64,000 bases of DNA from a virus. The translations under genes and the position numbers were made by a program. Shown piece by piece: positions 1 through 64,000 of the stretch. The notes below the pieces were generated by a model. That model was not told the origin of the DNA. It was given only the letters and a program-made list of their open reading frames with translations, and made no database searches. Within the stretch, counting starts at the first letter, position 1, and each line of letters opens with the position of its first letter. Location: IMG/VR virus record IMGVR_UViG_3300042940_001100, positions 32,001-96,000 of that record; one strand, 5' to 3'.

Positions 1-2
1 CA

Positions 3-3000
3 AGTCCTACAGCAAACGGAGTTGACTTAAGCTTACTTGTTGGTCAAAGTATTGGCAAAGTATGTCTTAGTCCAGAACCTGTAGAATGTACTACTGGTTG
101 TTGGGAAGTACAAATTTCAAATACTTGTGGAGGTGCTATATCAGCTTATGTATATAATATTTATGATGATTGCAATGCTTGTACAAATAGTTGTTATGTT
201 TTTCAAAATTGTCAGACGGGTGCGCTAGGTCCTATAATTAAGTATACAGTTCCTAATCCTAATGGTTTACCTAATCCTAGTACTTTAACAGGAGCAGTAG
301 GTTCTTTATGTTTTACGGCTCCTACTGGATGTCTTACAGGTTGTTATCAATTATTACCACAACCAGGTGCTTCTTGTGTAGGTAGTATTGATTGGTCAAC
401 GGCTGTAAGTTATACACCATATAATGATTGCTTTAGCTGTTTACCAAAGTGTTATCTACTTACAGAATGTGCTCCCGCAATTTCAGTACCTATAGTAGTA
501 AATAATGATCTTAGTCTGTATGTAGGACAAGTAGCTAAAATATGTGATTCATTAGGAGAATGTCATTGTTATAATGTAGAAATTTCACAGAGTTGTAATG
601 GAGCTATCACTATTGATAATGCTAGTGCTAGTTTTACAACTTGTGAAGAATGTAATTCATGCGAGTGTCCTCCAGGCTATACTAAAGTAGGAGAGTTTTG
701 TCAGAAGATAACAAGTATTCCAGCTGTAGCAAATCCTGTAATATATTCAACAGGTCCTGGTAGTTTAAATACTGCCTTCTATGGAATACTAGGAACAAAC
801 TTTTATGGTAATATTTCAGCTTTACCTTTTCCATTAACTGCAGTTACCGGCCCAGATCGTTTTCAAGATGCTTCTGCTACAAATGTAGTAGCTGTAAATA
901 ATATTATTGGTGTATGGGGTCCTGGTGCAGCATCAAGATTAAACTCTGTTGGTGTATGGACTACAGTTAATCCTAATCCTTTATCACAATGGATTGGTTT
1001 TACAGAATGCATTACTATCCCAACTACTGGTATTTATTGTATAGGTATTGGTGGCGATGATGCTGTAAGAATAAAAATTGATGGTGTATTGGTTGCTATA
1101 GCTAACATAGGCTTATTTGATTTTCGATACTGGCATGTATTTGAAATCAGTCTTACTGCAGGAACTCACATAATCACCTTAGAAGGTTATAATACCGCAG
1201 GTAATACAGCTTTTGCTGCAGAAATATATAATGTAACTTCAGCAACTCTTCAAACTTATACTACATCTGTTCAGGTACAGTTAGCTACAATATTTAGTAC
1301 TTTTCCTAAAAGAATAAGTGGTACTTTTCAAACAGGTGAAACCTCTGGTTATTCATGTCCTCCCGGTTATGCTCTTAATTCATGCGGTGATAAACTTGTT
1401 TGTAGTTTAATTGAAACCATTCCTTATGTAGAATGCGCGGCTACTTATTTAGTAACAAGTTGTGAACCAGGTGTAGAACCTTTTTTAACTAATACTGACT
1501 TATCCGCGTATATAGGATCAACCTATAAAGCTTGTATAACCAATCCTACATATTCTACAACTTGTTTTATTTTAAAAGATTGTAATAGATTAGTTTCTGA
1601 TATTGTTACTAATACTAATCTAACAAGCAGCTTATGGCAAATAATTAAGGTTGATGGTTATCCAGGATCTTGTTTTATTGTAACAGGTGTTCCTGTAGGA
1701 AATCCTTGCATTGCTCCTATCCCTGTAGTAGCTTCATCACCTGTTGAAGGTTCTTGTAATTGTCCAGGAGCTCAAGTTCCTTGGCCAAATGGTTGTTATT
1801 GTGTAACTGTAGAAGAAGTTGCTTCAGAAGTTGCTATAAATTTTTTAGGAGTTTTTACAACAGAATATGTAGCATGCGAAGATTGTTTACAAGTTTGTTA
1901 TGTTCTTACTGATTGTAATGATGCTTTAGATCCTGTTACTGTTTGTAATGATTTAGAAAATTATATAGGACAAGTTATTAAAATAGAAGGTTGTGGTGAT
2001 ATTTGCTGGCAAGTATCTCTTGCATTAAATTGTGATTCTAATTTAGCTATACCAGGCAAGATAACGCTTTATGAAGATTGTGAAGCTTGTCTTCCTCCTC
2101 TTCCGCCAGTTCCACCACCTTATGATTTACATTTAAGAAAAATTAAACCAGGTTGGAAGAGTCCTAATAGTTGTTATACTTTAGATTATATAGAAAGAAT
2201 TAACTGTACTTTTGGACAGCAAATTTATAATGAAATGCTTGTTGCAAGATATGGTATAACCGTATGTTGTGATGAGGATGTCAATAAGTGGGATATTAAG
2301 AAACAAATGTTAGATCTTGATATGCTTAAAGATCCTAATCTTTGTAAGTCAACTTTATGCTGTTGTCCTGCTCCTTGTTTTATAGAAGCTTTTGTAACAG
2401 TGCTTCCTTTCTGTGGAGTTCCTAATATAGTATCTGTAGTTTTTAATCTACCTTGTCCTGCGCCTGTATTAATTGATGTGGAAATTGAGGTACTTAGTGA
2501 ACCTGCTGCATGTCGTTGCTTTTCTGTAGAAGTATTAGATGAACCGGTTAGTATTAGTTATATTGATTGTTGCTGTGTAGTTCAAACACAAGTAATAGAT
2601 GCAGTAGGTATTTATCCTATATGTTCTTCTACAGCGCCTGTATCAATAAATAATCCATCAAGTATTGTTGTTACTGACAGTGGTTTATGCGGTGTATCTC
2701 CTTTATGTACACCTCCACCTTTTCAAGTATGTTCATGTTGGTCAATCTATAATCCAACAGTTGCAACTTTAGGATTTAGTATTGCTGCTATTTGCCCAGC
2801 TGGTCCAGATCCTGTAGAACAAGCAGGAACAATTGCTCCTCTAGTAACTATATATAATTGTTCTGTTGCACCTCCTGTAGTTGCTAATGGTTTAATAGTT
2901 ACAAATACAGGACCTTGTAGTGATTACTGTGGTCCTATTCCTGCTGTATGTGTATGTTATTTACTACATGCTACTGAATCTTGTGCTTATACTTATCCTG

Positions 3001-3359
3001 ATTGTAATGGTCGGCCAGCAAGTGGAACTTTAGTAATTGGTGATAATTATATATGTGCTTATAGTATGCCTCTATTAGATCCAGCTTGTGCAGATTTTGT
3101 TACAATAGCTGCTACAGCAAATGTTTGTGTTGATGGTCAATGTGGACCACCTTGTATATGTTATGTAGTAACAGTACCGTCTGATGGTAATCAGCATTTT
3201 ATTACCATAACAGATTGTTTAGGTAATCTTATTATTAATACACCATATTTTGGAGGTACATATTATATTTGTTCTCAAAATAGTATTTTAAGTGATCCAA
3301 ACGTGTCTTATTCACCTACATCATTTGGATGTGGGCCAGGTCAATGTGTAGAACCATAG
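3..3359 (+). CDS. Large Cys-rich repeat virion surface/fibre protein with PA14-like domain (5' partial; starts upstream of window)
   Basis: Manual translation shows frame +3 open from base 3 with no stop up to the track ORF at 1089. Repeats of CY.LT.C...N.DL..Y.GQ..K...C..V...C...Y..C..C. PA14-like segment WIGF...TTGIYCIGIGGDDAVRIKIDG...LTAGTHIITLEGYN at ~990-1195, flanked on both sides by CPPGY. Confidence 0.8.
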   Translation, partial: SPTANGVDLSLLVGQSIGKVCLSPEPVECTTGCWEVQISNTCGGAISAYVYNIYDDCNACTNSCYVFQNCQTGALGPIIKYTVPNPNGLPNPSTLTGAVGSLCFTAPTGCLTGCYQLLPQPGASCVGSIDWSTAVSYTPYNDCFSCLPKCYLLTECAPAISVPIVVNNDLSLYVGQVAKICDSLGECHCYNVEISQSCNGAITIDNASASFTTCEECNSCECPPGYTKVGEFCQKITSIPAVANPVIYSTGPGSLNTAFYGILGTNFYGNISALPFPLTAVTGPDRFQDASATNVVAVNNIIGVWGPGAASRLNSVGVWTTVNPNPLSQWIGFTECITIPTTGIYCIGIGGDDAVRIKIDGVLVAIANIGLFDFRYWHVFEISLTAGTHIITLEGYNTAGNTAFAAEIYNVTSATLQTYTTSVQVQLATIFSTFPKRISGTFQTGETSGYSCPPGYALNSCGDKLVCSLIETIPYVECAATYLVTSCEPGVEPFLTNTDLSAYIGSTYKACITNPTYSTTCFILKDCNRLVSDIVTNTNLTSSLWQIIKVDGYPGSCFIVTGVPVGNPCIAPIPVVASSPVEGSCNCPGAQVPWPNGCYCVTVEEVASEVAINFLGVFTTEYVACEDCLQVCYVLTDCNDALDPVTVCNDLENYIGQVIKIEGCGDICWQVSLALNCDSNLAIPGKITLYEDCEACLPPLPPVPPPYDLHLRKIKPGWKSPNSCYTLDYIERINCTFGQQIYNEMLVARYGITVCCDEDVNKWDIKKQMLDLDMLKDPNLCKSTLCCCPAPCFIEAFVTVLPFCGVPNIVSVVFNLPCPAPVLIDVEIEVLSEPAACRCFSVEVLDEPVSISYIDCCCVVQTQVIDAVGIYPICSSTAPVSINNPSSIVVTDSGLCGVSPLCTPPPFQVCSCWSIYNPTVATLGFSIAAICPAGPDPVEQAGTIAPLVTIYNCSVAPPVVANGLIVTNTGPCSDYCGPIPAVCVCYLLHATESCAYTYPDCNGRPASGTLVIGDNYICAYSMPLLDPACADFVTIAATANVCVDGQCGPPCICYVVTVPSDGNQHFITITDCLGNLIINTPYFGGTYYICSQNSILSDPNVSYSPTSFGCGPGQCVEP

Positions 3360-3410
3360 ATGATTAATTAAAATAATAAAATAATAAGTATATTTAACAA
3401 TAAATAAAAT

Positions 3411-4877
3411 ATGAAACCTTTAAACATAGATAAGACCGGATGTAGTAATATATCATCTAACTGCGTAACATGGCAGGGGCCAGATATTGAATGTATAAAT
3501 TTATGTAAGGGAGATTCCGTTACAGAAGTTGTATACAAAATGGCTTTAGAGCTGTGTAAATTGATGGATACCTTTGATTTAACAAATTATGATTTAAAAT
3601 GCTTTTCAAGTGGAGTATGTCAACCACAAGATTTTAAAGATTTTATCAACATACTTATTAACAAAGTATGTCTTATACAAACCTGTTCTGGTTGTGCAGA
3701 TCCTTGTTCACCAACACCTGTAGTAGTTACTGCTCAGTCTGTTCTTGGAAGTTCTGATTCTCAGTATGTGCCTATTGCTAAAGAGTTTCAGTATACTAAT
3801 AGTTTAGGTGATCTAGTTACTACTATGTTAGTTAGTGATTATGTTCAAGCTATTGGAAATAAAGTATCTATTTTAGTTAATTCTACAACTGCAATACAAG
3901 AACAGTTGTTAGATCATACTTTAAGAATACAAGCTTTGGAAGATGCGCCAGCTCCAGTATTTACATTACCTCTTATTACAAATAGTGATGGAGATCAAAT
4001 GTCTTTATCAGAAGCTACTCAAAATCTTCAAACTGCTTTTTATCAGTTAGAAACTGCTACAGGAACACCAAATGAAATTTATACTAACATTGCTAAGCAA
4101 TCAGGCAGTCTTAATACAGCTGCTAGTTTATCTGTACCAAATGCTACTATGGCATCTTTACCAGGATGGAATACTACTGTTGTAAATCAAGCTGATAGTG
4201 TTGGTAATATTTGGCAAACTGTTCTTGATATGCGTCTTGCTTTACAGAACTTAATAACTAATTATATTCCTAGCGAGTGTAGATCAATTTCTATAAGTCT
4301 TATTGCAACATATGCTACTGATACAATAACTTTGTTTATGACAGGAGTTATTCCTTCAAGCTTTACAAATACTATACCTGGCGGTACACCTTTTACAATA
4401 ACTGATATGTACGGTAATGTATTAGTTGTTAATATTAATATACCTACTGTTATAAATAATCCAGAAGGTTTTGCTATTTCTATTACAGGAACAAGAATTA
4501 ATCCAGCAGGTAATTTAGCTATTACAGCTGAACCTAGTTTTACAAATAATACATCAGGATCTGAATGCAAATCAATTCTTCAATATCTTATAAGTAATCA
4601 AGCATCTTGTCCTGCAGTTACCTATGTACCTACAAGCACAAGTATTGAGTTTTCATTTCTTACAGATACCGGTAACAAGATTTACACTGCTGAATTATGG
4701 GCTCCAGGAGCTGTAGCACCTACTAGTAGTCAATCATTTACTTCGACAGCTGTTGGTACAATAACTAGTGTATTTGCAACATTAACTGCAAATACAGCTT
4801 ACAGACTTAGAATATTAATAAATATAAATGGTATAATCACAACTTGTCCATTTACTGCAGTAAATACATTAATTTAA
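3411..4877 (+). CDS. Virion fibre/decoration protein: Cys-rich N-terminus, coiled coil, C-terminal Ig/Fn3-like domains
   Basis: 488 aa. N-terminal SSNCVTWQGPDIECINLCKGDSVTEVV, heptad segment IQEQLLDHTLRIQALE, C-terminal beta-rich LTANTAYRLRI (Fn3-type). Confidence 0.65.
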   Translation: MKPLNIDKTGCSNISSNCVTWQGPDIECINLCKGDSVTEVVYKMALELCKLMDTFDLTNYDLKCFSSGVCQPQDFKDFINILINKVCLIQTCSGCADPCSPTPVVVTAQSVLGSSDSQYVPIAKEFQYTNSLGDLVTTMLVSDYVQAIGNKVSILVNSTTAIQEQLLDHTLRIQALEDAPAPVFTLPLITNSDGDQMSLSEATQNLQTAFYQLETATGTPNEIYTNIAKQSGSLNTAASLSVPNATMASLPGWNTTVVNQADSVGNIWQTVLDMRLALQNLITNYIPSECRSISISLIATYATDTITLFMTGVIPSSFTNTIPGGTPFTITDMYGNVLVVNINIPTVINNPEGFAISITGTRINPAGNLAITAEPSFTNNTSGSECKSILQYLISNQASCPAVTYVPTSTSIEFSFLTDTGNKIYTAELWAPGAVAPTSSQSFTSTAVGTITSVFATLTANTAYRLRILININGIITTCPFTAVNTLI

Positions 4878-4888
4878 AATAAAAAGAA

Positions 4889-6100
4889 ATGACTACTAAT
4901 TGTTCAAAATGTGGAACTTGTGATTGTGATTGTATACCTCAGGGTCTTACAACACCTAACTATTGTCCATCAGATCTACCACCTTGCCCAGATCCTAGTC
5001 CATGTAATGAGACTTTTGATAGCAAGTGTGTTATATATACAGGAGAAGATATTCCTTGTTTTAGTATTGAAACAGGAAATACTGTAGAAGAGGTTATAAC
5101 AAATATGACTTCTCTATTACAACCTTTATTGTGTTTAAATTGTACTATAATAAATATCCCGGCTAATGATGCTTTACAAGTACCGGTCAATCAAATCATG
5201 AGTTGGAATATTGTTCCTGGTGCTACATATTATGATGTGTATTTTGGAACAAATCCTACTACTCCTCCTTTGGTGGCTGCCGGCCAAATTAGCACTGCCT
5301 ATACACATCCTTATCCTTTAGTTCCCAATACAGATTATTATTGGAAAGTGATACCAGGAAATAATGCAGGCAGTGTAAATGCTTGCCCTATTTACCATTT
5401 TAAGACTAAGGAATTACTTTGTGTAAATCCTTTATCTTATATGCTTGATTATGTTATGAGTGAACAACCATCAGGTAATGTACTAAATGTAGAAACTCTT
5501 GTTGAATCAATAAATGAGTTTCTTGACAATGGTGAGTTAATAACTAATTGTAATTTCTGTTGCCCTGATTGTACAGATACTCATAGATATGTATTAGCAT
5601 CTGCTCCGGTATTTGCTACATATTATAATGATTTTTATGATATTAATACTTGTCCTCCTGTATGTTGTATTGAAGTAGATGCATCATTAACAGCTCTTAC
5701 TACTGTACTTGCTCCAGGATCACCTACATTAGCTGCTGCTTTTAAAGCTGTACCTCCTCCAACTAATTGTTGTGGAACTAATTTTAGTGAATGTAGTGAA
5801 AGCTTAAAAATAGCATTAGGCACATCACGCGATGCAATCTTTAAAATACTAGGTGTAGTAGAAGAATCTACAATCAACCTTAGTACAGAACTTTGTATTC
5901 TTGCAACTTTCTTAAATGGATTACCTACAGCTGTTACACCTTTACAAAAAGCATTAATCATTGCTGCAATTCTTAATAAAGGTTTTGTTGTAGATTGCCG
6001 TCCAGAAGGTACAATCATATCAGGATTATTAAAATATAAAGAATATGTAGTTGCCGCAGAAGATGGCTGTCTATGTTATATACCATGTGTAATATCTTAA
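4889..6100 (+). CDS. Cys-rich virion protein with Fn3 domain
   Basis: 403 aa. Shares an N-terminal domain (DSKCVIYTGEDIPCFSIETGNTVEEVI) with the upstream gene. Fn3 signature SWNIVPGATYYDVYFGT...LVPNTDYYWKV. Confidence 0.65.
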   Translation: MTTNCSKCGTCDCDCIPQGLTTPNYCPSDLPPCPDPSPCNETFDSKCVIYTGEDIPCFSIETGNTVEEVITNMTSLLQPLLCLNCTIINIPANDALQVPVNQIMSWNIVPGATYYDVYFGTNPTTPPLVAAGQISTAYTHPYPLVPNTDYYWKVIPGNNAGSVNACPIYHFKTKELLCVNPLSYMLDYVMSEQPSGNVLNVETLVESINEFLDNGELITNCNFCCPDCTDTHRYVLASAPVFATYYNDFYDINTCPPVCCIEVDASLTALTTVLAPGSPTLAAAFKAVPPPTNCCGTNFSECSESLKIALGTSRDAIFKILGVVEESTINLSTELCILATFLNGLPTAVTPLQKALIIAAILNKGFVVDCRPEGTIISGLLKYKEYVVAAEDGCLCYIPCVIS

Positions 6101-6110
6101 ACTAATAAAT

Positions 6111-6827
6111 ATGTTAACACCAGCAACAATAACAGTAAATTTCACAGCCAATTATGCAGGCGCGCATAGAATATGTTGGAGACAATGTAATGTAGGTTCT
6201 TATGTATGTACTAATGTAGTATCATGTGTAGGAGGCGGCAATGTGTGTAGTGCTACTATTTCTATAATGGTAGATCCAGAAAGTTGTACACCAATATGCT
6301 TTGAGGGATATATTCAAGCAACTTGTAATCCTGAGAATTCTTCTGTAGGCCAAGTACCTTGGTCAACTACTTTTACACCAACTCCAACTTGTAGTATGTA
6401 TTCTATTACTTGTACAAGTCCTCCACTTAATCAACCTTGTGGAGTAATTCCTGCAGCTACAATGGGTTTAGATTGTAATGGTACACCAAGACCAGAGGTA
6501 GGACCTATTACTGCTGCTACTTCTGTATATGTATGTGCTACTGGATTAATTCCAAATCTTCCTTTAGGTTATGAGATGACACTTTTTGATGGATGTTGTA
6601 CTGATTGTGAACAATACACTATTACAATTATGCCTGGTATTATGCCTAGTGAATTAGATGGATCTTCTATTTATTACATAGATTGTGCAACAAAAGAACT
6701 TATCAGAATAGACTTAACAGGTAGTGTGTCTTATACTTTAACAGCTTGTATGGTTACCGGATCTATTAATCTGTATTTAACTCCGACTGTTAGTGGTATA
6801 ATTACACAAGGTATACCTTGTCCATAA
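6111..6827 (+). CDS. Cys-rich hypothetical virion protein
   Basis: 238-aa ORF co-oriented in the structural cluster, with many Cys and a beta-rich composition. Confidence 0.6.
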   Translation: MLTPATITVNFTANYAGAHRICWRQCNVGSYVCTNVVSCVGGGNVCSATISIMVDPESCTPICFEGYIQATCNPENSSVGQVPWSTTFTPTPTCSMYSITCTSPPLNQPCGVIPAATMGLDCNGTPRPEVGPITAATSVYVCATGLIPNLPLGYEMTLFDGCCTDCEQYTITIMPGIMPSELDGSSIYYIDCATKELIRIDLTGSVSYTLTACMVTGSINLYLTPTVSGIITQGIPCP

Positions 6828-6873
6828 TATTAAAATGTCATGATTTGTTGGTTCAACATGACTAATAGGTGAG

Positions 6874-6903
6874 AACCCCGGTTAAATTATACTGGGGTTT
6901 TTG
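6874..6903 (+). terminator. Rho-independent terminator
   Basis: Stem AACCCCGGT (6874-6882), loop TAAATTAT, stem ACTGGGGTT (6891-6899), followed by T residues, directly after the Cys-rich gene cluster. Confidence 0.7.
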
Positions 6904-6930
6904 CTACTTGAAAAAAAAGATGTAAATTTA
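6900..6930 (+). promoter_or_regulatory. Possible Bacteroidota-type promoter (variant -7 box)
   Basis: TTTG(6900-6903)-N19-TAAATTTA(6923-6930), 3 nt before ATG 6934. One mismatch to the TAnnTTTG consensus. Confidence 0.35.
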
Positions 6931-6933
6931 GCT

Positions 6934-7527
6934 ATGATAAAAGAGTTTAAAAAGCCAGACTTAACCGCTCCAAGATGTAGACCCGGAGCACATAAAATAG
7001 TGAATGCTAGCTTTTTAAAAGAGTTTAAAGAAAAGCATCCTCAATATAAAGACTTAACTAATCATGAGATTAATCTTATTCTATCTACTTTTCATGGAAA
7101 GTTGTGGGATCATACTCTTCTTAATAGAGATGGTATAGAGCTATTAGAAGGATTGGGTTATATATTTATTGGAACTTGTTTTTCAGCTAAAAAATTTAAT
7201 ATTGATGTAGCTAATTCTATAAAGAATAAGTTTAAAACTAGACATAACAATTTTGAATCTGATAATTATTTAGCAAAAATATTTTATACAAATTTTTCTA
7301 CTAAGTATAGATTTAAAAATAGAGAGATGTGGACTTTTAAAGCAACAAGAGATTTTAAAAGAAGTGTAGCTAAAGTATATCCTGTAAACTGGAAACTTTA
7401 TGTACAAGTTGAGAGCGGAAAAAATATTGCTAACTACATGAAAAGAGCTAGAAAGAATGATTACTTTAGAAAGATTGGAGAAACTTTTATAGCTGATTCT
7501 TCATATAATGAATTTGATTTAAACTAG
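6934..7527 (+). CDS. IHF/HU-like DNA-binding protein (crAss-like type)
   Basis: Basic protein with an HU-like strand pattern (GIELLEGLGYIFIG...WTFKATRDFKR), positioned just before the tail genes as in crAss-like phages. ATG 6934 preferred over the track TTG at 6901, which overlaps the terminator tail. Confidence 0.55.
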   Translation: MIKEFKKPDLTAPRCRPGAHKIVNASFLKEFKEKHPQYKDLTNHEINLILSTFHGKLWDHTLLNRDGIELLEGLGYIFIGTCFSAKKFNIDVANSIKNKFKTRHNNFESDNYLAKIFYTNFSTKYRFKNREMWTFKATRDFKRSVAKVYPVNWKLYVQVESGKNIANYMKRARKNDYFRKIGETFIADSSYNEFDLN

Positions 7528-7533
7528 TATACA

Positions 7534-8205
7534 ATGACAACAATAGGTGAAGCTATCTCAAGAGTTCGTAATACAATCAAAGGTGTAAAAGAAGATGCCT
7601 TTCTTACAGATAGATTTATATACAGTCTTCTTATTAAACATGCTAATTATATTGTCCGCAAGTTGGACAATGAGAATAAGATCATGCGTATCCAAAGCTT
7701 ATTTGAGAAAATACCTTGTGTAGATCTTATTGAAGTAAGTACTATTGACGCGTGTTGTGCAGGTGTGAAAACCAACTGTACTATAATGAGAACTAAAGAA
7801 CATATACCAGAACCTATGGAAGGATCTGAAGGACCATTAATTAGAACAGTTACTTCTTTAGATGGTTCTATTATCATGAATAATACAAATCCAAGTACTT
7901 ATGTATACATGACTGGCCAACCTACTTTCAAATATAATAAAACTAAGTACTACTGGTATCTAGAAGGACATTTATATTTTCCAAATATTGAGTGGGAAGG
8001 TGTAAGAGTAGATGGTATATTTACATCATCTACAAAGAAGTTTCACTGTGATCAAGATCCGTGTGCACCAAGACAGGATGATAGATTAGCAGTTCCAGAA
8101 TTTATATTTGCTGAAGTAGAACAATTAGTTTTGAAAGATCTTGCATTTATGTTGCAAACACCAACAGAGACACAAGACGATAAAATGAATCCTTTAAGAT
8201 CTTAA
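7534..8205 (+). CDS. Tail ring/tubular protein (crAss-like)
   Basis: 223 aa. DAFLTDRFIY, PCVDLIEVS..DACC, YYWYLEGHLYFPN and C-terminal D.K.N resemble crAss-like ring proteins; synteny with the tail stabilisation gene. Confidence 0.6.
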   Translation: MTTIGEAISRVRNTIKGVKEDAFLTDRFIYSLLIKHANYIVRKLDNENKIMRIQSLFEKIPCVDLIEVSTIDACCAGVKTNCTIMRTKEHIPEPMEGSEGPLIRTVTSLDGSIIMNNTNPSTYVYMTGQPTFKYNKTKYYWYLEGHLYFPNIEWEGVRVDGIFTSSTKKFHCDQDPCAPRQDDRLAVPEFIFAEVEQLVLKDLAFMLQTPTETQDDKMNPLRS

Positions 8206-8209
8206 ATCC

Positions 8210-9238
8210 ATGAGTTATAACTATACCCTTAGATACAGAACATTTGACCAGCTTCTTGATGCTGCCAGAATAGATCTTACTCAATATGATTTAACTAATT
8301 ATATTGAACCTCAGCAATTGATTAAAGTTGCTAAAAGAGTTAACTATGATCTTGGATTAAGAATCATGGGTACAAAAGAAACTTTATTAGAAGTAAAAAA
8401 AGGAAAAGTAAGATTACCCACAGACTTTTATGTATTGAATTATGCATTAGTTTGTGATAATGTAACTGTGCACGAGCCCGTAAGCCAAGGCACTTTTATA
8501 GAAGAGAGACCTGTAGGAATTCCTACTTATAAATCAATTGGTCCAGCTGTTATCAACTCTTGTACAGATGGTACTGTTAACTGTCAGACCTGTGGTATTC
8601 CTTGTAATACTTGTACTTGTCAACAACTTCCTGCAGCATGTCCTGCTTTACCGGATGATCAGAGTTATTGTAAAACTCCTAGACTTGAGTTAAACTGTAA
8701 AGGTGAGAGCTTTGAATTAGTGCAGATTGTTCATGGTACAACGCGTACTTATAGAAGGATGTGGCCATTAAGACTTATTACAAATAATGAAACTATTGCT
8801 TGTGATTGTCCTAATCTTTATGTAAAGTCTGCAGATCATGCTTGGATTCAAGGTGATTTCTTATTTACTAATTTAGAAACAGCTAATATTTATATTAGTT
8901 ACCAAGGTCAATTAGAAGATGATAATGGAAACTTATTAGTTCCGGATCATGATTTACTTAATGAGTATTATGAATATGCTATTAAGCAACGGATTCTAGA
9001 GAACTTAATTATGAATGATGAGCCTGTAGGTCAGAAGTTACAATTAGTTGAAGCAAGATTACGTGTAGCAAAAAGTGCAGCTAATGCTCTTGTGCACACT
9101 CCCAATTTTGCAGAGATGCGTGAGATGTGGTGGACTAACAGAAAAGCTCAGTATGGTAAATACTATGAGGCTTTTAAGTCTTATCCGTGGAACCAACAAA
9201 GTAATCCTAATGTTAATGGTCAAATGAATAGATTCTAA
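8210..9238 (+). CDS. Second tail ring/tubular protein with Cys-rich insertion
   Basis: 342 aa. LEVKKGKVRLPTDFY and YISYQGQLEDDNGNLLVPDH...YYEYAIK are typical of P22 gp4-like/crAss tubular proteins. Confidence 0.6.
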   Translation: MSYNYTLRYRTFDQLLDAARIDLTQYDLTNYIEPQQLIKVAKRVNYDLGLRIMGTKETLLEVKKGKVRLPTDFYVLNYALVCDNVTVHEPVSQGTFIEERPVGIPTYKSIGPAVINSCTDGTVNCQTCGIPCNTCTCQQLPAACPALPDDQSYCKTPRLELNCKGESFELVQIVHGTTRTYRRMWPLRLITNNETIACDCPNLYVKSADHAWIQGDFLFTNLETANIYISYQGQLEDDNGNLLVPDHDLLNEYYEYAIKQRILENLIMNDEPVGQKLQLVEARLRVAKSAANALVHTPNFAEMREMWWTNRKAQYGKYYEAFKSYPWNQQSNPNVNGQMNRF

Positions 9239-12200
9239 TGGCAGAGCAAAATAACAGTACTAGCAGCAATGACTCAAAGAGTTTTGATAAATCACTTAAC
9301 AAAGATGTTAATGATTTTCACTTGCCCACCAATGAATGGAGCGGAGCTAGAAATGCTATAAACAATTCTATCACCGGTGATTTAGGTAAATTAGGTAATG
9401 AACCCGCAAACTTATTATGTCTGACAACAGATTTAAAGTATCCTATAATTGGGTTCATTCATATTATAGAAGATAAATGGGCTGTGTTTTCTACAGACAG
9501 TGTTAATTCTGAAATTGGTCTGTTTGTAGAAAGTAATTGTGGTGTTCCAGATCCTATAAAGAACCCTGCATACAGTGTTGTTGTTAATGCAGCCTGTCTT
9601 AATTTTAAACCGGAGAACCTGATCATAGGTGTTAGCCGTGCTACAAGTACTTGTACATACAAATTATATTGGGATGATGGTCTTAATCCATCTAGAGTAC
9701 TTGAGATTGATGTAGATAATCCTCTTAACAATCTTCCTTTTCTTCCTCCTCCAGCGCCTCCAGGAACTAACAATCCTAACAGTCCTATTCCTTGGGTACA
9801 GAACTGTGTTGATTCAAATGGTCCAGCTCCTGGTGGATGTATCATCTGTACCAACACTCCGGTTCTAGATTGTGATAAGTTAAGACTTGCTCAATTTATG
9901 AGTCCTATTTGTCCTAGAGTAGCTAATGGTGTATCTGGTGGGAATCTTTTAAATGGTTCTTACCTGGTTGCTATGGCGTATGCTATCAAAGGCCAAAAAA
10001 TAAGTGACTGGTATGTATCAAATGTGCAATCTCTATGGACCCAAGGAAATTCATCAGGATCACTTGATGTCTTTATAGATAGCATTGATCTAGATTTTGA
10101 TGAGATTCTAGTTACTCTTATCTCAGTAGTTAATCAACAAGCTGTTGGTAGAGATGCTGGTATATACAGCACACGTCAAACAAGATTAAGCTTTGATATT
10201 ATTAATGATGCTTGGCCGGCTGTTCCTGTGGAGCAACTTCCAATCATGACTCCTATTGTAGATAAGTCAGATGCTATGTATGCAGTAGGTGATTACTTAA
10301 TACGCGTAGGACCAACAAACAAACAAGACTTTAATTATCAACCCTTAGCTAATCAGATAGTAGCTAAGTGGCAATCTGTAGAATATTCCGGAGACTATTA
10401 TGCAAAAGGTGGTAATAAAACTAACTACATGCGCGATGAAGTATATGCATTTTTCATCCAGTGGATTTATGATACAGGTGATAAGTCTGCTTCATATCAT
10501 ATCCCAGGTAGACCGGCTTTTCCTAATGATATTACACCAGCTAATGTTTTAAATGCTTTTACCGGAGATACTCTTAATTGGCAAGTAGAAAATACAGCAA
10601 CAGCTATTCCTATAGCTCCTGTACCTCAATCCGATGGTGGAGTTCTTATAGGAGAAGGTTATATGGGATACTGGGAATCAACTGAATTCTATCCAGATAA
10701 AACACCTCAAATATGGAATGCTGATTCACAATGTTGGTCATCATTAACTCCTAATCTTATACCAAATTGTACAGAACCTATTCCTCCAATTCCTTATCCG
10801 GGAACTGTTGCAGGAAATGCTTCATACAATTTATGTGGGACTCCTATTAGACATCATAAGTTTCCTGAAGACAATCTTACTGCTGAGACTAACCGATACA
10901 ATGCAGGCTTGGGCACCACAATAAGAATCATGGGAGTTAAGTTTGAGAATATCAGAGCTCCTAGAGATAACTCAGGTAATCTTATTCCTGGAATTATTGG
11001 ATATAGAATATTGAGAGGCACGCGTAATGGTAACAAGACTATTATTGCTAAGGGTATGATTAATAACATGCATGAGTATACTGTACCAGGAAGTACTAAG
11101 AGTCACTACATGCCTAACTATCCTTATAATGATCTTGAGGCTGATCCATTCTTAAGTACTACTAAAACATTTACATCATCTTCCTTTAATCCACTAGGTA
11201 ATGGTGGTGGTGTTCAAGGAGATACACCCTTTCCAGGAGGTTTTGGTAGTTTGCAGTTTAGTCCAAACTATGTAACTTTTCATTCACCAGATACTAATTT
11301 TAAAGATCCTTTTTTATCAGCTAAAGAACTTAGAATATATCAAAATATTCATGGTGATGTTACTGGTAAATTTGAATTATCTGAGAAGCATCCTAGAGAA
11401 AAGCTTATGACAGATTATGTATTTTTAGTATCTGCTATAGGTGGTTTAGGAATTGCTGCTTTAAACTTAAATGGTGAAAGAACAACTAATACTAATGTAC
11501 CAAATTATCAAGGATTTTCTTATAGAGAGTTGTATTCTAAGACAGCTGATTATGATTTAGACCATGGGGGAACTAATACTTTACAACCAGGTGGCATACA
11601 AACCTATGGCCCAGCAATGCCGAATGCTGGAACATTAACTCAAACTACGGGTGCAACCACAAATGTAAATGAGAATACTACTGGTGATGTTACAAATTCT
11701 GCACCTATTAAAGCCGGTTTTGCTTCTGGACCAGATCCTGACTTTTGGGATACACTTCTAATACAAGGTCCTTTAATAACGCAACTTGGATTCTTTAATG
11801 CATATGCGGGCACAGTGGGTTTGAGCAATCTTATAGGTGCTACTACTGGTTCAGGAGGTCCGGCTGATAGTTTAAAAACTCAAGCTGGTTTAATGAATAA
11901 TGATGCGGCTATCTTTAATGCGGGTGGCTCTTGGGCATACGGTACTACTAATATATCTTACAAGGATGGTCAACAAAATAGAATTCCAAGTTTTTTAAAT
12001 ACAGTTGTAGCACTTCCTACATTCTTAAATTACTTTAGTGATGGTACTGATAGTTTTATAAGATTGATTTTAGCTATTTTAAGATATAGAGATTATGCTG
12101 TAAGATATCATTCACATGGTTTTTATAATAAGACAGATTTAAAACCTACTGTTTTTAGAACTACTTTAGCTTCTCAACAATATATTGATCCTGAAATACT

Positions 12201-14634
12201 AGATTATCAACCAGGAGTAGTTGTTAATAATTTATATAGACAAAGAACTGTTGTCTTAGAGATGGGAAAATCCTTTGGTGTAGATATAGCTCCGCCACCA
12301 GTTATTGATAAAACTAGATATGATGCGGCAGGCTTAACTGCTCCTGGTTTTTGGGATGTTAATATATTTAATAATCCTATATATACTATAGAAGATTTAT
12401 GTTCAAAAGAAATTACAGGATCTCAAACTAAAAATAATGGTCAAATATGTTCATCTTATTATGCTGCTTTAAAAGTAAGAATAGATAATCAATATGGACA
12501 ACTTAATAGAATAGTACAAGTTCCTATTGATAATTGTTATGTACCGGTTACAATTAATAAAGTAACTAAACAAATTGTTCCTGGAAAAGGTAACTTTACA
12601 AAGTCTTTATTTGGTGGAGATACTTATGTAAATAGATATACAGAAAAGAATAACTTTCAATTCTTTTATGATTGGTTATATGGAGAACCAGAAGGTGCAC
12701 AATTTAATTACCAGCAGCACAATATGATTCCATATCCTAAGTATTGGGCTAATTTTAATAAGTTTCAGACTAGTGATTTTACAACATCTTTTACAGCATT
12801 TTTAATTAATCCTGTTAACTGGCCTAATATAGGTAATCCGGGAACAATAATTACTCCTAGAGATTATTATGCATTAGATGGTCCTGGTAATTCTGGACCA
12901 TGGGTTACTAATATTAAAGATAATTTTAGATTTGATAAGAGAGGTTGGTTCTATTTATTTAATTCTGGTATCAGAGACTTCTTTGTAGAGAGTGAGATAA
13001 ATCTAGCACAGCGTGAGCGCGGAGAGCTACAAGCTGAAAGATTTTACAATCCTTACTTTGGAGGAAACTCAAAAGATCTAACAACAACTGATATTATTAA
13101 AGTAGGTAATTATTATAAGTATGATGAGTCATTAAGTATAGCTAAGTTATTTATTAACTATGCATCTTGGGCATCAACTCAATCACCAAGTTATAATCCT
13201 TATATAGCAGAGACTTGTTTTCTGTATCAACCTAAAAGAGTTATCTATTCTTTACCAGCTCAGTTTGAAGGATTAAGAGATGGATGGAAAATCTTCTTAC
13301 CTAATAACTATCAAGATTTTCTTAATATTGTTACTTGTATAAAGCCTGTAAATAAAAGTGGTGCTATGATATTCTTTGATGCAGCTAGTCCTGTTCAATT
13401 TCAAGGCACTGATCAATTACAAACAGACTTAGGTACCAAGCTTACTATTGGTGATGGTGGATTATTTACTCAACCTCTACAAGCTCTTATTAATGTTGAT
13501 GCATCTCATGAGTATGCTAGTTGTCAAAATAGATTAAGTGTTATTAATACACCAGCTGGTTTATTCTGGATGAGTCAAAACCAAGGTAAAGTATTTAGTC
13601 TTGCTGATGGTATCAAGGAAGTTTCTAATATTAATCTTAAGTGGTGGTTTGCAAAATATTTACCTTATAAGATCATAGAAGATTTTCCTGATTTTGCACT
13701 AATAGATAATCCTGTAATAGGTGTAGGATGTCAATCTATTTATGATAATCAAAATGGCTTAATTTATTTCTGTAAAAAAGATTATATTTTAAGAAAAGAT
13801 ATAACTGAGACTCTTACTTATGTTGGATCAAATAAATTTAAAGTAGTTGAAACAGGCGCTCCTGTTATACTTGGTAATCCTTTATTCTTTGAAGATGCTA
13901 GTTGGACAATAAGTTATGATCCTAAAACTGGAGGTTGGTTAAGTCAACATGATTGGCACCCAACATTAAACATGCCGGGTAAGAATACTTTCATGACAGT
14001 TAATCCTACAGATAAGAAAGGTATATGGATACACAATACAAGATGTGATCTTTATGCTAATTACTATGGTAAGAATTATCCTTTTGAAGTAGAGTTCATA
14101 GTTAACAGTGGACAGCAAATTAATACTCTAAGAAGTATTGAGTACATCATGGAGGTTTATAAGTACGCGGAGAATTGTTATGATAGATTCCATGTATTAG
14201 ATTTCAACTTTGATGAAGCTGTTATTTACAACACGGAGCAGGTCTCAGGTTTACTTAAGTTAAATCTTAGCCCACTGAATAATCCATTTGGTTTATTAAA
14301 CTATCCTGTTGTAGGCCCAACTGATATTCAGATCCTATTTACTAAGAAAGAGAACAAATACAGATTTAATCAGTTCTGGGATATTACAGATGATAGAGGA
14401 GAATTCTTCAATCCAGCTATTCCAGGATTTGCTCAAAGACCTATTTGGGATACCAAACCAAATGGTTATATTAGAACTCTGAATCCTAGTAACTTAAATT
14501 ATAGTAAAGATCCTTTTCAAAGAAAAAAATTCAGACACTACACTGTCTCTGTTTTATTAAGAAGAAAAGTATCCGGAGATAAGAAGATGCTAGTGATGAT
14601 AGCAAATGTTAAGAACCTTTATTCACCAAGATAA
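9238..14634 (+). CDS. Tail stabilisation (P22 gp10-like / crAss muzzle) protein
   Basis: 1798 aa. Motifs LYWDDGLNPSR, YMRDEVYAFFI, IRHHKFP, FHSPD, FGGDTYV, SWTISY...W.S.HDW; follows the tubular genes. Confidence 0.75.
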   Translation: MAEQNNSTSSNDSKSFDKSLNKDVNDFHLPTNEWSGARNAINNSITGDLGKLGNEPANLLCLTTDLKYPIIGFIHIIEDKWAVFSTDSVNSEIGLFVESNCGVPDPIKNPAYSVVVNAACLNFKPENLIIGVSRATSTCTYKLYWDDGLNPSRVLEIDVDNPLNNLPFLPPPAPPGTNNPNSPIPWVQNCVDSNGPAPGGCIICTNTPVLDCDKLRLAQFMSPICPRVANGVSGGNLLNGSYLVAMAYAIKGQKISDWYVSNVQSLWTQGNSSGSLDVFIDSIDLDFDEILVTLISVVNQQAVGRDAGIYSTRQTRLSFDIINDAWPAVPVEQLPIMTPIVDKSDAMYAVGDYLIRVGPTNKQDFNYQPLANQIVAKWQSVEYSGDYYAKGGNKTNYMRDEVYAFFIQWIYDTGDKSASYHIPGRPAFPNDITPANVLNAFTGDTLNWQVENTATAIPIAPVPQSDGGVLIGEGYMGYWESTEFYPDKTPQIWNADSQCWSSLTPNLIPNCTEPIPPIPYPGTVAGNASYNLCGTPIRHHKFPEDNLTAETNRYNAGLGTTIRIMGVKFENIRAPRDNSGNLIPGIIGYRILRGTRNGNKTIIAKGMINNMHEYTVPGSTKSHYMPNYPYNDLEADPFLSTTKTFTSSSFNPLGNGGGVQGDTPFPGGFGSLQFSPNYVTFHSPDTNFKDPFLSAKELRIYQNIHGDVTGKFELSEKHPREKLMTDYVFLVSAIGGLGIAALNLNGERTTNTNVPNYQGFSYRELYSKTADYDLDHGGTNTLQPGGIQTYGPAMPNAGTLTQTTGATTNVNENTTGDVTNSAPIKAGFASGPDPDFWDTLLIQGPLITQLGFFNAYAGTVGLSNLIGATTGSGGPADSLKTQAGLMNNDAAIFNAGGSWAYGTTNISYKDGQQNRIPSFLNTVVALPTFLNYFSDGTDSFIRLILAILRYRDYAVRYHSHGFYNKTDLKPTVFRTTLASQQYIDPEILDYQPGVVVNNLYRQRTVVLEMGKSFGVDIAPPPVIDKTRYDAAGLTAPGFWDVNIFNNPIYTIEDLCSKEITGSQTKNNGQICSSYYAALKVRIDNQYGQLNRIVQVPIDNCYVPVTINKVTKQIVPGKGNFTKSLFGGDTYVNRYTEKNNFQFFYDWLYGEPEGAQFNYQQHNMIPYPKYWANFNKFQTSDFTTSFTAFLINPVNWPNIGNPGTIITPRDYYALDGPGNSGPWVTNIKDNFRFDKRGWFYLFNSGIRDFFVESEINLAQRERGELQAERFYNPYFGGNSKDLTTTDIIKVGNYYKYDESLSIAKLFINYASWASTQSPSYNPYIAETCFLYQPKRVIYSLPAQFEGLRDGWKIFLPNNYQDFLNIVTCIKPVNKSGAMIFFDAASPVQFQGTDQLQTDLGTKLTIGDGGLFTQPLQALINVDASHEYASCQNRLSVINTPAGLFWMSQNQGKVFSLADGIKEVSNINLKWWFAKYLPYKIIEDFPDFALIDNPVIGVGCQSIYDNQNGLIYFCKKDYILRKDITETLTYVGSNKFKVVETGAPVILGNPLFFEDASWTISYDPKTGGWLSQHDWHPTLNMPGKNTFMTVNPTDKKGIWIHNTRCDLYANYYGKNYPFEVEFIVNSGQQINTLRSIEYIMEVYKYAENCYDRFHVLDFNFDEAVIYNTEQVSGLLKLNLSPLNNPFGLLNYPVVGPTDIQILFTKKENKYRFNQFWDITDDRGEFFNPAIPGFAQRPIWDTKPNGYIRTLNPSNLNYSKDPFQRKKFRHYTVSVLLRRKVSGDKKMLVMIANVKNLYSPR

Positions 14635-17600
14635 TGAAGCAGAACAAAGTACCTAAGAATGAATACACAAACGGGGAACCTTCTCCTTATAGAAAGAACC
14701 CTTTCAATAAAGATGTATTCTATGGAGATGATGGTCAATATGCACACCCTGGTCAAGTAACTAGAATACCTGGTGATGCTTTTGGTACTCATATAACAAT
14801 GAAAGGTATCAATCAACCTTTGTATGCAAGAGATGATCAAGGTAATGAACAGATGATGCAACCTGGTGAAGACTATACTTTTCCAGGACAGTATGTTACT
14901 GAGTATCCTCAAATACAAACAGCTCAATATGGTGAACAATTTAATACTTATGAAGCAGATCTTATATCTAAAGTATTAATGAATAGAAACAGAGATAAAG
15001 ACTTTGTTAAAAGAGCTTATGATGTAGGAGCTTATCCTGATTCTAATATGTTTACAGGATTAGATACAGAAGATTTTGGAAATAGAATGAGTCATAAAAT
15101 GTCTTGGGGTGAAGATGATTCTGGACAAGCTTATATGTATCCTGATATTTATAATCCTAACAATGAAGCTATAAAAGTTCCTAATCAATATGCAGATTAT
15201 ATATCTTCTGAAGGATATAAAAAAGCTACAGGAATGCCTGTTAAAAAATATGGTGGTGGACTTTTAAACAAGACTCTCACTTGTCCTAGTTGTGGTTGGT
15301 CTTGGAAAGCTGCAGATGGTGGTAAAGATATTGCAACATGTCATAAATGTGGAGGTACAGCTAAACTAGCTTATGGTGGAATACCTATGGCTCAAGAAGG
15401 ATTTGAAAATCAAGAAGATCCTATAGCTCATCTTAAGTGGGGTAAGTATATTGATGATCCTAACAGAAGAAAACAACACATAGTTGATGTTTATCAATAT
15501 CTTATGGATTCAAGATGGGATCCTAAGAATATTGTATCTTTTATGAAAAATGTAGGTGGCTATGGTTCTAAAAGCAGAGGGTCTCTTGCTAAGAGTGGAG
15601 CTGATTGGGGTTGGGATAATGAAGATATTACCAATGAAGTTTTAGGAGAAGCTTGGGATGACTATTACAACAAAGTAAGAAAGATTAAAAGCAAGCAAGC
15701 TTATGGCGGAAATCCTTCTCTACCTAACATAGAAAGTCATTATCAAAAAGGGGGCACTAAAATTTATACAGATAAAGCATTATTTGATAAAGCATACAAA
15801 GCTGAAACAGATAGTTTAAATCTTTATAATTTATCTAATCAATTAGTAAGAGGTAACTATGGATTTTCAGATAATTATGAATTTCCAGCAAATCCTAAAT
15901 ATTGGGAAGATTATAAAATTAAGTATAATCCTTCTGGTTTTACAAAAGACATTAATAATAATAAAATACCAATAGGTAGTAATAATACTAGAAAAGAAGT
16001 AGAAGCAAGTCTTAAAAGAAAAATTAAACCTCTTGGTTATACTTATTCTGATTTTGCGGTACCGGTATATAAAAAACCAGTAATACATAATGTATATCAA
16101 GAACCTGTACCAGAAGCTGTCAAAGAACAACCTAAGAAAACAGAAGCTTCTAAGAAAGATTATCATCACAGACAAGTTGATTTCAGTAGTCCTTATGGTG
16201 CAGTGATGAAGTACTATGATGAGGCAGGAAAAGTAATAAGAGAAGAACCTTACAAAAAACCTTTTGGTGGTATACATAGTAAGACTCATACTCACATGCA
16301 AGAAGGTGGATGGTTAGATGACCTAGACAAATATCAAGGAGGCGGCTGGGATGAAAACTTTCAAAGACCTGGACCAGTTGCTGAAAACTCTATACCTGTT
16401 GCTAGCCCATCTTTTAATCCTAAAATATCACAAGAGTTTATACAGCAAAATGTTACTCCTTATTCTTATCAACTACCTCCTTTAAGAACTTTTAAAGATT
16501 TTAAAGGAAAAAGATCTAGTCCTGCTGTAGATTATAAGGATTACCTGGATTATAAATGGCATAGTGATAGAAATGATTTAGAATCAGCCGAAGATCTATA
16601 TCAAAGGAGAGGAGAATGGGAGAATGAGATATTAGGATCAGAATTCTTAAAAGACCCTGAAATAAAAGCTTTTACAAAACTAGATAGGCTAGATGATGTT
16701 TATTATGATAAAAGTAAAGAAAACCAATATTATATTCCAAGTGGCAAAAAAATAAAACTTACACAAGGCAGATATAATCTTGGTAAGATTGATACAGGTC
16801 TTATAGATGAGGTTGTAAAAAAAGCTAAACAATACGGTGTTGATCCTTTAGATATATTATCAATTGCTGGTAGAGAATCTACTTTTGGACAACCTTATGG
16901 TGACCCAAGTAGTGTGAGACGAGAGAATGATTTAACAGAAGTATTTAGTGCCTGGGCAAATTCTGAGGCAAATGATGGTAATTTTTATAACTACTTTGGA
17001 AAAAAGAAACATCCAGGACTAAAGTTGGTAAAAAATAAAAGTGGATGGAACTACCGTCCTGAAGATGAAAGCAAAAAAACTCAAATATTTACTCAAGAGG
17101 ATGTAGATGAGTATTTAAAGTACAGACAAGAACAAGAAAAAATAAAATCTAAAGATAATGCTTTAGATTTTGTAGCAAAGAAGATAAAGAACAAGGAGCT
17201 TCATAAGTATAATCCTGGAGATCCTGATTATCAAAATAAACTTGCTAATGAGAAAAAACTTTTAGCTCAAGAAAAAGAGTTGATGAAATATCTTAAAAGT
17301 AACAAAGAAGATCAATTAACAACTAAACAATATGGTGGCTGGCTAGATGAACTAGATGAAGAATACAGAAGAGGTGGTATGGTTAATCCTCTAATGAAAT
17401 CTAGAAGTAAGAGATCAGGAACATCTAAGAATATCCAGTCTTCTATTAATAAGCTCTTCTTAAGAAACCGTGATATATTTGGACCAGGTGGTAAGAATAT
17501 TTATGATCCAAAATCTAAGTATCAAGATGGTGGAGATCTTCCTAAAGCTCAGCTAGGAGCTCTTCTAAAGAAAGGTGCAAAGGCTGCATTAAAAGTTGCT

Positions 17601-19901
17601 AAGTCTGCATCACCTCACGGAAGTTGGACTCATGTAGAAGCTATAAAACCAAGAACAAAACTTGAAAAAGTTATTGATGTAACAAAAAGCTTAGCTAAAG
17701 ATGTAGCTCATAATGTTGACAAAAAAATAGTAACACCTATTCAGTTTAGAAAAGACATAAAGCAAATAAAAAACAAAGCTGCTAAACAGCATGAGTATTT
17801 TCAAAAACCTGAAGTTGTAAAAAAACTAGAAGATATTGGAGCAAGTCCTTCTGCTATAAAATTTTTGCAAAGACCTAACCAGGTTGATCTATCTTTTGTA
17901 CCTAACATTGGAAGTCATTATGATACAGTATTTGATCATATAAACATAGACATGAGACAAGCAAAAAAGTTGTCTAAAAAGCTTGGTATGACACCAATGC
18001 AAGCTTATGAACATGAGTTAGGTCATAAAATACAACAAAATATAGATCTAGGTTCTGCTGAGTTTCAACAAAAATATGCTAAGTATAAAAAAGATCTTGA
18101 AGACTATACTATTAGAAAAGGTTTACAAAGTAATACATCTAGTTTAGATCCTATGGCTGTAAGAAACATGTCAGACTTTGTAAAGAACATGGATATTCCA
18201 CTGCCTCCTAGAGCTACATCTAAACCTACTCTTTTAGATAAACAAGCTGCTGGTATGCTTAGACTTAGAGCTAAGGATAAAAAATTACTTACACCAGAAG
18301 AAAAGAAAATACTTCATTACTACCACTCTGAATATCCAGATCAAGGTATATCAAAAATAGGTTATGATATAGAACATGGTGCAGAAAGAGTTCCTCATTT
18401 AAGAGAGATGAGACAAGCTATGATTGATAAAGGTCATATAGAAAATGAACTATCACCTATTACTGAAGATATTGTAAGAAACTTTATTAAAGAAAATCCT
18501 AGTAACAGAATAGCTCAGTTCATGGATCCTAACTTTAACATTAACTATAAAAAGCTTGTTAAGACATTTAAACATTTGCCAGCTCTTGCTCCTATTGGAA
18601 TAGGTGCTGCTGCTTTACAAGAAGAAAAAGATGGAGGTTGGTTAGACAAAGCTCAACTTGGTAAAATTATAACTAGACCTTTAACACTACTTACCAAAAC
18701 AGAAATGTTAAGTAAAAAAGGTAAAAATATGGGTTATAGAAAAATAGGTAATGTTGCTGGCTTACAAGATCTTATTAGAAAAAAAGGTGCACAAGCTCCT
18801 GCTCCCATGAAAATGAGATCTGGTTTATATGCAGATACACCATTTTTTGGAATGGGTAAAAAACCTAATGAAAATTATAAAGGTATTTATGCAGTAGAGG
18901 TAGATCCTCATAATCCAAAATATAACTGGACATCAAGAGTTGCTGGAACAGATAATTTAGGAGTAGCACCTATAAATCCTAAAACAGGAGAGCTTATTAA
19001 AAACATTCCACTAGAAGACTTAAATGTTTATAGAAAAAAATGGTTTAGTGATAATTATAAAAGGCTAGATCCAGAAAATCTAGAAGAAGGTTTAAAAAAT
19101 GCAAAGTTACAATCAGGATTAGAAAATGCTTGGAAGTGGGGTGTAAGAGGTACTGCTGCTGTTGCTGCTCATGATTATATGTCAAAGGATAGTGATGATT
19201 GGGCACCTCAAATACAAAACTATCTAAACATAAAACAAAAAGGTGGAAACAATATTAGTGAAAGCACTTTTGTAAGAAAGCCTATAGTAAATATTAAAAA
19301 ACCAAATAGACAACCAACAGCTGATGACTTAGCTTGGTATAGTATGATGGCTGCTCAAGAAAGACAACCAGATGTCTTACAACAAAAACAAGCACAAGGA
19401 AAAGGTAGCAAAGCTTGGGATATTATGATGAATCCTTTTACTGCTGCCGGTCACATGTATCAACATGGATCAATTCCTGATAATTTTACACAAGGTCCAA
19501 CAAGTGCATTAGATATAGCACCTCAGTTTGTTAACCCTGTCACTTATGCTGAGATGATTTACAACACAGGAAAAGCAGCAGTTAACCCACAGACTTACAA
19601 AGACATGGCAAAAACTGCACAAGGTTTAGGTATGAAAGCTATGGGTAAAGAAGGTCCTGAAGGTTGGCAAGAAGCCGGACTTAATACTTTAGGTATGGGT
19701 ATAGATGCAGTATTTGCTTTACCAGGTGTAAAAATGGCAAAAGGTCTTAAGAAAAATATTAGTAAGTCTATAAACAAGTCTATCAATAAGACAGCTAAGG
19801 GTATAAAAAAAGGAGTAAGTGAGAATATGAGAAATTATCCAGGGCCAGCAATTACTCCAACTAACTTTAAAACAGGTGGCTGGCTTGATAATTTACATTA
19901 A
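14634..19901 (+). CDS. Multi-domain cargo/polyvalent protein (Zn ribbon, lysozyme-like, zincin, possible ART-like) with repeated GG motifs
   Basis: 1755 aa. CPSC...CHKC (15282-15356); AKQYGVDPLDILSIAGRESTFG (SLT/lysozyme-like Glu motif, ~16812-16890); HELGH (~18012-18026); GYRKIG...TPFF (~18731-18850). Confidence 0.6.
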   Translation: MKQNKVPKNEYTNGEPSPYRKNPFNKDVFYGDDGQYAHPGQVTRIPGDAFGTHITMKGINQPLYARDDQGNEQMMQPGEDYTFPGQYVTEYPQIQTAQYGEQFNTYEADLISKVLMNRNRDKDFVKRAYDVGAYPDSNMFTGLDTEDFGNRMSHKMSWGEDDSGQAYMYPDIYNPNNEAIKVPNQYADYISSEGYKKATGMPVKKYGGGLLNKTLTCPSCGWSWKAADGGKDIATCHKCGGTAKLAYGGIPMAQEGFENQEDPIAHLKWGKYIDDPNRRKQHIVDVYQYLMDSRWDPKNIVSFMKNVGGYGSKSRGSLAKSGADWGWDNEDITNEVLGEAWDDYYNKVRKIKSKQAYGGNPSLPNIESHYQKGGTKIYTDKALFDKAYKAETDSLNLYNLSNQLVRGNYGFSDNYEFPANPKYWEDYKIKYNPSGFTKDINNNKIPIGSNNTRKEVEASLKRKIKPLGYTYSDFAVPVYKKPVIHNVYQEPVPEAVKEQPKKTEASKKDYHHRQVDFSSPYGAVMKYYDEAGKVIREEPYKKPFGGIHSKTHTHMQEGGWLDDLDKYQGGGWDENFQRPGPVAENSIPVASPSFNPKISQEFIQQNVTPYSYQLPPLRTFKDFKGKRSSPAVDYKDYLDYKWHSDRNDLESAEDLYQRRGEWENEILGSEFLKDPEIKAFTKLDRLDDVYYDKSKENQYYIPSGKKIKLTQGRYNLGKIDTGLIDEVVKKAKQYGVDPLDILSIAGRESTFGQPYGDPSSVRRENDLTEVFSAWANSEANDGNFYNYFGKKKHPGLKLVKNKSGWNYRPEDESKKTQIFTQEDVDEYLKYRQEQEKIKSKDNALDFVAKKIKNKELHKYNPGDPDYQNKLANEKKLLAQEKELMKYLKSNKEDQLTTKQYGGWLDELDEEYRRGGMVNPLMKSRSKRSGTSKNIQSSINKLFLRNRDIFGPGGKNIYDPKSKYQDGGDLPKAQLGALLKKGAKAALKVAKSASPHGSWTHVEAIKPRTKLEKVIDVTKSLAKDVAHNVDKKIVTPIQFRKDIKQIKNKAAKQHEYFQKPEVVKKLEDIGASPSAIKFLQRPNQVDLSFVPNIGSHYDTVFDHINIDMRQAKKLSKKLGMTPMQAYEHELGHKIQQNIDLGSAEFQQKYAKYKKDLEDYTIRKGLQSNTSSLDPMAVRNMSDFVKNMDIPLPPRATSKPTLLDKQAAGMLRLRAKDKKLLTPEEKKILHYYHSEYPDQGISKIGYDIEHGAERVPHLREMRQAMIDKGHIENELSPITEDIVRNFIKENPSNRIAQFMDPNFNINYKKLVKTFKHLPALAPIGIGAAALQEEKDGGWLDKAQLGKIITRPLTLLTKTEMLSKKGKNMGYRKIGNVAGLQDLIRKKGAQAPAPMKMRSGLYADTPFFGMGKKPNENYKGIYAVEVDPHNPKYNWTSRVAGTDNLGVAPINPKTGELIKNIPLEDLNVYRKKWFSDNYKRLDPENLEEGLKNAKLQSGLENAWKWGVRGTAAVAAHDYMSKDSDDWAPQIQNYLNIKQKGGNNISESTFVRKPIVNIKKPNRQPTADDLAWYSMMAAQERQPDVLQQKQAQGKGSKAWDIMMNPFTAAGHMYQHGSIPDNFTQGPTSALDIAPQFVNPVTYAEMIYNTGKAAVNPQTYKDMAKTAQGLGMKAMGKEGPEGWQEAGLNTLGMGIDAVFALPGVKMAKGLKKNISKSINKSINKTAKGIKKGVSENMRNYPGPAITPTNFKTGGWLDNLH

Positions 19902-19915
19902 TTTTAATATATTTG
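19884..19915 (+). promoter_or_regulatory. Bacteroidota sigma-A type promoter (-33/-7)
   Basis: TTG(19885-19887)-N20-TATATTTG(19908-19915), 4 nt upstream of ATG 19920. Matches the established TTTG/TAnnTTTG consensus. Confidence 0.55.
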
Positions 19916-19919
19916 TACT

Positions 19920-22739
19920 ATGACCAAAGATGAGATTTTAAATGGCATGTCAGAGCAAGAGTTCTACAGCATGTATCCTACTAGAGAGGCTTGGGAACAG
20001 TCTCAACAAGAAATGGCCTATGGTGGTTCTCCTTTTATTCAAGGCTTTCCTTTTGGTGCTGGTATAACAATGGCACATGGTGGAACTCCTTATTATGGTG
20101 GTCCAATTTATCCAGCTCAAGATGGAATACAAACTCCAGGATTTGATAGTACTAACATGGTTCTTACAGGACAAGATAATCTTAGTGATCAACAAATAGC
20201 AAATGCTAACTTAAAGTCGTTAGGTAATAATGAATATATAAACAGTGAAGGTGATAGCCGCTTTGTAAAGAATGTTAATCCAGTTGTAGTTCCTTTTAAT
20301 CCTTATGGTGTACAATCAAAAGGAAAATTTGCCAATAATCCTAATTCTTTTCTTAATACAGGAATTCCTGGAGTTAGCACTTCAACAAATAATAGTTCTG
20401 TAACAGATCAACAAGTTAATACTAAAGTAAGAGGTTCAGTACTTCCTATTCTAGGAAAAAAACAAAAATATGGTGGATTGCCTGGTGGGCCTCATCAATA
20501 TGATATGCCTTGTATGAATTGTGGTGGTTATATGGAAGATGGCGGTAATGCTAGTCCATTTAACTACGGAGCATTTCCTGCTATGCAAGGTGGTGGTGAT
20601 CCTAATGATTTATGGTTAGCTCAACAACAATTAGCTTTAGAAAAAAGAACTAAACAAGGTGTTCCTTCCGATGTTAAACCTACAGGAACTAATCCTCTTA
20701 ACTTTAATCCTTACATTAAAGGAAGTGATATTGCTCAGACTGATTCTATGCATACTAGTCCTTACAATCCTAACATTGCTGCTTACTTTAAAGGTAATAA
20801 GATGATAGCAGGACCTGCGCAAAATACAGGACAAGCTATTAAAGCAGCAAGGAAAGTCAATACCGGAAAGTTTTATAAAAAAGATAATGAAATCTACCCT
20901 AACTATCAACAAGATGGTGGAGGATTTATTAATGATGGAAGCTATCCTCAAATGAATTTTGGTGGAATAGATTATTCTAGTACTATTAATGATGTGTTTT
21001 CTAAATACCAAAAGAAGTCTGGTGGAGTTACTAGTCAAGGAGGTAATCAAAATTTGATTAAGAAACAACAAGCTGATTTTTACAATGCTATTCAAAGCAA
21101 TGTGATTAATAAGTTCAATCAAGATGAACGCGATATAGCAAACCAGGTTACACAACAAGCTACTCAAGAAGTTGATCAAGCTTATCAAGGATATCAAATG
21201 GGTGGTGGTCCAGGAATGAGTTATGGTTATAATGCATATGGTGCACCTAACTTAGATAATCAATATAATCAAGAGATGCTTCAAGCTAAACTTGATAGTT
21301 ATAATGATCAACATGCTTTAGATAGAGAGAATATGCGCGGAGCTAATCAAATGCTTGCAGGTTATATTGATCAAACATTAAGTAATAGAAGAGCCGGTGC
21401 ACAAGAAGCAATGGGTATGTATAAAGCTCAATCTGGTGGTGATTGGGATGCTGCTTGGGCTCAACAAGAAGCTGAAGAAGCTCGGAGAACAGCAGCCTAC
21501 TCTATAGAAAAGAAAAAAGCTAAAGAAGCTTATATAAATAGTCTTAGACAAAAAGGTAAAACTGCTGAAAATACTCAAAATCTATCATGGTCTCAACAAG
21601 CAATGCAAAGCTTTGGACCAGATAATAGACTTAATGGATTTAATTACTTTCCTGGTAATGTTGGTAGAGGGTATGAATTTGGTAAAGCTGATATGGCTAA
21701 GTTATCAAAGCTTACAGCTAACGATCCTCTCACAGGTGTACAACTTAATTATGGAAGATTAGGTAGAATGGCTCCAAGATTTTTTGGTCCTAAGTCTATT
21801 ACTTTTGGTACAGTGAATCCTAATAAAGGTTACTTTGAAGATCTTAAAGAACCTGTTTCATATGATCAATCTCAACAACAAAATACTGATGTAAATTATT
21901 TTAAAGAAGATCGTGAAGCAACAAAAAGAAGAGCTGAGATAGCTAAGATTGGACCAGATGCTTATAAAAGAAACCAAGCATTTGATGATATGAGTTGGAG
22001 TGAAAAAAGAGCTTCTAAAAAAGCTATGAATCAAAATCTTAATCAAAATATTGACCAAGAAAAAAGATTTGAAAAATCAAAAAAAGCAGTAGGAGCTGTG
22101 GATACAGAAAATGCTTATGGTGGATTATATAAAGCTCAAGAGGGTTATGAAAATCCTTTGGCTTTCAAACCTACTCTAACAGAAGATGACGGTATGGATA
22201 TCATGCCGCCACCAATGTCTGTTGCTAATAAACCAGTAGATCCAAACTATAATCCTTTTACTGATCAAGCTGCTATTCAGAAAAGAAGACAAGAACAAAG
22301 AGATATGTTTGGTCCTCCTATAGATGATCAACCAGATATCATGGCTCCCGATTCTGTTACAGCTAAATCAAAATTAAAAGGTGTAAAAAATTTAATAGGT
22401 CAATATGCAGTACCGGGTATTAACAAGTTAGCTAATATGTTTGAACAAGATGATCGTGAGAATAGCGAAAGAGCATTAGAGCAAGGTATGTTAGCTGATA
22501 ATGCTAAAGTAACAAGACCCGCTAATGCTTTTAATATGGGAACTTACAATGTTAATTCAGGAGACTTTAGAGAGAATCAAAAAAACTCTAGTCAATATCC
22601 TGGATTTAATGCACAATTTGGTGGATTCAATACTATGCAAATGGGTGGAGGAATGGATGATTCATGGGAAGATGATTTAACTGAAGATGAAATTGAGAAC
22701 TTAAGAGCACAAGGATATAACATTGAATATTTAGATTAA
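19920..22739 (+). CDS. Low-complexity Q/G/N-rich cargo protein with repeated GG motifs
   Basis: 939 aa with ~15 copies of a motif such as MAYGG, MAHGG, KYGG, MEDGG, MQGGG, AQSGG, AQFGG; ends in LTEDEIENLRAQGYNIEYLD. Confidence 0.6.
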   Translation: MTKDEILNGMSEQEFYSMYPTREAWEQSQQEMAYGGSPFIQGFPFGAGITMAHGGTPYYGGPIYPAQDGIQTPGFDSTNMVLTGQDNLSDQQIANANLKSLGNNEYINSEGDSRFVKNVNPVVVPFNPYGVQSKGKFANNPNSFLNTGIPGVSTSTNNSSVTDQQVNTKVRGSVLPILGKKQKYGGLPGGPHQYDMPCMNCGGYMEDGGNASPFNYGAFPAMQGGGDPNDLWLAQQQLALEKRTKQGVPSDVKPTGTNPLNFNPYIKGSDIAQTDSMHTSPYNPNIAAYFKGNKMIAGPAQNTGQAIKAARKVNTGKFYKKDNEIYPNYQQDGGGFINDGSYPQMNFGGIDYSSTINDVFSKYQKKSGGVTSQGGNQNLIKKQQADFYNAIQSNVINKFNQDERDIANQVTQQATQEVDQAYQGYQMGGGPGMSYGYNAYGAPNLDNQYNQEMLQAKLDSYNDQHALDRENMRGANQMLAGYIDQTLSNRRAGAQEAMGMYKAQSGGDWDAAWAQQEAEEARRTAAYSIEKKKAKEAYINSLRQKGKTAENTQNLSWSQQAMQSFGPDNRLNGFNYFPGNVGRGYEFGKADMAKLSKLTANDPLTGVQLNYGRLGRMAPRFFGPKSITFGTVNPNKGYFEDLKEPVSYDQSQQQNTDVNYFKEDREATKRRAEIAKIGPDAYKRNQAFDDMSWSEKRASKKAMNQNLNQNIDQEKRFEKSKKAVGAVDTENAYGGLYKAQEGYENPLAFKPTLTEDDGMDIMPPPMSVANKPVDPNYNPFTDQAAIQKRRQEQRDMFGPPIDDQPDIMAPDSVTAKSKLKGVKNLIGQYAVPGINKLANMFEQDDRENSERALEQGMLADNAKVTRPANAFNMGTYNVNSGDFRENQKNSSQYPGFNAQFGGFNTMQMGGGMDDSWEDDLTEDEIENLRAQGYNIEYLD

Positions 22740-22743
22740 TAAC

Positions 22744-24864
22744 ATGGCAAGAGTTAGAATAACCAAAACACCTAAAGCTCTATCAGGGCTTGAAGTAAAG
22801 ATGAAGGATATGAAATCAGGATTGTATGGTACTAATGGTAACCGTCAATTTAGTTTACCTAATCAAATACAAAGCAGTAGATTCTCAGAACCTCTTACTG
22901 AGGTGAGAAATACTTTACAACCTGTAGCTAGAGAAAGTGCTAACCTTGAAGCTGAGAGAGGTGAAACTGCAATAGTTAATATGGGAGGTATGCCAGCACA
23001 TTTTAAGATTGGTGGCAAGAGACATTCAGAAGGTGGTACTCCATTGAATCTTCCTGATAACTCTTTTATCTATAGTGATACTGCTAAGATGAAGATTAAA
23101 GATCTTATTATCCAAGCTCAGTTTGGTATGGTACCAAAAAAGTCTGGATACACTCCGGCTGAGATCTCTAAGAAATATGATATCAATAAATTCAGAAAAG
23201 TTCTAGCTGATAAAAACTCAGAACCAGTTGAGAGAAAGACTGCAGAGATGATGATCTCTAACTACAACTTAAAATTAGCTAAGCTAGCTTTAATACAAGA
23301 ATCAATGAAAGGATTCCCTCAAGGAATTCCTCTTGTAGCTATGCCTTATATTATAGAGAATGAAATGGATGCCTCTCAATTCTTACCAGATCAAGCTCAA
23401 GAACAATTAGAAGGAGCTGAACAACCAGATGCTGATACCGGTGAAGCTAGATATGGTGCTAATGTTATCTCTACATGGGACACACATAGATATGGTGGTA
23501 TACCTAAAGCTCAGTTTGGTGTTAATACAACTATGGACTCTGTTCCAAGATTTGATCCAGCATTGATAGCTCAACAAGTTGCTGCAGAAGAACTTGCAGC
23601 TAAACAAAAAGGAACAATGACAACAGGGTCAGCTCCTAGAACAGTAACAGGTACTCCTTCATACAATGTACCTTTACAAATAAATGATGGAGAGTATCAA
23701 CAAACAGAACCTGATATGTTTACAAAAGCTTTACAAGGTGTTGGTGCTATTATGGAAGCTCCTCAAAGAGCTATGATGTATGCTGGTACAAGTATGTTTG
23801 GAGATGAAAACTATGAAATGACTAATCCAAAAACTGGTAAAAAAGAATGGATAGATAAAGATATTGTTGATATAAGAATGAAACAAGGATATACACCTAC
23901 AGGTAAAAAGAAAACAGGATTTTATGAAATGCCATCTGAAACATTAGAAAGAGGATATCCTGATGCTTCTCCTGCTCTTAAGTTTGCATCTGATGTTTTT
24001 GGTGATCCTTTGCTTCCTGTAACAGCATGGAAAACTGCAGGAAGATTAGCTACTAAACAAATATCTAAACCTTTAACACAAGCTATTTATCAATCTAAAG
24101 GAACACTAAGCAAAACAGAAGCTATTAAAAATTTAGGTCCTAAACTATCACCAAGAAAAAAAGAAATAGCATCTAAGGTTTATGATAAGATAATGGATGC
24201 TTATAAAAAGAATCCATCAGTTGATGAAGCTAAACTATTAAAGATAGCGGCCCCTGCAGCTCATAATGCTGCAATAGCTCATGATGCTGAAAAAGCTTCA
24301 AAAGAAGCTGTTAGAATAGCTAGAGAAGCTGCAGAAGAAGTTGCTAGAAAAGCAGAGTATGCATATGTTTATGGTATTGAAAAAGCTAAAGAAATATATG
24401 ATAAAGCACATCCAGTAATCAAAAAAATTGCTAAAGGAACAAAAAAAGTTGCTGAAAAAGTTTATAATGCTGTTGATGATCCTTACTTAGGACCAACTTT
24501 TAAGATGGCTGGAAAAAATATAATCACTTCAGGAGGTAAAACTATATTTGCAGATGAAGCCAAGAAAGAAACTAAATACTATAAAAATTTAGCACAAGAA
24601 GAAAAAGAAAGAGCAAACAAAGCAGAACAAAAATCAGACAGTTTAAGTGTGCTTTTAGCTAAGAAACCTAAAGAATCTGAACAGAAATATGGTCCTATTA
24701 TTAGTAATAGTATTGGCCAACTTGGGCCAGGTTCTATAGCAAGAAAAAATTTAGCTACAGGAGAAGAAGAATGGTTTGATCAAAAAACTGGTAAACCATG
24801 GGCTGGTAATGTAGCTCCAGCAGATACCACAAGTAAAGTAACACCTGTTCAAGGAGATTGGTAA
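22744..24864 (+). CDS. crAss-like cargo/ejection protein
   Basis: 706 aa. Motif ANLEAERGET...GKRHSEGG.PL.LP..SFIYSD resembles the crAss-like cargo protein encoded after the muzzle gene. Confidence 0.6.
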   Translation: MARVRITKTPKALSGLEVKMKDMKSGLYGTNGNRQFSLPNQIQSSRFSEPLTEVRNTLQPVARESANLEAERGETAIVNMGGMPAHFKIGGKRHSEGGTPLNLPDNSFIYSDTAKMKIKDLIIQAQFGMVPKKSGYTPAEISKKYDINKFRKVLADKNSEPVERKTAEMMISNYNLKLAKLALIQESMKGFPQGIPLVAMPYIIENEMDASQFLPDQAQEQLEGAEQPDADTGEARYGANVISTWDTHRYGGIPKAQFGVNTTMDSVPRFDPALIAQQVAAEELAAKQKGTMTTGSAPRTVTGTPSYNVPLQINDGEYQQTEPDMFTKALQGVGAIMEAPQRAMMYAGTSMFGDENYEMTNPKTGKKEWIDKDIVDIRMKQGYTPTGKKKTGFYEMPSETLERGYPDASPALKFASDVFGDPLLPVTAWKTAGRLATKQISKPLTQAIYQSKGTLSKTEAIKNLGPKLSPRKKEIASKVYDKIMDAYKKNPSVDEAKLLKIAAPAAHNAAIAHDAEKASKEAVRIAREAAEEVARKAEYAYVYGIEKAKEIYDKAHPVIKKIAKGTKKVAEKVYNAVDDPYLGPTFKMAGKNIITSGGKTIFADEAKKETKYYKNLAQEEKERANKAEQKSDSLSVLLAKKPKESEQKYGPIISNSIGQLGPGSIARKNLATGEEEWFDQKTGKPWAGNVAPADTTSKVTPVQGDW

Positions 24865-24885
24865 TTATATTTAAAATTTTAACAC

Positions 24886-26199
24886 ATGGGAAAAGAATCC
24901 GGCCTTAAAGCAACTACCATTTCAAAAGATGGTACTAAATTAAGAGATGAGTATAATGATGGAACATTTGGAAATGTAAGACCAAATCCTAATTATAAAA
25001 AAGAAGAAAAGCCTAAAGAAGGCAAATCTTCTACTACAAAAGAACAAGGTGAACCACCTTTGTTAATTGAACCTTATGCTTATAATACAGATAAGTTACA
25101 TCATTCTAAATATGATAAAGCTCAGTGGAGAAAATGGGCTCAAGAAACAGGATTTAAACCTAAAAGTAGAACAGTAGCTGGGCAAAATAAAGAATTCCAA
25201 TTATATTTATTGCAAGATGATAAATTTAAAGACAAAGTAAAAGCTATTCATAAAGAATTAGGTATGCCTTATGCAGGTAAACCTGATGATGAATTTCTTG
25301 GAGAAAGATGGGATAAGATAATGGAAAAGCTTACAACTGAACCAGAAAAACAACCAGAACCAGAAAAAGATTTACCTGAGCTTACTGTTAAGAAAGATGA
25401 AGAAAAGCCAGCAGAAGAACAAGATGTAAAGAGAAACACACCACAAGGTGTAACTGGAAACAGAAGAGCTCCTTGGTGGTTACAAGATATTATTAAAACT
25501 TCTGGTGCTGCAGCTGACTTAGCTAGAATAAAGAAGTATGATCCTTGGCAAGATACTCCACAAGTATTTTTACCTAATGCTACTTATTATGATCCTACAC
25601 GCGAACTAGCTGCTAATACTGAACAAGCTAATTTAGCTAGTCAGTTTCATCAAGCATTCACTGGTCCTAAGTCAGGAGCTATATCTGGAGTTCAAGGTAA
25701 AGCTTTGGATAATGCTGCTAATATAATGGCTAAGTACAATAACTTAAATGTTGGTTTAGCCAATCAACTATCTCAAGAAAGAGCAAGTATCTTGAATCAA
25801 GCTTCTCAAAATCAAGCTGGTTTAAATACTCAACTTTTTGATAAGTATACTATAGCTAATCAAACATTTAATACCTCTAAGAATATGGCCCGCCAGAACT
25901 TGAGACAATCTTATATGGATGCTATCACTAATAGAGCTAAGACACAAGCATTAAATACTTTATATCCTAACTATTACACAGATCCTTCTGATGGAGGATA
26001 TCTTACTTTTAATCCTAACTATACACCAACTCCTACTTATAAAGGTGATACTAATGAATTTGATGAAGCTGTAAAAAAATATGGTAGTGTAGAAAATGCT
26101 AGTAAGTACATGGATTGGAAATATCGCAAGGCATCTAAAAAAGCTTCATCAGATTATCCATATGAAGGATATGAAGGATATCAAGGAAATGAAGTATAA
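24886..26199 (+). CDS. Cargo/ejection protein
   Basis: 437 aa with a helical Q/N/A-rich C-terminal half; synteny within the ejected-protein block. Confidence 0.55.
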   Translation: MGKESGLKATTISKDGTKLRDEYNDGTFGNVRPNPNYKKEEKPKEGKSSTTKEQGEPPLLIEPYAYNTDKLHHSKYDKAQWRKWAQETGFKPKSRTVAGQNKEFQLYLLQDDKFKDKVKAIHKELGMPYAGKPDDEFLGERWDKIMEKLTTEPEKQPEPEKDLPELTVKKDEEKPAEEQDVKRNTPQGVTGNRRAPWWLQDIIKTSGAAADLARIKKYDPWQDTPQVFLPNATYYDPTRELAANTEQANLASQFHQAFTGPKSGAISGVQGKALDNAANIMAKYNNLNVGLANQLSQERASILNQASQNQAGLNTQLFDKYTIANQTFNTSKNMARQNLRQSYMDAITNRAKTQALNTLYPNYYTDPSDGGYLTFNPNYTPTPTYKGDTNEFDEAVKKYGSVENASKYMDWKYRKASKKASSDYPYEGYEGYQGNEV

Positions 26200-26263
26200 T
26201 AAACTTTATAAGTGTATTACTATACCATATAAATTTAATAGATTTACAATATAAAATTAACTC

Positions 26264-29068
26264 ATGGCAACATATCTTCAAGGCGTAACCGACTATATAC
26301 CTCAAATTCAACCTTTTCAACCGGATCTTAATTTTTACAGCAATGTAATGCAGGCCAAGCAAGGTAAGTATGATGATGCTAAAAATAAGATAAATGACTT
26401 ATATGGTAGTTTGCTATATGCAGACATGAGTAATCCTGAAAACATCAAAAGAAGAGATAACTATTTTAAAGTTATAGATCAAGATATTAAAAAAATATCT
26501 GGATTAGATTTATCCTTACAACAAAATGTAGATCAAGCATTTAATGTATTTAAAGGTTTCCATGATGACAAGTACATGCCTACTGATATGGCTTGGACTA
26601 GAAAATATAAAGCAGCTGTTAATAAACATGAGATGTTAAAAAACTGCACTGATCCAAAGAAGTGTGGTGATATGGTAGCTTGGAATGAAGGATTACAAGA
26701 ATTAGAATATAAAAGAGAAGCTTTTGCTAAAGCTGGTTTAGAGGAAACTTTAAACATGGAAGCACCTAGTTATACCGGATACTTTAACTGGAAGCCTGGA
26801 GCAATGAAGTTTGCTAAGGACCAAGGTATGAGTATTACCAAAGATAGCAGTACAGGTAAGTTTATAGTAAGAAACAAAAATGGTGAACTTATAAAAAATG
26901 GTATGGAAACTCTTCTTACTACTGTGTATGGTGATGATCCTAGAATATCAGCTAATAACTATACTAAAGCTTTTGTAAATAGAAAAAATACTATTAAGTC
27001 TACTGCTGCTATGTATGGCAGTGAAGAAGAAGCTGAAAAAATGTATATCCAGAACACCATGCATACTGGTATTAAAACATTATCTAGTAAAATAACAGAT
27101 CTAAATAATGGCTTTGAGCAGTTGGATGCTATACAGAAAAAGCTAGAGAAGCAAAAAAAGATTTCTAGTTTAACTAATGCTGAAGAAAGATACTATCAAG
27201 AAATAGTACAGCAAAAAGCAAATGTAGAAAAAACTAAGAACTATTATGACTCACAAATAAGTGAGATTCAGAATAACATGACGGATGCAGATTTAGCAAC
27301 TCTTAATAGAAAAGCTGATATTGCACAAGCTTCTGTATACTTAGATAATGATATCAAAAATATGGCTGAAGTTTTATCACATACAGATGAAGAGATTAAT
27401 ACTATCCAAAAAGTAGATCCTGACTATGAACATAAATTAGCTAAAAATCTAGCTAAGTATGAGAATGACTTGGGTATGATCAGAGATGCTGTACAAAGTG
27501 AGCTTAAAAAAGATGAGCTTTATTATGGTTCTTTTTTCAAAGACAGAAAAAAGGGTAAAGATAAAACAACAGACTTTGGAAATGAAGATATTATACCAGT
27601 AGAAGCTGTACCAGGTGGTAATAAAAACTTTAATGCAATAGACCAACCAGAAGAGTTTTTTACAAAATCAGCAGCTGATTTATATTCAAAAGCTAAATCA
27701 GCAGGATCAGAAGAAAGTATACAAGTATTGTGGGATGTATTTAATAACGCAAAAGAAGCTGCTGCTACAAAAGAGGGTGTAGGAGCAAAAAAATATCTTC
27801 AAAAGTTTTATGGTAATAAGTGGCAGAATACAATGTTTATGAACATTACCGGTTTTAAAGCATTACTAGAAGAAAATAAAAGAAGTTCTTTTAATATGAT
27901 GCATGATACTGATGATTATATTAAGGATAAGACTAATGATGTTAGAGGTTGGGGCGATGTAGCTAAAACAAAATATAATGCTGATATGGCTAAAGCTGAT
28001 TTAAAAAAGTTTTCAGCTAACAGTGAAATAGACTATTTTCAAAGTGGTGTAAAGAGTGTACTTAACAATATGAGTGCTACAAAAGAGTACAAGTATGCTA
28101 AGTATCTTCCTAACAAATACGGTCAGATTAATCTTACAGATGACATACCTCAAGAGTTTACTAAAGCTTATCTTAATGATAACAACGATGCTGATGTTGA
28201 TGATGTTTTAGATGCGTATGGAGCAACAAAGAAAGAGTTCTATAGACAATATGTATTAGCTGATAAAACTAGTATTGAACAAGGTAAAGGTTTAACTGGT
28301 TTAGGTATGAAAGGTGGTAAAGGTATAACAAAGACAGTTAATAGTAATGATCCTGAAGATGAGTTTAACAATGCTTTAATAAGTACTACTAATCAAGGTT
28401 TTGGAAATCCTGGTGCTGTTAAAATTATTATTGGTAATGCTGGTAAAGATAACTATGATATTAATAAAGAAAGTGATCCTAATGCTTCTGGTTTTATAGC
28501 AGACTTTGCATTAAAGATTAGAAGCAGAAGTACCCCTGATAAAAAGAAACCTTTATATAGAATGCTTGCTCAGGGTATAGCTGCTGATGATGATGTTAAA
28601 AGTTCTTTTACAATATACCCTACCAAAGAAGATGTAGATGAATATTTTGGTGATTCTAAAGAAGTTAAAGAAAGTGGTGTAAAAGAAAGGATCATGAGTG
28701 AAGGTATTAGTTATGTTTATGACAATACAAAGATTGCTTCACCTATAAGTGAGTTTTTAAATGTATCTCCTATAGAGAAACAACTTTTAAGCAAAGGCTC
28801 TTATAGAATAAGTGAGTTTGTAGAAACAGCTGGTACAGTTAAATTATCTTATGATGGTAAAATAACAACTGTAACCTCTTTATATAAACTATTTGATAAT
28901 TCAGAGCAAGGTTATTCACTAAAGGAGAAGATATATGTTGTTCCTAATATTAAAAAAGTTCAAGAAGTTGTTGATCAACAAATAATTGTATTAGAAGATT
29001 TACAACAATATAACCTTAATAGACAACAAGAGATCCGATTAGCTAACAAATCTAAAACACAAAACTAA
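26264..29068 (+). CDS. Large ejected virion protein
   Basis: 934 aa. N-terminal PFQPDLNFY...KQGKYD and helical content; precedes the giant proteins as in crAss-like phages. Confidence 0.6.
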   Translation: MATYLQGVTDYIPQIQPFQPDLNFYSNVMQAKQGKYDDAKNKINDLYGSLLYADMSNPENIKRRDNYFKVIDQDIKKISGLDLSLQQNVDQAFNVFKGFHDDKYMPTDMAWTRKYKAAVNKHEMLKNCTDPKKCGDMVAWNEGLQELEYKREAFAKAGLEETLNMEAPSYTGYFNWKPGAMKFAKDQGMSITKDSSTGKFIVRNKNGELIKNGMETLLTTVYGDDPRISANNYTKAFVNRKNTIKSTAAMYGSEEEAEKMYIQNTMHTGIKTLSSKITDLNNGFEQLDAIQKKLEKQKKISSLTNAEERYYQEIVQQKANVEKTKNYYDSQISEIQNNMTDADLATLNRKADIAQASVYLDNDIKNMAEVLSHTDEEINTIQKVDPDYEHKLAKNLAKYENDLGMIRDAVQSELKKDELYYGSFFKDRKKGKDKTTDFGNEDIIPVEAVPGGNKNFNAIDQPEEFFTKSAADLYSKAKSAGSEESIQVLWDVFNNAKEAAATKEGVGAKKYLQKFYGNKWQNTMFMNITGFKALLEENKRSSFNMMHDTDDYIKDKTNDVRGWGDVAKTKYNADMAKADLKKFSANSEIDYFQSGVKSVLNNMSATKEYKYAKYLPNKYGQINLTDDIPQEFTKAYLNDNNDADVDDVLDAYGATKKEFYRQYVLADKTSIEQGKGLTGLGMKGGKGITKTVNSNDPEDEFNNALISTTNQGFGNPGAVKIIIGNAGKDNYDINKESDPNASGFIADFALKIRSRSTPDKKKPLYRMLAQGIAADDDVKSSFTIYPTKEDVDEYFGDSKEVKESGVKERIMSEGISYVYDNTKIASPISEFLNVSPIEKQLLSKGSYRISEFVETAGTVKLSYDGKITTVTSLYKLFDNSEQGYSLKEKIYVVPNIKKVQEVVDQQIIVLEDLQQYNLNRQQEIRLANKSKTQN

Positions 29069-32000
29069 TGGCTGAAGAACTTTCTAACCAAGAACAAGAT
29101 GCAGCTAGTTCAGAAGAATATAAAGTATCGGTTAAACCTCCTGATTATCAAGCTCTTACAGAAAATGCTAAAAACATAGTAGCTGATATAAAAGCCGGTA
29201 TGAATTTACCAGCAAGACCTACAGCTATTGATACTTATAGTAATGTAGCAGGTAATCCTATAACAGGAAGTAATCCTGGTAGTAAAAAGGCAACATCAGG
29301 TTTAGATTATATAAATGCTTTACATAGTACTGTTCAAGCTAAAGCTGCTGAATCTATAAGTCCTTTTGCAGAACTTAGACCATATACCTATAGTGGTGAT
29401 ATGGATGCTAGTAAGTTTGAAAGATATTATGCAACCGGTGACTTGTATAACAAGTTAGGTTTTTCTCCGTATAGAGATAATGAATCTTTATACAACAACA
29501 ACATGACCTTTGGTGATCAGTTTACAAGAGCTGCTAAACAATGGGATAATCTAGTTGGTGTTGGTTTTATGTCAGGATTAAGATCTTGGAAGACAATGTT
29601 TACTGATCCATTAGCTCCAGATATTGAAGGAGCTAGAGATATGGAAAGATATACTTCTATAGGATCTTCTTCTGCAGGTGGACTAGGTGGATTTTTTACA
29701 AATACATTTTTAAACTCTGCATACACGGTTGGTGTTGGTGCAAACTTATTAGCTGAGAATCTAGCATTAATGGGTGTGGGTACTGCAGTAAAAGGTGTAA
29801 CTACAGCACTTAGAGCTCCGGCAATGCTTGAAAAAGCTATGGGTGCTTTTAAAAGTGCTGATGTTGTAGCAGACTTTACAAAGATAAACCCAATGGATGG
29901 TGTTCGTGCTTTAGGAGAAACTATTCCTGAAGCAAGATCTTTTTGGAACACTATAGGCAAAGGTGCTAAGAAAGTTGGTGTTGGTGCTTTAGATATTATC
30001 AATCCTTTAGATAATACAATAGATGCTTTAAGAGCTAAAGATTATGCAACTAACTATGCTAAAGTAGCCGGAACATTTGGTGCTTTTGCTGATGATATGT
30101 TGATGATGAAAGCTGCTGTATCTGAAGCTAAGCTAGAAGGTGGTATGTCTAAGATCAATATAACTAAAGATCTTATCGAAGACTACAGACAAAGAAATGG
30201 TAGAGATCCAGAAGGAGTAGACTTAACAAACATAGAAAAGATAGCTGATGAGAAAGCACATACAGTTGCTTTCTGGAACATGCCGGCCATCATGACTAGT
30301 AACAAGTTATTATATGCTACAATGTTAGCACCACTGCGTAAAGTGATGGGTAAGCAAGTAGCTGGTACAGTAGATGATTATATATTAAAAGATAAAACCT
30401 ATTCTGTTTTAGGAGAAGATTTTATATCAAGAGCAGGAGCTGCTGTTAAATCATTAGGTAAACCAAATACTTATGGTAAGTTTGGTATGAATTATTTGAC
30501 AGCAAACTTTGCAGAAGGTATTCAAGAAAATATACAAGAAGCTTTATCAGAGGGAGCATCTCAACATGCTTTAGAGTTATTTAGAGATCCTATCAAAGCT
30601 AACTATGAAGGTTATATGCCTTACTTCTTAAAAGGTATAAAGAGTCAATTCTCTGCTCAAGGTGCTGAAACATTTGCAGGAGGTTTCTTAATGGGAGCTT
30701 TTGCACAACCTATTATGGCAGCACCTTCTATAGGTATAAGCAAAATAATAGAAGCTGCTACAACTGATTCTGTTAGAGCTAAAGAACTAGAAGAAGAAAG
30801 AGCTAAACATAAAGCAGAAACTGCAGAAACTCTTACTGAGTTTTATAATAATACTTTAAACTATTTAGCGCCTGACTTACCTAATGCTGTAAGAACAGGA
30901 AGACTTTCTGATGATATGTTTAGTGCTGCTAGAGTTGGAGACAAATTAGGAACCATATCTGCACAAGAAGCAATTAAGAATCATCATATTATTACAGCCG
31001 CCAGAACTGGTAAGCTTGATGTTATGATTGATAGAGCTAAGGATTATAAAAATCTTACCAAAGAAGAAGCTGTTGAGGCTTTTGGTAAGTATGGTGTAGA
31101 AGCTCAGGATGTTGATAAAGCTATGGCTCACATAGATGGTATAGTAGAAAGAGCAAAAGAAATAAAAGATGATTTTGAAGATGTAGCAAATAGATATCCT
31201 AATCCTTTTAATCCTAGTAATTTTAGAATAGGTAGTCCTGAGTTTATAGCAGCAGCTGTTGCTAAAACTTCTTGGGATGAAGCTGCCCATAATCTTATAT
31301 TTGCAAAGGCTACATTCAAGTCACACAGTAAGCGTATAGCTGATATAGCTAATACTTTCTCAAAACTATCAAGCGCTTTAGCTAAGGGAGACGTAAACCT
31401 TCTTACTTCAATGCTAAGCTCAACAACAATGACCAATGAGATCAATATGTTGAGAAAAGAGATTGCTACTCTAGATGATAGTTTACCTGAACAATCTAAG
31501 ATAAAAAAACAAAAGTTAAAACATCTAGAAGGTATACAAGCTTTCTACAAAGCAATAGAGAACTATCAGTATGCTAAAACAGATGCTGAGAAAGCTATGG
31601 TAGAAAAAAGAGCTAAAGATGCTTTTGCAAAACATCTTAAAAACATAGCTGATAAAAATGATGTACCTGTATTTGATGAAGAATTAGATGCAGCTTTCTC
31701 TTTAATAAGAGATCATATGTTATTAAAAGATCAGCAAACTGGATTGGTTAAGAACATTAATGTGTTAATGACACCTGATAGCTTTTTCCAATTCCAAAAA
31801 AGATTATACTCTACATACGCAGAGGGTGTGTACAACATACCGGATACTATAGGTCACAATCTTGACAGACATACTTTTACTAAAGATCTTAATGATATTA
31901 TAAATGATATAAGAGGTTTAGGTTTTAATATACCACAAGATGTTATTGCATCTTACTCTGATGCTTACTTTGCAGGAGAAGAGTTATTACCTTTGGTTTT

Positions 32001-35000
32001 CTTATTAGATAGTAATGGTGTTAAGATAACATCTGGTCCAGCTTTTGAAAAAGCTAATGGTATATGGAATACTTTTATAGAGCTTACTTCTAAAAAACGT
32101 AAGACTATAGAAGCTATGGAATATGATCAAGATAACTTCTTGACTTACCCTGAAGAGCTTAAGCAGATACTTACAGATGAATACAATGATCTTTCTGATG
32201 AAATAAAAGCTGCACAAAATCTAGAAGACTGGGCTACTGGCGATGCTAATATTGGTATAAGAAAATTATTCTTTGAAGGCAGAGCTGCTGAAACACAAGG
32301 TATAGAAGAAAGATATAAGTCTATGACTATACCAGAACTTACAACAGCTTTAGAAGAACTTGCAGAACAAGCAAAAACTGATCCTAAGTTAGATGCTAAA
32401 GTAACTGTTTTACAAGACTACATAGCCTACCGTGCAGTAGAAGCTGTTGATATGCCTGAGAAACAAAAGCAAGCATTGAGAAATATGAAAGCTCAAGCTG
32501 CTAATACTCAGAACAGAGATAAGGATAATGAAAAGTATATTCTTAATGGTAAAAAACTAGATACCAGGGTAACAACAGTAGTACAAGAAATACTTGCTAA
32601 AAAATATGGTCTTAGTCCTTTTAATTTTCCTAACACCGGTTATGGTAAAGAAATTCTTAAGGATCAGAAAGACATGCTTGAGCAACTTATTGAAGAGAAA
32701 CAAGATAAAAATATCATAGTTAATATATGGGCTGACACTGTAAGTAATACAAGAGCTTATAAAGATAGATGGGATGATAGTAAAACTGCTTTATTAAAAG
32801 AGACACTCAAAGAAAAGTTTACATATGAGGACTTTGAAAAAGCTGTATCTTCTTTAGCATATCAAGAATCTAAAACTGGTGGAAACACTGTGGATGAGAT
32901 AGCTAGAAACTTCTTAACAGGAACTCCTATATCTAAGCCAGGTAATATGACTCAAGAGGCTTTCAATAAGCTAAGAGGTATATTAAAAGATTTAATGAAT
33001 ACTATCAGAGAAAGAGGAGAAATCATCTTAGCTAAAGATCTTTTTCTTAAAGGTGAAGTTATCATTGATGGTGTAAAACAAACTATTGGTGGTGAGATGG
33101 ACATGCTAGTTATAGACAAAGATGGTAATCTTAAAATCTATGACTTTAAAACCGGTAGAAACTATAAGTGGGAGATGTATGGTACAGAAGCTGATGAAAA
33201 AGGCACTGATACTAAAGACCCAACCTTATACAAAAAAGGATATGGTTTACAGCTCTCTTTATATAAAAGACTTATAGAAGAACAAACTGGTCTAACAGTT
33301 GATTCTAATAAACTTACCATTGTACCTTTCATTATAAATGTGAGCAATAATGGTATGATCAATGACATTGAGCTCAGCAATGAAGATAAGAATATTATAC
33401 ACGAGTATAATCCTGTAGTAGAGGAATACATACCCGTAACTAAAACTGCAGCATACAGTCCTCAACCTTTTGTTCAAGCTATAGAAGTACTTAGTGATAA
33501 GAGTAAAACAGATCCAGAATTTGAAACAATAGGTAAGTACAGCATATCAAAACCTAGTATTGATAAAGATGGTAAAGAAATAGTAACTGTAGAAAGTACA
33601 ACACGCCCAGGTAAGGGCATGACCTATATTGTAAACACAGATGAGAATGGTTCTGTAATATCTCTTACTCCTAAGAACAATCCTAAGCAACATATAGTTA
33701 ATGAAAAACTACTAGTAGCTGTTGAGATAAAAAGAAATAAGTATGAGTACAACTCACCTACAATAAACAATATAGCAAAAGATGAAGAGAAATATAACAA
33801 AGTTAAAGAGCTTCTTCCTGCTGTAACCGTATTAGAAAATACTTTAAACCTTGGTCTTGATAACAGTATAACAAGTGCTTTAAATAATCTATATGCTAAC
33901 AAGCCTTTAGATAGAGCTTCTTTAATAGCTATACAACTTTGGGCAAATGGTGCTGCAAAAAGATTAGATAGTTTTTTACAAAATGAGTATAAAGATAATG
34001 CTGAGTTTACAAAAGCTTGGGAAAACATGTATCTTATAAATGAACTTGTTGAAGAAAGACTAAACACTTTAGCAGAAGAAGAAGTAGAAGAAAAGCCAGT
34101 TATTGAAGAGCCTGCTGTAAAAAGACAACCTGGTAAATCAGTAGATCAGCTTTTAAGAGAAAGAGATAAAGAGCTAAAGTTTATACAAGAAAAGAGAAAA
34201 GAACTTGGTATTGAGTTTGATCCTTTGGATGATGTTCCTATGTCTGTTGTTATTACTATGGACAGGTTTGATAATAATCTTCCAATAGATCCTGTTGCTT
34301 TATCAGAAACATCTGACTGGTTATATAACAAGTATAAAGAGATTGATGATATGCTTTTAGATCCTAAAAGGATGTTAACTCAAGCTCAGATAAAACAATA
34401 CAAAAAAGCTTTAGAAAAAGATATAACAGCATTAGAAAACTATAAACAAGAACAATATGGAGAAAAAATCATTCAGAATGAGACTGCTAGAAGCACAAGT
34501 ACCACAACAGGAGAAACAAGAGGAACAGTCTCAAGAGACAAAACAGTTGTTGAGAAAACTAGTTTTGATGAGCCTATCAAAGGAAAAACTAAAAAGCATA
34601 GAGAAGCAAAAGTAAAAAAAGCTGTAGAAAAAGCTGCAAAAGAAAATGCTGTAGTTACAACAGAAACAGAAGAAGAGTTGTTTCCTAAAGTTTATACTGT
34701 TGAAACTATAAATGCTGAACTAAACTTACAAAGTTTACAAGAAGCTAAGGCTCAAAAACTTGAGGTAGAATACAAAGGAAACAGGTATAAAATTAAGAGA
34801 GTTGGAAAAAAATCAGTAACTTTATATGCTCCCAACAGAGATGATGTAAACATAAAAGAAGAAGACTTAGCTAAAGAACTAACAGTAGTTGAGCCGGGAG
34901 TAAAGAAAGCAACTGTAGAAGAAACTGAACAAGTAGTAAAGAATGAAGAACTGGTTAATACAACTGAAAGAGTTTTTGAAGAGATACCTACTGACAAGAC

Positions 35001-35061
35001 TGCTATGGACAAAGCTGTAAACAAAAGAAAAGATGATTTTTTAAATAACCTTTGTATATAA
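29068..35061 (+). CDS. Giant ejected virion protein with membrane-like segments and PD-(D/E)xK nuclease domain
   Basis: 1997 aa. Gly/Ala-rich hydrophobic helices in the N-terminal third. GEMDMLVIDKDGNLKIYDFKTG...YGLQLSLY at ~33091-33267. Confidence 0.7.
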   Translation: MAEELSNQEQDAASSEEYKVSVKPPDYQALTENAKNIVADIKAGMNLPARPTAIDTYSNVAGNPITGSNPGSKKATSGLDYINALHSTVQAKAAESISPFAELRPYTYSGDMDASKFERYYATGDLYNKLGFSPYRDNESLYNNNMTFGDQFTRAAKQWDNLVGVGFMSGLRSWKTMFTDPLAPDIEGARDMERYTSIGSSSAGGLGGFFTNTFLNSAYTVGVGANLLAENLALMGVGTAVKGVTTALRAPAMLEKAMGAFKSADVVADFTKINPMDGVRALGETIPEARSFWNTIGKGAKKVGVGALDIINPLDNTIDALRAKDYATNYAKVAGTFGAFADDMLMMKAAVSEAKLEGGMSKINITKDLIEDYRQRNGRDPEGVDLTNIEKIADEKAHTVAFWNMPAIMTSNKLLYATMLAPLRKVMGKQVAGTVDDYILKDKTYSVLGEDFISRAGAAVKSLGKPNTYGKFGMNYLTANFAEGIQENIQEALSEGASQHALELFRDPIKANYEGYMPYFLKGIKSQFSAQGAETFAGGFLMGAFAQPIMAAPSIGISKIIEAATTDSVRAKELEEERAKHKAETAETLTEFYNNTLNYLAPDLPNAVRTGRLSDDMFSAARVGDKLGTISAQEAIKNHHIITAARTGKLDVMIDRAKDYKNLTKEEAVEAFGKYGVEAQDVDKAMAHIDGIVERAKEIKDDFEDVANRYPNPFNPSNFRIGSPEFIAAAVAKTSWDEAAHNLIFAKATFKSHSKRIADIANTFSKLSSALAKGDVNLLTSMLSSTTMTNEINMLRKEIATLDDSLPEQSKIKKQKLKHLEGIQAFYKAIENYQYAKTDAEKAMVEKRAKDAFAKHLKNIADKNDVPVFDEELDAAFSLIRDHMLLKDQQTGLVKNINVLMTPDSFFQFQKRLYSTYAEGVYNIPDTIGHNLDRHTFTKDLNDIINDIRGLGFNIPQDVIASYSDAYFAGEELLPLVFLLDSNGVKITSGPAFEKANGIWNTFIELTSKKRKTIEAMEYDQDNFLTYPEELKQILTDEYNDLSDEIKAAQNLEDWATGDANIGIRKLFFEGRAAETQGIEERYKSMTIPELTTALEELAEQAKTDPKLDAKVTVLQDYIAYRAVEAVDMPEKQKQALRNMKAQAANTQNRDKDNEKYILNGKKLDTRVTTVVQEILAKKYGLSPFNFPNTGYGKEILKDQKDMLEQLIEEKQDKNIIVNIWADTVSNTRAYKDRWDDSKTALLKETLKEKFTYEDFEKAVSSLAYQESKTGGNTVDEIARNFLTGTPISKPGNMTQEAFNKLRGILKDLMNTIRERGEIILAKDLFLKGEVIIDGVKQTIGGEMDMLVIDKDGNLKIYDFKTGRNYKWEMYGTEADEKGTDTKDPTLYKKGYGLQLSLYKRLIEEQTGLTVDSNKLTIVPFIINVSNNGMINDIELSNEDKNIIHEYNPVVEEYIPVTKTAAYSPQPFVQAIEVLSDKSKTDPEFETIGKYSISKPSIDKDGKEIVTVESTTRPGKGMTYIVNTDENGSVISLTPKNNPKQHIVNEKLLVAVEIKRNKYEYNSPTINNIAKDEEKYNKVKELLPAVTVLENTLNLGLDNSITSALNNLYANKPLDRASLIAIQLWANGAAKRLDSFLQNEYKDNAEFTKAWENMYLINELVEERLNTLAEEEVEEKPVIEEPAVKRQPGKSVDQLLRERDKELKFIQEKRKELGIEFDPLDDVPMSVVITMDRFDNNLPIDPVALSETSDWLYNKYKEIDDMLLDPKRMLTQAQIKQYKKALEKDITALENYKQEQYGEKIIQNETARSTSTTTGETRGTVSRDKTVVEKTSFDEPIKGKTKKHREAKVKKAVEKAAKENAVVTTETEEELFPKVYTVETINAELNLQSLQEAKAQKLEVEYKGNRYKIKRVGKKSVTLYAPNRDDVNIKEEDLAKELTVVEPGVKKATVEETEQVVKNEELVNTTERVFEEIPTDKTAMDKAVNKRKDDFLNNLCI
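34457..34615 (+). CDS. Candidate overprinted small ORF (52 aa) inside the 1997-aa gene
   Basis: ATG after an A-rich leader (aactataaacaagaacaat); translates as MEKKSFRMRLLEAQVPQQEKQEEQSQETKQLLRKLVLMSLSKEKLKSIEKQK*. Confidence 0.25.
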   Translation: MEKKSFRMRLLEAQVPQQEKQEEQSQETKQLLRKLVLMSLSKEKLKSIEKQK

Positions 35062-35065
35062 TAAG

Positions 35066-38000
35066 ATGGTTTGTGATTTAAGTAAAAATAACCTAAAAGA
35101 AAAACTAGAAAGTTATGTTAATGCTTTACTAGTAAAGAGCTACACTAATGACCCAACTTTTGATTACAAGAAAATAGTAGACACAATCTACAAAGATGTT
35201 CTTGGTAAAAGCAATGATGAGAATCTAGCTTTGGGTATGGCTTATCATGTACCACAGATGATATTTGATCTTGTTACTGATAACAAAAAACAACTAGGTC
35301 TTAAAAATCTAATAACTAAAGGTTATGATGTTGGTGTTTTGAGTGCTGAAATAGATAAGTTAGCTACTTCTATAGATAAGCTAGGAGCTGTTGCAATACT
35401 TTTAGGTAAACCAATAAAGAGTTTAGATGAGATTGAAACATTTGTAGCTAACCAACCTACTGATCAAGCAACTATGCTATTATCTGTACCAGGTACAAGT
35501 CTTACTGTAGATACTCTTGTGTTAGCTTCTAATGCCGGATTCTTTGCTACATCACAAAGTGGAGCTGAGATAGATAAAAAAACAAACTTGCCTTTTGCAT
35601 CTAAGTCTAATGAAGATGCTGCTTTCTACCAAGGAGTATTATCCGGTATAATGGCTGCTAAGAGACCTGATGATAATGACTTTAGTAAAGTTACTTTTGG
35701 TAATCATACAGGTTTTGCAGGAAGACTGATGTTTGAAAGAAGCATTCCTGGTAAGATCCGCCTAGATAGAGAAAGTCAGTTAGCTTATGAGATACTATCA
35801 TTTGTACTTACTGATAGCAAGACAGGAGAAATATTATATTTTAAACCTGATAATACTATAGGTGATATTGATAATGGTAGACCTATATACCTCTTGCTTA
35901 AAACAACAAACCCAAAAAATAAAGATTTTGAAAAGCACAAAGCTGCTATAAAAGCAAGTATGATGTCTATGTTAGATAGAACTAACATGACAGCTGAGCA
36001 AATAGAAAATGCAAAAAAAGAAGCTGATAAAGTAATCAGTAACCAACTAGAACAAATAGAAGCAGCTAAAAGAAAAATAAGATTTGGTGAACCTGTTCCT
36101 GTAGATATAACAGGAGGCTTTAAAGGGGCAACCCAAAATGTAGATAACATTGTTGGAGAGGAAACTAGAAAAAAACTTACTTTTCCTTTATCTGAGTTTG
36201 ATGTAAATGACAAAGCAAAACAGTCTATAGTATTTACTGTAGAAAATGTTAGTGGTCAACCAGAGAATCTACCAGCTATACAGTTTCCTAATGTAGATAA
36301 TCTTATTAGTTTAAAGAATCCAAATAAAATAGGAGAAAAAGCGGAAGATGCTGACATCTTAAATAACATAGTAGATATACTTACACAAGATCTTAAGGTT
36401 GGTGATAAAGCTGTACCTGATATAGACAAGGTTGACAATGTTGGTCAATACATACAATTAAAAGCAAAAAACTATACAATAGGTACAACCCTTGTAAATG
36501 GTGACCAAAAGTTAGAAATTAACTTAGGTGGTAATGTTTTAGATCTGTCTGATAAAGAAGCAGCTAGAAGAGTATTAAAAGACTTCTTGGGTAAAAATGC
36601 TACTATACATTTTCACAAGAAGAGCTATGATAAAAATAGTTATACTGCTTTTAAACTAACACCAGACAATGGTGCTTTTAATGTTAGTAAGTCTGATGAA
36701 GATTATTACAAGTTTATAAGTCCTAGGTTGTATCCTAGACTTGTCCGTGATGAAAGAACCAAACTACCTATGGTACTTAATGGTTACTTTAGATTTCAGC
36801 CTGTAGTTACAGCAAAAGAAGTTGCTGACAAAGTAGAAGAAGTTACAAAAGAAGTTGTAAAAGAAGAAGTACCTGTAACTAAAAAACAAGCAGAGGAAGA
36901 CTATGATGAGTTACTACGTTCTAGATTACTAGATAGCATAGTTACTCCTGAAGAAGATGCTGAAGCAAAAGCTTGGTGGGAAGAATCAGCTTTGTCTAAA
37001 GCTACTTATAAAGATGAGAATGGTGTTGTAAAACCTCTTTTTACTCTAAACCCATTAAGAAATGCTGTAAACTCTGAAGCATGGGCTAGCTTCCGTGACT
37101 CTGTGATTACTTTATATGAGGGTGCAAATTACTCTCATGTGTATCATGAGGCTTGGCATGCTTTTAGCCAGACTTATCTTACTTATAGTGAGAGAACTAA
37201 GTTCTATAAAGCAGTATCTAAACTTCCAGGATCTTTTAAAGTAGCTAAAGCAACTGGTCAAGGTAATATTGAACTTGTTGATGTTGAGTTTAGTAAAGCT
37301 GAAAGAAAAGAGTTAGAAGAGTTTATAGCTGAAGAGTTTAGAACATATGCTTTGAACAAAGGCAAGTTTAAAACTGAGAATGAAAAGACTAATATCTTTA
37401 AGTGGATATTTGACAGAATATGGAAAGCTTTAAAGGCTTTAGTTGGAGGTTCAACTGCTATAAACATTTACTCTAACCCTGGATCAGAAGGTGTATTAGG
37501 TGAGATCTTTAACACTTTGTATACAGCAAAGTCTCAAGAACAACTCCTTCCTTATGCATCTAATATTAAAAATGGTGAGTTTGGTTTATTAAACTCTGGT
37601 GTTGTTAATAAAGAACATCCTGAAGATGTGCTATCTTTATCTGAAAGCTTACTTGTAAGTAAAACTATAGATGGTATTATATCTAAAGCAACTACTGAAA
37701 AAGTACAGTCTGGATCTCTCAGTGCTGCAAGCTTGATATTCAGAAGTCCAAAGGAACTAAAGAAAGTATATGAAAAAGCTTTAACTGAACTTAGTGATAA
37801 GAGAGAAGAGTTTTTAAAGCAATTAAAAGCTTTACCTGCAGACAAAGTTGTAGAAAAAGCTGTACTTGATAATAAAATATCTGTTCTTACCAGAGCAACA
37901 AAGCCTTACATGTATGGTAACATAACTCAGATTTTAGAAGGTACAAATGTTACAGATTCTATCATTGCTTTCCATAGACAGAACAGTGAGTTCAAAGACA

Positions 38001-41000
38001 TGTTTGTTAAGTTTAAAATAAGCAAAGAAGAAGCTGTTGACTTAGATGAAGAACAACTTGAGAACAACTTAATAGGTAGAAACTTTGATGCTGGAAATAG
38101 CAGCACTGAATCTGAGAAGTTAGCTAATGAGCTTACTGTTTATATAATTAAGAGTTTACTTAAACAAAATAAAGATGGAAGCTATGTTCTTAATGAACTA
38201 GGTTTTCCTGAGCCTATAGAATTCAAACCTTTTTGGAGAGTTATGATGGACAAGTGTTCTGGTGAAACCAGTATCATGGGTCTTTATAACAAAATAAAAA
38301 CTGCAGGTAATACTGTATCTCCATTATTCAAACAGTTACTTGACAAGATCTTTAAGTTAAAAACAATATTAGATACTGATAATAAAGAAATAACTTTATC
38401 AGAAGAACAAAGTATGGCTGCCTTCATAACAGAAGGTAGTGTTACAGGTGAGATGTGGATGAAACTTGTTCAGTCTTTTAACTTATTCAGAATAGACCTA
38501 GTTAATGTAAACATTACACAAACTGATGAAGGTATAGAAGTTAAGGTTGGTAAGTCAAGTGCTGAGTATCAAAACATTATAAGAAACTGGCAATCTGCAT
38601 ACCAACAAAAAGAAGCTGATAGACATACTGCTAAGAACAAAGATAAAGTTAACTATATCAATACTAAGAATGTTGTAGAAGACTACATACAAAAGAAATA
38701 TAATGATGCCGGTAAACTATTTGTAACGGTAGCTAAAGAAGACTATGTACCATTTCTTAATAGTATAGGTATTAATCTTTCTGATACAGAAGAGATTAGA
38801 GAGTTTCTTCAACCTAATGATGTTAGATATTTAGCTGAGACTATTGTAAAAATAGATGACTATATAAATGATATAGAAAAGAACTATAAAGGTTTACAAA
38901 AAGAAGAGAAGCTAAAAGAAATCCAAAAGATACTTTCTGCTCCTATAGATCTTTTTAGAACAGGTAAATCATTACCTAACAAAGAACCTATAACAAACAG
39001 TGGTGGAACAGTTAACAGTCTTGCTAATCTAGAAGCTAACTTCTCTGAAGAATATGCTAGTGGTATGAGACTTACACCAGATGGTGAAAAGAAATCTGTG
39101 TTTTCTTTAAACAGCACGGATACTCAAAAGGTTAGAGCATTACAAAATGCTAAACAAAAAGGTGATCTTTCTAGTGATCATCCTGAGTTTATGCATATGA
39201 ACTACTTAAACCCAGCTAACAATCCTGAGGTTAATGGTTCTGTGTACATGAAGTCAATGTTTGATCCTTCTGGTAAAAGAATTAGTAATAATATCAACAT
39301 CTTTGACTTATCTGGTTCACAGTTTAATGTTGATAGAAAAGATGAATCTTCTACTATAGGTATTACATACTCTAAGATGAATGCTACTGATAAGTTTATA
39401 TCAGACTTTATCTCAACCTTAACTGCAGGATTTATGCAAGGTATTTTACCAGGTGATAAGAGTTCTTACTATTCTTTAAAGATTGACAACATTACTACAT
39501 ACACTAATAAGAAAACAAACTACTTGTTTGTAGATACTTCTGCATTCTTAAAGAATAAAGATGGTGTAAATGTAGCTGGATATGATGGTATGGATAAAAC
39601 CATAGAGATATTATATCCTAAGTTAGAAGGAGAGATCAGAAGGATAGCTATGATCAAAGCTGCTCCTGAGTACTATAAAAACATAAAAGGTTTTGAAAAA
39701 GGAGAAGAGTTTACAATCTTTTCTGAAATGCTAGACTCTAAAGACAATCTTAAAGAAAAGTTAGCATCTGCTGAGTTCTTTAAGAAGTTTGCTGAATCTA
39801 ATATGAGTCTTATGGACTTTTTAAATATGTCAGATAATCTAGCTTTAAAAAAGAAGATAGATGCTAACATCAAAACATACTTTGAAAAGCTTGTAAAAGA
39901 GTACAACAAAAACTTGTTTGAAAAAACCTTTGGTAAAACAGCTGTCTTACCTAATTCTATAAACAAAACATTAAGCACTATTATACTTAAAGAACTTACT
40001 GCTGATCAAATACAAGCATTAGGTGATAACTATAACTCTAATATAAAAGATGCAGCAATGATGTCTTATATGGTAAATAACTTTTTACATAAGACAGAAA
40101 CAACATTGCTTCTACAAGGAGACGGCTTTCAGTTTGATCATTCTAAAGATCAGGCACCTAAGCGTACTCCAGGATCACAATCTGGTGGTAGAGTATTTGC
40201 TGTAGATAAACTTACTCAGCATTGGGTAAACACTAAAGTAGGAAGACCTCTTGAGGAAAAACTACTTAAAGAAAATGCTATTAAAAAAGAAAATGGTAGC
40301 ACTGAAGTAACAAAGTATAATGGTATATACAACACGGCTATAATAAAAGAGAGCCAAGTAGGTTCTGTGTACTTTGAAATGTATAGAGATCTTTTCAAGA
40401 AGATGTTTAAAGAAAAAGGTCTTGAAGGTGATGCATTAAATATAGCTCTGTATGGACAAGACACGGATGGTAAAATAGGAACAGGAGCTAGAAAAGCAGA
40501 TGGTACTTATGATACTTATGGCGGCAAGATGAATCCATATGCTAAGATTAAGGATGGTGATGGACAAGGTTGGATAACATTTGACTCTTACAGAATACTT
40601 AAAAGAGTAGAAGGTCAATGGAGTAATGCACAAGAAGATGCATACATGAAAATTGTAAGAGGTCAGGTTTTAGGAGCTGATGAATTATCAGATCTATTCC
40701 CTGTATACAAGCTTCAGTATAATGGTAATTTAGCTACTGAAACTGGTAGATATCCGGTACAAGCTTTCCACAAGTTCTCTTTGTTTCCGCTTATTCCAAC
40801 TGTTATAAAAAACTACCCTGCAGAACAAATGCATCTAGCAATGATGCAACAAAATATTGACTATGCATTATTTGAGTCAGGTTCTAAGAGATCTCATATA
40901 AAACCTAGTGCTGATGTTAGTGGAGATGTGATATACAACAATGGTGATACAAGTGATATCCTACCAAAAGATAAAATAAAGTTTACTAAAAATAGTGTAT

Positions 41001-44000
41001 ATGTTACATATCTTAAAAATCAGACTGATGTAAACAGCACATTCAAAGAATTTTCTACATTTTCTACCCAGTTAAGAAAGTTATTACCTGGGGGATTATA
41101 CAAGAATGGTTTACCTATAGACTATAAAGGAACTAAAGCTCAATGGGATAAACTAACTGATGCACAAAAAAGAAAAGAAAGTGAGTTTCATGATCTTGTA
41201 ACAAACTTTAAAGATAGTTTAGATAGACTTGTATATCATGAGTATAAAAATCTATTAGATGATTTAAACTGGACAGAAGAAGATGTTGAAAAAGCAGTAG
41301 CTAGTCCGGAAGCTATGGAAAAAATGATTACTTTCTTAATAAAAGAACTTAAAGAACAAGGCTTTAGTGATCATGAGATATCTATTCTACAAACGGATAC
41401 TAACTATAACACTATAGACTTTAGTATAAGCCCTCTTGCAGCAAGATTTGAAAAACTTATAATGTCTGTTATAAACAACCGACTTATAAGACTTAAACTT
41501 AGAGGTGAGCCTTTAGTTGAGGTATCCTCAGCTTTAATGCAAAACCCTAAGTTTAGAAATGCTACAAGAGAAGAACAAAAAAAGTATAATTACTTTAGTA
41601 CTAACGGTTTACCTTCTTATATAGTAGATCTAGCCGGCAAGAAAAACAATATAGGTTTTGGATTTAAAAGAGCTCTTAGAGAGATGGATCAAAATCTTTT
41701 CCAAACTATTTACTATGTTAAAAATGAAAAAGGTCAATATGTACCAGCTCTAGATAAGAACAAAAACAAAATTAAAATTGCTGTATACAAAACTACTAAA
41801 GATGAAAATGGTAAAGAAACTAAGTCTTTAGATATTGAAGCTAGTCTTGACAGACTTAATGAGATGTTATTGGTAAAAGAGTGGAAGCTTGATGATGAAA
41901 ACTTTAAAAAGCTAAGACTAACAGGTGTTAGGATTCCTGTACAGGGAGACAACTCTATGGAGTTTGGTGAAGTAGTTGAGTTTTTAAGTCCCGATGCTGG
42001 TCCTATTATCATTATCCCAGCTGAGCTTGTTGCCAAGTCTGGTACTGACTTTGACGTAGATAAGATGACTACTTACTTACCATACATAACCCGTACTGGT
42101 AAGTTATTAAAAGATAACATGTCAGAAGAAGCTTTAGAGAAAAAGATAGAAACTTTAAAAGAAAAGCTTAATAAGTATAAAAAGACTAAAGAAGCTATTG
42201 AGTTATTCAAGACTGAGAAGTCTGCTAAGTGGATGGATATAGGTCCTTCTTTTAACAAGTTTAGAAAAGCTATATTCAAAGATGTTAAAACCATGACTAA
42301 TACTTTAAGTGAAGAACAACTTAAAGCTTTAACAGGTAAAAATAGAGATATCATAAAAACTCTAGAACAACCTGGCATGGATGCTGTATTAAAGAATTTT
42401 AAAAGAGCATATAAGATCTATAACAGTGAAATAAAAGGAGCTACTCTTGAAGATATTAAAAATGTTGAAGAAGGTTTAGCTAACATGTATGAACAAAAAA
42501 GTGAGCTAGCCGGTGTTTATGATGAACTAAGCGATGCTCAAGAACACAAGAACAACTATATATCAGCTATTCAAAATAGATTAATAGAAGATATTGTAAA
42601 CATACTTCAGTTACCTGCAAAGGCTGCATCATTACTTTCTCCTAATGATACTAATATAATTAAGCCAATTGCTGATAATATGAAAGAGTATATCCAAGAA
42701 GCTGATGATGAAACAGATTATAGTAAGTCTTTAATTACAGGTAAGAAAGTAGCTAAAGGTGTTGTACCAGGTGTTATCTTTAGAGAGGATTATAACAATA
42801 AAAAACATCAAGAGTTTACTGTTAGTAAAGACTCCTTAGGTATTGCTGCTGTAGATAATCCTATTAATATTCTACTTAACCAAGCTGGTGCTAAGATGAA
42901 TAAATCTATGGCCAGTACTGGTTATACTTGGAGTAAAAAACAAGCTAATTATGTTAAATCAAAGGATATGTTTATACCTATAGATTTAAACCTTAAGCAT
43001 AACAAACTTGATGGTGCCATATCACTATCGCATATAATAGATACTAATGACAAACATGACATAGCTGAGGTTATAAATCAGTTAATGAATGGTTTGGTAG
43101 ATGCTGGTAATGATCCTTTTGTAGCTTACTTACAGGGTAATACAGATGTAGTACCTAAGGTTTTATTCATGCTAGAAGCAGGTGTCCCTTTTGAGCATAT
43201 TGCTGCTTTTGTAAATAATCCAATATCAAGAGCTTATGTAGCTGAAAAGAACAAACAGAAATCTGTTTTTTCAAAGCTTATCTATGGTTACCAACACATA
43301 CCAGGTGATTCTAAAAAAGCTGTAAGAACAGAGATGTTACAAAAGATAGGTCTTAACTTTAACTTTTCACCTAGTACTTTTGCTAACTTAGTTAGTATAG
43401 AGATAAATTCTGGTAATGTAATTGATACAGGTAACATACACGGTTTCTATAATGGTCTACAAGAACTATATGAGCCTGAGTACTTTACAGAAGGAAACTT
43501 AAATGCTATAGCTAAACAAGATGTTGACTTATCTAATAAAGAACAAGTTGCTGGTTTCTTACAGTACTTATACATAGAAGATCTTATTAAGGACTATGAT
43601 GACATGAAGAAGGCCTTCAACCCGGATACTAACAAAGTAAGTGATTTATTCTCTAGTCAAGCTAAGATTGAAGAAGTAAATGCTGTTGCTGAGTCAAGAT
43701 CTCTTGATTATGGTATTTTTGACTTTATAAGATATAAAAGTATTATTTCTCCTTTCTTTATACAGGAGCTTGCTAGAAAGTTGTTTAGTAGATTGTTTAA
43801 ACTAAGAGATAGTAAAATAGTAAATGATTTTCTTCTTGATCAGACAAAGAACTACACTAAAATGACTGATATCAAAAAGACTACAGGCTATGATACTGAA
43901 ACTTATGTTATAAAGTTTAAGAACTTTTTAGCACAATATATTTTTGCTAATGAGTTAAGACAATATGATCCTAAAAGCAAAACATACAAGGGTAGACAAA

Positions 44001-47000
44001 TATCACAAGCTTTCTTAGATCAAGCTAATAAAGACTTTGATGAAGAAAATTACTCTATCTATAGTAAAAGTCTTGACTCTTATAAAAGTCGTGGTCTAGC
44101 TCCTATAAACCCTGCAGCTTTTCAGTTTAGCAGAGGCTCACAAGATGGTGAAGCATATTTAAAATCTGTAGCTAAAATAAGACAAGACTTTATTGAGTTC
44201 ACTCTTGAGAGAGAATACTTAAGAAGAACTGTTCCTATGGCTAGCCTTTTAAATACTAAAGAATTTGAGCTTAGAAGAACAAGACTTATTGAGACAGATC
44301 AAAGAGTATATCAACAAACAAGTACTGAATCACAAGAAGAGTATGATGAGAGATTAAACAAGATGACTTATGAAGATTATCTTGCTAACCAAGCTCTTAA
44401 AAATACTTATAATATCTGGCAGTTATTTAGATCTGGTGATAATACAATAGCTAGAGAGCTTATGGATATTATCCAAAACTATAAAGAAATAGGTGATAAT
44501 ACTAACTACTCTATACTACAACAGTTTGCCCCACAAGGTATTTCCAATAGAAGTGATTTAGCCGGTATAAGTAACTTTCAACTTAAGAACTATTCTAACT
44601 TAGATGGGGGTCTTATAAATGACTACTTTAATCAATGGACAAACTTAGCTAATCCTGGTAAGTTTAAGATACTAGGAGAGAATACACAAGCAACAAAAGC
44701 TAATGCTTATGTAAGTAACTTTTTTGCAAAGCTTCCTATCTATGCTTTCTTACAATCAGGTATGGACTCAAGCCAATTCTCTTTATCATCTGTTATGCCT
44801 TATGATAAATACAAAGAGATAATGGAAAGAGCATCCGGTAACTTCTTAAGTAGATTAGATAAAGAAGATGCTAAGAAGATCTTGGGTGGTATAAATGAAC
44901 TATTTATTATAGAGAATTCAGTTAACAGAAGTAAGAAACCACTAAGAAACAGAGGTTTATTAGTAAAACAACCTACCCTTAACTTGCCTGTAGCTAATAC
45001 TAACTTATATGAGCAACCATTCTTAAAAGAAGTTGAGCAAGATATATTTGAGATGGATACCTTTACTATGAATGGTAGAACTGTTACTATAGATGCTAAT
45101 GATCCTATAGTAAACTTACTAAGAAATGGTAATAAAGATACCATATTCTTAATGAGTCCTTCTGACTTGTTTAAGTTTCAAAATACATACTTAACAGCTG
45201 ATGAAGTAGATCAGGCTATACTTGACTATCATGTAGCTACAGATAGACTTAAAGCTACAGGTAAAAAGATTGTAGTAAATGTAAACAACTTTGGTGGCAA
45301 AAAAGTAGCTAAGGTTGAACCATCTACAGCAAACATCCCGGGTGTTGAAACTACAAAAGTGATTGCTAACCCTAAGATAATATCTGATGGTGATCTAGCA
45401 GCTTTCAAAATGGAGGTAGATAAAAACAAAGGCACCTTACCTAAAACATTCTTTACTAATAATAACATGACTAAGTGGTTGCTTAATAGCAAGAACTTAT
45501 ATGACTTAGTAGATAAAGTAACCGGTGAGATATATCTTAGAGATGTAAACCTTGAGACAGGTATATCTGAAGCTCCTCTTCCTGCTATAAAAACAGCACC
45601 TGCTCTACCTACTACTACTACTCAGCCAGTTAATAGATTATCAGGACAAATGACAATGTCTTATGGTAAAAATAAGAGATCTGATGTTACAAGTAACACA
45701 ACCTTTGATGCAATAATTAAAGGTGAAAGAACAGCTACTACAAGATATAGTAATAAAAAAGCTTTTGACTATTGGAAAAGTGCTAAGGTTGGTGATATAA
45801 TAACTTGGGAATCTGCTGATGGTAGAACAGTTGATGTTGTTGTTACAAAAGCTCTTCATCCATTGAAAGGTTCAGATAAAAATCCTGAGTCTTGGTCTAA
45901 GTTAGAAGGTTGGTCTGTAGATTACTTTGAAAATAAAGTAAGACCAGAACTTGATAATGCATGGCAAATAGAGTTTAAACTAGCTGAACCTACACAAAAC
46001 ATTCAACCACAAGTTTCTACAGATAAAACAAGACCGGTGTTTGATTCACTTCCTGGAAAATCTGCTACACCTACTATGACTTATGCTGGTATAGGATCTA
46101 GAGAAACTCCAAAAGAAGTTCTTGATCTGATGACTAAAGCTGCTAACTATCTTGATGGTTTAGGCTACACTTTACAAACAGGCTTTACTTTTAAAAATAA
46201 AGAAACAAGTTTAGATGAAGAAGGTGCAGATAAAGCTTTCTCAGATGGAAGTAAAAACAAAACTTTGTTTGGTCCTTATGGTATAAGAAAAACTATTAAT
46301 GGTGTTACATCTGTTGATAAGTATAATGAAAATGTTACTGAAAAGTCCAACAGTATAGTTAAAGAAATACACCCTGCACCAGATAGATTAACACCAGGAG
46401 CAGTAAAGCTTATGGCTAGAAATACTAACCAAATCTTTGGTAAAAATCTTGATAGTACAGTAGACTTTGTATTATTCTATGCTCAAGAAACAAAAGATCC
46501 TTTAAGACCAAAAGGTGGTACAGGGCAAGCTGTTGAAATGGCAAGAAGAAAAGGTATACCTACTATTAACATGGCAGATGCTAATTGGAGAGAACAATTA
46601 AAAGCAGCTATTGCTAATAAGTCTTCTGCTCAACCTATCACTCAACCAGCTGCTGTAGAAAAGACTCCTCAACCAGGTGATGTAGTATCTTATAATGAAA
46701 AGCCATATTTATTATGGAATATTAATGCTGCTGGAAAAGCACAACTTACTGATCCTGATGGTACCAAGTTTACAGGAACTCCTAACATAGACAAATTAGG
46801 TTATATAAAAACTTTACCTAAAGTAGAGTTTAACAATAAGATGTTTGTTGTAGATAGTAAGAATAAAATATTCTCATTATCTACTGGTAATGAGGTATAC
46901 AAAAAAGCTGCTGAGAGATCTCAGATTCTTGATAAACTTAAGAGTTCTACTACTCAACCATCTACTGGTGTTGAAGTTAAGGAAGTTATACCTCAATATG

Positions 47001-47989
47001 GTGTAGTACAAGCTTCAACAAATCCTACTAAAGAGTTTGATAACAAATTAGTAAATGCAATATCAGACAACATTAAGAAAAATGCTTATGTTGAAAATGG
47101 TAGTAACACAGCTAATCTTATGTTTAGTTATGGATGGCAATGGAAAGGTAATAATACCAAAAATGTTACAGGAGAAAAATTAAAAGTTCAACCAGCTCAA
47201 GTAGATTTTAATGCTACTGGTAAATTACAACCTATTAAACCTTATTATTTTTATGACTCTAAATATAATGATGGCACACCAGTACCAAACATTAAAGAAT
47301 TAGATTTCTTAAAAAGACATATAGAAAAAACATTAGGTATTGATATGTCTAACTATGACATTGCTTTAAATAATATATATACTAAGGGTACAAAATTATA
47401 TAGACATACTGATATTGATGAATCTAATACTGCTAAAGGTTATCCAGTTGTAGTATATGTATTAGGTAATGAACATAAAGTAAGAGTTGATGATAACGGA
47501 GGTAAAGCAGTAAGAGGAGCCGGTCAAATGGTAAATCCTAAAACACTTACATTACGTAATGGTGATATTTATACATTTGGTATGGATGGTAAAGGTAGAT
47601 TTGAAGCAGTACATGATGTTATTGAAGCACCAAAAACTGATTCAAGTTTTCCTCCAATTACATTACCTGATGGTACAGTTACTAGTAACTACACTGTAAC
47701 TTTTACATTCAGAAGAGCCGCTGATTTAGAGCCCGAAATGCCAACTGCACCAGCTAAACTTACTACACAACCAGCTGTTCAACCTACTACTACAGATGTA
47801 GAGCCAGATATTGTAAACAAAAAGCAAGAACTACTTAAAAAGATAAATAAGGCTGTTAGACAAACAAACTTAACTGAGCTATTAGCTGAAAAAGGTTATG
47901 ATGTAAAAGATATTATTAGTAACTTGGAGGCTGTTAAAACACAAGAAGACTTAAATAAAATAAACAAAATACTAGATAAGTTATGCTAA
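35066..47989 (+). CDS. Virion-packaged DNA-dependent RNA polymerase polyprotein (crAss-like vRNAP) with zincin protease and C-terminal ASCH-, SLOG- and AlkB-like domains
   Basis: 4307 aa. Catalytic GTDFDVDK (42047-42061) preceded by RIPVQG; DGQGW and TQLRK motifs of crAss-like RNAPs; HEAWH...EEFIAEEF zincin (37145-37159). Confidence 0.85.
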   Translation: MVCDLSKNNLKEKLESYVNALLVKSYTNDPTFDYKKIVDTIYKDVLGKSNDENLALGMAYHVPQMIFDLVTDNKKQLGLKNLITKGYDVGVLSAEIDKLATSIDKLGAVAILLGKPIKSLDEIETFVANQPTDQATMLLSVPGTSLTVDTLVLASNAGFFATSQSGAEIDKKTNLPFASKSNEDAAFYQGVLSGIMAAKRPDDNDFSKVTFGNHTGFAGRLMFERSIPGKIRLDRESQLAYEILSFVLTDSKTGEILYFKPDNTIGDIDNGRPIYLLLKTTNPKNKDFEKHKAAIKASMMSMLDRTNMTAEQIENAKKEADKVISNQLEQIEAAKRKIRFGEPVPVDITGGFKGATQNVDNIVGEETRKKLTFPLSEFDVNDKAKQSIVFTVENVSGQPENLPAIQFPNVDNLISLKNPNKIGEKAEDADILNNIVDILTQDLKVGDKAVPDIDKVDNVGQYIQLKAKNYTIGTTLVNGDQKLEINLGGNVLDLSDKEAARRVLKDFLGKNATIHFHKKSYDKNSYTAFKLTPDNGAFNVSKSDEDYYKFISPRLYPRLVRDERTKLPMVLNGYFRFQPVVTAKEVADKVEEVTKEVVKEEVPVTKKQAEEDYDELLRSRLLDSIVTPEEDAEAKAWWEESALSKATYKDENGVVKPLFTLNPLRNAVNSEAWASFRDSVITLYEGANYSHVYHEAWHAFSQTYLTYSERTKFYKAVSKLPGSFKVAKATGQGNIELVDVEFSKAERKELEEFIAEEFRTYALNKGKFKTENEKTNIFKWIFDRIWKALKALVGGSTAINIYSNPGSEGVLGEIFNTLYTAKSQEQLLPYASNIKNGEFGLLNSGVVNKEHPEDVLSLSESLLVSKTIDGIISKATTEKVQSGSLSAASLIFRSPKELKKVYEKALTELSDKREEFLKQLKALPADKVVEKAVLDNKISVLTRATKPYMYGNITQILEGTNVTDSIIAFHRQNSEFKDMFVKFKISKEEAVDLDEEQLENNLIGRNFDAGNSSTESEKLANELTVYIIKSLLKQNKDGSYVLNELGFPEPIEFKPFWRVMMDKCSGETSIMGLYNKIKTAGNTVSPLFKQLLDKIFKLKTILDTDNKEITLSEEQSMAAFITEGSVTGEMWMKLVQSFNLFRIDLVNVNITQTDEGIEVKVGKSSAEYQNIIRNWQSAYQQKEADRHTAKNKDKVNYINTKNVVEDYIQKKYNDAGKLFVTVAKEDYVPFLNSIGINLSDTEEIREFLQPNDVRYLAETIVKIDDYINDIEKNYKGLQKEEKLKEIQKILSAPIDLFRTGKSLPNKEPITNSGGTVNSLANLEANFSEEYASGMRLTPDGEKKSVFSLNSTDTQKVRALQNAKQKGDLSSDHPEFMHMNYLNPANNPEVNGSVYMKSMFDPSGKRISNNINIFDLSGSQFNVDRKDESSTIGITYSKMNATDKFISDFISTLTAGFMQGILPGDKSSYYSLKIDNITTYTNKKTNYLFVDTSAFLKNKDGVNVAGYDGMDKTIEILYPKLEGEIRRIAMIKAAPEYYKNIKGFEKGEEFTIFSEMLDSKDNLKEKLASAEFFKKFAESNMSLMDFLNMSDNLALKKKIDANIKTYFEKLVKEYNKNLFEKTFGKTAVLPNSINKTLSTIILKELTADQIQALGDNYNSNIKDAAMMSYMVNNFLHKTETTLLLQGDGFQFDHSKDQAPKRTPGSQSGGRVFAVDKLTQHWVNTKVGRPLEEKLLKENAIKKENGSTEVTKYNGIYNTAIIKESQVGSVYFEMYRDLFKKMFKEKGLEGDALNIALYGQDTDGKIGTGARKADGTYDTYGGKMNPYAKIKDGDGQGWITFDSYRILKRVEGQWSNAQEDAYMKIVRGQVLGADELSDLFPVYKLQYNGNLATETGRYPVQAFHKFSLFPLIPTVIKNYPAEQMHLAMMQQNIDYALFESGSKRSHIKPSADVSGDVIYNNGDTSDILPKDKIKFTKNSVYVTYLKNQTDVNSTFKEFSTFSTQLRKLLPGGLYKNGLPIDYKGTKAQWDKLTDAQKRKESEFHDLVTNFKDSLDRLVYHEYKNLLDDLNWTEEDVEKAVASPEAMEKMITFLIKELKEQGFSDHEISILQTDTNYNTIDFSISPLAARFEKLIMSVINNRLIRLKLRGEPLVEVSSALMQNPKFRNATREEQKKYNYFSTNGLPSYIVDLAGKKNNIGFGFKRALREMDQNLFQTIYYVKNEKGQYVPALDKNKNKIKIAVYKTTKDENGKETKSLDIEASLDRLNEMLLVKEWKLDDENFKKLRLTGVRIPVQGDNSMEFGEVVEFLSPDAGPIIIIPAELVAKSGTDFDVDKMTTYLPYITRTGKLLKDNMSEEALEKKIETLKEKLNKYKKTKEAIELFKTEKSAKWMDIGPSFNKFRKAIFKDVKTMTNTLSEEQLKALTGKNRDIIKTLEQPGMDAVLKNFKRAYKIYNSEIKGATLEDIKNVEEGLANMYEQKSELAGVYDELSDAQEHKNNYISAIQNRLIEDIVNILQLPAKAASLLSPNDTNIIKPIADNMKEYIQEADDETDYSKSLITGKKVAKGVVPGVIFREDYNNKKHQEFTVSKDSLGIAAVDNPINILLNQAGAKMNKSMASTGYTWSKKQANYVKSKDMFIPIDLNLKHNKLDGAISLSHIIDTNDKHDIAEVINQLMNGLVDAGNDPFVAYLQGNTDVVPKVLFMLEAGVPFEHIAAFVNNPISRAYVAEKNKQKSVFSKLIYGYQHIPGDSKKAVRTEMLQKIGLNFNFSPSTFANLVSIEINSGNVIDTGNIHGFYNGLQELYEPEYFTEGNLNAIAKQDVDLSNKEQVAGFLQYLYIEDLIKDYDDMKKAFNPDTNKVSDLFSSQAKIEEVNAVAESRSLDYGIFDFIRYKSIISPFFIQELARKLFSRLFKLRDSKIVNDFLLDQTKNYTKMTDIKKTTGYDTETYVIKFKNFLAQYIFANELRQYDPKSKTYKGRQISQAFLDQANKDFDEENYSIYSKSLDSYKSRGLAPINPAAFQFSRGSQDGEAYLKSVAKIRQDFIEFTLEREYLRRTVPMASLLNTKEFELRRTRLIETDQRVYQQTSTESQEEYDERLNKMTYEDYLANQALKNTYNIWQLFRSGDNTIARELMDIIQNYKEIGDNTNYSILQQFAPQGISNRSDLAGISNFQLKNYSNLDGGLINDYFNQWTNLANPGKFKILGENTQATKANAYVSNFFAKLPIYAFLQSGMDSSQFSLSSVMPYDKYKEIMERASGNFLSRLDKEDAKKILGGINELFIIENSVNRSKKPLRNRGLLVKQPTLNLPVANTNLYEQPFLKEVEQDIFEMDTFTMNGRTVTIDANDPIVNLLRNGNKDTIFLMSPSDLFKFQNTYLTADEVDQAILDYHVATDRLKATGKKIVVNVNNFGGKKVAKVEPSTANIPGVETTKVIANPKIISDGDLAAFKMEVDKNKGTLPKTFFTNNNMTKWLLNSKNLYDLVDKVTGEIYLRDVNLETGISEAPLPAIKTAPALPTTTTQPVNRLSGQMTMSYGKNKRSDVTSNTTFDAIIKGERTATTRYSNKKAFDYWKSAKVGDIITWESADGRTVDVVVTKALHPLKGSDKNPESWSKLEGWSVDYFENKVRPELDNAWQIEFKLAEPTQNIQPQVSTDKTRPVFDSLPGKSATPTMTYAGIGSRETPKEVLDLMTKAANYLDGLGYTLQTGFTFKNKETSLDEEGADKAFSDGSKNKTLFGPYGIRKTINGVTSVDKYNENVTEKSNSIVKEIHPAPDRLTPGAVKLMARNTNQIFGKNLDSTVDFVLFYAQETKDPLRPKGGTGQAVEMARRKGIPTINMADANWREQLKAAIANKSSAQPITQPAAVEKTPQPGDVVSYNEKPYLLWNINAAGKAQLTDPDGTKFTGTPNIDKLGYIKTLPKVEFNNKMFVVDSKNKIFSLSTGNEVYKKAAERSQILDKLKSSTTQPSTGVEVKEVIPQYGVVQASTNPTKEFDNKLVNAISDNIKKNAYVENGSNTANLMFSYGWQWKGNNTKNVTGEKLKVQPAQVDFNATGKLQPIKPYYFYDSKYNDGTPVPNIKELDFLKRHIEKTLGIDMSNYDIALNNIYTKGTKLYRHTDIDESNTAKGYPVVVYVLGNEHKVRVDDNGGKAVRGAGQMVNPKTLTLRNGDIYTFGMDGKGRFEAVHDVIEAPKTDSSFPPITLPDGTVTSNYTVTFTFRRAADLEPEMPTAPAKLTTQPAVQPTTTDVEPDIVNKKQELLKKINKAVRQTNLTELLAEKGYDVKDIISNLEAVKTQEDLNKINKILDKLC

Positions 47990-50900
47990 ATAGTTGTCCT
48001 AATGAATCCTCACAAGAGTGGAAAGACATACTAAAAGAAACCAATGGTAATAGAGAAAGAGCTTTAGAGCTATGGGAGGAAAGAGGTTTTGCTGATAATG
48101 AAGATCTTAACAGTGAACCAGAAGCAGAAAAAGAAGAGGTTCCTGATATTGATCCTGAAAAGGACACAGCTTTTGGCAAGCTTATTGGTTCTATCAAAGT
48201 TTTTGTTAATAAACAACTTGCTATTCTACAGCAAAAAGTGGTAAGGGATCAAGAAACAAAAGAAAAAAAACTACAAGATCTTATCAAAAATATAGAGGCT
48301 GCAGAAGGTGTAGATTCTATATACATATTTATTAAAGATGCATATAACAATGCTAACAGAGCAAAAAAACAATTAGAAGATCTTATAAAAAATAAAGATG
48401 CTTATGATAGAAAAGATCTGATGGGTAAGATGTTAGCTATATCTGATTTTATTAATGGTTACTCTATATTAGATGAGTTAAATAATGCTGACTTAAAAGA
48501 GTACTTTATGCAAAGAGTAAGTATAAAGATACCAGAAGGTGAACTTACTCCACAACAACTTGTAAGTGCAGCTATTGCAACAAAAAATGATATAAAAGCA
48601 AGATACATAAATCAAGGTATACCTTTGATGGCTGACTTTTTATTAGGTTATACTACTGAGTTGGGAGCTACTATTCTTGACCAAATAGATACACTGAACA
48701 AGCGTATTAAAAACTTAGCTTTTGAAAATCTAAGTGATAAGAAAAAAGAAGAAAGAGCAAAAGAGTACCAAGATAAAATAGATAAACTACAATCTTTTTC
48801 TTTAAATAAAAAAACACTTGTTGAAGCTCTTAGAAGTTTTACCTCTGATACAGGAGTACTTAGTTTCTTAATGGATCCACTTATTAGTTCTGAAGATTCA
48901 GTTTTAGCTCTATTTGCTAAAGCGGTTAAGAGTCAACTAGAAAATGCCCGGATGAAGGATGATGATAACTTAAAATATGTAGGCAAAGCTTTTGATAATT
49001 ATAAAGCATCTAACACTGCTAATAGAGATAACCCTGCAAAGTTTAATGAAGGTATATATGAAACAGTAACTGTTACCTATACAGATAAAAATGGTGAGAA
49101 AAAGACTGCAGAAAGAATAGACTTTGTACAAAAGTATGATCAAGAAAAGTTTAAGCAAGCTAGAAAAGCTTTCCGCAAGTCTTTAGGCGAAGCTCCTAAG
49201 TTATCTGAAGTCCCTACTAAACAGGAAAAAATAAAGCTTAAAGAATACATATCCAAGGTTGCTGCCTGGAACAGAGAAAATACAGAGCCTAAACCTAAAG
49301 AGGAGATAGACAAGATCATAGCAGCAAAAGAAAAACAAAGGAATGCTAATCTTATAACAGAAGAAGAATATAACAAGTGGAAAAAGTCTGTGATGTATAC
49401 AGACAAGTTTGGTAATACTACTTATAAAAGAGAACTATCACAACCTGCAAAAAAATATATAAGTACTAAGTGGTTAGCTATGTACGATGTTAATGATAAG
49501 CCTAAAAATAATAAGGGTGAATATCATAAAGCTCTACTAAAAATATACTTTGAAGCACAAGATAAATTGCCGGCTTCTAAAAGAAGAGGTTTTAGAGTAC
49601 CTTCTGTACCAAAGTCTGACCTAGAAAGAGCTATAGCAAATGGCCTTATAGATCTAACAAAACAAAATTTCTCAGATGCTATTAATGTTAAAGTTTATGA
49701 TCCAGAATTTGGTCTAGCTGGTCTAGGAGAAACAGAAGCAAAGTTTTTACCTGTTCACTACACACAAGCTATGAATGCAGAAAATGTTAGTCTTGACTTA
49801 GCAAAGTCAGTACTGTTATTTGCAGCAATGGCTAATAGATATGAAGCTTTAAATGAGATACACTCAGAAATATCTATGTTCCAAACTATTATAGGAGATA
49901 GAAAAATTGCTGAAACTAATAGTAAAGGTGAGCCTATTCTTGATGCTTTTGCTAATAAGCAAGGTTATGTAGAGTACATTAAACAAAATGGAGAAGCTTA
50001 TTCTAAAAAACATGTAGATGCTTTTATAGATATGGTTGTCTATGGAGAGATGCAAAAGGCTGAAGAAATATTAGGTGTTTCTCTATCTAAAATAACAAAT
50101 ATTGGTACCGGTATATCAGCCGTTACTACTATTGCCCTAGATGTTCTTAAAGGTGTGGCTAATAACTTACAAGGTAATATACAGTTAATTATAGAAGCTA
50201 ACTCAGGAGAATTTTTTAATAAGAAAAATCTAGCTTTAGGTAAAGTTGAGTATATGAAAGAGTTACCAGGAATACTTGCTGACTTTGGAAAGTCTTACCC
50301 TGAAAGTTTTCTTGGTCAACTTATAAATAGATATGATCCTATGCAAGGAACATATAAAGATCATTATGGTAAAGATGTTACAGGTTCCGTAGCAAGCAAG
50401 CTATTTAGAACTAACACATTATTCTTTAACCAGCAGTTTGGTGAACATGAAATACAAGTATCATGTATGCTTGCTCTTATGGATGCAACTACAGTTACAG
50501 CTAAGGATGGTACCCAGATGACTTTGCTAAATGCTTATAAAAAGTTTGGAGTAACAGGTGTTGCTGAAAACACAGATTTTACAGAAAAGAAAAGACAAGC
50601 TTTACAAAATAGACTTCATGCTTTAAGTAAAAGAATGCATGGTGTTTACAATGATTTTGATAAAGGTACAGCTGGTAGATATTCTTTAGGAAGATTAGCT
50701 ACAATGTATAGAAAGCATCTTGTTCCTGGATACATGAGAAGGTTTAAGTCTTTATCAATGGATCAAGAACTAGGTACTATTACTGAAGGTTTTTATAGAA
50801 CTTTCTGGAATACTTTTGTAAGAGATCTTAGAGATTACAAATTTAATGTTGCACAAAATTGGTCTACATATTCAGCATTTGAAAAAGCTCAGATAAAAAG

Positions 50901-51312
50901 AGTAATAGCTGAAGCTACAATCATTATAACATCTACAGCTCTGATTGCTATACTAATGGCAGCCGGTGATGATGATGAAGATTTAAAGAAAAACTATGCA
51001 TACAACTTCACACTATATGAATTAATCCGTATGAGAAGTGAGACTTTCGCGTATATTAGTCTTCCAGATGCATACAGGGTTGTTAAGTCACCATCTGCTA
51101 TGACAGGAACTTTAGAAAGAGCTATCAAGTTTACTGATCAATTCTTCTTTACATGGGATCCTGAAGAACTAGAATTTCAAAAAAAGTCAGGTATATGGAA
51201 TCAAGGAGACAACAAATCATGGGCTTACTTCTTAAAACTTATGGGTTACTCTGGTTATAATATTAAACCAGAAGAAGCAGTAGAATCATTCAAAGGAACA
51301 CTAAACAAATAA
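47983..51312 (+). CDS. Large ejected virion protein with C-terminal hydrophobic helix
   Basis: 1109 aa, start overlaps the RNAP stop. N-terminal SCPN.SS.EWK; TM-like ATIIITSTALIAILMAAG followed by DDDE. Confidence 0.65.
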   Translation: MLNSCPNESSQEWKDILKETNGNRERALELWEERGFADNEDLNSEPEAEKEEVPDIDPEKDTAFGKLIGSIKVFVNKQLAILQQKVVRDQETKEKKLQDLIKNIEAAEGVDSIYIFIKDAYNNANRAKKQLEDLIKNKDAYDRKDLMGKMLAISDFINGYSILDELNNADLKEYFMQRVSIKIPEGELTPQQLVSAAIATKNDIKARYINQGIPLMADFLLGYTTELGATILDQIDTLNKRIKNLAFENLSDKKKEERAKEYQDKIDKLQSFSLNKKTLVEALRSFTSDTGVLSFLMDPLISSEDSVLALFAKAVKSQLENARMKDDDNLKYVGKAFDNYKASNTANRDNPAKFNEGIYETVTVTYTDKNGEKKTAERIDFVQKYDQEKFKQARKAFRKSLGEAPKLSEVPTKQEKIKLKEYISKVAAWNRENTEPKPKEEIDKIIAAKEKQRNANLITEEEYNKWKKSVMYTDKFGNTTYKRELSQPAKKYISTKWLAMYDVNDKPKNNKGEYHKALLKIYFEAQDKLPASKRRGFRVPSVPKSDLERAIANGLIDLTKQNFSDAINVKVYDPEFGLAGLGETEAKFLPVHYTQAMNAENVSLDLAKSVLLFAAMANRYEALNEIHSEISMFQTIIGDRKIAETNSKGEPILDAFANKQGYVEYIKQNGEAYSKKHVDAFIDMVVYGEMQKAEEILGVSLSKITNIGTGISAVTTIALDVLKGVANNLQGNIQLIIEANSGEFFNKKNLALGKVEYMKELPGILADFGKSYPESFLGQLINRYDPMQGTYKDHYGKDVTGSVASKLFRTNTLFFNQQFGEHEIQVSCMLALMDATTVTAKDGTQMTLLNAYKKFGVTGVAENTDFTEKKRQALQNRLHALSKRMHGVYNDFDKGTAGRYSLGRLATMYRKHLVPGYMRRFKSLSMDQELGTITEGFYRTFWNTFVRDLRDYKFNVAQNWSTYSAFEKAQIKRVIAEATIIITSTALIAILMAAGDDDEDLKKNYAYNFTLYELIRMRSETFAYISLPDAYRVVKSPSAMTGTLERAIKFTDQFFFTWDPEELEFQKKSGIWNQGDNKSWAYFLKLMGYSGYNIKPEEAVESFKGTLNK

Positions 51313-51314
51313 CA

Positions 51315-51452
51315 ATGGCTAAGCAAACAGTAACAGGATCTATTAAGATCAAAGCAAAAATTAAAAGAAAAGGAATTCATGCTAAGAGTAAAACCTCTTC
51401 TAATCCTAATAGTAAGAACTATAGGAAACCAAGAGTATCTCAGGGTAATTAA
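51315..51452 (+). CDS. Small basic protein (45 aa), not in the ORF track
   Basis: MAKQTVTGSIKIKAKIKRKGIHAKSKTSSNPNSKNYRKPRVSQGN*. Starts 2 nt after the upstream stop and ends just before the terminator. Confidence 0.7.
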   Translation: MAKQTVTGSIKIKAKIKRKGIHAKSKTSSNPNSKNYRKPRVSQGN

Positions 51453-51495
51453 AAAAAAATAGAGATACTCCCGAAGGAATATCTCTATAATTTTT
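51451..51495. terminator. Bidirectional rho-independent terminator between convergent modules
   Basis: A9 run, hairpin ATAGAGATA-C-TCC-CGAA-GGA-A-TATCTCTAT (51459-51488), then T run; lies at the strand switch. Confidence 0.8.
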
Positions 51496-51877
51496 ATTTG
51501 AAAATGATCTTTGCAATATCCGGCCTAAAATACCGGTTGCTCTTCATAATCTTGCCGTCTTCTCTTAAGATAGGATTGCCATCAGCATCTAACTTACTCA
51601 TGTTACTAAGGTGAATTTCATTAAACACTTCTTCTATCTTATGTTGAAGACCGTGCTTTAGAATAGTTCCACATAATATATACAGCTGATCCCCTAAAGC
51701 ATCTGCTATTTCTACCATGTCTTCTTTGTTACAAGCTTCTAAGTATTCTTCATTCTCTTCAGCCATTAATCTATGGCGTAGTTCAGCTTCTCCTGTTGTT
51801 AACAACATTGGGCCTGTGCCATTTTTTTGCTTAAAAGCTTCATGGAAGATTTCCACTTTTCTAATTGTTTCCTTCAT
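51494..51877 (-). CDS. MazG-like/all-alpha NTP pyrophosphohydrolase
   Basis: EENEEY...EIADALGDQLY...EIHLSNMSKL...REDGKIMK motif set. Confidence 0.8.
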   Translation of the reverse strand: MKETIRKVEIFHEAFKQKNGTGPMLLTTGEAELRHRLMAEENEEYLEACNKEDMVEIADALGDQLYILCGTILKHGLQHKIEEVFNEIHLSNMSKLDADGNPILREDGKIMKSNRYFRPDIAKIIFK

Positions 51878-52124
51878 TGTTCTTGGTTTTAAATTTTAAG
51901 TCATGTAGATAACATGCACTAGCTGAGATTAAATCTTTATATAAACCTTCTCTTTTGGCAGCTTCTTTTGTTGTATATAAATATGGATTTTCCTTACGGA
52001 GCATCTTAAGCTTAGCTATGTAATAAGAGTAAAGGAATTCTACTTGTTTTTCCTCTTGCTCACTTGATGTATCAAAATTAAACAATATTTCTTCTAAATT
52101 TACTTTTTCAGGATTTTCTTTCAT
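51861..52124 (-). CDS. Hypothetical protein
   Basis: 87-aa ORF, tightly packed with its neighbours in the - strand operon. Confidence 0.6.
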   Translation of the reverse strand: MKENPEKVNLEEILFNFDTSSEQEEKQVEFLYSYYIAKLKMLRKENPYLYTTKEAAKREGLYKDLISASACYLHDLKFKTKNNEGNN

Positions 52125-52127
52125 GTT

Positions 52128-52721
52128 TTAAAATATTAAATTTTCAGGAATAATTTCCTCTTTTATATAGTCAAGCATTCCATTTTTAGAGGGGTTTTCT
52201 CCATAAAAGCCTGAGCAGGAATCAATTATTATTTCTTCCTCTCCTTCTTTTTTAATTAGTTGAAATCCATAAACATCACCCATAACATATTGATTCATGG
52301 TTGATACTTCAAGCTTTAAGTTTGCTGTAGCTTTTTTTATTACTTCTTCTGTAATTACTGATTCTTTGTATTCTTCTTTAAGTTTTTTATCTGTTACATA
52401 GATGAATCCTACTTGTCCTGAGTCCCATGGACAAGAAAAACCTTCTGTGTTAATTGTTATACCGCTGTGATCATACATAAAAATAGGTATGCATACACTA
52501 GCTTTTAATTCATTTTCAATATGCTCTTGCATTTCTGACCAGTTTCCGAAGTCTTCTGATGCAAAATCTACTTCATCCCCAAAATTATATCTTTTGTGGA
52601 ATATTGCCATGGTGCCTAGATTATCCCAAGACCTCGGGCTTTCCGCCCAAGTGTCTTGAAATATCTGTAAGATGTGGCCATCTTTGAGCTTGTGCTCTTC
52701 ATATATATTCTTGTCATTCAT
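52128..52721 (-). CDS. Conserved-looking hypothetical protein of phages/mobile elements
   Basis: 197 aa. Motifs ESPR.WDNLG, MYDHSGITI, CPWDSGQVGFIY, GDVYGF, DSCSGFYG. Confidence 0.65.
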   Translation of the reverse strand: MNDKNIYEEHKLKDGHILQIFQDTWAESPRSWDNLGTMAIFHKRYNFGDEVDFASEDFGNWSEMQEHIENELKASVCIPIFMYDHSGITINTEGFSCPWDSGQVGFIYVTDKKLKEEYKESVITEEVIKKATANLKLEVSTMNQYVMGDVYGFQLIKKEGEEEIIIDSCSGFYGENPSKNGMLDYIKEEIIPENLIF

Positions 52722-52722
52722 T

Positions 52723-53694
52723 TTATAAATGGTTTAAATTACCTTCACTTTCTGCCTCCTTGATAGCATCTAATAAGTCTAGTTGTTCAATAACTGGTTT
52801 ATCTATTTTAATAATAACATCTTCTTTTAAAAAAGGATTTTCTATTTCTTGAATAGGATCCTCTCTAGGGATTGTTATATTAACTATATCAGCCAGAGTG
52901 GGTTGTATGATTTGTACTATTTCCTGTACATTCTCTGTAACCTCATTAGGTGTGTCTTCTTGAAGGACTAATGGTTGAATTCCGTACTCTTGTGTGAAAA
53001 ACCAATGTACGAGTCTTTGATGATCAAGCCAGTCTTTAGGATGTGATTTGTGTAAGCTTAGGGTTATATGATTGTATAAGGCCCATAAGCTTTTTGTGTC
53101 TGCATTATAATCAAACTTTGGTGAATGCATTTGGTGTTTGATTAATGTCAGCTGTTCTGTATTGAGTAAGTCTTCCTCAAAGTAAAGTCTTCCTACTAAT
53201 TCAGCTCTTGTTTTATCATCTACTATGATTGTTTTCATAGTTTCTTTATCATAGACTAATTGCTTGTAGTATTGTTTTGCTTTACTTATCTGAGTTTGGA
53301 TTGTTTCTGTTGTCTCTGAATCTGCTGATCCTGTATGCTTTCTTCCCCAGGCTCCCATGTTGCCATTTACCATTCCATTCATGCATACAAAGACATAACC
53401 TCCAATTGCACATTTGAATCTCATTGACTTATCATATGAGTTACTCCAAGCAAACATCATTCCCATATCAGGATCATCTGAGTAATCTAAATGGTATATG
53501 CCTTGTGCTATGTTCGCGTTCTGGTTGCATCTGTAGAGCTCTTGCTTTACTTTAAACCCTTGGGTTGTTAGGTTTCTTACGGTTTCTGCTATTACAAATT
53601 CATGTGGGATTACTGTATAAGTATCTCCTTCATAAACTGGCAGAGGTGCTGCCATTAATAATTCTTTTGTTGCTGTGATTGCTCTTTTTGCCAT
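52723..53694 (-). CDS. DUF945/DUF932-like protein
   Basis: YTVIPH, NSYDKS..F...G..FVC.NG, KHTG, SLWALYN..T; acidic disordered C-terminus. Confidence 0.7.
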   Translation of the reverse strand: MAKRAITATKELLMAAPLPVYEGDTYTVIPHEFVIAETVRNLTTQGFKVKQELYRCNQNANIAQGIYHLDYSDDPDMGMMFAWSNSYDKSMRFKCAIGGYVFVCMNGMVNGNMGAWGRKHTGSADSETTETIQTQISKAKQYYKQLVYDKETMKTIIVDDKTRAELVGRLYFEEDLLNTEQLTLIKHQMHSPKFDYNADTKSLWALYNHITLSLHKSHPKDWLDHQRLVHWFFTQEYGIQPLVLQEDTPNEVTENVQEIVQIIQPTLADIVNITIPREDPIQEIENPFLKEDVIIKIDKPVIEQLDLLDAIKEAESEGNLNHL

Positions 53695-53990
53695 TTTTCT
53701 TGATTAATTAATGTTTCTATTATTCCATAGAGAGTGGGTAGTATTATAAGCTTTTTACCAAACATCTTCTTTGTCTTTGGTGTACATTTTAAAACTTTCA
53801 ATTTCTCTATCCATTCTTCTATAGTTAGGTCTCCTTTATTCCGGTTACACTTTCTGCATGCATACACCTTGTTGTCCTTGGATAGTTTCCCACCCTTGGA
53901 CTTAGGTATAACATGGTCCTTAGTTCTGTTAAGATCCGTGAGGTATTCTCTACAGTAATAACACTGGAATTTTACTGTCTCAAAATGCAT
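53655..53990 (-). CDS. HNH endonuclease
   Basis: CYYC...TKDHVIPKSKGG...NKVYACRKCNRNKG. Confidence 0.85.
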   Translation of the reverse strand: MHFETVKFQCYYCREYLTDLNRTKDHVIPKSKGGKLSKDNKVYACRKCNRNKGDLTIEEWIEKLKVLKCTPKTKKMFGKKLIILPTLYGIIETLINQEKWQKEQSQQQKNY

Positions 53991-54473
53991 TTAAAATAAT
54001 GTTAGTTGATTATTTTTTGGAATGATGTTATTTATCTCCTTGTAAATCTTGTCCAGATAATAGCTTTCATCAATCTGGTAGTCTGCCCAAGATTTCTCTT
54101 CGTAGAGATTGAATATTTCTTGCATCCACTTCCCGGCTTCCAGCTGAATCTCTCTTCCATCAGACTTATTTACTTTATAGATCTTACATCCCTTTGGTGA
54201 GATATAATACCTTAGTGTTTTTTGTAGCTTTTCTCTACCTATCACCTGATCCTTTACACATACTTGTTGAAACTCCCAATCACCCTTGATTTTTACACCT
54301 GCACAATAGTCATAGATATTTCTATTTTCTTGTAAAAACTGTTCAGGTATCTTGCCTTCTACAAAGAACGCGTATAAAGCTTTAGGTATGATTAAAAAAC
54401 TTTTGTTTTTATGAAGTGCTAAATTGCTAAATTCAAATAAGCCTTTACATTTTACTTTTTTTTTCTCAGCCAT
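53991..54473 (-). CDS. polB: DNA polymerase family B, C-terminal (thumb) fragment
   Basis: Begins KKVKCKGLFEF, the K.KG motif that normally follows NNY.AV in PolB; ends YYLDKIYKEI...QLTLF (clamp-binding-like tail). Confidence 0.75.
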   Translation of the reverse strand: MAEKKKVKCKGLFEFSNLALHKNKSFLIIPKALYAFFVEGKIPEQFLQENRNIYDYCAGVKIKGDWEFQQVCVKDQVIGREKLQKTLRYYISPKGCKIYKVNKSDGREIQLEAGKWMQEIFNLYEEKSWADYQIDESYYLDKIYKEINNIIPKNNQLTLF

Positions 54474-55104
54474 TTAATTTTATCCTTTCTATACTTATAC
54501 CTCTAAAAAGTACTTTGTTGATTTTTTGTTTATGAAAAGTTGCTAGAACATTTTTAAGACCGCATCTTTTTAGCCTTTTATAATCTAAAAGTCTATTGTT
54601 CACTTTATATTGGTATTTAGTTAATACTCTTGACAATACTTTAGCTTGTATCTTTCCTCTATTAGGTGTAGTTTTCCAATTAGCTGAAAGTTTTTGTCCA
54701 TGCTCTTTTCTTATACCCTCTGACCATTCTTTTTTCAATCTACTTGATATTTTTTTTCTTGTAGACTCATGAACAATCATTTGAGAATCACTATCTGATC
54801 TTAAATTATATCCATGATCTTTACTTAAAGCATTTAAAGCATTCATCCAGAAAAGTTCCTTTTTAGCAATTTCTATCTCATCTGTAAGTACTTCTAGTAC
54901 TGTATATTCAAAGTTTTCAGAACCATACTTAGTCCAAGAATTTTGTAGATGAGGACTATCAGATACTCCTTTATTTAATCTATAGTTATGTTCCCATATT
55001 CTAGCATAAATATTCATAGATTTACCTATATAAACCTTATTATTTATTAGATTTTTAATCATATAAATACCAGCTAGATTTTTATGTTTTATATTTGCTT
55101 TCAT
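54466..55104 (-). mobile_element. GIY-YIG homing endonuclease inserted in polB
   Basis: AGIYMIKNLINNKVYIGKS..I..R...H...LQNSWTKYG..NF...E..W...GYN, followed by a NUMOD-like basic region (HESTRKKIS). Confidence 0.85.
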
Positions 55105-55108
55105 AAAA

Positions 55109-55140
55109 CAAATATAAAGAAATATAGTTATTAATACAAA
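55109..55140 (-). promoter_or_regulatory. Bacteroidota-type promoter for the GIY-YIG gene and polB C-terminal fragment
   Basis: On the - strand, TTTG(55140-55137)-N20-TATATTTG(55116-55109), 4 nt before ATG 55104. Perfect consensus match. Confidence 0.65.
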
Positions 55141-55155
55141 TTTTCTTAATAACTA
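55125..55155. repeat. 10-bp perfect inverted repeat starting at the polB stop codon
   Basis: TAGTTATTAA (55125-55134) / TTAATAACTA (55146-55155), 11-nt spacer containing the -33 box. Confidence 0.7.
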
Positions 55156-56583
55156 GTATACCGCTAAGTAATTATTGACATCTTTGATAACCATCTTCTG
55201 ATATTGGTCATGTTCTAAACTGAGTTGAGTCAGTTTTTCCCATTCTTTACAGATTTCAAGATATTTTTCCTGATCTTTCTCAGGTATCATAAACTCTACA
55301 CCATCTGTATTCTGCATTAGAGGAACCGATTCTGGTATACCTTCACTTATCATCTCATACAGCATCATAAGGCTTAGCTGCCCGTTGATGGTTATCTGCA
55401 TGCCAAATTGAGGATCATATAGGAAACTGTTCTCGTCTATACTTAATCCAAAGGTTGAGTTTAGGATAATCTTAAATACATAGTTCTTAGGATCTGATTT
55501 AGGTAGCTTTTTTCTTTCTTCAAAGAACCATTCATATATCTCACAAAATTCTTGCTTAGGTAGATGAGCCGGGGCCCACTTGTTTCTAATAGCTAGATTT
55601 GGATAGTATGATACAACATCAGATGATAGTATCAACATGCCATTACCGGATTCATAAACTCCAGCTTTTGTACAACCATGTACACCACCTAGACCAAAGT
55701 CTGTTTTAACTCCTTTATGAGTCAAACTATACTTAAATCCTCCTTTGGTGTTATTAGCATTCAGTATTAAACTTTGAAAGTTTTCTAATAAACTTTTAAA
55801 GGTTAAACTTTTAAAGTTTGTATAGGGTAGTATGATATCTGATATTTTGATTAGATCTCTTTTGGTTCTGAGATTCTTAAGATCATACTTGCTTATACCG
55901 GTTCCTTTGCTTAAGAAGTGTAGGAATAACTCTTTGGATATTCTTGGTTCTGAAGCACTAAAAAGGTTGATTTTGTATTCAGCTGTTAGAGTCTTGCGGA
56001 GATTGATCTGTTCCTTACTAAGCTGCATAATCTGTTTAGTAGATCTAACATCATTCTTACAGTACTCAATTATTGTATTAAGCTGCTCCTGAGAGGTTAT
56101 TGACTCTGTATGGTCTATTGGCATATCTAATAAGTTTGGCCAGTCCATAGAGTATTGTATCCACTTTAAACCGGATCTCTTAGCTGGGTTATCCCAGTGA
56201 TTAAGCTTGAATACATCAATTTGCCTAATACTTAGATCTTTTTCACTAAATTCTGCAAATCTTCTTTCATCTTGACCGTCTATTATCTTTTGTGCTTGCT
56301 TGTGGATCCATCCAGCAATATCTACAGCATTTAGTTTTAAAAGATGTGATTTGGCTCTTAGTATGTGCTCTGTAATTTGTGAGTCAAAACCTAACCCGTT
56401 AAATGATATGTGCCACTCATCTTGTTTTTTATTTTGTTCTAGAAAATCTATTAGCTCTGCAATCTGATTTTCTAGACGACTTACTACAAATACTCTTGTT
56501 TCAGTTCCTGTATAGTGTTCTGCTACTAGAACAGTACAATCTATCAGGGTTTCGTAATCCATTACCCAATTGTCTTTAGCCAT
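55153..56583 (-). CDS. polB: DNA polymerase family B, N-terminal fragment (3'-5' exonuclease, palm, fingers)
   Basis: ExoI MDYET, ExoII FNGLGFD, ExoIII YCKNDV, motif A SDVVSYYPN, motif B KIILNSTFG, motif C NTDG. Ends DVNNYLAVY*. ATG 56583 preferred over 56718. Confidence 0.9.
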   Translation of the reverse strand: MAKDNWVMDYETLIDCTVLVAEHYTGTETRVFVVSRLENQIAELIDFLEQNKKQDEWHISFNGLGFDSQITEHILRAKSHLLKLNAVDIAGWIHKQAQKIIDGQDERRFAEFSEKDLSIRQIDVFKLNHWDNPAKRSGLKWIQYSMDWPNLLDMPIDHTESITSQEQLNTIIEYCKNDVRSTKQIMQLSKEQINLRKTLTAEYKINLFSASEPRISKELFLHFLSKGTGISKYDLKNLRTKRDLIKISDIILPYTNFKSLTFKSLLENFQSLILNANNTKGGFKYSLTHKGVKTDFGLGGVHGCTKAGVYESGNGMLILSSDVVSYYPNLAIRNKWAPAHLPKQEFCEIYEWFFEERKKLPKSDPKNYVFKIILNSTFGLSIDENSFLYDPQFGMQITINGQLSLMMLYEMISEGIPESVPLMQNTDGVEFMIPEKDQEKYLEICKEWEKLTQLSLEHDQYQKMVIKDVNNYLAVY

Positions 56584-56629
56584 GTTAGTTTTGTTCAGTT
56601 CAGCTGTCCCCCCTATATGTTTAAGACAC

Positions 56630-56656
56630 AAAAAGGAGAGTATTTCTACTCCCCTT
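56630..56656 (-). terminator. Rho-independent terminator upstream of polB
   Basis: On the - strand, AAGGGGAGTA-GAAA-TACTCTCCTT followed by TTT (GNRA loop). Confidence 0.7.
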
Positions 56657-56683
56657 CTGCAGCTATGGTTTTTATTTTTGAGA

Positions 56684-57112
56684 TTAAGGCATGATAATTG
56701 AAGACTTTGGTGCTTCAATTACAACATCTTTACTTGATAAGATACTCATGTAATCAACAGTCTTTGCATTGATTGCTATTGCTTCAATGAAAGCCATGAT
56801 TTCCACTTGCTCTATTATATAATATTTCTGTAGTGTTTCTGTAGTTCTTCTTTCTTGTTTGTAGATCATAGGTTGACCATTTTCATCTTGAATAGGATGC
56901 TTTCTTTTTTCCATATCTCCATTATCATCTAACTTTGGAAAATAGGCATGCTCTTGTTTCTTGAATGGAGAGTTAATCTCCAATACTTTTTTGTCTTTCC
57001 AGTACACAACATCTATGTATGGACAATCTGCGGTTACAGGAATCATTCTGAAACTCTTTTCTGTTGCTGTATATGGTACAGTTATCAACATCATTGTTTT
57101 TAAGTCACTCAT
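56684..57112 (-). CDS. Hypothetical protein
   Basis: 142-aa ORF in the operon (KSFRMIPVTADCPY...PKLDDNGD). Confidence 0.65.
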   Translation of the reverse strand: MSDLKTMMLITVPYTATEKSFRMIPVTADCPYIDVVYWKDKKVLEINSPFKKQEHAYFPKLDDNGDMEKRKHPIQDENGQPMIYKQERRTTETLQKYYIIEQVEIMAFIEAIAINAKTVDYMSILSSKDVVIEAPKSSIIMP

Positions 57113-57129
57113 TTTATTTTGTTTTGGGG

Positions 57130-57702
57130 TTACAAATTACTATTTTTTATGCCTAGTTCCAAATTTATTATCTTAGCTACTAAGTTTTCTTTATCAAGAT
57201 CCATTTCAGAACAAAGTTCTTTTACTTCTCTCAATAATGATTCTTCAACTTTTAGCATTTCTGCATACATAGAATAGTATTTTTCTGGATACAGAAAACT
57301 TTCTACATAAGCATAATTTGAATCTCTTTTACCATAAAAATTCTCAATCTTTTTCTTGTATGAATAACTAACTTCAGAATATTTTCCATTTATTAGTTTT
57401 TCCCAATCTTTTCTGTATTCTGAGAAATCAAAAACATAAGCTCCTTTATGATCTTCAAGTTGTTTGAAGTCATAAAAATGCCTATTTTTCAATAGTCTAT
57501 CTTTCTCAAAATTTCTAAATTCTAAATCATCTCTTAAATGATATAGACATATTAGTTTCATATCTTTACATGAATACTGCTCATGCCAAGATATGTAGGT
57601 TTCAATAGGGGTTACACTTGCCCCGCGTTTTATTTCCAGAATAGGATACATGAATATCCTACTTTTCTGAAAATAATTTTTGTACAAAGATTTAATAGCC
57701 AT
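57130..57702 (-). CDS. Hypothetical protein
   Basis: 190-aa ORF (YFQKSRIFMYP...GKYS) next to the exonuclease gene. Confidence 0.65.
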   Translation of the reverse strand: MAIKSLYKNYFQKSRIFMYPILEIKRGASVTPIETYISWHEQYSCKDMKLICLYHLRDDLEFRNFEKDRLLKNRHFYDFKQLEDHKGAYVFDFSEYRKDWEKLINGKYSEVSYSYKKKIENFYGKRDSNYAYVESFLYPEKYYSMYAEMLKVEESLLREVKELCSEMDLDKENLVAKIINLELGIKNSNL

Positions 57703-57707
57703 AGTTA

Positions 57708-58742
57708 TTATAAAATTACTTGGCCTGTCTCAAATTTAAAGGGTAAATCATACTTATTATTCTTATAATGCCACTCTGCTTCTGCTAGCTTAAGATTTAA
57801 TTCATTTTGCCAGTTCTGCATTGTGGTAGGACTCACTTCAAAACAGTAGACTTGATTATACTTATCTACTACTATAAAATGAAAAACTATTTTCCAATCA
57901 GCATCAATACTATCCTTTAGCTTTTCTTTAACAAGCCTTTGATAAATTGCTGCCTGTAGATTATAGTTATAAAACTTTACGGTCTCTTCAAAGTCTGCAA
58001 CAGTTTTACCAGTAGTTTTAAGATCATTGATATAAATGATTTTAGCATCAAAATCAATTTTCATATTATCTATGGCTCCTCTTAGTCCAAAAGATGAAAA
58101 TTCCGCAGAGCTATACTGATCTATAGACAGCATTAGTTCATTGTGTATTTTAGTATTATCCATCTCTGATCGGTATGTACCTAAAAGTTCAGTTGCTTTA
58201 CTGTTACTCTTAATTACATCTACTGCTTCATTACATCTTTGTAGTGTTTCATTATCTATTAAATCCTTATTGCCTTTTACTTTTAAGAATTCAAAATAAC
58301 TTATAGTTTCTTCTGTAATTATTTTTGCAAATCTTTGAGCATCTGTCTTGAGTGCCTGATGTAAGTTGATCTCTTTGAGTATATCTAAAATATCTTTTCC
58401 AAAATCATCTAGAGTACCTATTGTTCCAAAAGAACTAAGGATGTGCTCTTTGTGTTTTTGAAATACTTTATCTATAACTAGTCTTGAGTTGCCTGTGGGT
58501 AGAGTGGATGGCAAAAGTATGAAACTTTTATCAAAACTACCATCATCAAGCAATAAATTGTGAATAACTTTTCCATCTATTAAATAACTTTCAAGTTTCT
58601 CTTCCCTCTGTTGAAGGACATAATGTTTGTAATAGAGTTTAGGTGAGAATAGTAATTTATTTAAGCCTGAGTAACTTAGTACCAGGGGCTTACTATAAAA
58701 TTCTTTCTCTAACTCTTGTGGTGTTTTTATTGTTTCTATCAT
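57708..58742 (-). CDS. PD-(D/E)xK exonuclease (RecE/ExoVIII-like)
   Basis: LSYSGL..LL.SP..Y, GKVIH, LRGAID...INDLKTTG, YNYNLQAAIY. Confidence 0.8.
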   Translation of the reverse strand: MIETIKTPQELEKEFYSKPLVLSYSGLNKLLFSPKLYYKHYVLQQREEKLESYLIDGKVIHNLLLDDGSFDKSFILLPSTLPTGNSRLVIDKVFQKHKEHILSSFGTIGTLDDFGKDILDILKEINLHQALKTDAQRFAKIITEETISYFEFLKVKGNKDLIDNETLQRCNEAVDVIKSNSKATELLGTYRSEMDNTKIHNELMLSIDQYSSAEFSSFGLRGAIDNMKIDFDAKIIYINDLKTTGKTVADFEETVKFYNYNLQAAIYQRLVKEKLKDSIDADWKIVFHFIVVDKYNQVYCFEVSPTTMQNWQNELNLKLAEAEWHYKNNKYDLPFKFETGQVIL

Positions 58743-59905
58743 AGATCTGTTAGTACTGATACACCCATTGGATCAGGTGCCGGCATTTGTACTGCAACCG
58801 GTTGTTGTACTTGTTGTGCTGCTTCTTCAGCATCTGTCTCTGCTACTTCCTTCTGGATCTCTTCTACAGGAGCTATATCAGTAAATACAAAATATTCTGT
58901 ACTACCCTCTATATTATCCTTGATAACTTTTTTTGCTTCCTTCATCAGTATAGCTAGGTTAGAACTATTAAGTAATCTTTTATCCTTAAGCTTATCAATC
59001 ATATCATCTATGCTTATACTACGTCTAACTTGCAAATCAAAGAAATTAAGATAACTCTTGAAGTTAACATGTGATTTAGTATCTGAATTGTAAATCTCAT
59101 TCTGATGATGATAAAATACCATTAGTAAATACACTGCTGATTTCTCATAATCACAATTAGCCATAGCTTCCATAGCAACTTTATGATCATTATTATCACT
59201 ACTTTCAAAAAGATTCATGATTCCATCATACATTTCTTTATCTACTACACTACCTTCATTAAGTAGAGCTAATAGCGCATCAGAGTGATAAACATCTTTT
59301 CCTACCAAAGCATCCATAGCTTGTTGTTGCTCAACATTAGCTATAAAGAATACTATAGAACGATTTTCACAATTAACTAAGCTATCATCCTCATCATCAT
59401 CTAAATTATCTTTCTGTACAATATCAAGTCTATAGTTATTAAGACCTCTATCTTTAAAACCATAGTAGTCTTCTAAGTATATCACATCCTCTTGAGAGTT
59501 TGTTAGATCGGTTATTAGCTGAATATATCTTTTGTCACCTACTCTTGTAGCTTTTTTTACATAATCAAGAAAATAACTTCTATGCATTAGATGAGCATAA
59601 TTATCTGTTGAATAATATGCATTGTTTCTGTTAGCAGAATCTGGATCCATGAAAAATACATTAGCTGTTTCCTTAGCTTTTGCTATGGATAATTTATGTT
59701 TTTCACAAAAACTCTTTAGTTTAAATCTTGGAATATTACTATCCGGATAGATGAAGATGCGATCTCCAGCTGTTGGCATGTACTTTCTTGGTAATCCTTT
59801 TAAAGGACTGTTCTCAAATATTTCTATATGAGCATAATCAATTGTATTTTCTGGTTTATGTAGTTTATCAATCATTATGATTGTTCTACCCTCCGGTTTC
59901 TTCAT
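58739..59905 (-). CDS. Hypothetical protein carrying the shared D...Y...SSD...H.VA domain
   Basis: 388 aa; contains VVDKEMYDGIMNLFESSDNNDHKVAMEAMANCDYEKS. Confidence 0.65.
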   Translation of the reverse strand: MKKPEGRTIIMIDKLHKPENTIDYAHIEIFENSPLKGLPRKYMPTAGDRIFIYPDSNIPRFKLKSFCEKHKLSIAKAKETANVFFMDPDSANRNNAYYSTDNYAHLMHRSYFLDYVKKATRVGDKRYIQLITDLTNSQEDVIYLEDYYGFKDRGLNNYRLDIVQKDNLDDDEDDSLVNCENRSIVFFIANVEQQQAMDALVGKDVYHSDALLALLNEGSVVDKEMYDGIMNLFESSDNNDHKVAMEAMANCDYEKSAVYLLMVFYHHQNEIYNSDTKSHVNFKSYLNFFDLQVRRSISIDDMIDKLKDKRLLNSSNLAILMKEAKKVIKDNIEGSTEYFVFTDIAPVEEIQKEVAETDAEEAAQQVQQPVAVQMPAPDPMGVSVLTDL

Positions 59906-60395
59906 AATTTTTTATTGTTGTTTTTGTTAATGGAAGATGTTCATACTTATTCTTAATTTTAAAATCTACATTATAAAATGTATTATTAAATCTTTTAGAC
60001 ACTGTTTCTATAATATCATCTTCTAGTTTCATATAAATCTCAGAGGTTAACCAACCTTTAGTATTACAGAATTCAGCAAAGTGTAAAGGAGTCATATTAC
60101 ACACAGAAAATAAAGTACTAAGATCTCTGAAAGATCTGCTAGCTTTTGTTCTTAGATTAACCATATTATTTGTTTTCCACCCAAGTTCTCTGGTCATTTT
60201 CCATAGCCAATAAATAGATTTTTGAATATCACAGGTGTTAAGAATCAGTTGGGCCATCTTGTGATTACCCTCATCATTACTTTTAAGCATACCTAATAAG
60301 GTATTATATGTTTCTTCATCCAATACCGGAGTAGACCCCCCATCTTTCAGGGGAGTTGCTACTACTGGTACATATTTTTCTATTACTTCTTCCAT
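59886..60395 (-). CDS. Hypothetical protein, paralogue sharing the same domain
   Basis: 169 aa; contains VLDEETYNTLLGMLKSNDEGNHKMAQLILNTCDIQKS. Confidence 0.65.
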   Translation of the reverse strand: MEEVIEKYVPVVATPLKDGGSTPVLDEETYNTLLGMLKSNDEGNHKMAQLILNTCDIQKSIYWLWKMTRELGWKTNNMVNLRTKASRSFRDLSTLFSVCNMTPLHFAEFCNTKGWLTSEIYMKLEDDIIETVSKRFNNTFYNVDFKIKNKYEHLPLTKTTIKNYEETGG

Positions 60396-61579
60396 TATTT
60401 CATGGCTATCTTAACCACATCGGCATTAAGCATAAGCTTTTGAAACTTTTGCTTATTTGCATTGATGATCTTCTTAATAATGATATATTTCAAATCATTA
60501 GTAAATAAATCATCTGTAGCAAATCTGATTAAGCGGTCTGTTACTTTTTGTGTAATTGTGTTATCTTCTGCATAGTTTATAGTAAAATTGATTAACCTTT
60601 GGGCTAACACACTTGCTATATCTGCGCGATACTGAGGTCCGGCACCAATACAAGATCTGATTTCTCCAATAATATATGGTTCATTATCATGAAGTAACAT
60701 ATCTTTAGGAGTAACCATTTTATCCAACTTGTTATGAATAAATGTAGTAAACATAGTAGTAAAATCACCACTAGTAGTACCTTCACCTAACTGCTGAATC
60801 AAACCTAATTGAGCCATAAAATCAGGAATAGACATTAAACTATTGAAGAACATAGTTACAGTTCTTGCATTAAGTTCTGTATTCTTTTCCATAAGTTCAG
60901 GATGTAATAACAAGAAGTTAATACATCTGCCATCAATACCGGTCTTCTCTGCATATCTTGCCCACACAGAAACATCAAACTTATAACTTACATTGATTAC
61001 ACGAGTCTTTTGAGCATTGTCTAATGCTGTTACACTATATACTCCGTTATCAGGATTAGAAGTTAGAAGTATCATTGATCCTTCTGGTAATCTCCAGTTG
61101 TTGTAAGTTTGATTCTCTATTAAAGTCATAGTAGCTTGAACAAACTTCTCAGAAGCTCTGCTATAATCATCTAATAAAAGAATGATAGGTCCTGTTGCTG
61201 ATTGTACCCATTCTGGAGCAGCATGAGTCATGCGTTTCTCATTAGTTGGTTTATAACCTGCTGTGATATACTGAGGCATAATACCTTCTACTACCCATTT
61301 CTTTGTTTCGCCATCTTTGGCAATCATTTCATGTTCTTTACACGGATAACCTACTAAATCAGAAACATCTTCTAACTCAGCTAAATTTTTCCTTACTAAA
61401 GCCATACCCATTTCATTGGCAAGCTGTAATATAGTTGAAGTCTTTCCTCCACCTGCTTCACCTTCTACATTAACAGTCTGAGCTGGTAGCTTCTTACTGA
61501 TTAATAATTGATTATTCTTGTGGATATAGGTTAAAAATTCTTTTAACTCTTCTGCATTTAATGCTATTTGTGCTGACAT
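60395..61579 (-). CDS. MoxR-like AAA+ ATPase
   Basis: Walker A GEAGGGKTS, Walker B ILLLDDYSRA, LTSNP, LDNAQKTR (Arg finger); adjacent to a VWA gene. Confidence 0.85.
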   Translation of the reverse strand: MSAQIALNAEELKEFLTYIHKNNQLLISKKLPAQTVNVEGEAGGGKTSTILQLANEMGMALVRKNLAELEDVSDLVGYPCKEHEMIAKDGETKKWVVEGIMPQYITAGYKPTNEKRMTHAAPEWVQSATGPIILLLDDYSRASEKFVQATMTLIENQTYNNWRLPEGSMILLTSNPDNGVYSVTALDNAQKTRVINVSYKFDVSVWARYAEKTGIDGRCINFLLLHPELMEKNTELNARTVTMFFNSLMSIPDFMAQLGLIQQLGEGTTSGDFTTMFTTFIHNKLDKMVTPKDMLLHDNEPYIIGEIRSCIGAGPQYRADIASVLAQRLINFTINYAEDNTITQKVTDRLIRFATDDLFTNDLKYIIIKKIINANKQKFQKLMLNADVVKIAMK

Positions 61580-61582
61580 AAT

Positions 61583-62833
61583 TTAATTTAATTTGATTAC
61601 TAGACCTTGTAGATCATTATTAATACTTGATTGAGATGACATTACCCATAATACAGGGCCTCGGCATTTGTCTGGAGCCGGTGCTTCACCATCTGTAAGA
61701 AAGATTAAGCAATTATACTTTCTGAAATTTGCATCATAATAGTCTGTAACAGGTGTAAAGCTAGTTCCACCTCTACCATGAATTTCAAGATCCTTCTTAG
61801 GATCAAATCTCTCCATGTGATGGATAGCGCTGTCACACTGTATAACCATGATCTCAGTTCCGGTTCTATGAATATGATTCATCTCACCTAAGAACTCTTT
61901 AAGCTCATTGGTACTTACTGAACCTGAGGTATCAATTGCTACTAAGATCTTTCTACGCGTCTTGTGTTTTAAGCCTGGGTTCTCCTGAAATCTGAAGTTA
62001 GGCTTGGACCGGGACATCTTTGTGAAGGTTTTGGTACTACCTCCTACAAACCGTCTTAGGTAACCTCTCCAGTTGAACTTAGGTTCTTCAACAATAGCAA
62101 TCCTTTTAATGATCTCTGCCATCTCTCCAGGAACTGTTCCACGGCTCTTTGTAACTTGATCTGCTACTTCCGATAGGATATGCCCTGTCTGAGTCCTAAT
62201 TAGCTTCTTAGTGGCTTCATCAAGATCATCAAACTCACCCCAAGTACTGTGATCTGGAAGTTGTACTTCTATCTCACCACCACCTTTGGCTCTGATTTTT
62301 ACCATTTGTCCTCCACCAGGTTGATCACCTTCTCCAGGCATAGGAATACCAACAGCACCTGCAGCAAGCATAGCATTAAGATTTGGACAATTTCCTGCTT
62401 GCTTACCCTGCATTAATTTGTCATAATAATACTGAGTACCCTTCTTTGCTTCAAGCTTTAGTTCTGGATATGATTCCGGAAGTTGTGGACCTGGAGGTAG
62501 GAAATCCTTATCTATATACTGATTGATCTCAATGTCCATTGCTATATTAGCAATTTCTTTATCTGTAAGATGATCATAATCTGTAATATGGAAAAAGGCA
62601 ATATGTAGAAGCTCATGCTTCAATAAACCTATGTGTTGGTTAGTGTTTAGCTTATTCCAAAAGTTTTCATTTATGTAAAGCTGATAGTTAATACCCTGTC
62701 TACTTACACCTGCTGTTGGTACAGCTTGATTATTCCATTGCTTGTTAAGCATAATTAGGAATAGTCCATAGAAGGGCTCCTTTAACATCAGATCTTTACT
62801 GGCTTTGGCCAATTCATCTGTTTTGTTATTCAT
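61583..62833 (-). CDS. Metallopeptidase-like (HExxH) + VWA domain protein (DUF2201 type)
   Basis: VPTAGV, HELLH, NIAMDIEINQ; MIDAS VAIDTSGS, GRGGTSF, FLTDG. Confidence 0.85.
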   Translation of the reverse strand: MNNKTDELAKASKDLMLKEPFYGLFLIMLNKQWNNQAVPTAGVSRQGINYQLYINENFWNKLNTNQHIGLLKHELLHIAFFHITDYDHLTDKEIANIAMDIEINQYIDKDFLPPGPQLPESYPELKLEAKKGTQYYYDKLMQGKQAGNCPNLNAMLAAGAVGIPMPGEGDQPGGGQMVKIRAKGGGEIEVQLPDHSTWGEFDDLDEATKKLIRTQTGHILSEVADQVTKSRGTVPGEMAEIIKRIAIVEEPKFNWRGYLRRFVGGSTKTFTKMSRSKPNFRFQENPGLKHKTRRKILVAIDTSGSVSTNELKEFLGEMNHIHRTGTEIMVIQCDSAIHHMERFDPKKDLEIHGRGGTSFTPVTDYYDANFRKYNCLIFLTDGEAPAPDKCRGPVLWVMSSQSSINNDLQGLVIKLN

Positions 62834-63251
62834 AATCTTTAAGTTTTACTTTGATTTCAATACTTTCAACAAAATCCATTCCTGCAATGGTACTCTTTAA
62901 AAACTCAACATATCTTGCAGTAAAGAATTTTTTGTTCTCATCTTTATATGCAGTTTCATTACCTAAAGCCCTATAAATATCAGAAATTTTTATGTGATAT
63001 CCAACAGGAATGCCTAGATTTTCTTGATATTTTAAGTGAGTATTGCATTGCTGAATCCAATTAAGAATATCACATTTTGTATTTTTTCTGAGAAAAGCAA
63101 TTGCAGCAAAGTTTCTTTGTTTATCTAATGTTTTAATACAACTAAGAGCTACTTGAACATCTTCAGGTGATGAATTCAACATTTCTTTTAAATTCTTATA
63201 GCTTGCTTCATCAATTACTAGTCTTGTATCGGTAGTGTCTTTAGCATCCAT
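62826..63251 (-). CDS. Hypothetical protein, third paralogue of the shared domain
   Basis: 141 aa; contains VIDEASYKNLKEMLNSSPEDVQVALSCIKTLD. Confidence 0.6.
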   Translation of the reverse strand: MDAKDTTDTRLVIDEASYKNLKEMLNSSPEDVQVALSCIKTLDKQRNFAAIAFLRKNTKCDILNWIQQCNTHLKYQENLGIPVGYHIKISDIYRALGNETAYKDENKKFFTARYVEFLKSTIAGMDFVESIEIKVKLKDYE

Positions 63252-63565
63252 AGTGGTGTTTTTTTCTCTGTTATGTTATCCAGCCATTCTTTGGCTGATG
63301 GGATGTGATTATTACAATCTTCTTTTACGTGTTGTTCTCCTACATATCTTACATAGACCTTTTTACCGTCCTTATTGAAAAAATGTTTACCAAATACTCT
63401 TTCACACTCAAATATTCCTTCTGAGTGATGGCGGAATACTCTATGTATAGAATGTCCTACCCAAGCTTTAGTAGCATCAAACCATTCATGTATTGGTAAA
63501 TAGTCTTCTTCTACGCCACCCCACTTCTTAACTGAGGATTTAGCATGTTCTGATGGATGTGCCAT
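63218..63565 (-). CDS. His-rich conserved phage protein (DUF6915-like)
   Basis: MAHP..HAKSSVKKWGG..EDYL.IH.WFD.TK...HR..RHHSEG...EQHV.ED. Start at MAHP (63565) preferred. Confidence 0.65.
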   Translation of the reverse strand: MAHPSEHAKSSVKKWGGVEEDYLPIHEWFDATKAWVGHSIHRVFRHHSEGIFECERVFGKHFFNKDGKKVYVRYVGEQHVKEDCNNHIPSAKEWLDNITEKKTPLWMLKTLPIQD

Positions 63566-63566
63566 A

Positions 63567-63989
63567 TTAATCTCCAAGAGTACCTTCTACATCAGTATGT
63601 ACTGATTCTGTTACATTAACATAATGATCACCTTTATATTTATAATCTTCTGTAGAAATAAATATAACGCCACCACCACCATCATTGTTATACCAGTCAT
63701 CTGCATTATCTGCTATACTGTATATTTTATCTTGTAATAATTCAAATAGATCATTTTCTATATCAGCTAGTACAGCATCTTCTTCAAGTTGTGGAAGGTC
63801 ATCCTTATTTTCTTCAATAACACCGCCTCTTTCTACTAGATACATTTCATCTATAGCACCACTATCACCACTACCGCTATATCTTGCATATATATGAGAG
63901 TATCCTTGACTAGCAAGATTAAATAGTACATGTGTAAAACCGCTATCTAAAGGGATTGTACAGCTTATTTCTTTTTTTTCTTCACTCAT
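63567..63989 (-). CDS. Acidic conserved protein (DUF6878-like)
   Basis: YSGSGDSGAID...DWYNNDGGGG motifs. Confidence 0.6.
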   Translation of the reverse strand: MSEEKKEISCTIPLDSGFTHVLFNLASQGYSHIYARYSGSGDSGAIDEMYLVERGGVIEENKDDLPQLEEDAVLADIENDLFELLQDKIYSIADNADDWYNNDGGGGVIFISTEDYKYKGDHYVNVTESVHTDVEGTLGD

Positions 63990-64000
63990 TTTTCTTCTGT

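Follow-up and report, generated by a model that had tools for sequence, protein, structure and literature searches.

How can three adjacent giant viral proteins that are almost devoid of cysteine have kept this residue just where one of them ends and the next begins, and what could it do there? The locus that raises this question lies in a stretch of 64,000 nucleotides (positions 32,001 to 96,000 of the IMG/VR virus record IMGVR_UViG_3300042940_001100), referred to below as the window.

Cysteines at the facing ends of proteins A, B and C

The three genes, all on the + strand, were translated with table 11 and contain no internal stops. Protein A (1997 aa, 29068..35061), the first in the chain proposed below, ends with NNLCI; its sole cysteine is Cys1996, the second residue from the C-terminus (TGT, 35053..35055), and an N-terminal cysteine is absent. 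Protein B (4307 aa, 35066..47989) starts with MVC and ends with DKLC, with cysteines at residue 3 (TGT, 35072..35074), in the interior at residue 1064 (38255..38257) and at the final residue, 4307 (TGC, 47984..47986). Protein C (1109 aa, 47983..51312), the last in the proposed chain, starts with MLNSC and contains Cys5 (TGT, 47995..47997, inside the motif ML[x]CP) and Cys828, but no C-terminal cysteine. A sequence-only reading of this DNA had described a single, penultimate cysteine in A, cysteines at residue 3, at the last residue and at one internal position in B, and Cys5 with one internal cysteine in C, and had placed four of the six within five residues of the two junctions. Translation bore out each of these statements (six cysteines in 7413 aa). 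The probability that at least four of six cysteines fall in the 20 junction-facing positions is 7.9e-10 under uniform placement, calculated post hoc, and about 145 cysteines would be expected in A, B and C together at the cysteine rate of the remaining genome (1.96%).

The scarcity of cysteine extends over the whole block at 14634-51312 (14 cysteines in 12184 aa), in contrast to the genes at 3-6827, in which cysteine makes up 7-8%. The cysteines of the block other than those of A, B and C occur as local CxxC-type pairs. This applies to the five upstream cysteine-poor genes (14634..29068, +; 8 cysteines in 4771 aa, each of them a member of a close pair), which probably belong to the cargo block as well; since none of their products has a terminal cysteine, we place them outside the proposed chain. 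Cys1064 of B is not conserved, and because exactly two cysteines are present in 73 of 120 B homologues, it is not a part of the terminal-cysteine rule.

The three proteins as an RNA polymerase cargo block

The B family, aligned from 30 sequences, matched phi14:2 gp077, an RNA polymerase of 2180 aa, over 1337 columns (hhalign 99.8%, E 2.7e-30). A phmmer search with the single B sequence against PDB sequences found nothing, and tblastn with B residues 1-3000 gave no match at E 1e-5 among 50,697 phage records. The sequence GTDFDVDKM at B 2326-2334 includes the catalytic-type polymerase motif DFDVD (residues 2328-2332, 42047..42061, +), and D2328, F2329, D2330, D2332 and K2333 show almost no variation across the B family alignment (A1). 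The DFDxD motif, which makes up the catalytic site according to the available text of a preprint, is also present in crAss001 gp50, phi14:2 gp077 and others. Judged from these alignments, B is a crAss-type virion RNA polymerase of the phi14:2 gp66 kind. It also has a zincin-like motif, HEAWH (residues 694-698, 37145..37159, +), a DprA/SLOG-like domain at 3670-3852 and an AlkB-like domain at 4042-4190.

The C family matched phi14:2 gp076 over 644 columns (hhalign 99.9%, E 2.6e-36). The A family matched crAss001 gp47 (hhalign 99.1%, E 1.1e-18), although over 163 columns only, with A 1269-1448 aligned to gp47 1712-1887; this part of A (32872..33411, +) resembles a PD-(D/E)XK nuclease, with a weak, sub-cut-off match to Pfam PF12705. 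There was no significant hhalign match between the A family and phi14:2 gp078 (7.4%). Besides the homologous polymerase block, what points to a possible placement of this phage in the order Crassvirales is a set of PHROG matches to families of the terminase, the portal and the major head protein. The homologies suggest that A, B and C make up the RNA polymerase cargo block of a crAss-like phage, the homology of A to gp47 being partial. Cargo-block proteins of phi14:2 and crAss001 have been reported in virions, those of crAss001 (gp47, gp49 and gp50, together with gp46) by mass spectrometry (PMC10172136, available text), and by analogy with these homologues A, B and C are probably packed in the particle and injected.

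Conservation of the terminal cysteines

Among metagenomic homologues, from which the counts in this paragraph are drawn, those of A have a cysteine in the last 8 residues in 78/80 cases, at the N-terminus in 0/80, and exactly one cysteine in all in 74/80. B homologues have an N-terminal cysteine (residue 3-8) in 111/120 cases, one in the last 8 residues in 118/120 and both in 110/120, and C homologues have a cysteine at residue 3-6 in 119/120 and none at the C-terminus (0/120). Interior cysteines number 5 in 158,616 residues of A, 72 in 470,168 of B and 15 in 135,541 of C, a frequency of 0.003-0.015%. Cys1996 in the A family alignment (A2, 34 sequences), Cys3 and Cys4307 in A1 and Cys5 in the C family alignment (A3) are invariant columns, and identity among the homologues goes down to 22-25%. 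The conservation of terminal cysteines in orthologues and their pairing at the junctions, on which the sequence-only reading had made its proposal depend, is thus strongly evident (78/80 A, 110/120 B, 119/120 C). The pattern is not due to chance. The homologues share descent and the IMG/VR loci were counted without de-replication, so that the counts do not represent independent events. The independent evidence is confined to the state changes, which comprise fusion in three or more groups, the additional breaks and a single shift of a break.

The same arrangement, with cysteines at the C-terminal end of A, at both ends of B and at the N-terminal end of C, is present in 18 resolved annotated phage records of 19 (crAss001, phi14:2, p-crAssphage and 15 others), with a cysteine pair at 20 of the 21 breaks as annotated. 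The outer ends of the protein set are free of cysteine in all 18. In crAss001, the sole cysteine of gp47 is residue 2339 of 2341, gp50 has Cys5, Cys1334 and Cys2404 (of 2412, the ninth from the end), and the sole cysteine of gp49 is residue 5; gp47 is encoded on the strand opposite to that of gp50 and gp49. In phi14:2, the only cysteine of gp078 is its last residue (1797 of 1797), gp077 has Cys3 and Cys2179 (of 2180), and gp076 has Cys3 alone. DAC15 has the same pattern of terminal cysteines. A few records call for comment. In cr10_1 the cysteine is the eleventh from the end and its partner lies beyond the record, and crAss002 fits the rule only when its start is shifted to an internal Met-Ser-Cys. 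B of cr116_1 is split by an inserted gene; the upstream piece ends with a cysteine as annotated, and none is present at the N-terminus of the downstream piece.

Cysteine pairs follow polypeptide breaks

The cysteine pairs are strictly tied to real polypeptide breaks: they are lost on fusion and gained at extra breaks. In the IMG/VR loci, cysteines are present on both sides of 101 of the 102 B-side breaks, which represent 66 distinct junction pairs, and at 57 of the 60 A|B breaks; the remaining cases (1/102 and 3/60) were accounted for. In the A proteins of two loci, L134 and L157, the cysteine is ninth and tenth from the end.

Where A and B are fused, the A|B pair is missing. Fpv1 gp33, an A+B fusion of 4401 aa, has a single cysteine, at residue 4400, and gp34 has Cys3; fusion without the A|B pair was also found in eight Suoliviridae records and in cr108_1. 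Ten IMG/VR frames are continuous across the zincin motif, and nine of these across DFDxD too; there is no cysteine in the 41,240 residues of the ten. Conversely, in the B+C fusions of p-crAssphage, ctbg_1, crAss002 and cr8_1, mapped by BLASTP, A ends and BC starts with a cysteine, and the end of BC is free of them. Extra breaks have the opposite effect. Thirty separate modules of 242-782 aa, located between B and C in 29 IMG/VR loci, have exactly two cysteines each, one being residue 3 and the other the last residue or one close to it. By BLASTP, they match B 4213-4307, that is, the last ~95 residues of B up to Cys4307 (47702..47986, +), and these residues, common to B and the two-cysteine modules, may be a connector to C.

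The pair also moved with a break. This phage has its A|B break ahead of the zincin domain and crAss001 has it behind, so that the domain belongs to B here and to gp47, the counterpart of A, in crAss001, as seen from the alignment of B 670-795 with crAss001 gp47 2133-2232 (hhalign 94.3%, E 1e-7), and the cysteines are at the break in both. A negative control comes from cr108_1, where DFDxD is interrupted by an apparent break, a gap of 290 nt that resembles an intron: terminal cysteine is present on neither side of it.

A proposed disulfide-linked chain and its alternatives

We think it probable, though well short of certain, that the cargo block was purged of cysteine and that the facing terminal pairs form inter-protein disulfides, which would join A, B and C into a linear chain; the end-to-end linkage suggested by the sequence-only reading is to that extent partly supported. 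Selection would have removed nearly all cysteines, sparing one among the final few residues of every upstream protein and one at residue 3-6 of every downstream protein, and each facing pair would be a disulfide inside the particle, as in the one solved case, that of another phage, cyanophage A4. Separately translated proteins would so be joined N-to-C, as a post-translational stand-in for the fused polyprotein of other crass-like phages. Because the host cytoplasm is reducing, the bonds could arise only within the particle or once the cell has lysed. The link might serve co-packaging in a fixed ratio, passage through the tail as a single unbranched thread, or both, and the reducing cytoplasm of the host could then open the chain. 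The fusion states are explained most economically if the end of A pairs with the start of B, and the end of B with the start of C.

A wider and more speculative version, which we put forward only tentatively, treats the injected RNA polymerase machinery as a series of cysteine-capped modules, with one cysteine at every end next to a neighbour, which may be cut, fused and inserted freely, provided that each cut acquires a cysteine pair. The thread rejoined by disulfides, of at least 7,000 residues, would traverse the tail as a single polyprotein does and then, on reduction in the cytoplasm, separate into working subunits. Phages would in this way have a modular, redox-switched substitute for polyprotein cleavage, and a general route for very large protein cargo.

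The comparative pattern is equally compatible with any end-to-end link, including one in which the facing cysteines share a metal ion, e.g., zinc, perhaps with pairs contributed by two or more chains; such a link would be non-covalent and serve the same purpose. The CxxC-type pairs elsewhere in the block are typical of zinc sites, and the A4 proteins are reported to be present in five copies each, which makes multi-chain sites conceivable. However, each end offers a single cysteine, with no conserved histidine or second cysteine adjoining it in the terminal sequences, and the only solved case of such geometry, that of A4, is described as a disulfide, which makes a metal site unlikely. Somewhat less plausible again is that each terminal cysteine acts alone, bonded to some other particle component, for instance the capsid, the portal or an inner-body protein, or modified, and that the pairing is a side effect. 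Disulfides to structural proteins are reported in crAss001 tails, and the C-terminal cysteines of p-crAssphage gp47 and of crAss002 gp30 stand alone, with no N-terminal partner evident nearby. Cysteines acting alone would not be predicted to spare the outer ends, where none is ever present (0/80 A starts, 0/120 C ends and 0/18 resolved annotated records), nor would the number of C-terminal cysteines be expected always to equal that of N-terminal ones within a set, as it does.

The counts in the three-protein state fit equally well a B protein closed on itself through Cys3 and Cys4307, with the end of A bonded to the start of C. The fusions argue against this: with A and B fused (Fpv1, Suoliviridae), B-end and C-start are left, and with B and C fused, A-end and B-start, so that non-partners would be forced to re-pair after every fusion. 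Each small two-cysteine module would also have to cyclise, and the solved A4 bond is reported as head-to-tail between neighbours; we consider self-closure very improbable. Least credible of all is that the cysteines have no function and arose incidentally, from overlapping starts and stops, from relaxed constraint on the ends of cysteine-purged proteins, or from shared descent. Purging of cysteine from ejected proteins is indeed reported in N4-like phages, and the final TGC of B is forced by its overlap with the ATG of C in ATGCTAA, where only Cys or Trp is possible, a -7 overlap common in relatives. Nevertheless, relatives with other B/C spacings (gap -10 to +3) also have a cysteine-ended B, so the overlap is insufficient to explain Cys4307, and cysteines are retained on opposite strands as well. 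They are invariant amid variable flanking residues at 22-25% identity; free outer ends lack them, fused genes have lost them and new breaks have acquired them. The N4-like ejection proteins are described as essentially free of cysteine, termini included. The counts already contradict a functionless origin.

Implications of the proposed disulfide chain

The rule of one cysteine pair per break offers a concrete hypothesis for how crassviruses store megadaltons of cargo and pass it in order through a narrow tail, and the hypothesis is testable at named residues in the already cultured crAss001, phi14:2 and DAC15. If true, it would explain how split, fused and subdivided versions of the protein set exist across lineages without functional loss, and also the purge of interior cysteines, as a chain is unbranched only when its links are end-to-end. 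On this view, the single disulfide of A4 may be one instance of a more widespread strategy. In annotation, the rule can help to find true starts, as in crAss002 gp33, and to distinguish genuine gene breaks from introns or frameshifts, as in cr108_1 and L145.

Comparison with known systems

A literature search found no paper describing a terminal-cysteine rule for crassviruses, and the word 'cysteine' does not occur in the available main text of the crAss001 atlas or in that of the phi14:2 preprint. The corresponding blocks of cultured phages, g067-g066-g065 of phi14:2 (locus tags gp078-gp077-gp076) and gp47-gp50-gp49 of crAss001, have the same cysteine pattern, whereas B is twice as long as its counterparts there and has additional zincin (in gp47 of crAss001), DprA/SLOG-like and AlkB-like domains. 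In some crass-like phages, the cargo-block proteins are reported to be fused into a single polyprotein. Crassvirus particles can form inter-subunit bonds: disulfides are described in the gp57 dimer, tail hub and ring proteins of crAss001 (PMC10172136), although these are at the tail and portal vertex, not in the cargo, and are not end-to-end.

As is probable for the phage of the window, the Schitoviridae (N4 gp50, DEV gp71-gp73) eject a giant virion RNA polymerase with partners, and they strongly suppress cysteine in these proteins, to 0.00075% in gp71 homologues versus 0.865% proteome-wide (PMC11445570). The same paper cites an earlier suggestion that this reflects transit of the periplasm with its disulfide-forming enzymes. 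The interior frequency in A, B and C homologues is comparable, yet here one cysteine remains at each facing end, while in the Schitoviridae the suppression is total, termini included. The N4-like and crAss polymerases are described as different kinds (PMC13434306).

The closest parallel is cyanophage A4 (Anabaena phage A-4L), in which a cryo-EM structure of the pre-ejectosome revealed that Cys1715 of gp27 is joined by a disulfide to Cys5 of gp26, with the C-terminal helix of gp27 sitting in a cleft of gp26 (PNAS 2025, PMC12002296). Both proteins are packaged and exit the capsid at infection (PMC12002296). The bond is reported there as a stabilising detail, and the available text states no conservation or fusion/splitting rule (PMC12002296). 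In the A-4L record, the sole cysteine of gp27 (1717 aa) is third from the C-terminus and that of gp26 (1114 aa) is at residue 5. The A4 system involves one link between two proteins and no RNA polymerase, whereas the chain proposed here would comprise three to five proteins, and hhalign detected no homology of gp27 and gp26 to A and C (0.3% and 0.2%). The precedent is thus one of analogy, of systems that may work alike and not of membership in one family: as in A, B and C, a lone or nearly lone cysteine near the end of the upstream protein faces one around residue 5 of the protein that follows.

Facing Ends of A, B and C in the Window

Three consecutive giant gene products of the window, here called A, B and C, are encoded on the plus strand at 29068-35061 (1997 aa), 35066-47989 (4307 aa) and 47983-51312 (1109 aa), all without internal stops. 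Translation of the three genes showed that the cysteine count of the sequence-only reading was exact: A has a single cysteine, at residue 1996, B has cysteines at residues 3, 1064 and 4307, and C at residues 5 and 828. The DNA at the A–B junction reads ...CTT TGT ATA TAA taag ATG GTT TGT..., and that at the B–C junction reads ...TTA TGC TAA, overlapped by ATG CTA AAT AGT TGT. A, B and C are the last three genes of a cysteine-poor block (14634-51312) with 14 cysteines in 12184 aa (0.115%), as compared with 1.96% cysteine across all other ORFs of the genome (122,320 bases). The probability of at least four of the six cysteines falling within the 20 junction-facing positions, calculated post hoc for uniform placement, is 7.9e-10. 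The terminal location of these cysteines is confirmed and far beyond chance.

Directly upstream of the cysteine-poor block, four consecutive genes (window 3-6827, genome 31070-38827) encode very cysteine-rich products (7-8% Cys), one of which, in the whole-genome reading, has 120 cysteines in 1429 aa. Their probable role is in the tail or in receptor binding, with many disulfides or metal sites. The N-terminus of A itself (MAEE[LIT], window 29068-29082) is kept in most A homologues, and may serve as a leading-end or packaging signal.

Identity of the Proteins

The profile of the B family matched the virion RNA polymerase of phage phi14:2 (locus tag gp077, 2180 aa; 99.8%, E 2.7e-30, 1337 columns), and B has the RNA polymerase catalytic-type motif DFDxD as DFDVD at residue 2328, as well as DprA/SLOG-like and AlkB-like domains and a zincin-like HEAWH at residue 694. 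The C family profile matched the downstream partner of this polymerase, phi14:2 gp076 (99.9%, E 2.6e-36). The match of the A family to crAss001 gp47 (99.1%, E 1.1e-18) was limited to a PD-(D/E)XK-like stretch, and neither the A family nor the B family had a profile match to phi14:2 gp078. Genes for terminase, portal and head protein lie upstream in the genome. Taken together, these matches, motifs and upstream genes identify A, B and C, as judged from sequence, as the RNA-polymerase cargo block of a crAss-like phage. The link to known crassviruses was made via the proteins of those phages and via profiles only: a related-locus search of public collections with B 1-700 as the lone query protein returned no relatives, tblastn with B 1-3000 against the phage collection gave no match, and a PDB sequence search gave no significant match for A, B or C. 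Parts of the crAss001 atlas (PMC10172136) and of the phi14:2 preprint, together with record notes, place homologues of A, B and C in virions, and a passage of the preprint describes a single fused polyprotein of the three homologues in some phages.

Conservation of the Terminal Cysteines

The sequence-only reading had proposed that the terminal cysteines could link A, B and C head-to-tail into one injected chain by disulfides or a shared metal site, an idea that turns on their conservation in orthologues. This conservation was borne out among the metagenomic homologues listed, when cysteines were scored within 8 residues of each end. In the A family (80 listed), none had an N-terminal cysteine, 78 had a C-terminal one and 74 had exactly one cysteine, with 5 interior cysteines in 158,616 residues. 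In the B family (120 listed), 111 had an N-terminal and 118 a C-terminal cysteine (both in 110), 73 had exactly two, and the interiors held 72 in 470,168 residues. Finally, 119 of the 120 C homologues listed, out of 272 matches, had an N-terminal cysteine and none a C-terminal one; 108 had exactly one, and 15 interior cysteines were counted in 135,541 residues. The exceptions comprise an A homologue without any cysteine (P0145), two local matches with only 4% and 7% query coverage (P0200 and P0119, respectively), an entry labelled 'partial' by its source (P0023), one of 940 aa that is below the length of its relatives (P0252), and eight B entries that are short or lack a starting Met (P0003, P0004, P0046, P0061, P0062, P0077, P0082 and P0109). 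In alignments of 34 A, 30 B and 26 C sequences, the terminal cysteines form invariant columns with variable neighbours.

The same pattern was observed at breaks, i.e., gene boundaries, within single genomes. On the B side, in 80 IMG/VR loci found with the C profile and walked upstream from C, cysteines were present on both sides of 101 of 102 breaks (66 distinct junction strings), the lone miss being a frame truncated where the locus ends. Moreover, 29 of the loci encode additional separate modules in the stretch from B to C (30 in all, 242-782 aa, two in a row in L084). Every one of these modules has two cysteines and no more, one at residue 3 and the other at the C-terminus or close to it. 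The 50-95 residues at their C-terminal end match the final 50-95 residues of the window B, and through this shared tail they may connect to C. On the A–B side, 78 loci were found with the A profile and 60 could be evaluated; 57 of them had cysteines on both sides. Two of the exceptions have the only cysteine of A at the 9th or 10th position from the end, and in one locus a frameshift at a run of A removes the B start MVNC. A ten-A run at about 16700-16900 of L145 disrupts the frame within the initial 60 codons of the B homologue there, as a result of a sequencing error or because the site is slippery. In ten more loci one frame runs from A through the zincin motif (HExxH) to the locus end, in nine of them also through DFDxD, and these fused A–B frames contain no cysteine in 41,240 residues. 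As the IMG/VR loci share descent and kin were all kept in the raw counts, the weight rests on changes of state rather than on these counts.

Separate and Fused States in Annotated Phages

Nineteen annotated records were fetched, and 18 were resolved; Bohxovirus PV686213 was left out, as its ORFs are fragmented and no long frames appeared with TAG or TGA as sense. A, B and C are separate in crAss001, phi14:2, DAC15 and cr116_1. In crAss001, gp47 has one cysteine (2339 of 2341), gp50 has three (5, 1334 and 2404 of 2412) and gp49 has one, at residue 5; gp47 is encoded on the strand opposite to gp50 and gp49. In phi14:2, the cysteines are at 1797 of 1797, at 3 and 2179 of 2180, and at 3, with no others in 5398 residues. 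DAC15 also has terminal cysteines at the breaks. In cr116_1, B is interrupted by an inserted gene.

A and B are fused, with C separate, in Fpv1, where gp33 has one cysteine in 4401 aa, at 4400, and gp34 has one at residue 3, and also in cr50_1, cr114_1, cr1_1, cr118_1, cr115_1, cr7_1 and cr4_1. They are fused likewise in cr108_1, in which a 290-nt gap falls inside the DFDxD motif (…AGSD / …YDIDKMY) and no cysteine occurs at this false break. The cr10_1 record resembles the A–B-fused state with its cysteine 11th from the end, and its break was left out of the count since the partner gene lies beyond the fetched stretch. Conversely, A is separate and B and C are fused in p-crAssphage, ctbg_1 and cr8_1, a class that crAss002 joins only with an internal Met-Ser-Cys taken as its start. 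The fusion assignments are backed by BLASTP offsets.

Cysteines lie within 9 residues of the break on both sides in 20 of the 21 evaluable breaks as annotated, the 21st being that of crAss002. No cysteine was found on any visible outer end (the N-terminus of A or the C-terminus of C) in the 18 resolved records, the cr116_1 gp047 N-terminus and the cr10_1 downstream partner being outside the data. Neither was a relic cysteine pair found at fusion points: the interior cysteines of cr114_1, cr50_1, p-crAssphage, ctbg_1 and crAss002 are away from the inferred junctions, as roughly mapped from BLASTP offsets.

The position of the A–B break itself differs between lineages. The zincin segment of the window B (residues 670-795) aligns with crAss001 gp47 2133-2232 (94.3%, E 1e-7), which places the crAss001 break downstream of the HExxH motif by about 185 residues; in the window, the break lies about 690 residues before it. 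In each of the two phages the cysteine pair is located where that phage has its break, and the position of the other's break lacks one. The HEAWH motif, at B residues 694-698 (window 37145-37159), hardly varies within the B family, and its homology to the motif near the C-terminal end of crAss001 gp47 indicates that a protease-like module resides in different polypeptides depending on the lineage.

Several records have features of their own. At 15618-16459 of cr116_1 (L009, NC_055882), two pieces of the RNA polymerase gene are separated by gp050, which encodes 215 aa; the upstream piece ends in a cysteine as annotated, and the downstream one has no N-terminal cysteine. This may be a genuine split or an intron that carries a homing-endonuclease-like gene. 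The gap in cr108_1 (L017, MT774385, 14405-14696, about 290 nt), on either side of which the record has a protein annotated in its own right, resembles an ORF-less intron. In crAss002 (L007, MN917146, 12088-12190), the internal Met-Ser-Cys of gp33 is like the family N-terminus, and the annotated start is probably 32 codons too early. A lone near-C-terminal cysteine with no evident N-terminal partner occurs in two further proteins of the cargo block, in p-crAssphage gp47 (L004, BK010471, 5588-8161; 857 aa, Cys 856 only) and in crAss002 gp30 (1393-3066; 557 aa, Cys 550 only), and these proteins may form homodimers or bond to another partner. In the Suoliviridae records L012, L015, L016 and L020, every cargo gene contains between 18 and 148 in-frame TAG codons, and TAA and TGA are absent from the frame, which fits TAG reassignment in late genes.

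Origin and Possible Role of the Cysteine Pairs

At the B–C junction the terminal cysteine could be an artefact of gene overlap, as the ATGCTAA stop/start overlap (window 47983-47989) forces the last cysteine codon of B (TGC) by setting it inside the start codon of C, and the same -7 overlap is present in most related IMG/VR loci. This recurrence points to B and C being translationally coupled. As the cause of the terminal cysteines, the overlap is ruled out, because the cysteines are kept with other spacings and when the genes are on opposite strands.

Cysteines are present on facing ends, absent from outer ends and fusions, and gained at new splits, which matches the prediction of a pairwise end-to-end link. 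That the pair is under selection and tied to the breaks is close to certain. The simplest chemistry for such a link is a disulfide, and a disulfide chain joining A, B and C is, on the present analysis, likely. Ordered threading of the chain and its redox release, also envisaged in the sequence-only reading, would be plausible extensions. Only end-to-end links would keep a multi-protein assembly unbranched, and an unbranched assembly would suit partial unfolding and tail passage. The rival readings, each weighed as less probable, are a metal ion shared by the facing ends, a separate partner for each cysteine, another pairing such as B closing on itself, and no function at all. Complex prediction for B 1-220 with A 1838-1997 gave a score of 0.02, which speaks neither for nor against binding. 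The genome of the window had no match to PF00085 (thioredoxin); thioredoxin is annotated in several crassvirus records, and we draw no inference from this.

Searches of the accessible literature did not reveal a description of the terminal-cysteine pattern of crassvirus cargo, and the word 'cysteine' does not occur in the main text of the crAss001 atlas (PMC10172136) or in the phi14:2 preprint. A part of the same atlas reports disulfides in crAss001 particles. A solved precedent for a bond of the proposed kind exists in cyanophage A4, where, according to the published account, gp26 has a cleft that holds the C-terminal helix of gp27, and a disulfide joins Cys1715 to Cys5 (PMC12002296). In the A-4L record, gp27 and gp26 have no cysteines other than these two; the A and C family profiles did not match A4 gp27 and gp26. 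In N4-like phages, interior cysteines are purged from ejected proteins, which a part of the relevant report attributes to periplasm passage (PMC11445570). In contrast to A, B and C, which retain terminal cysteines, the N4-like proteins have cysteine-free termini too, and thus the retained terminal cysteines are the new element in A, B and C.
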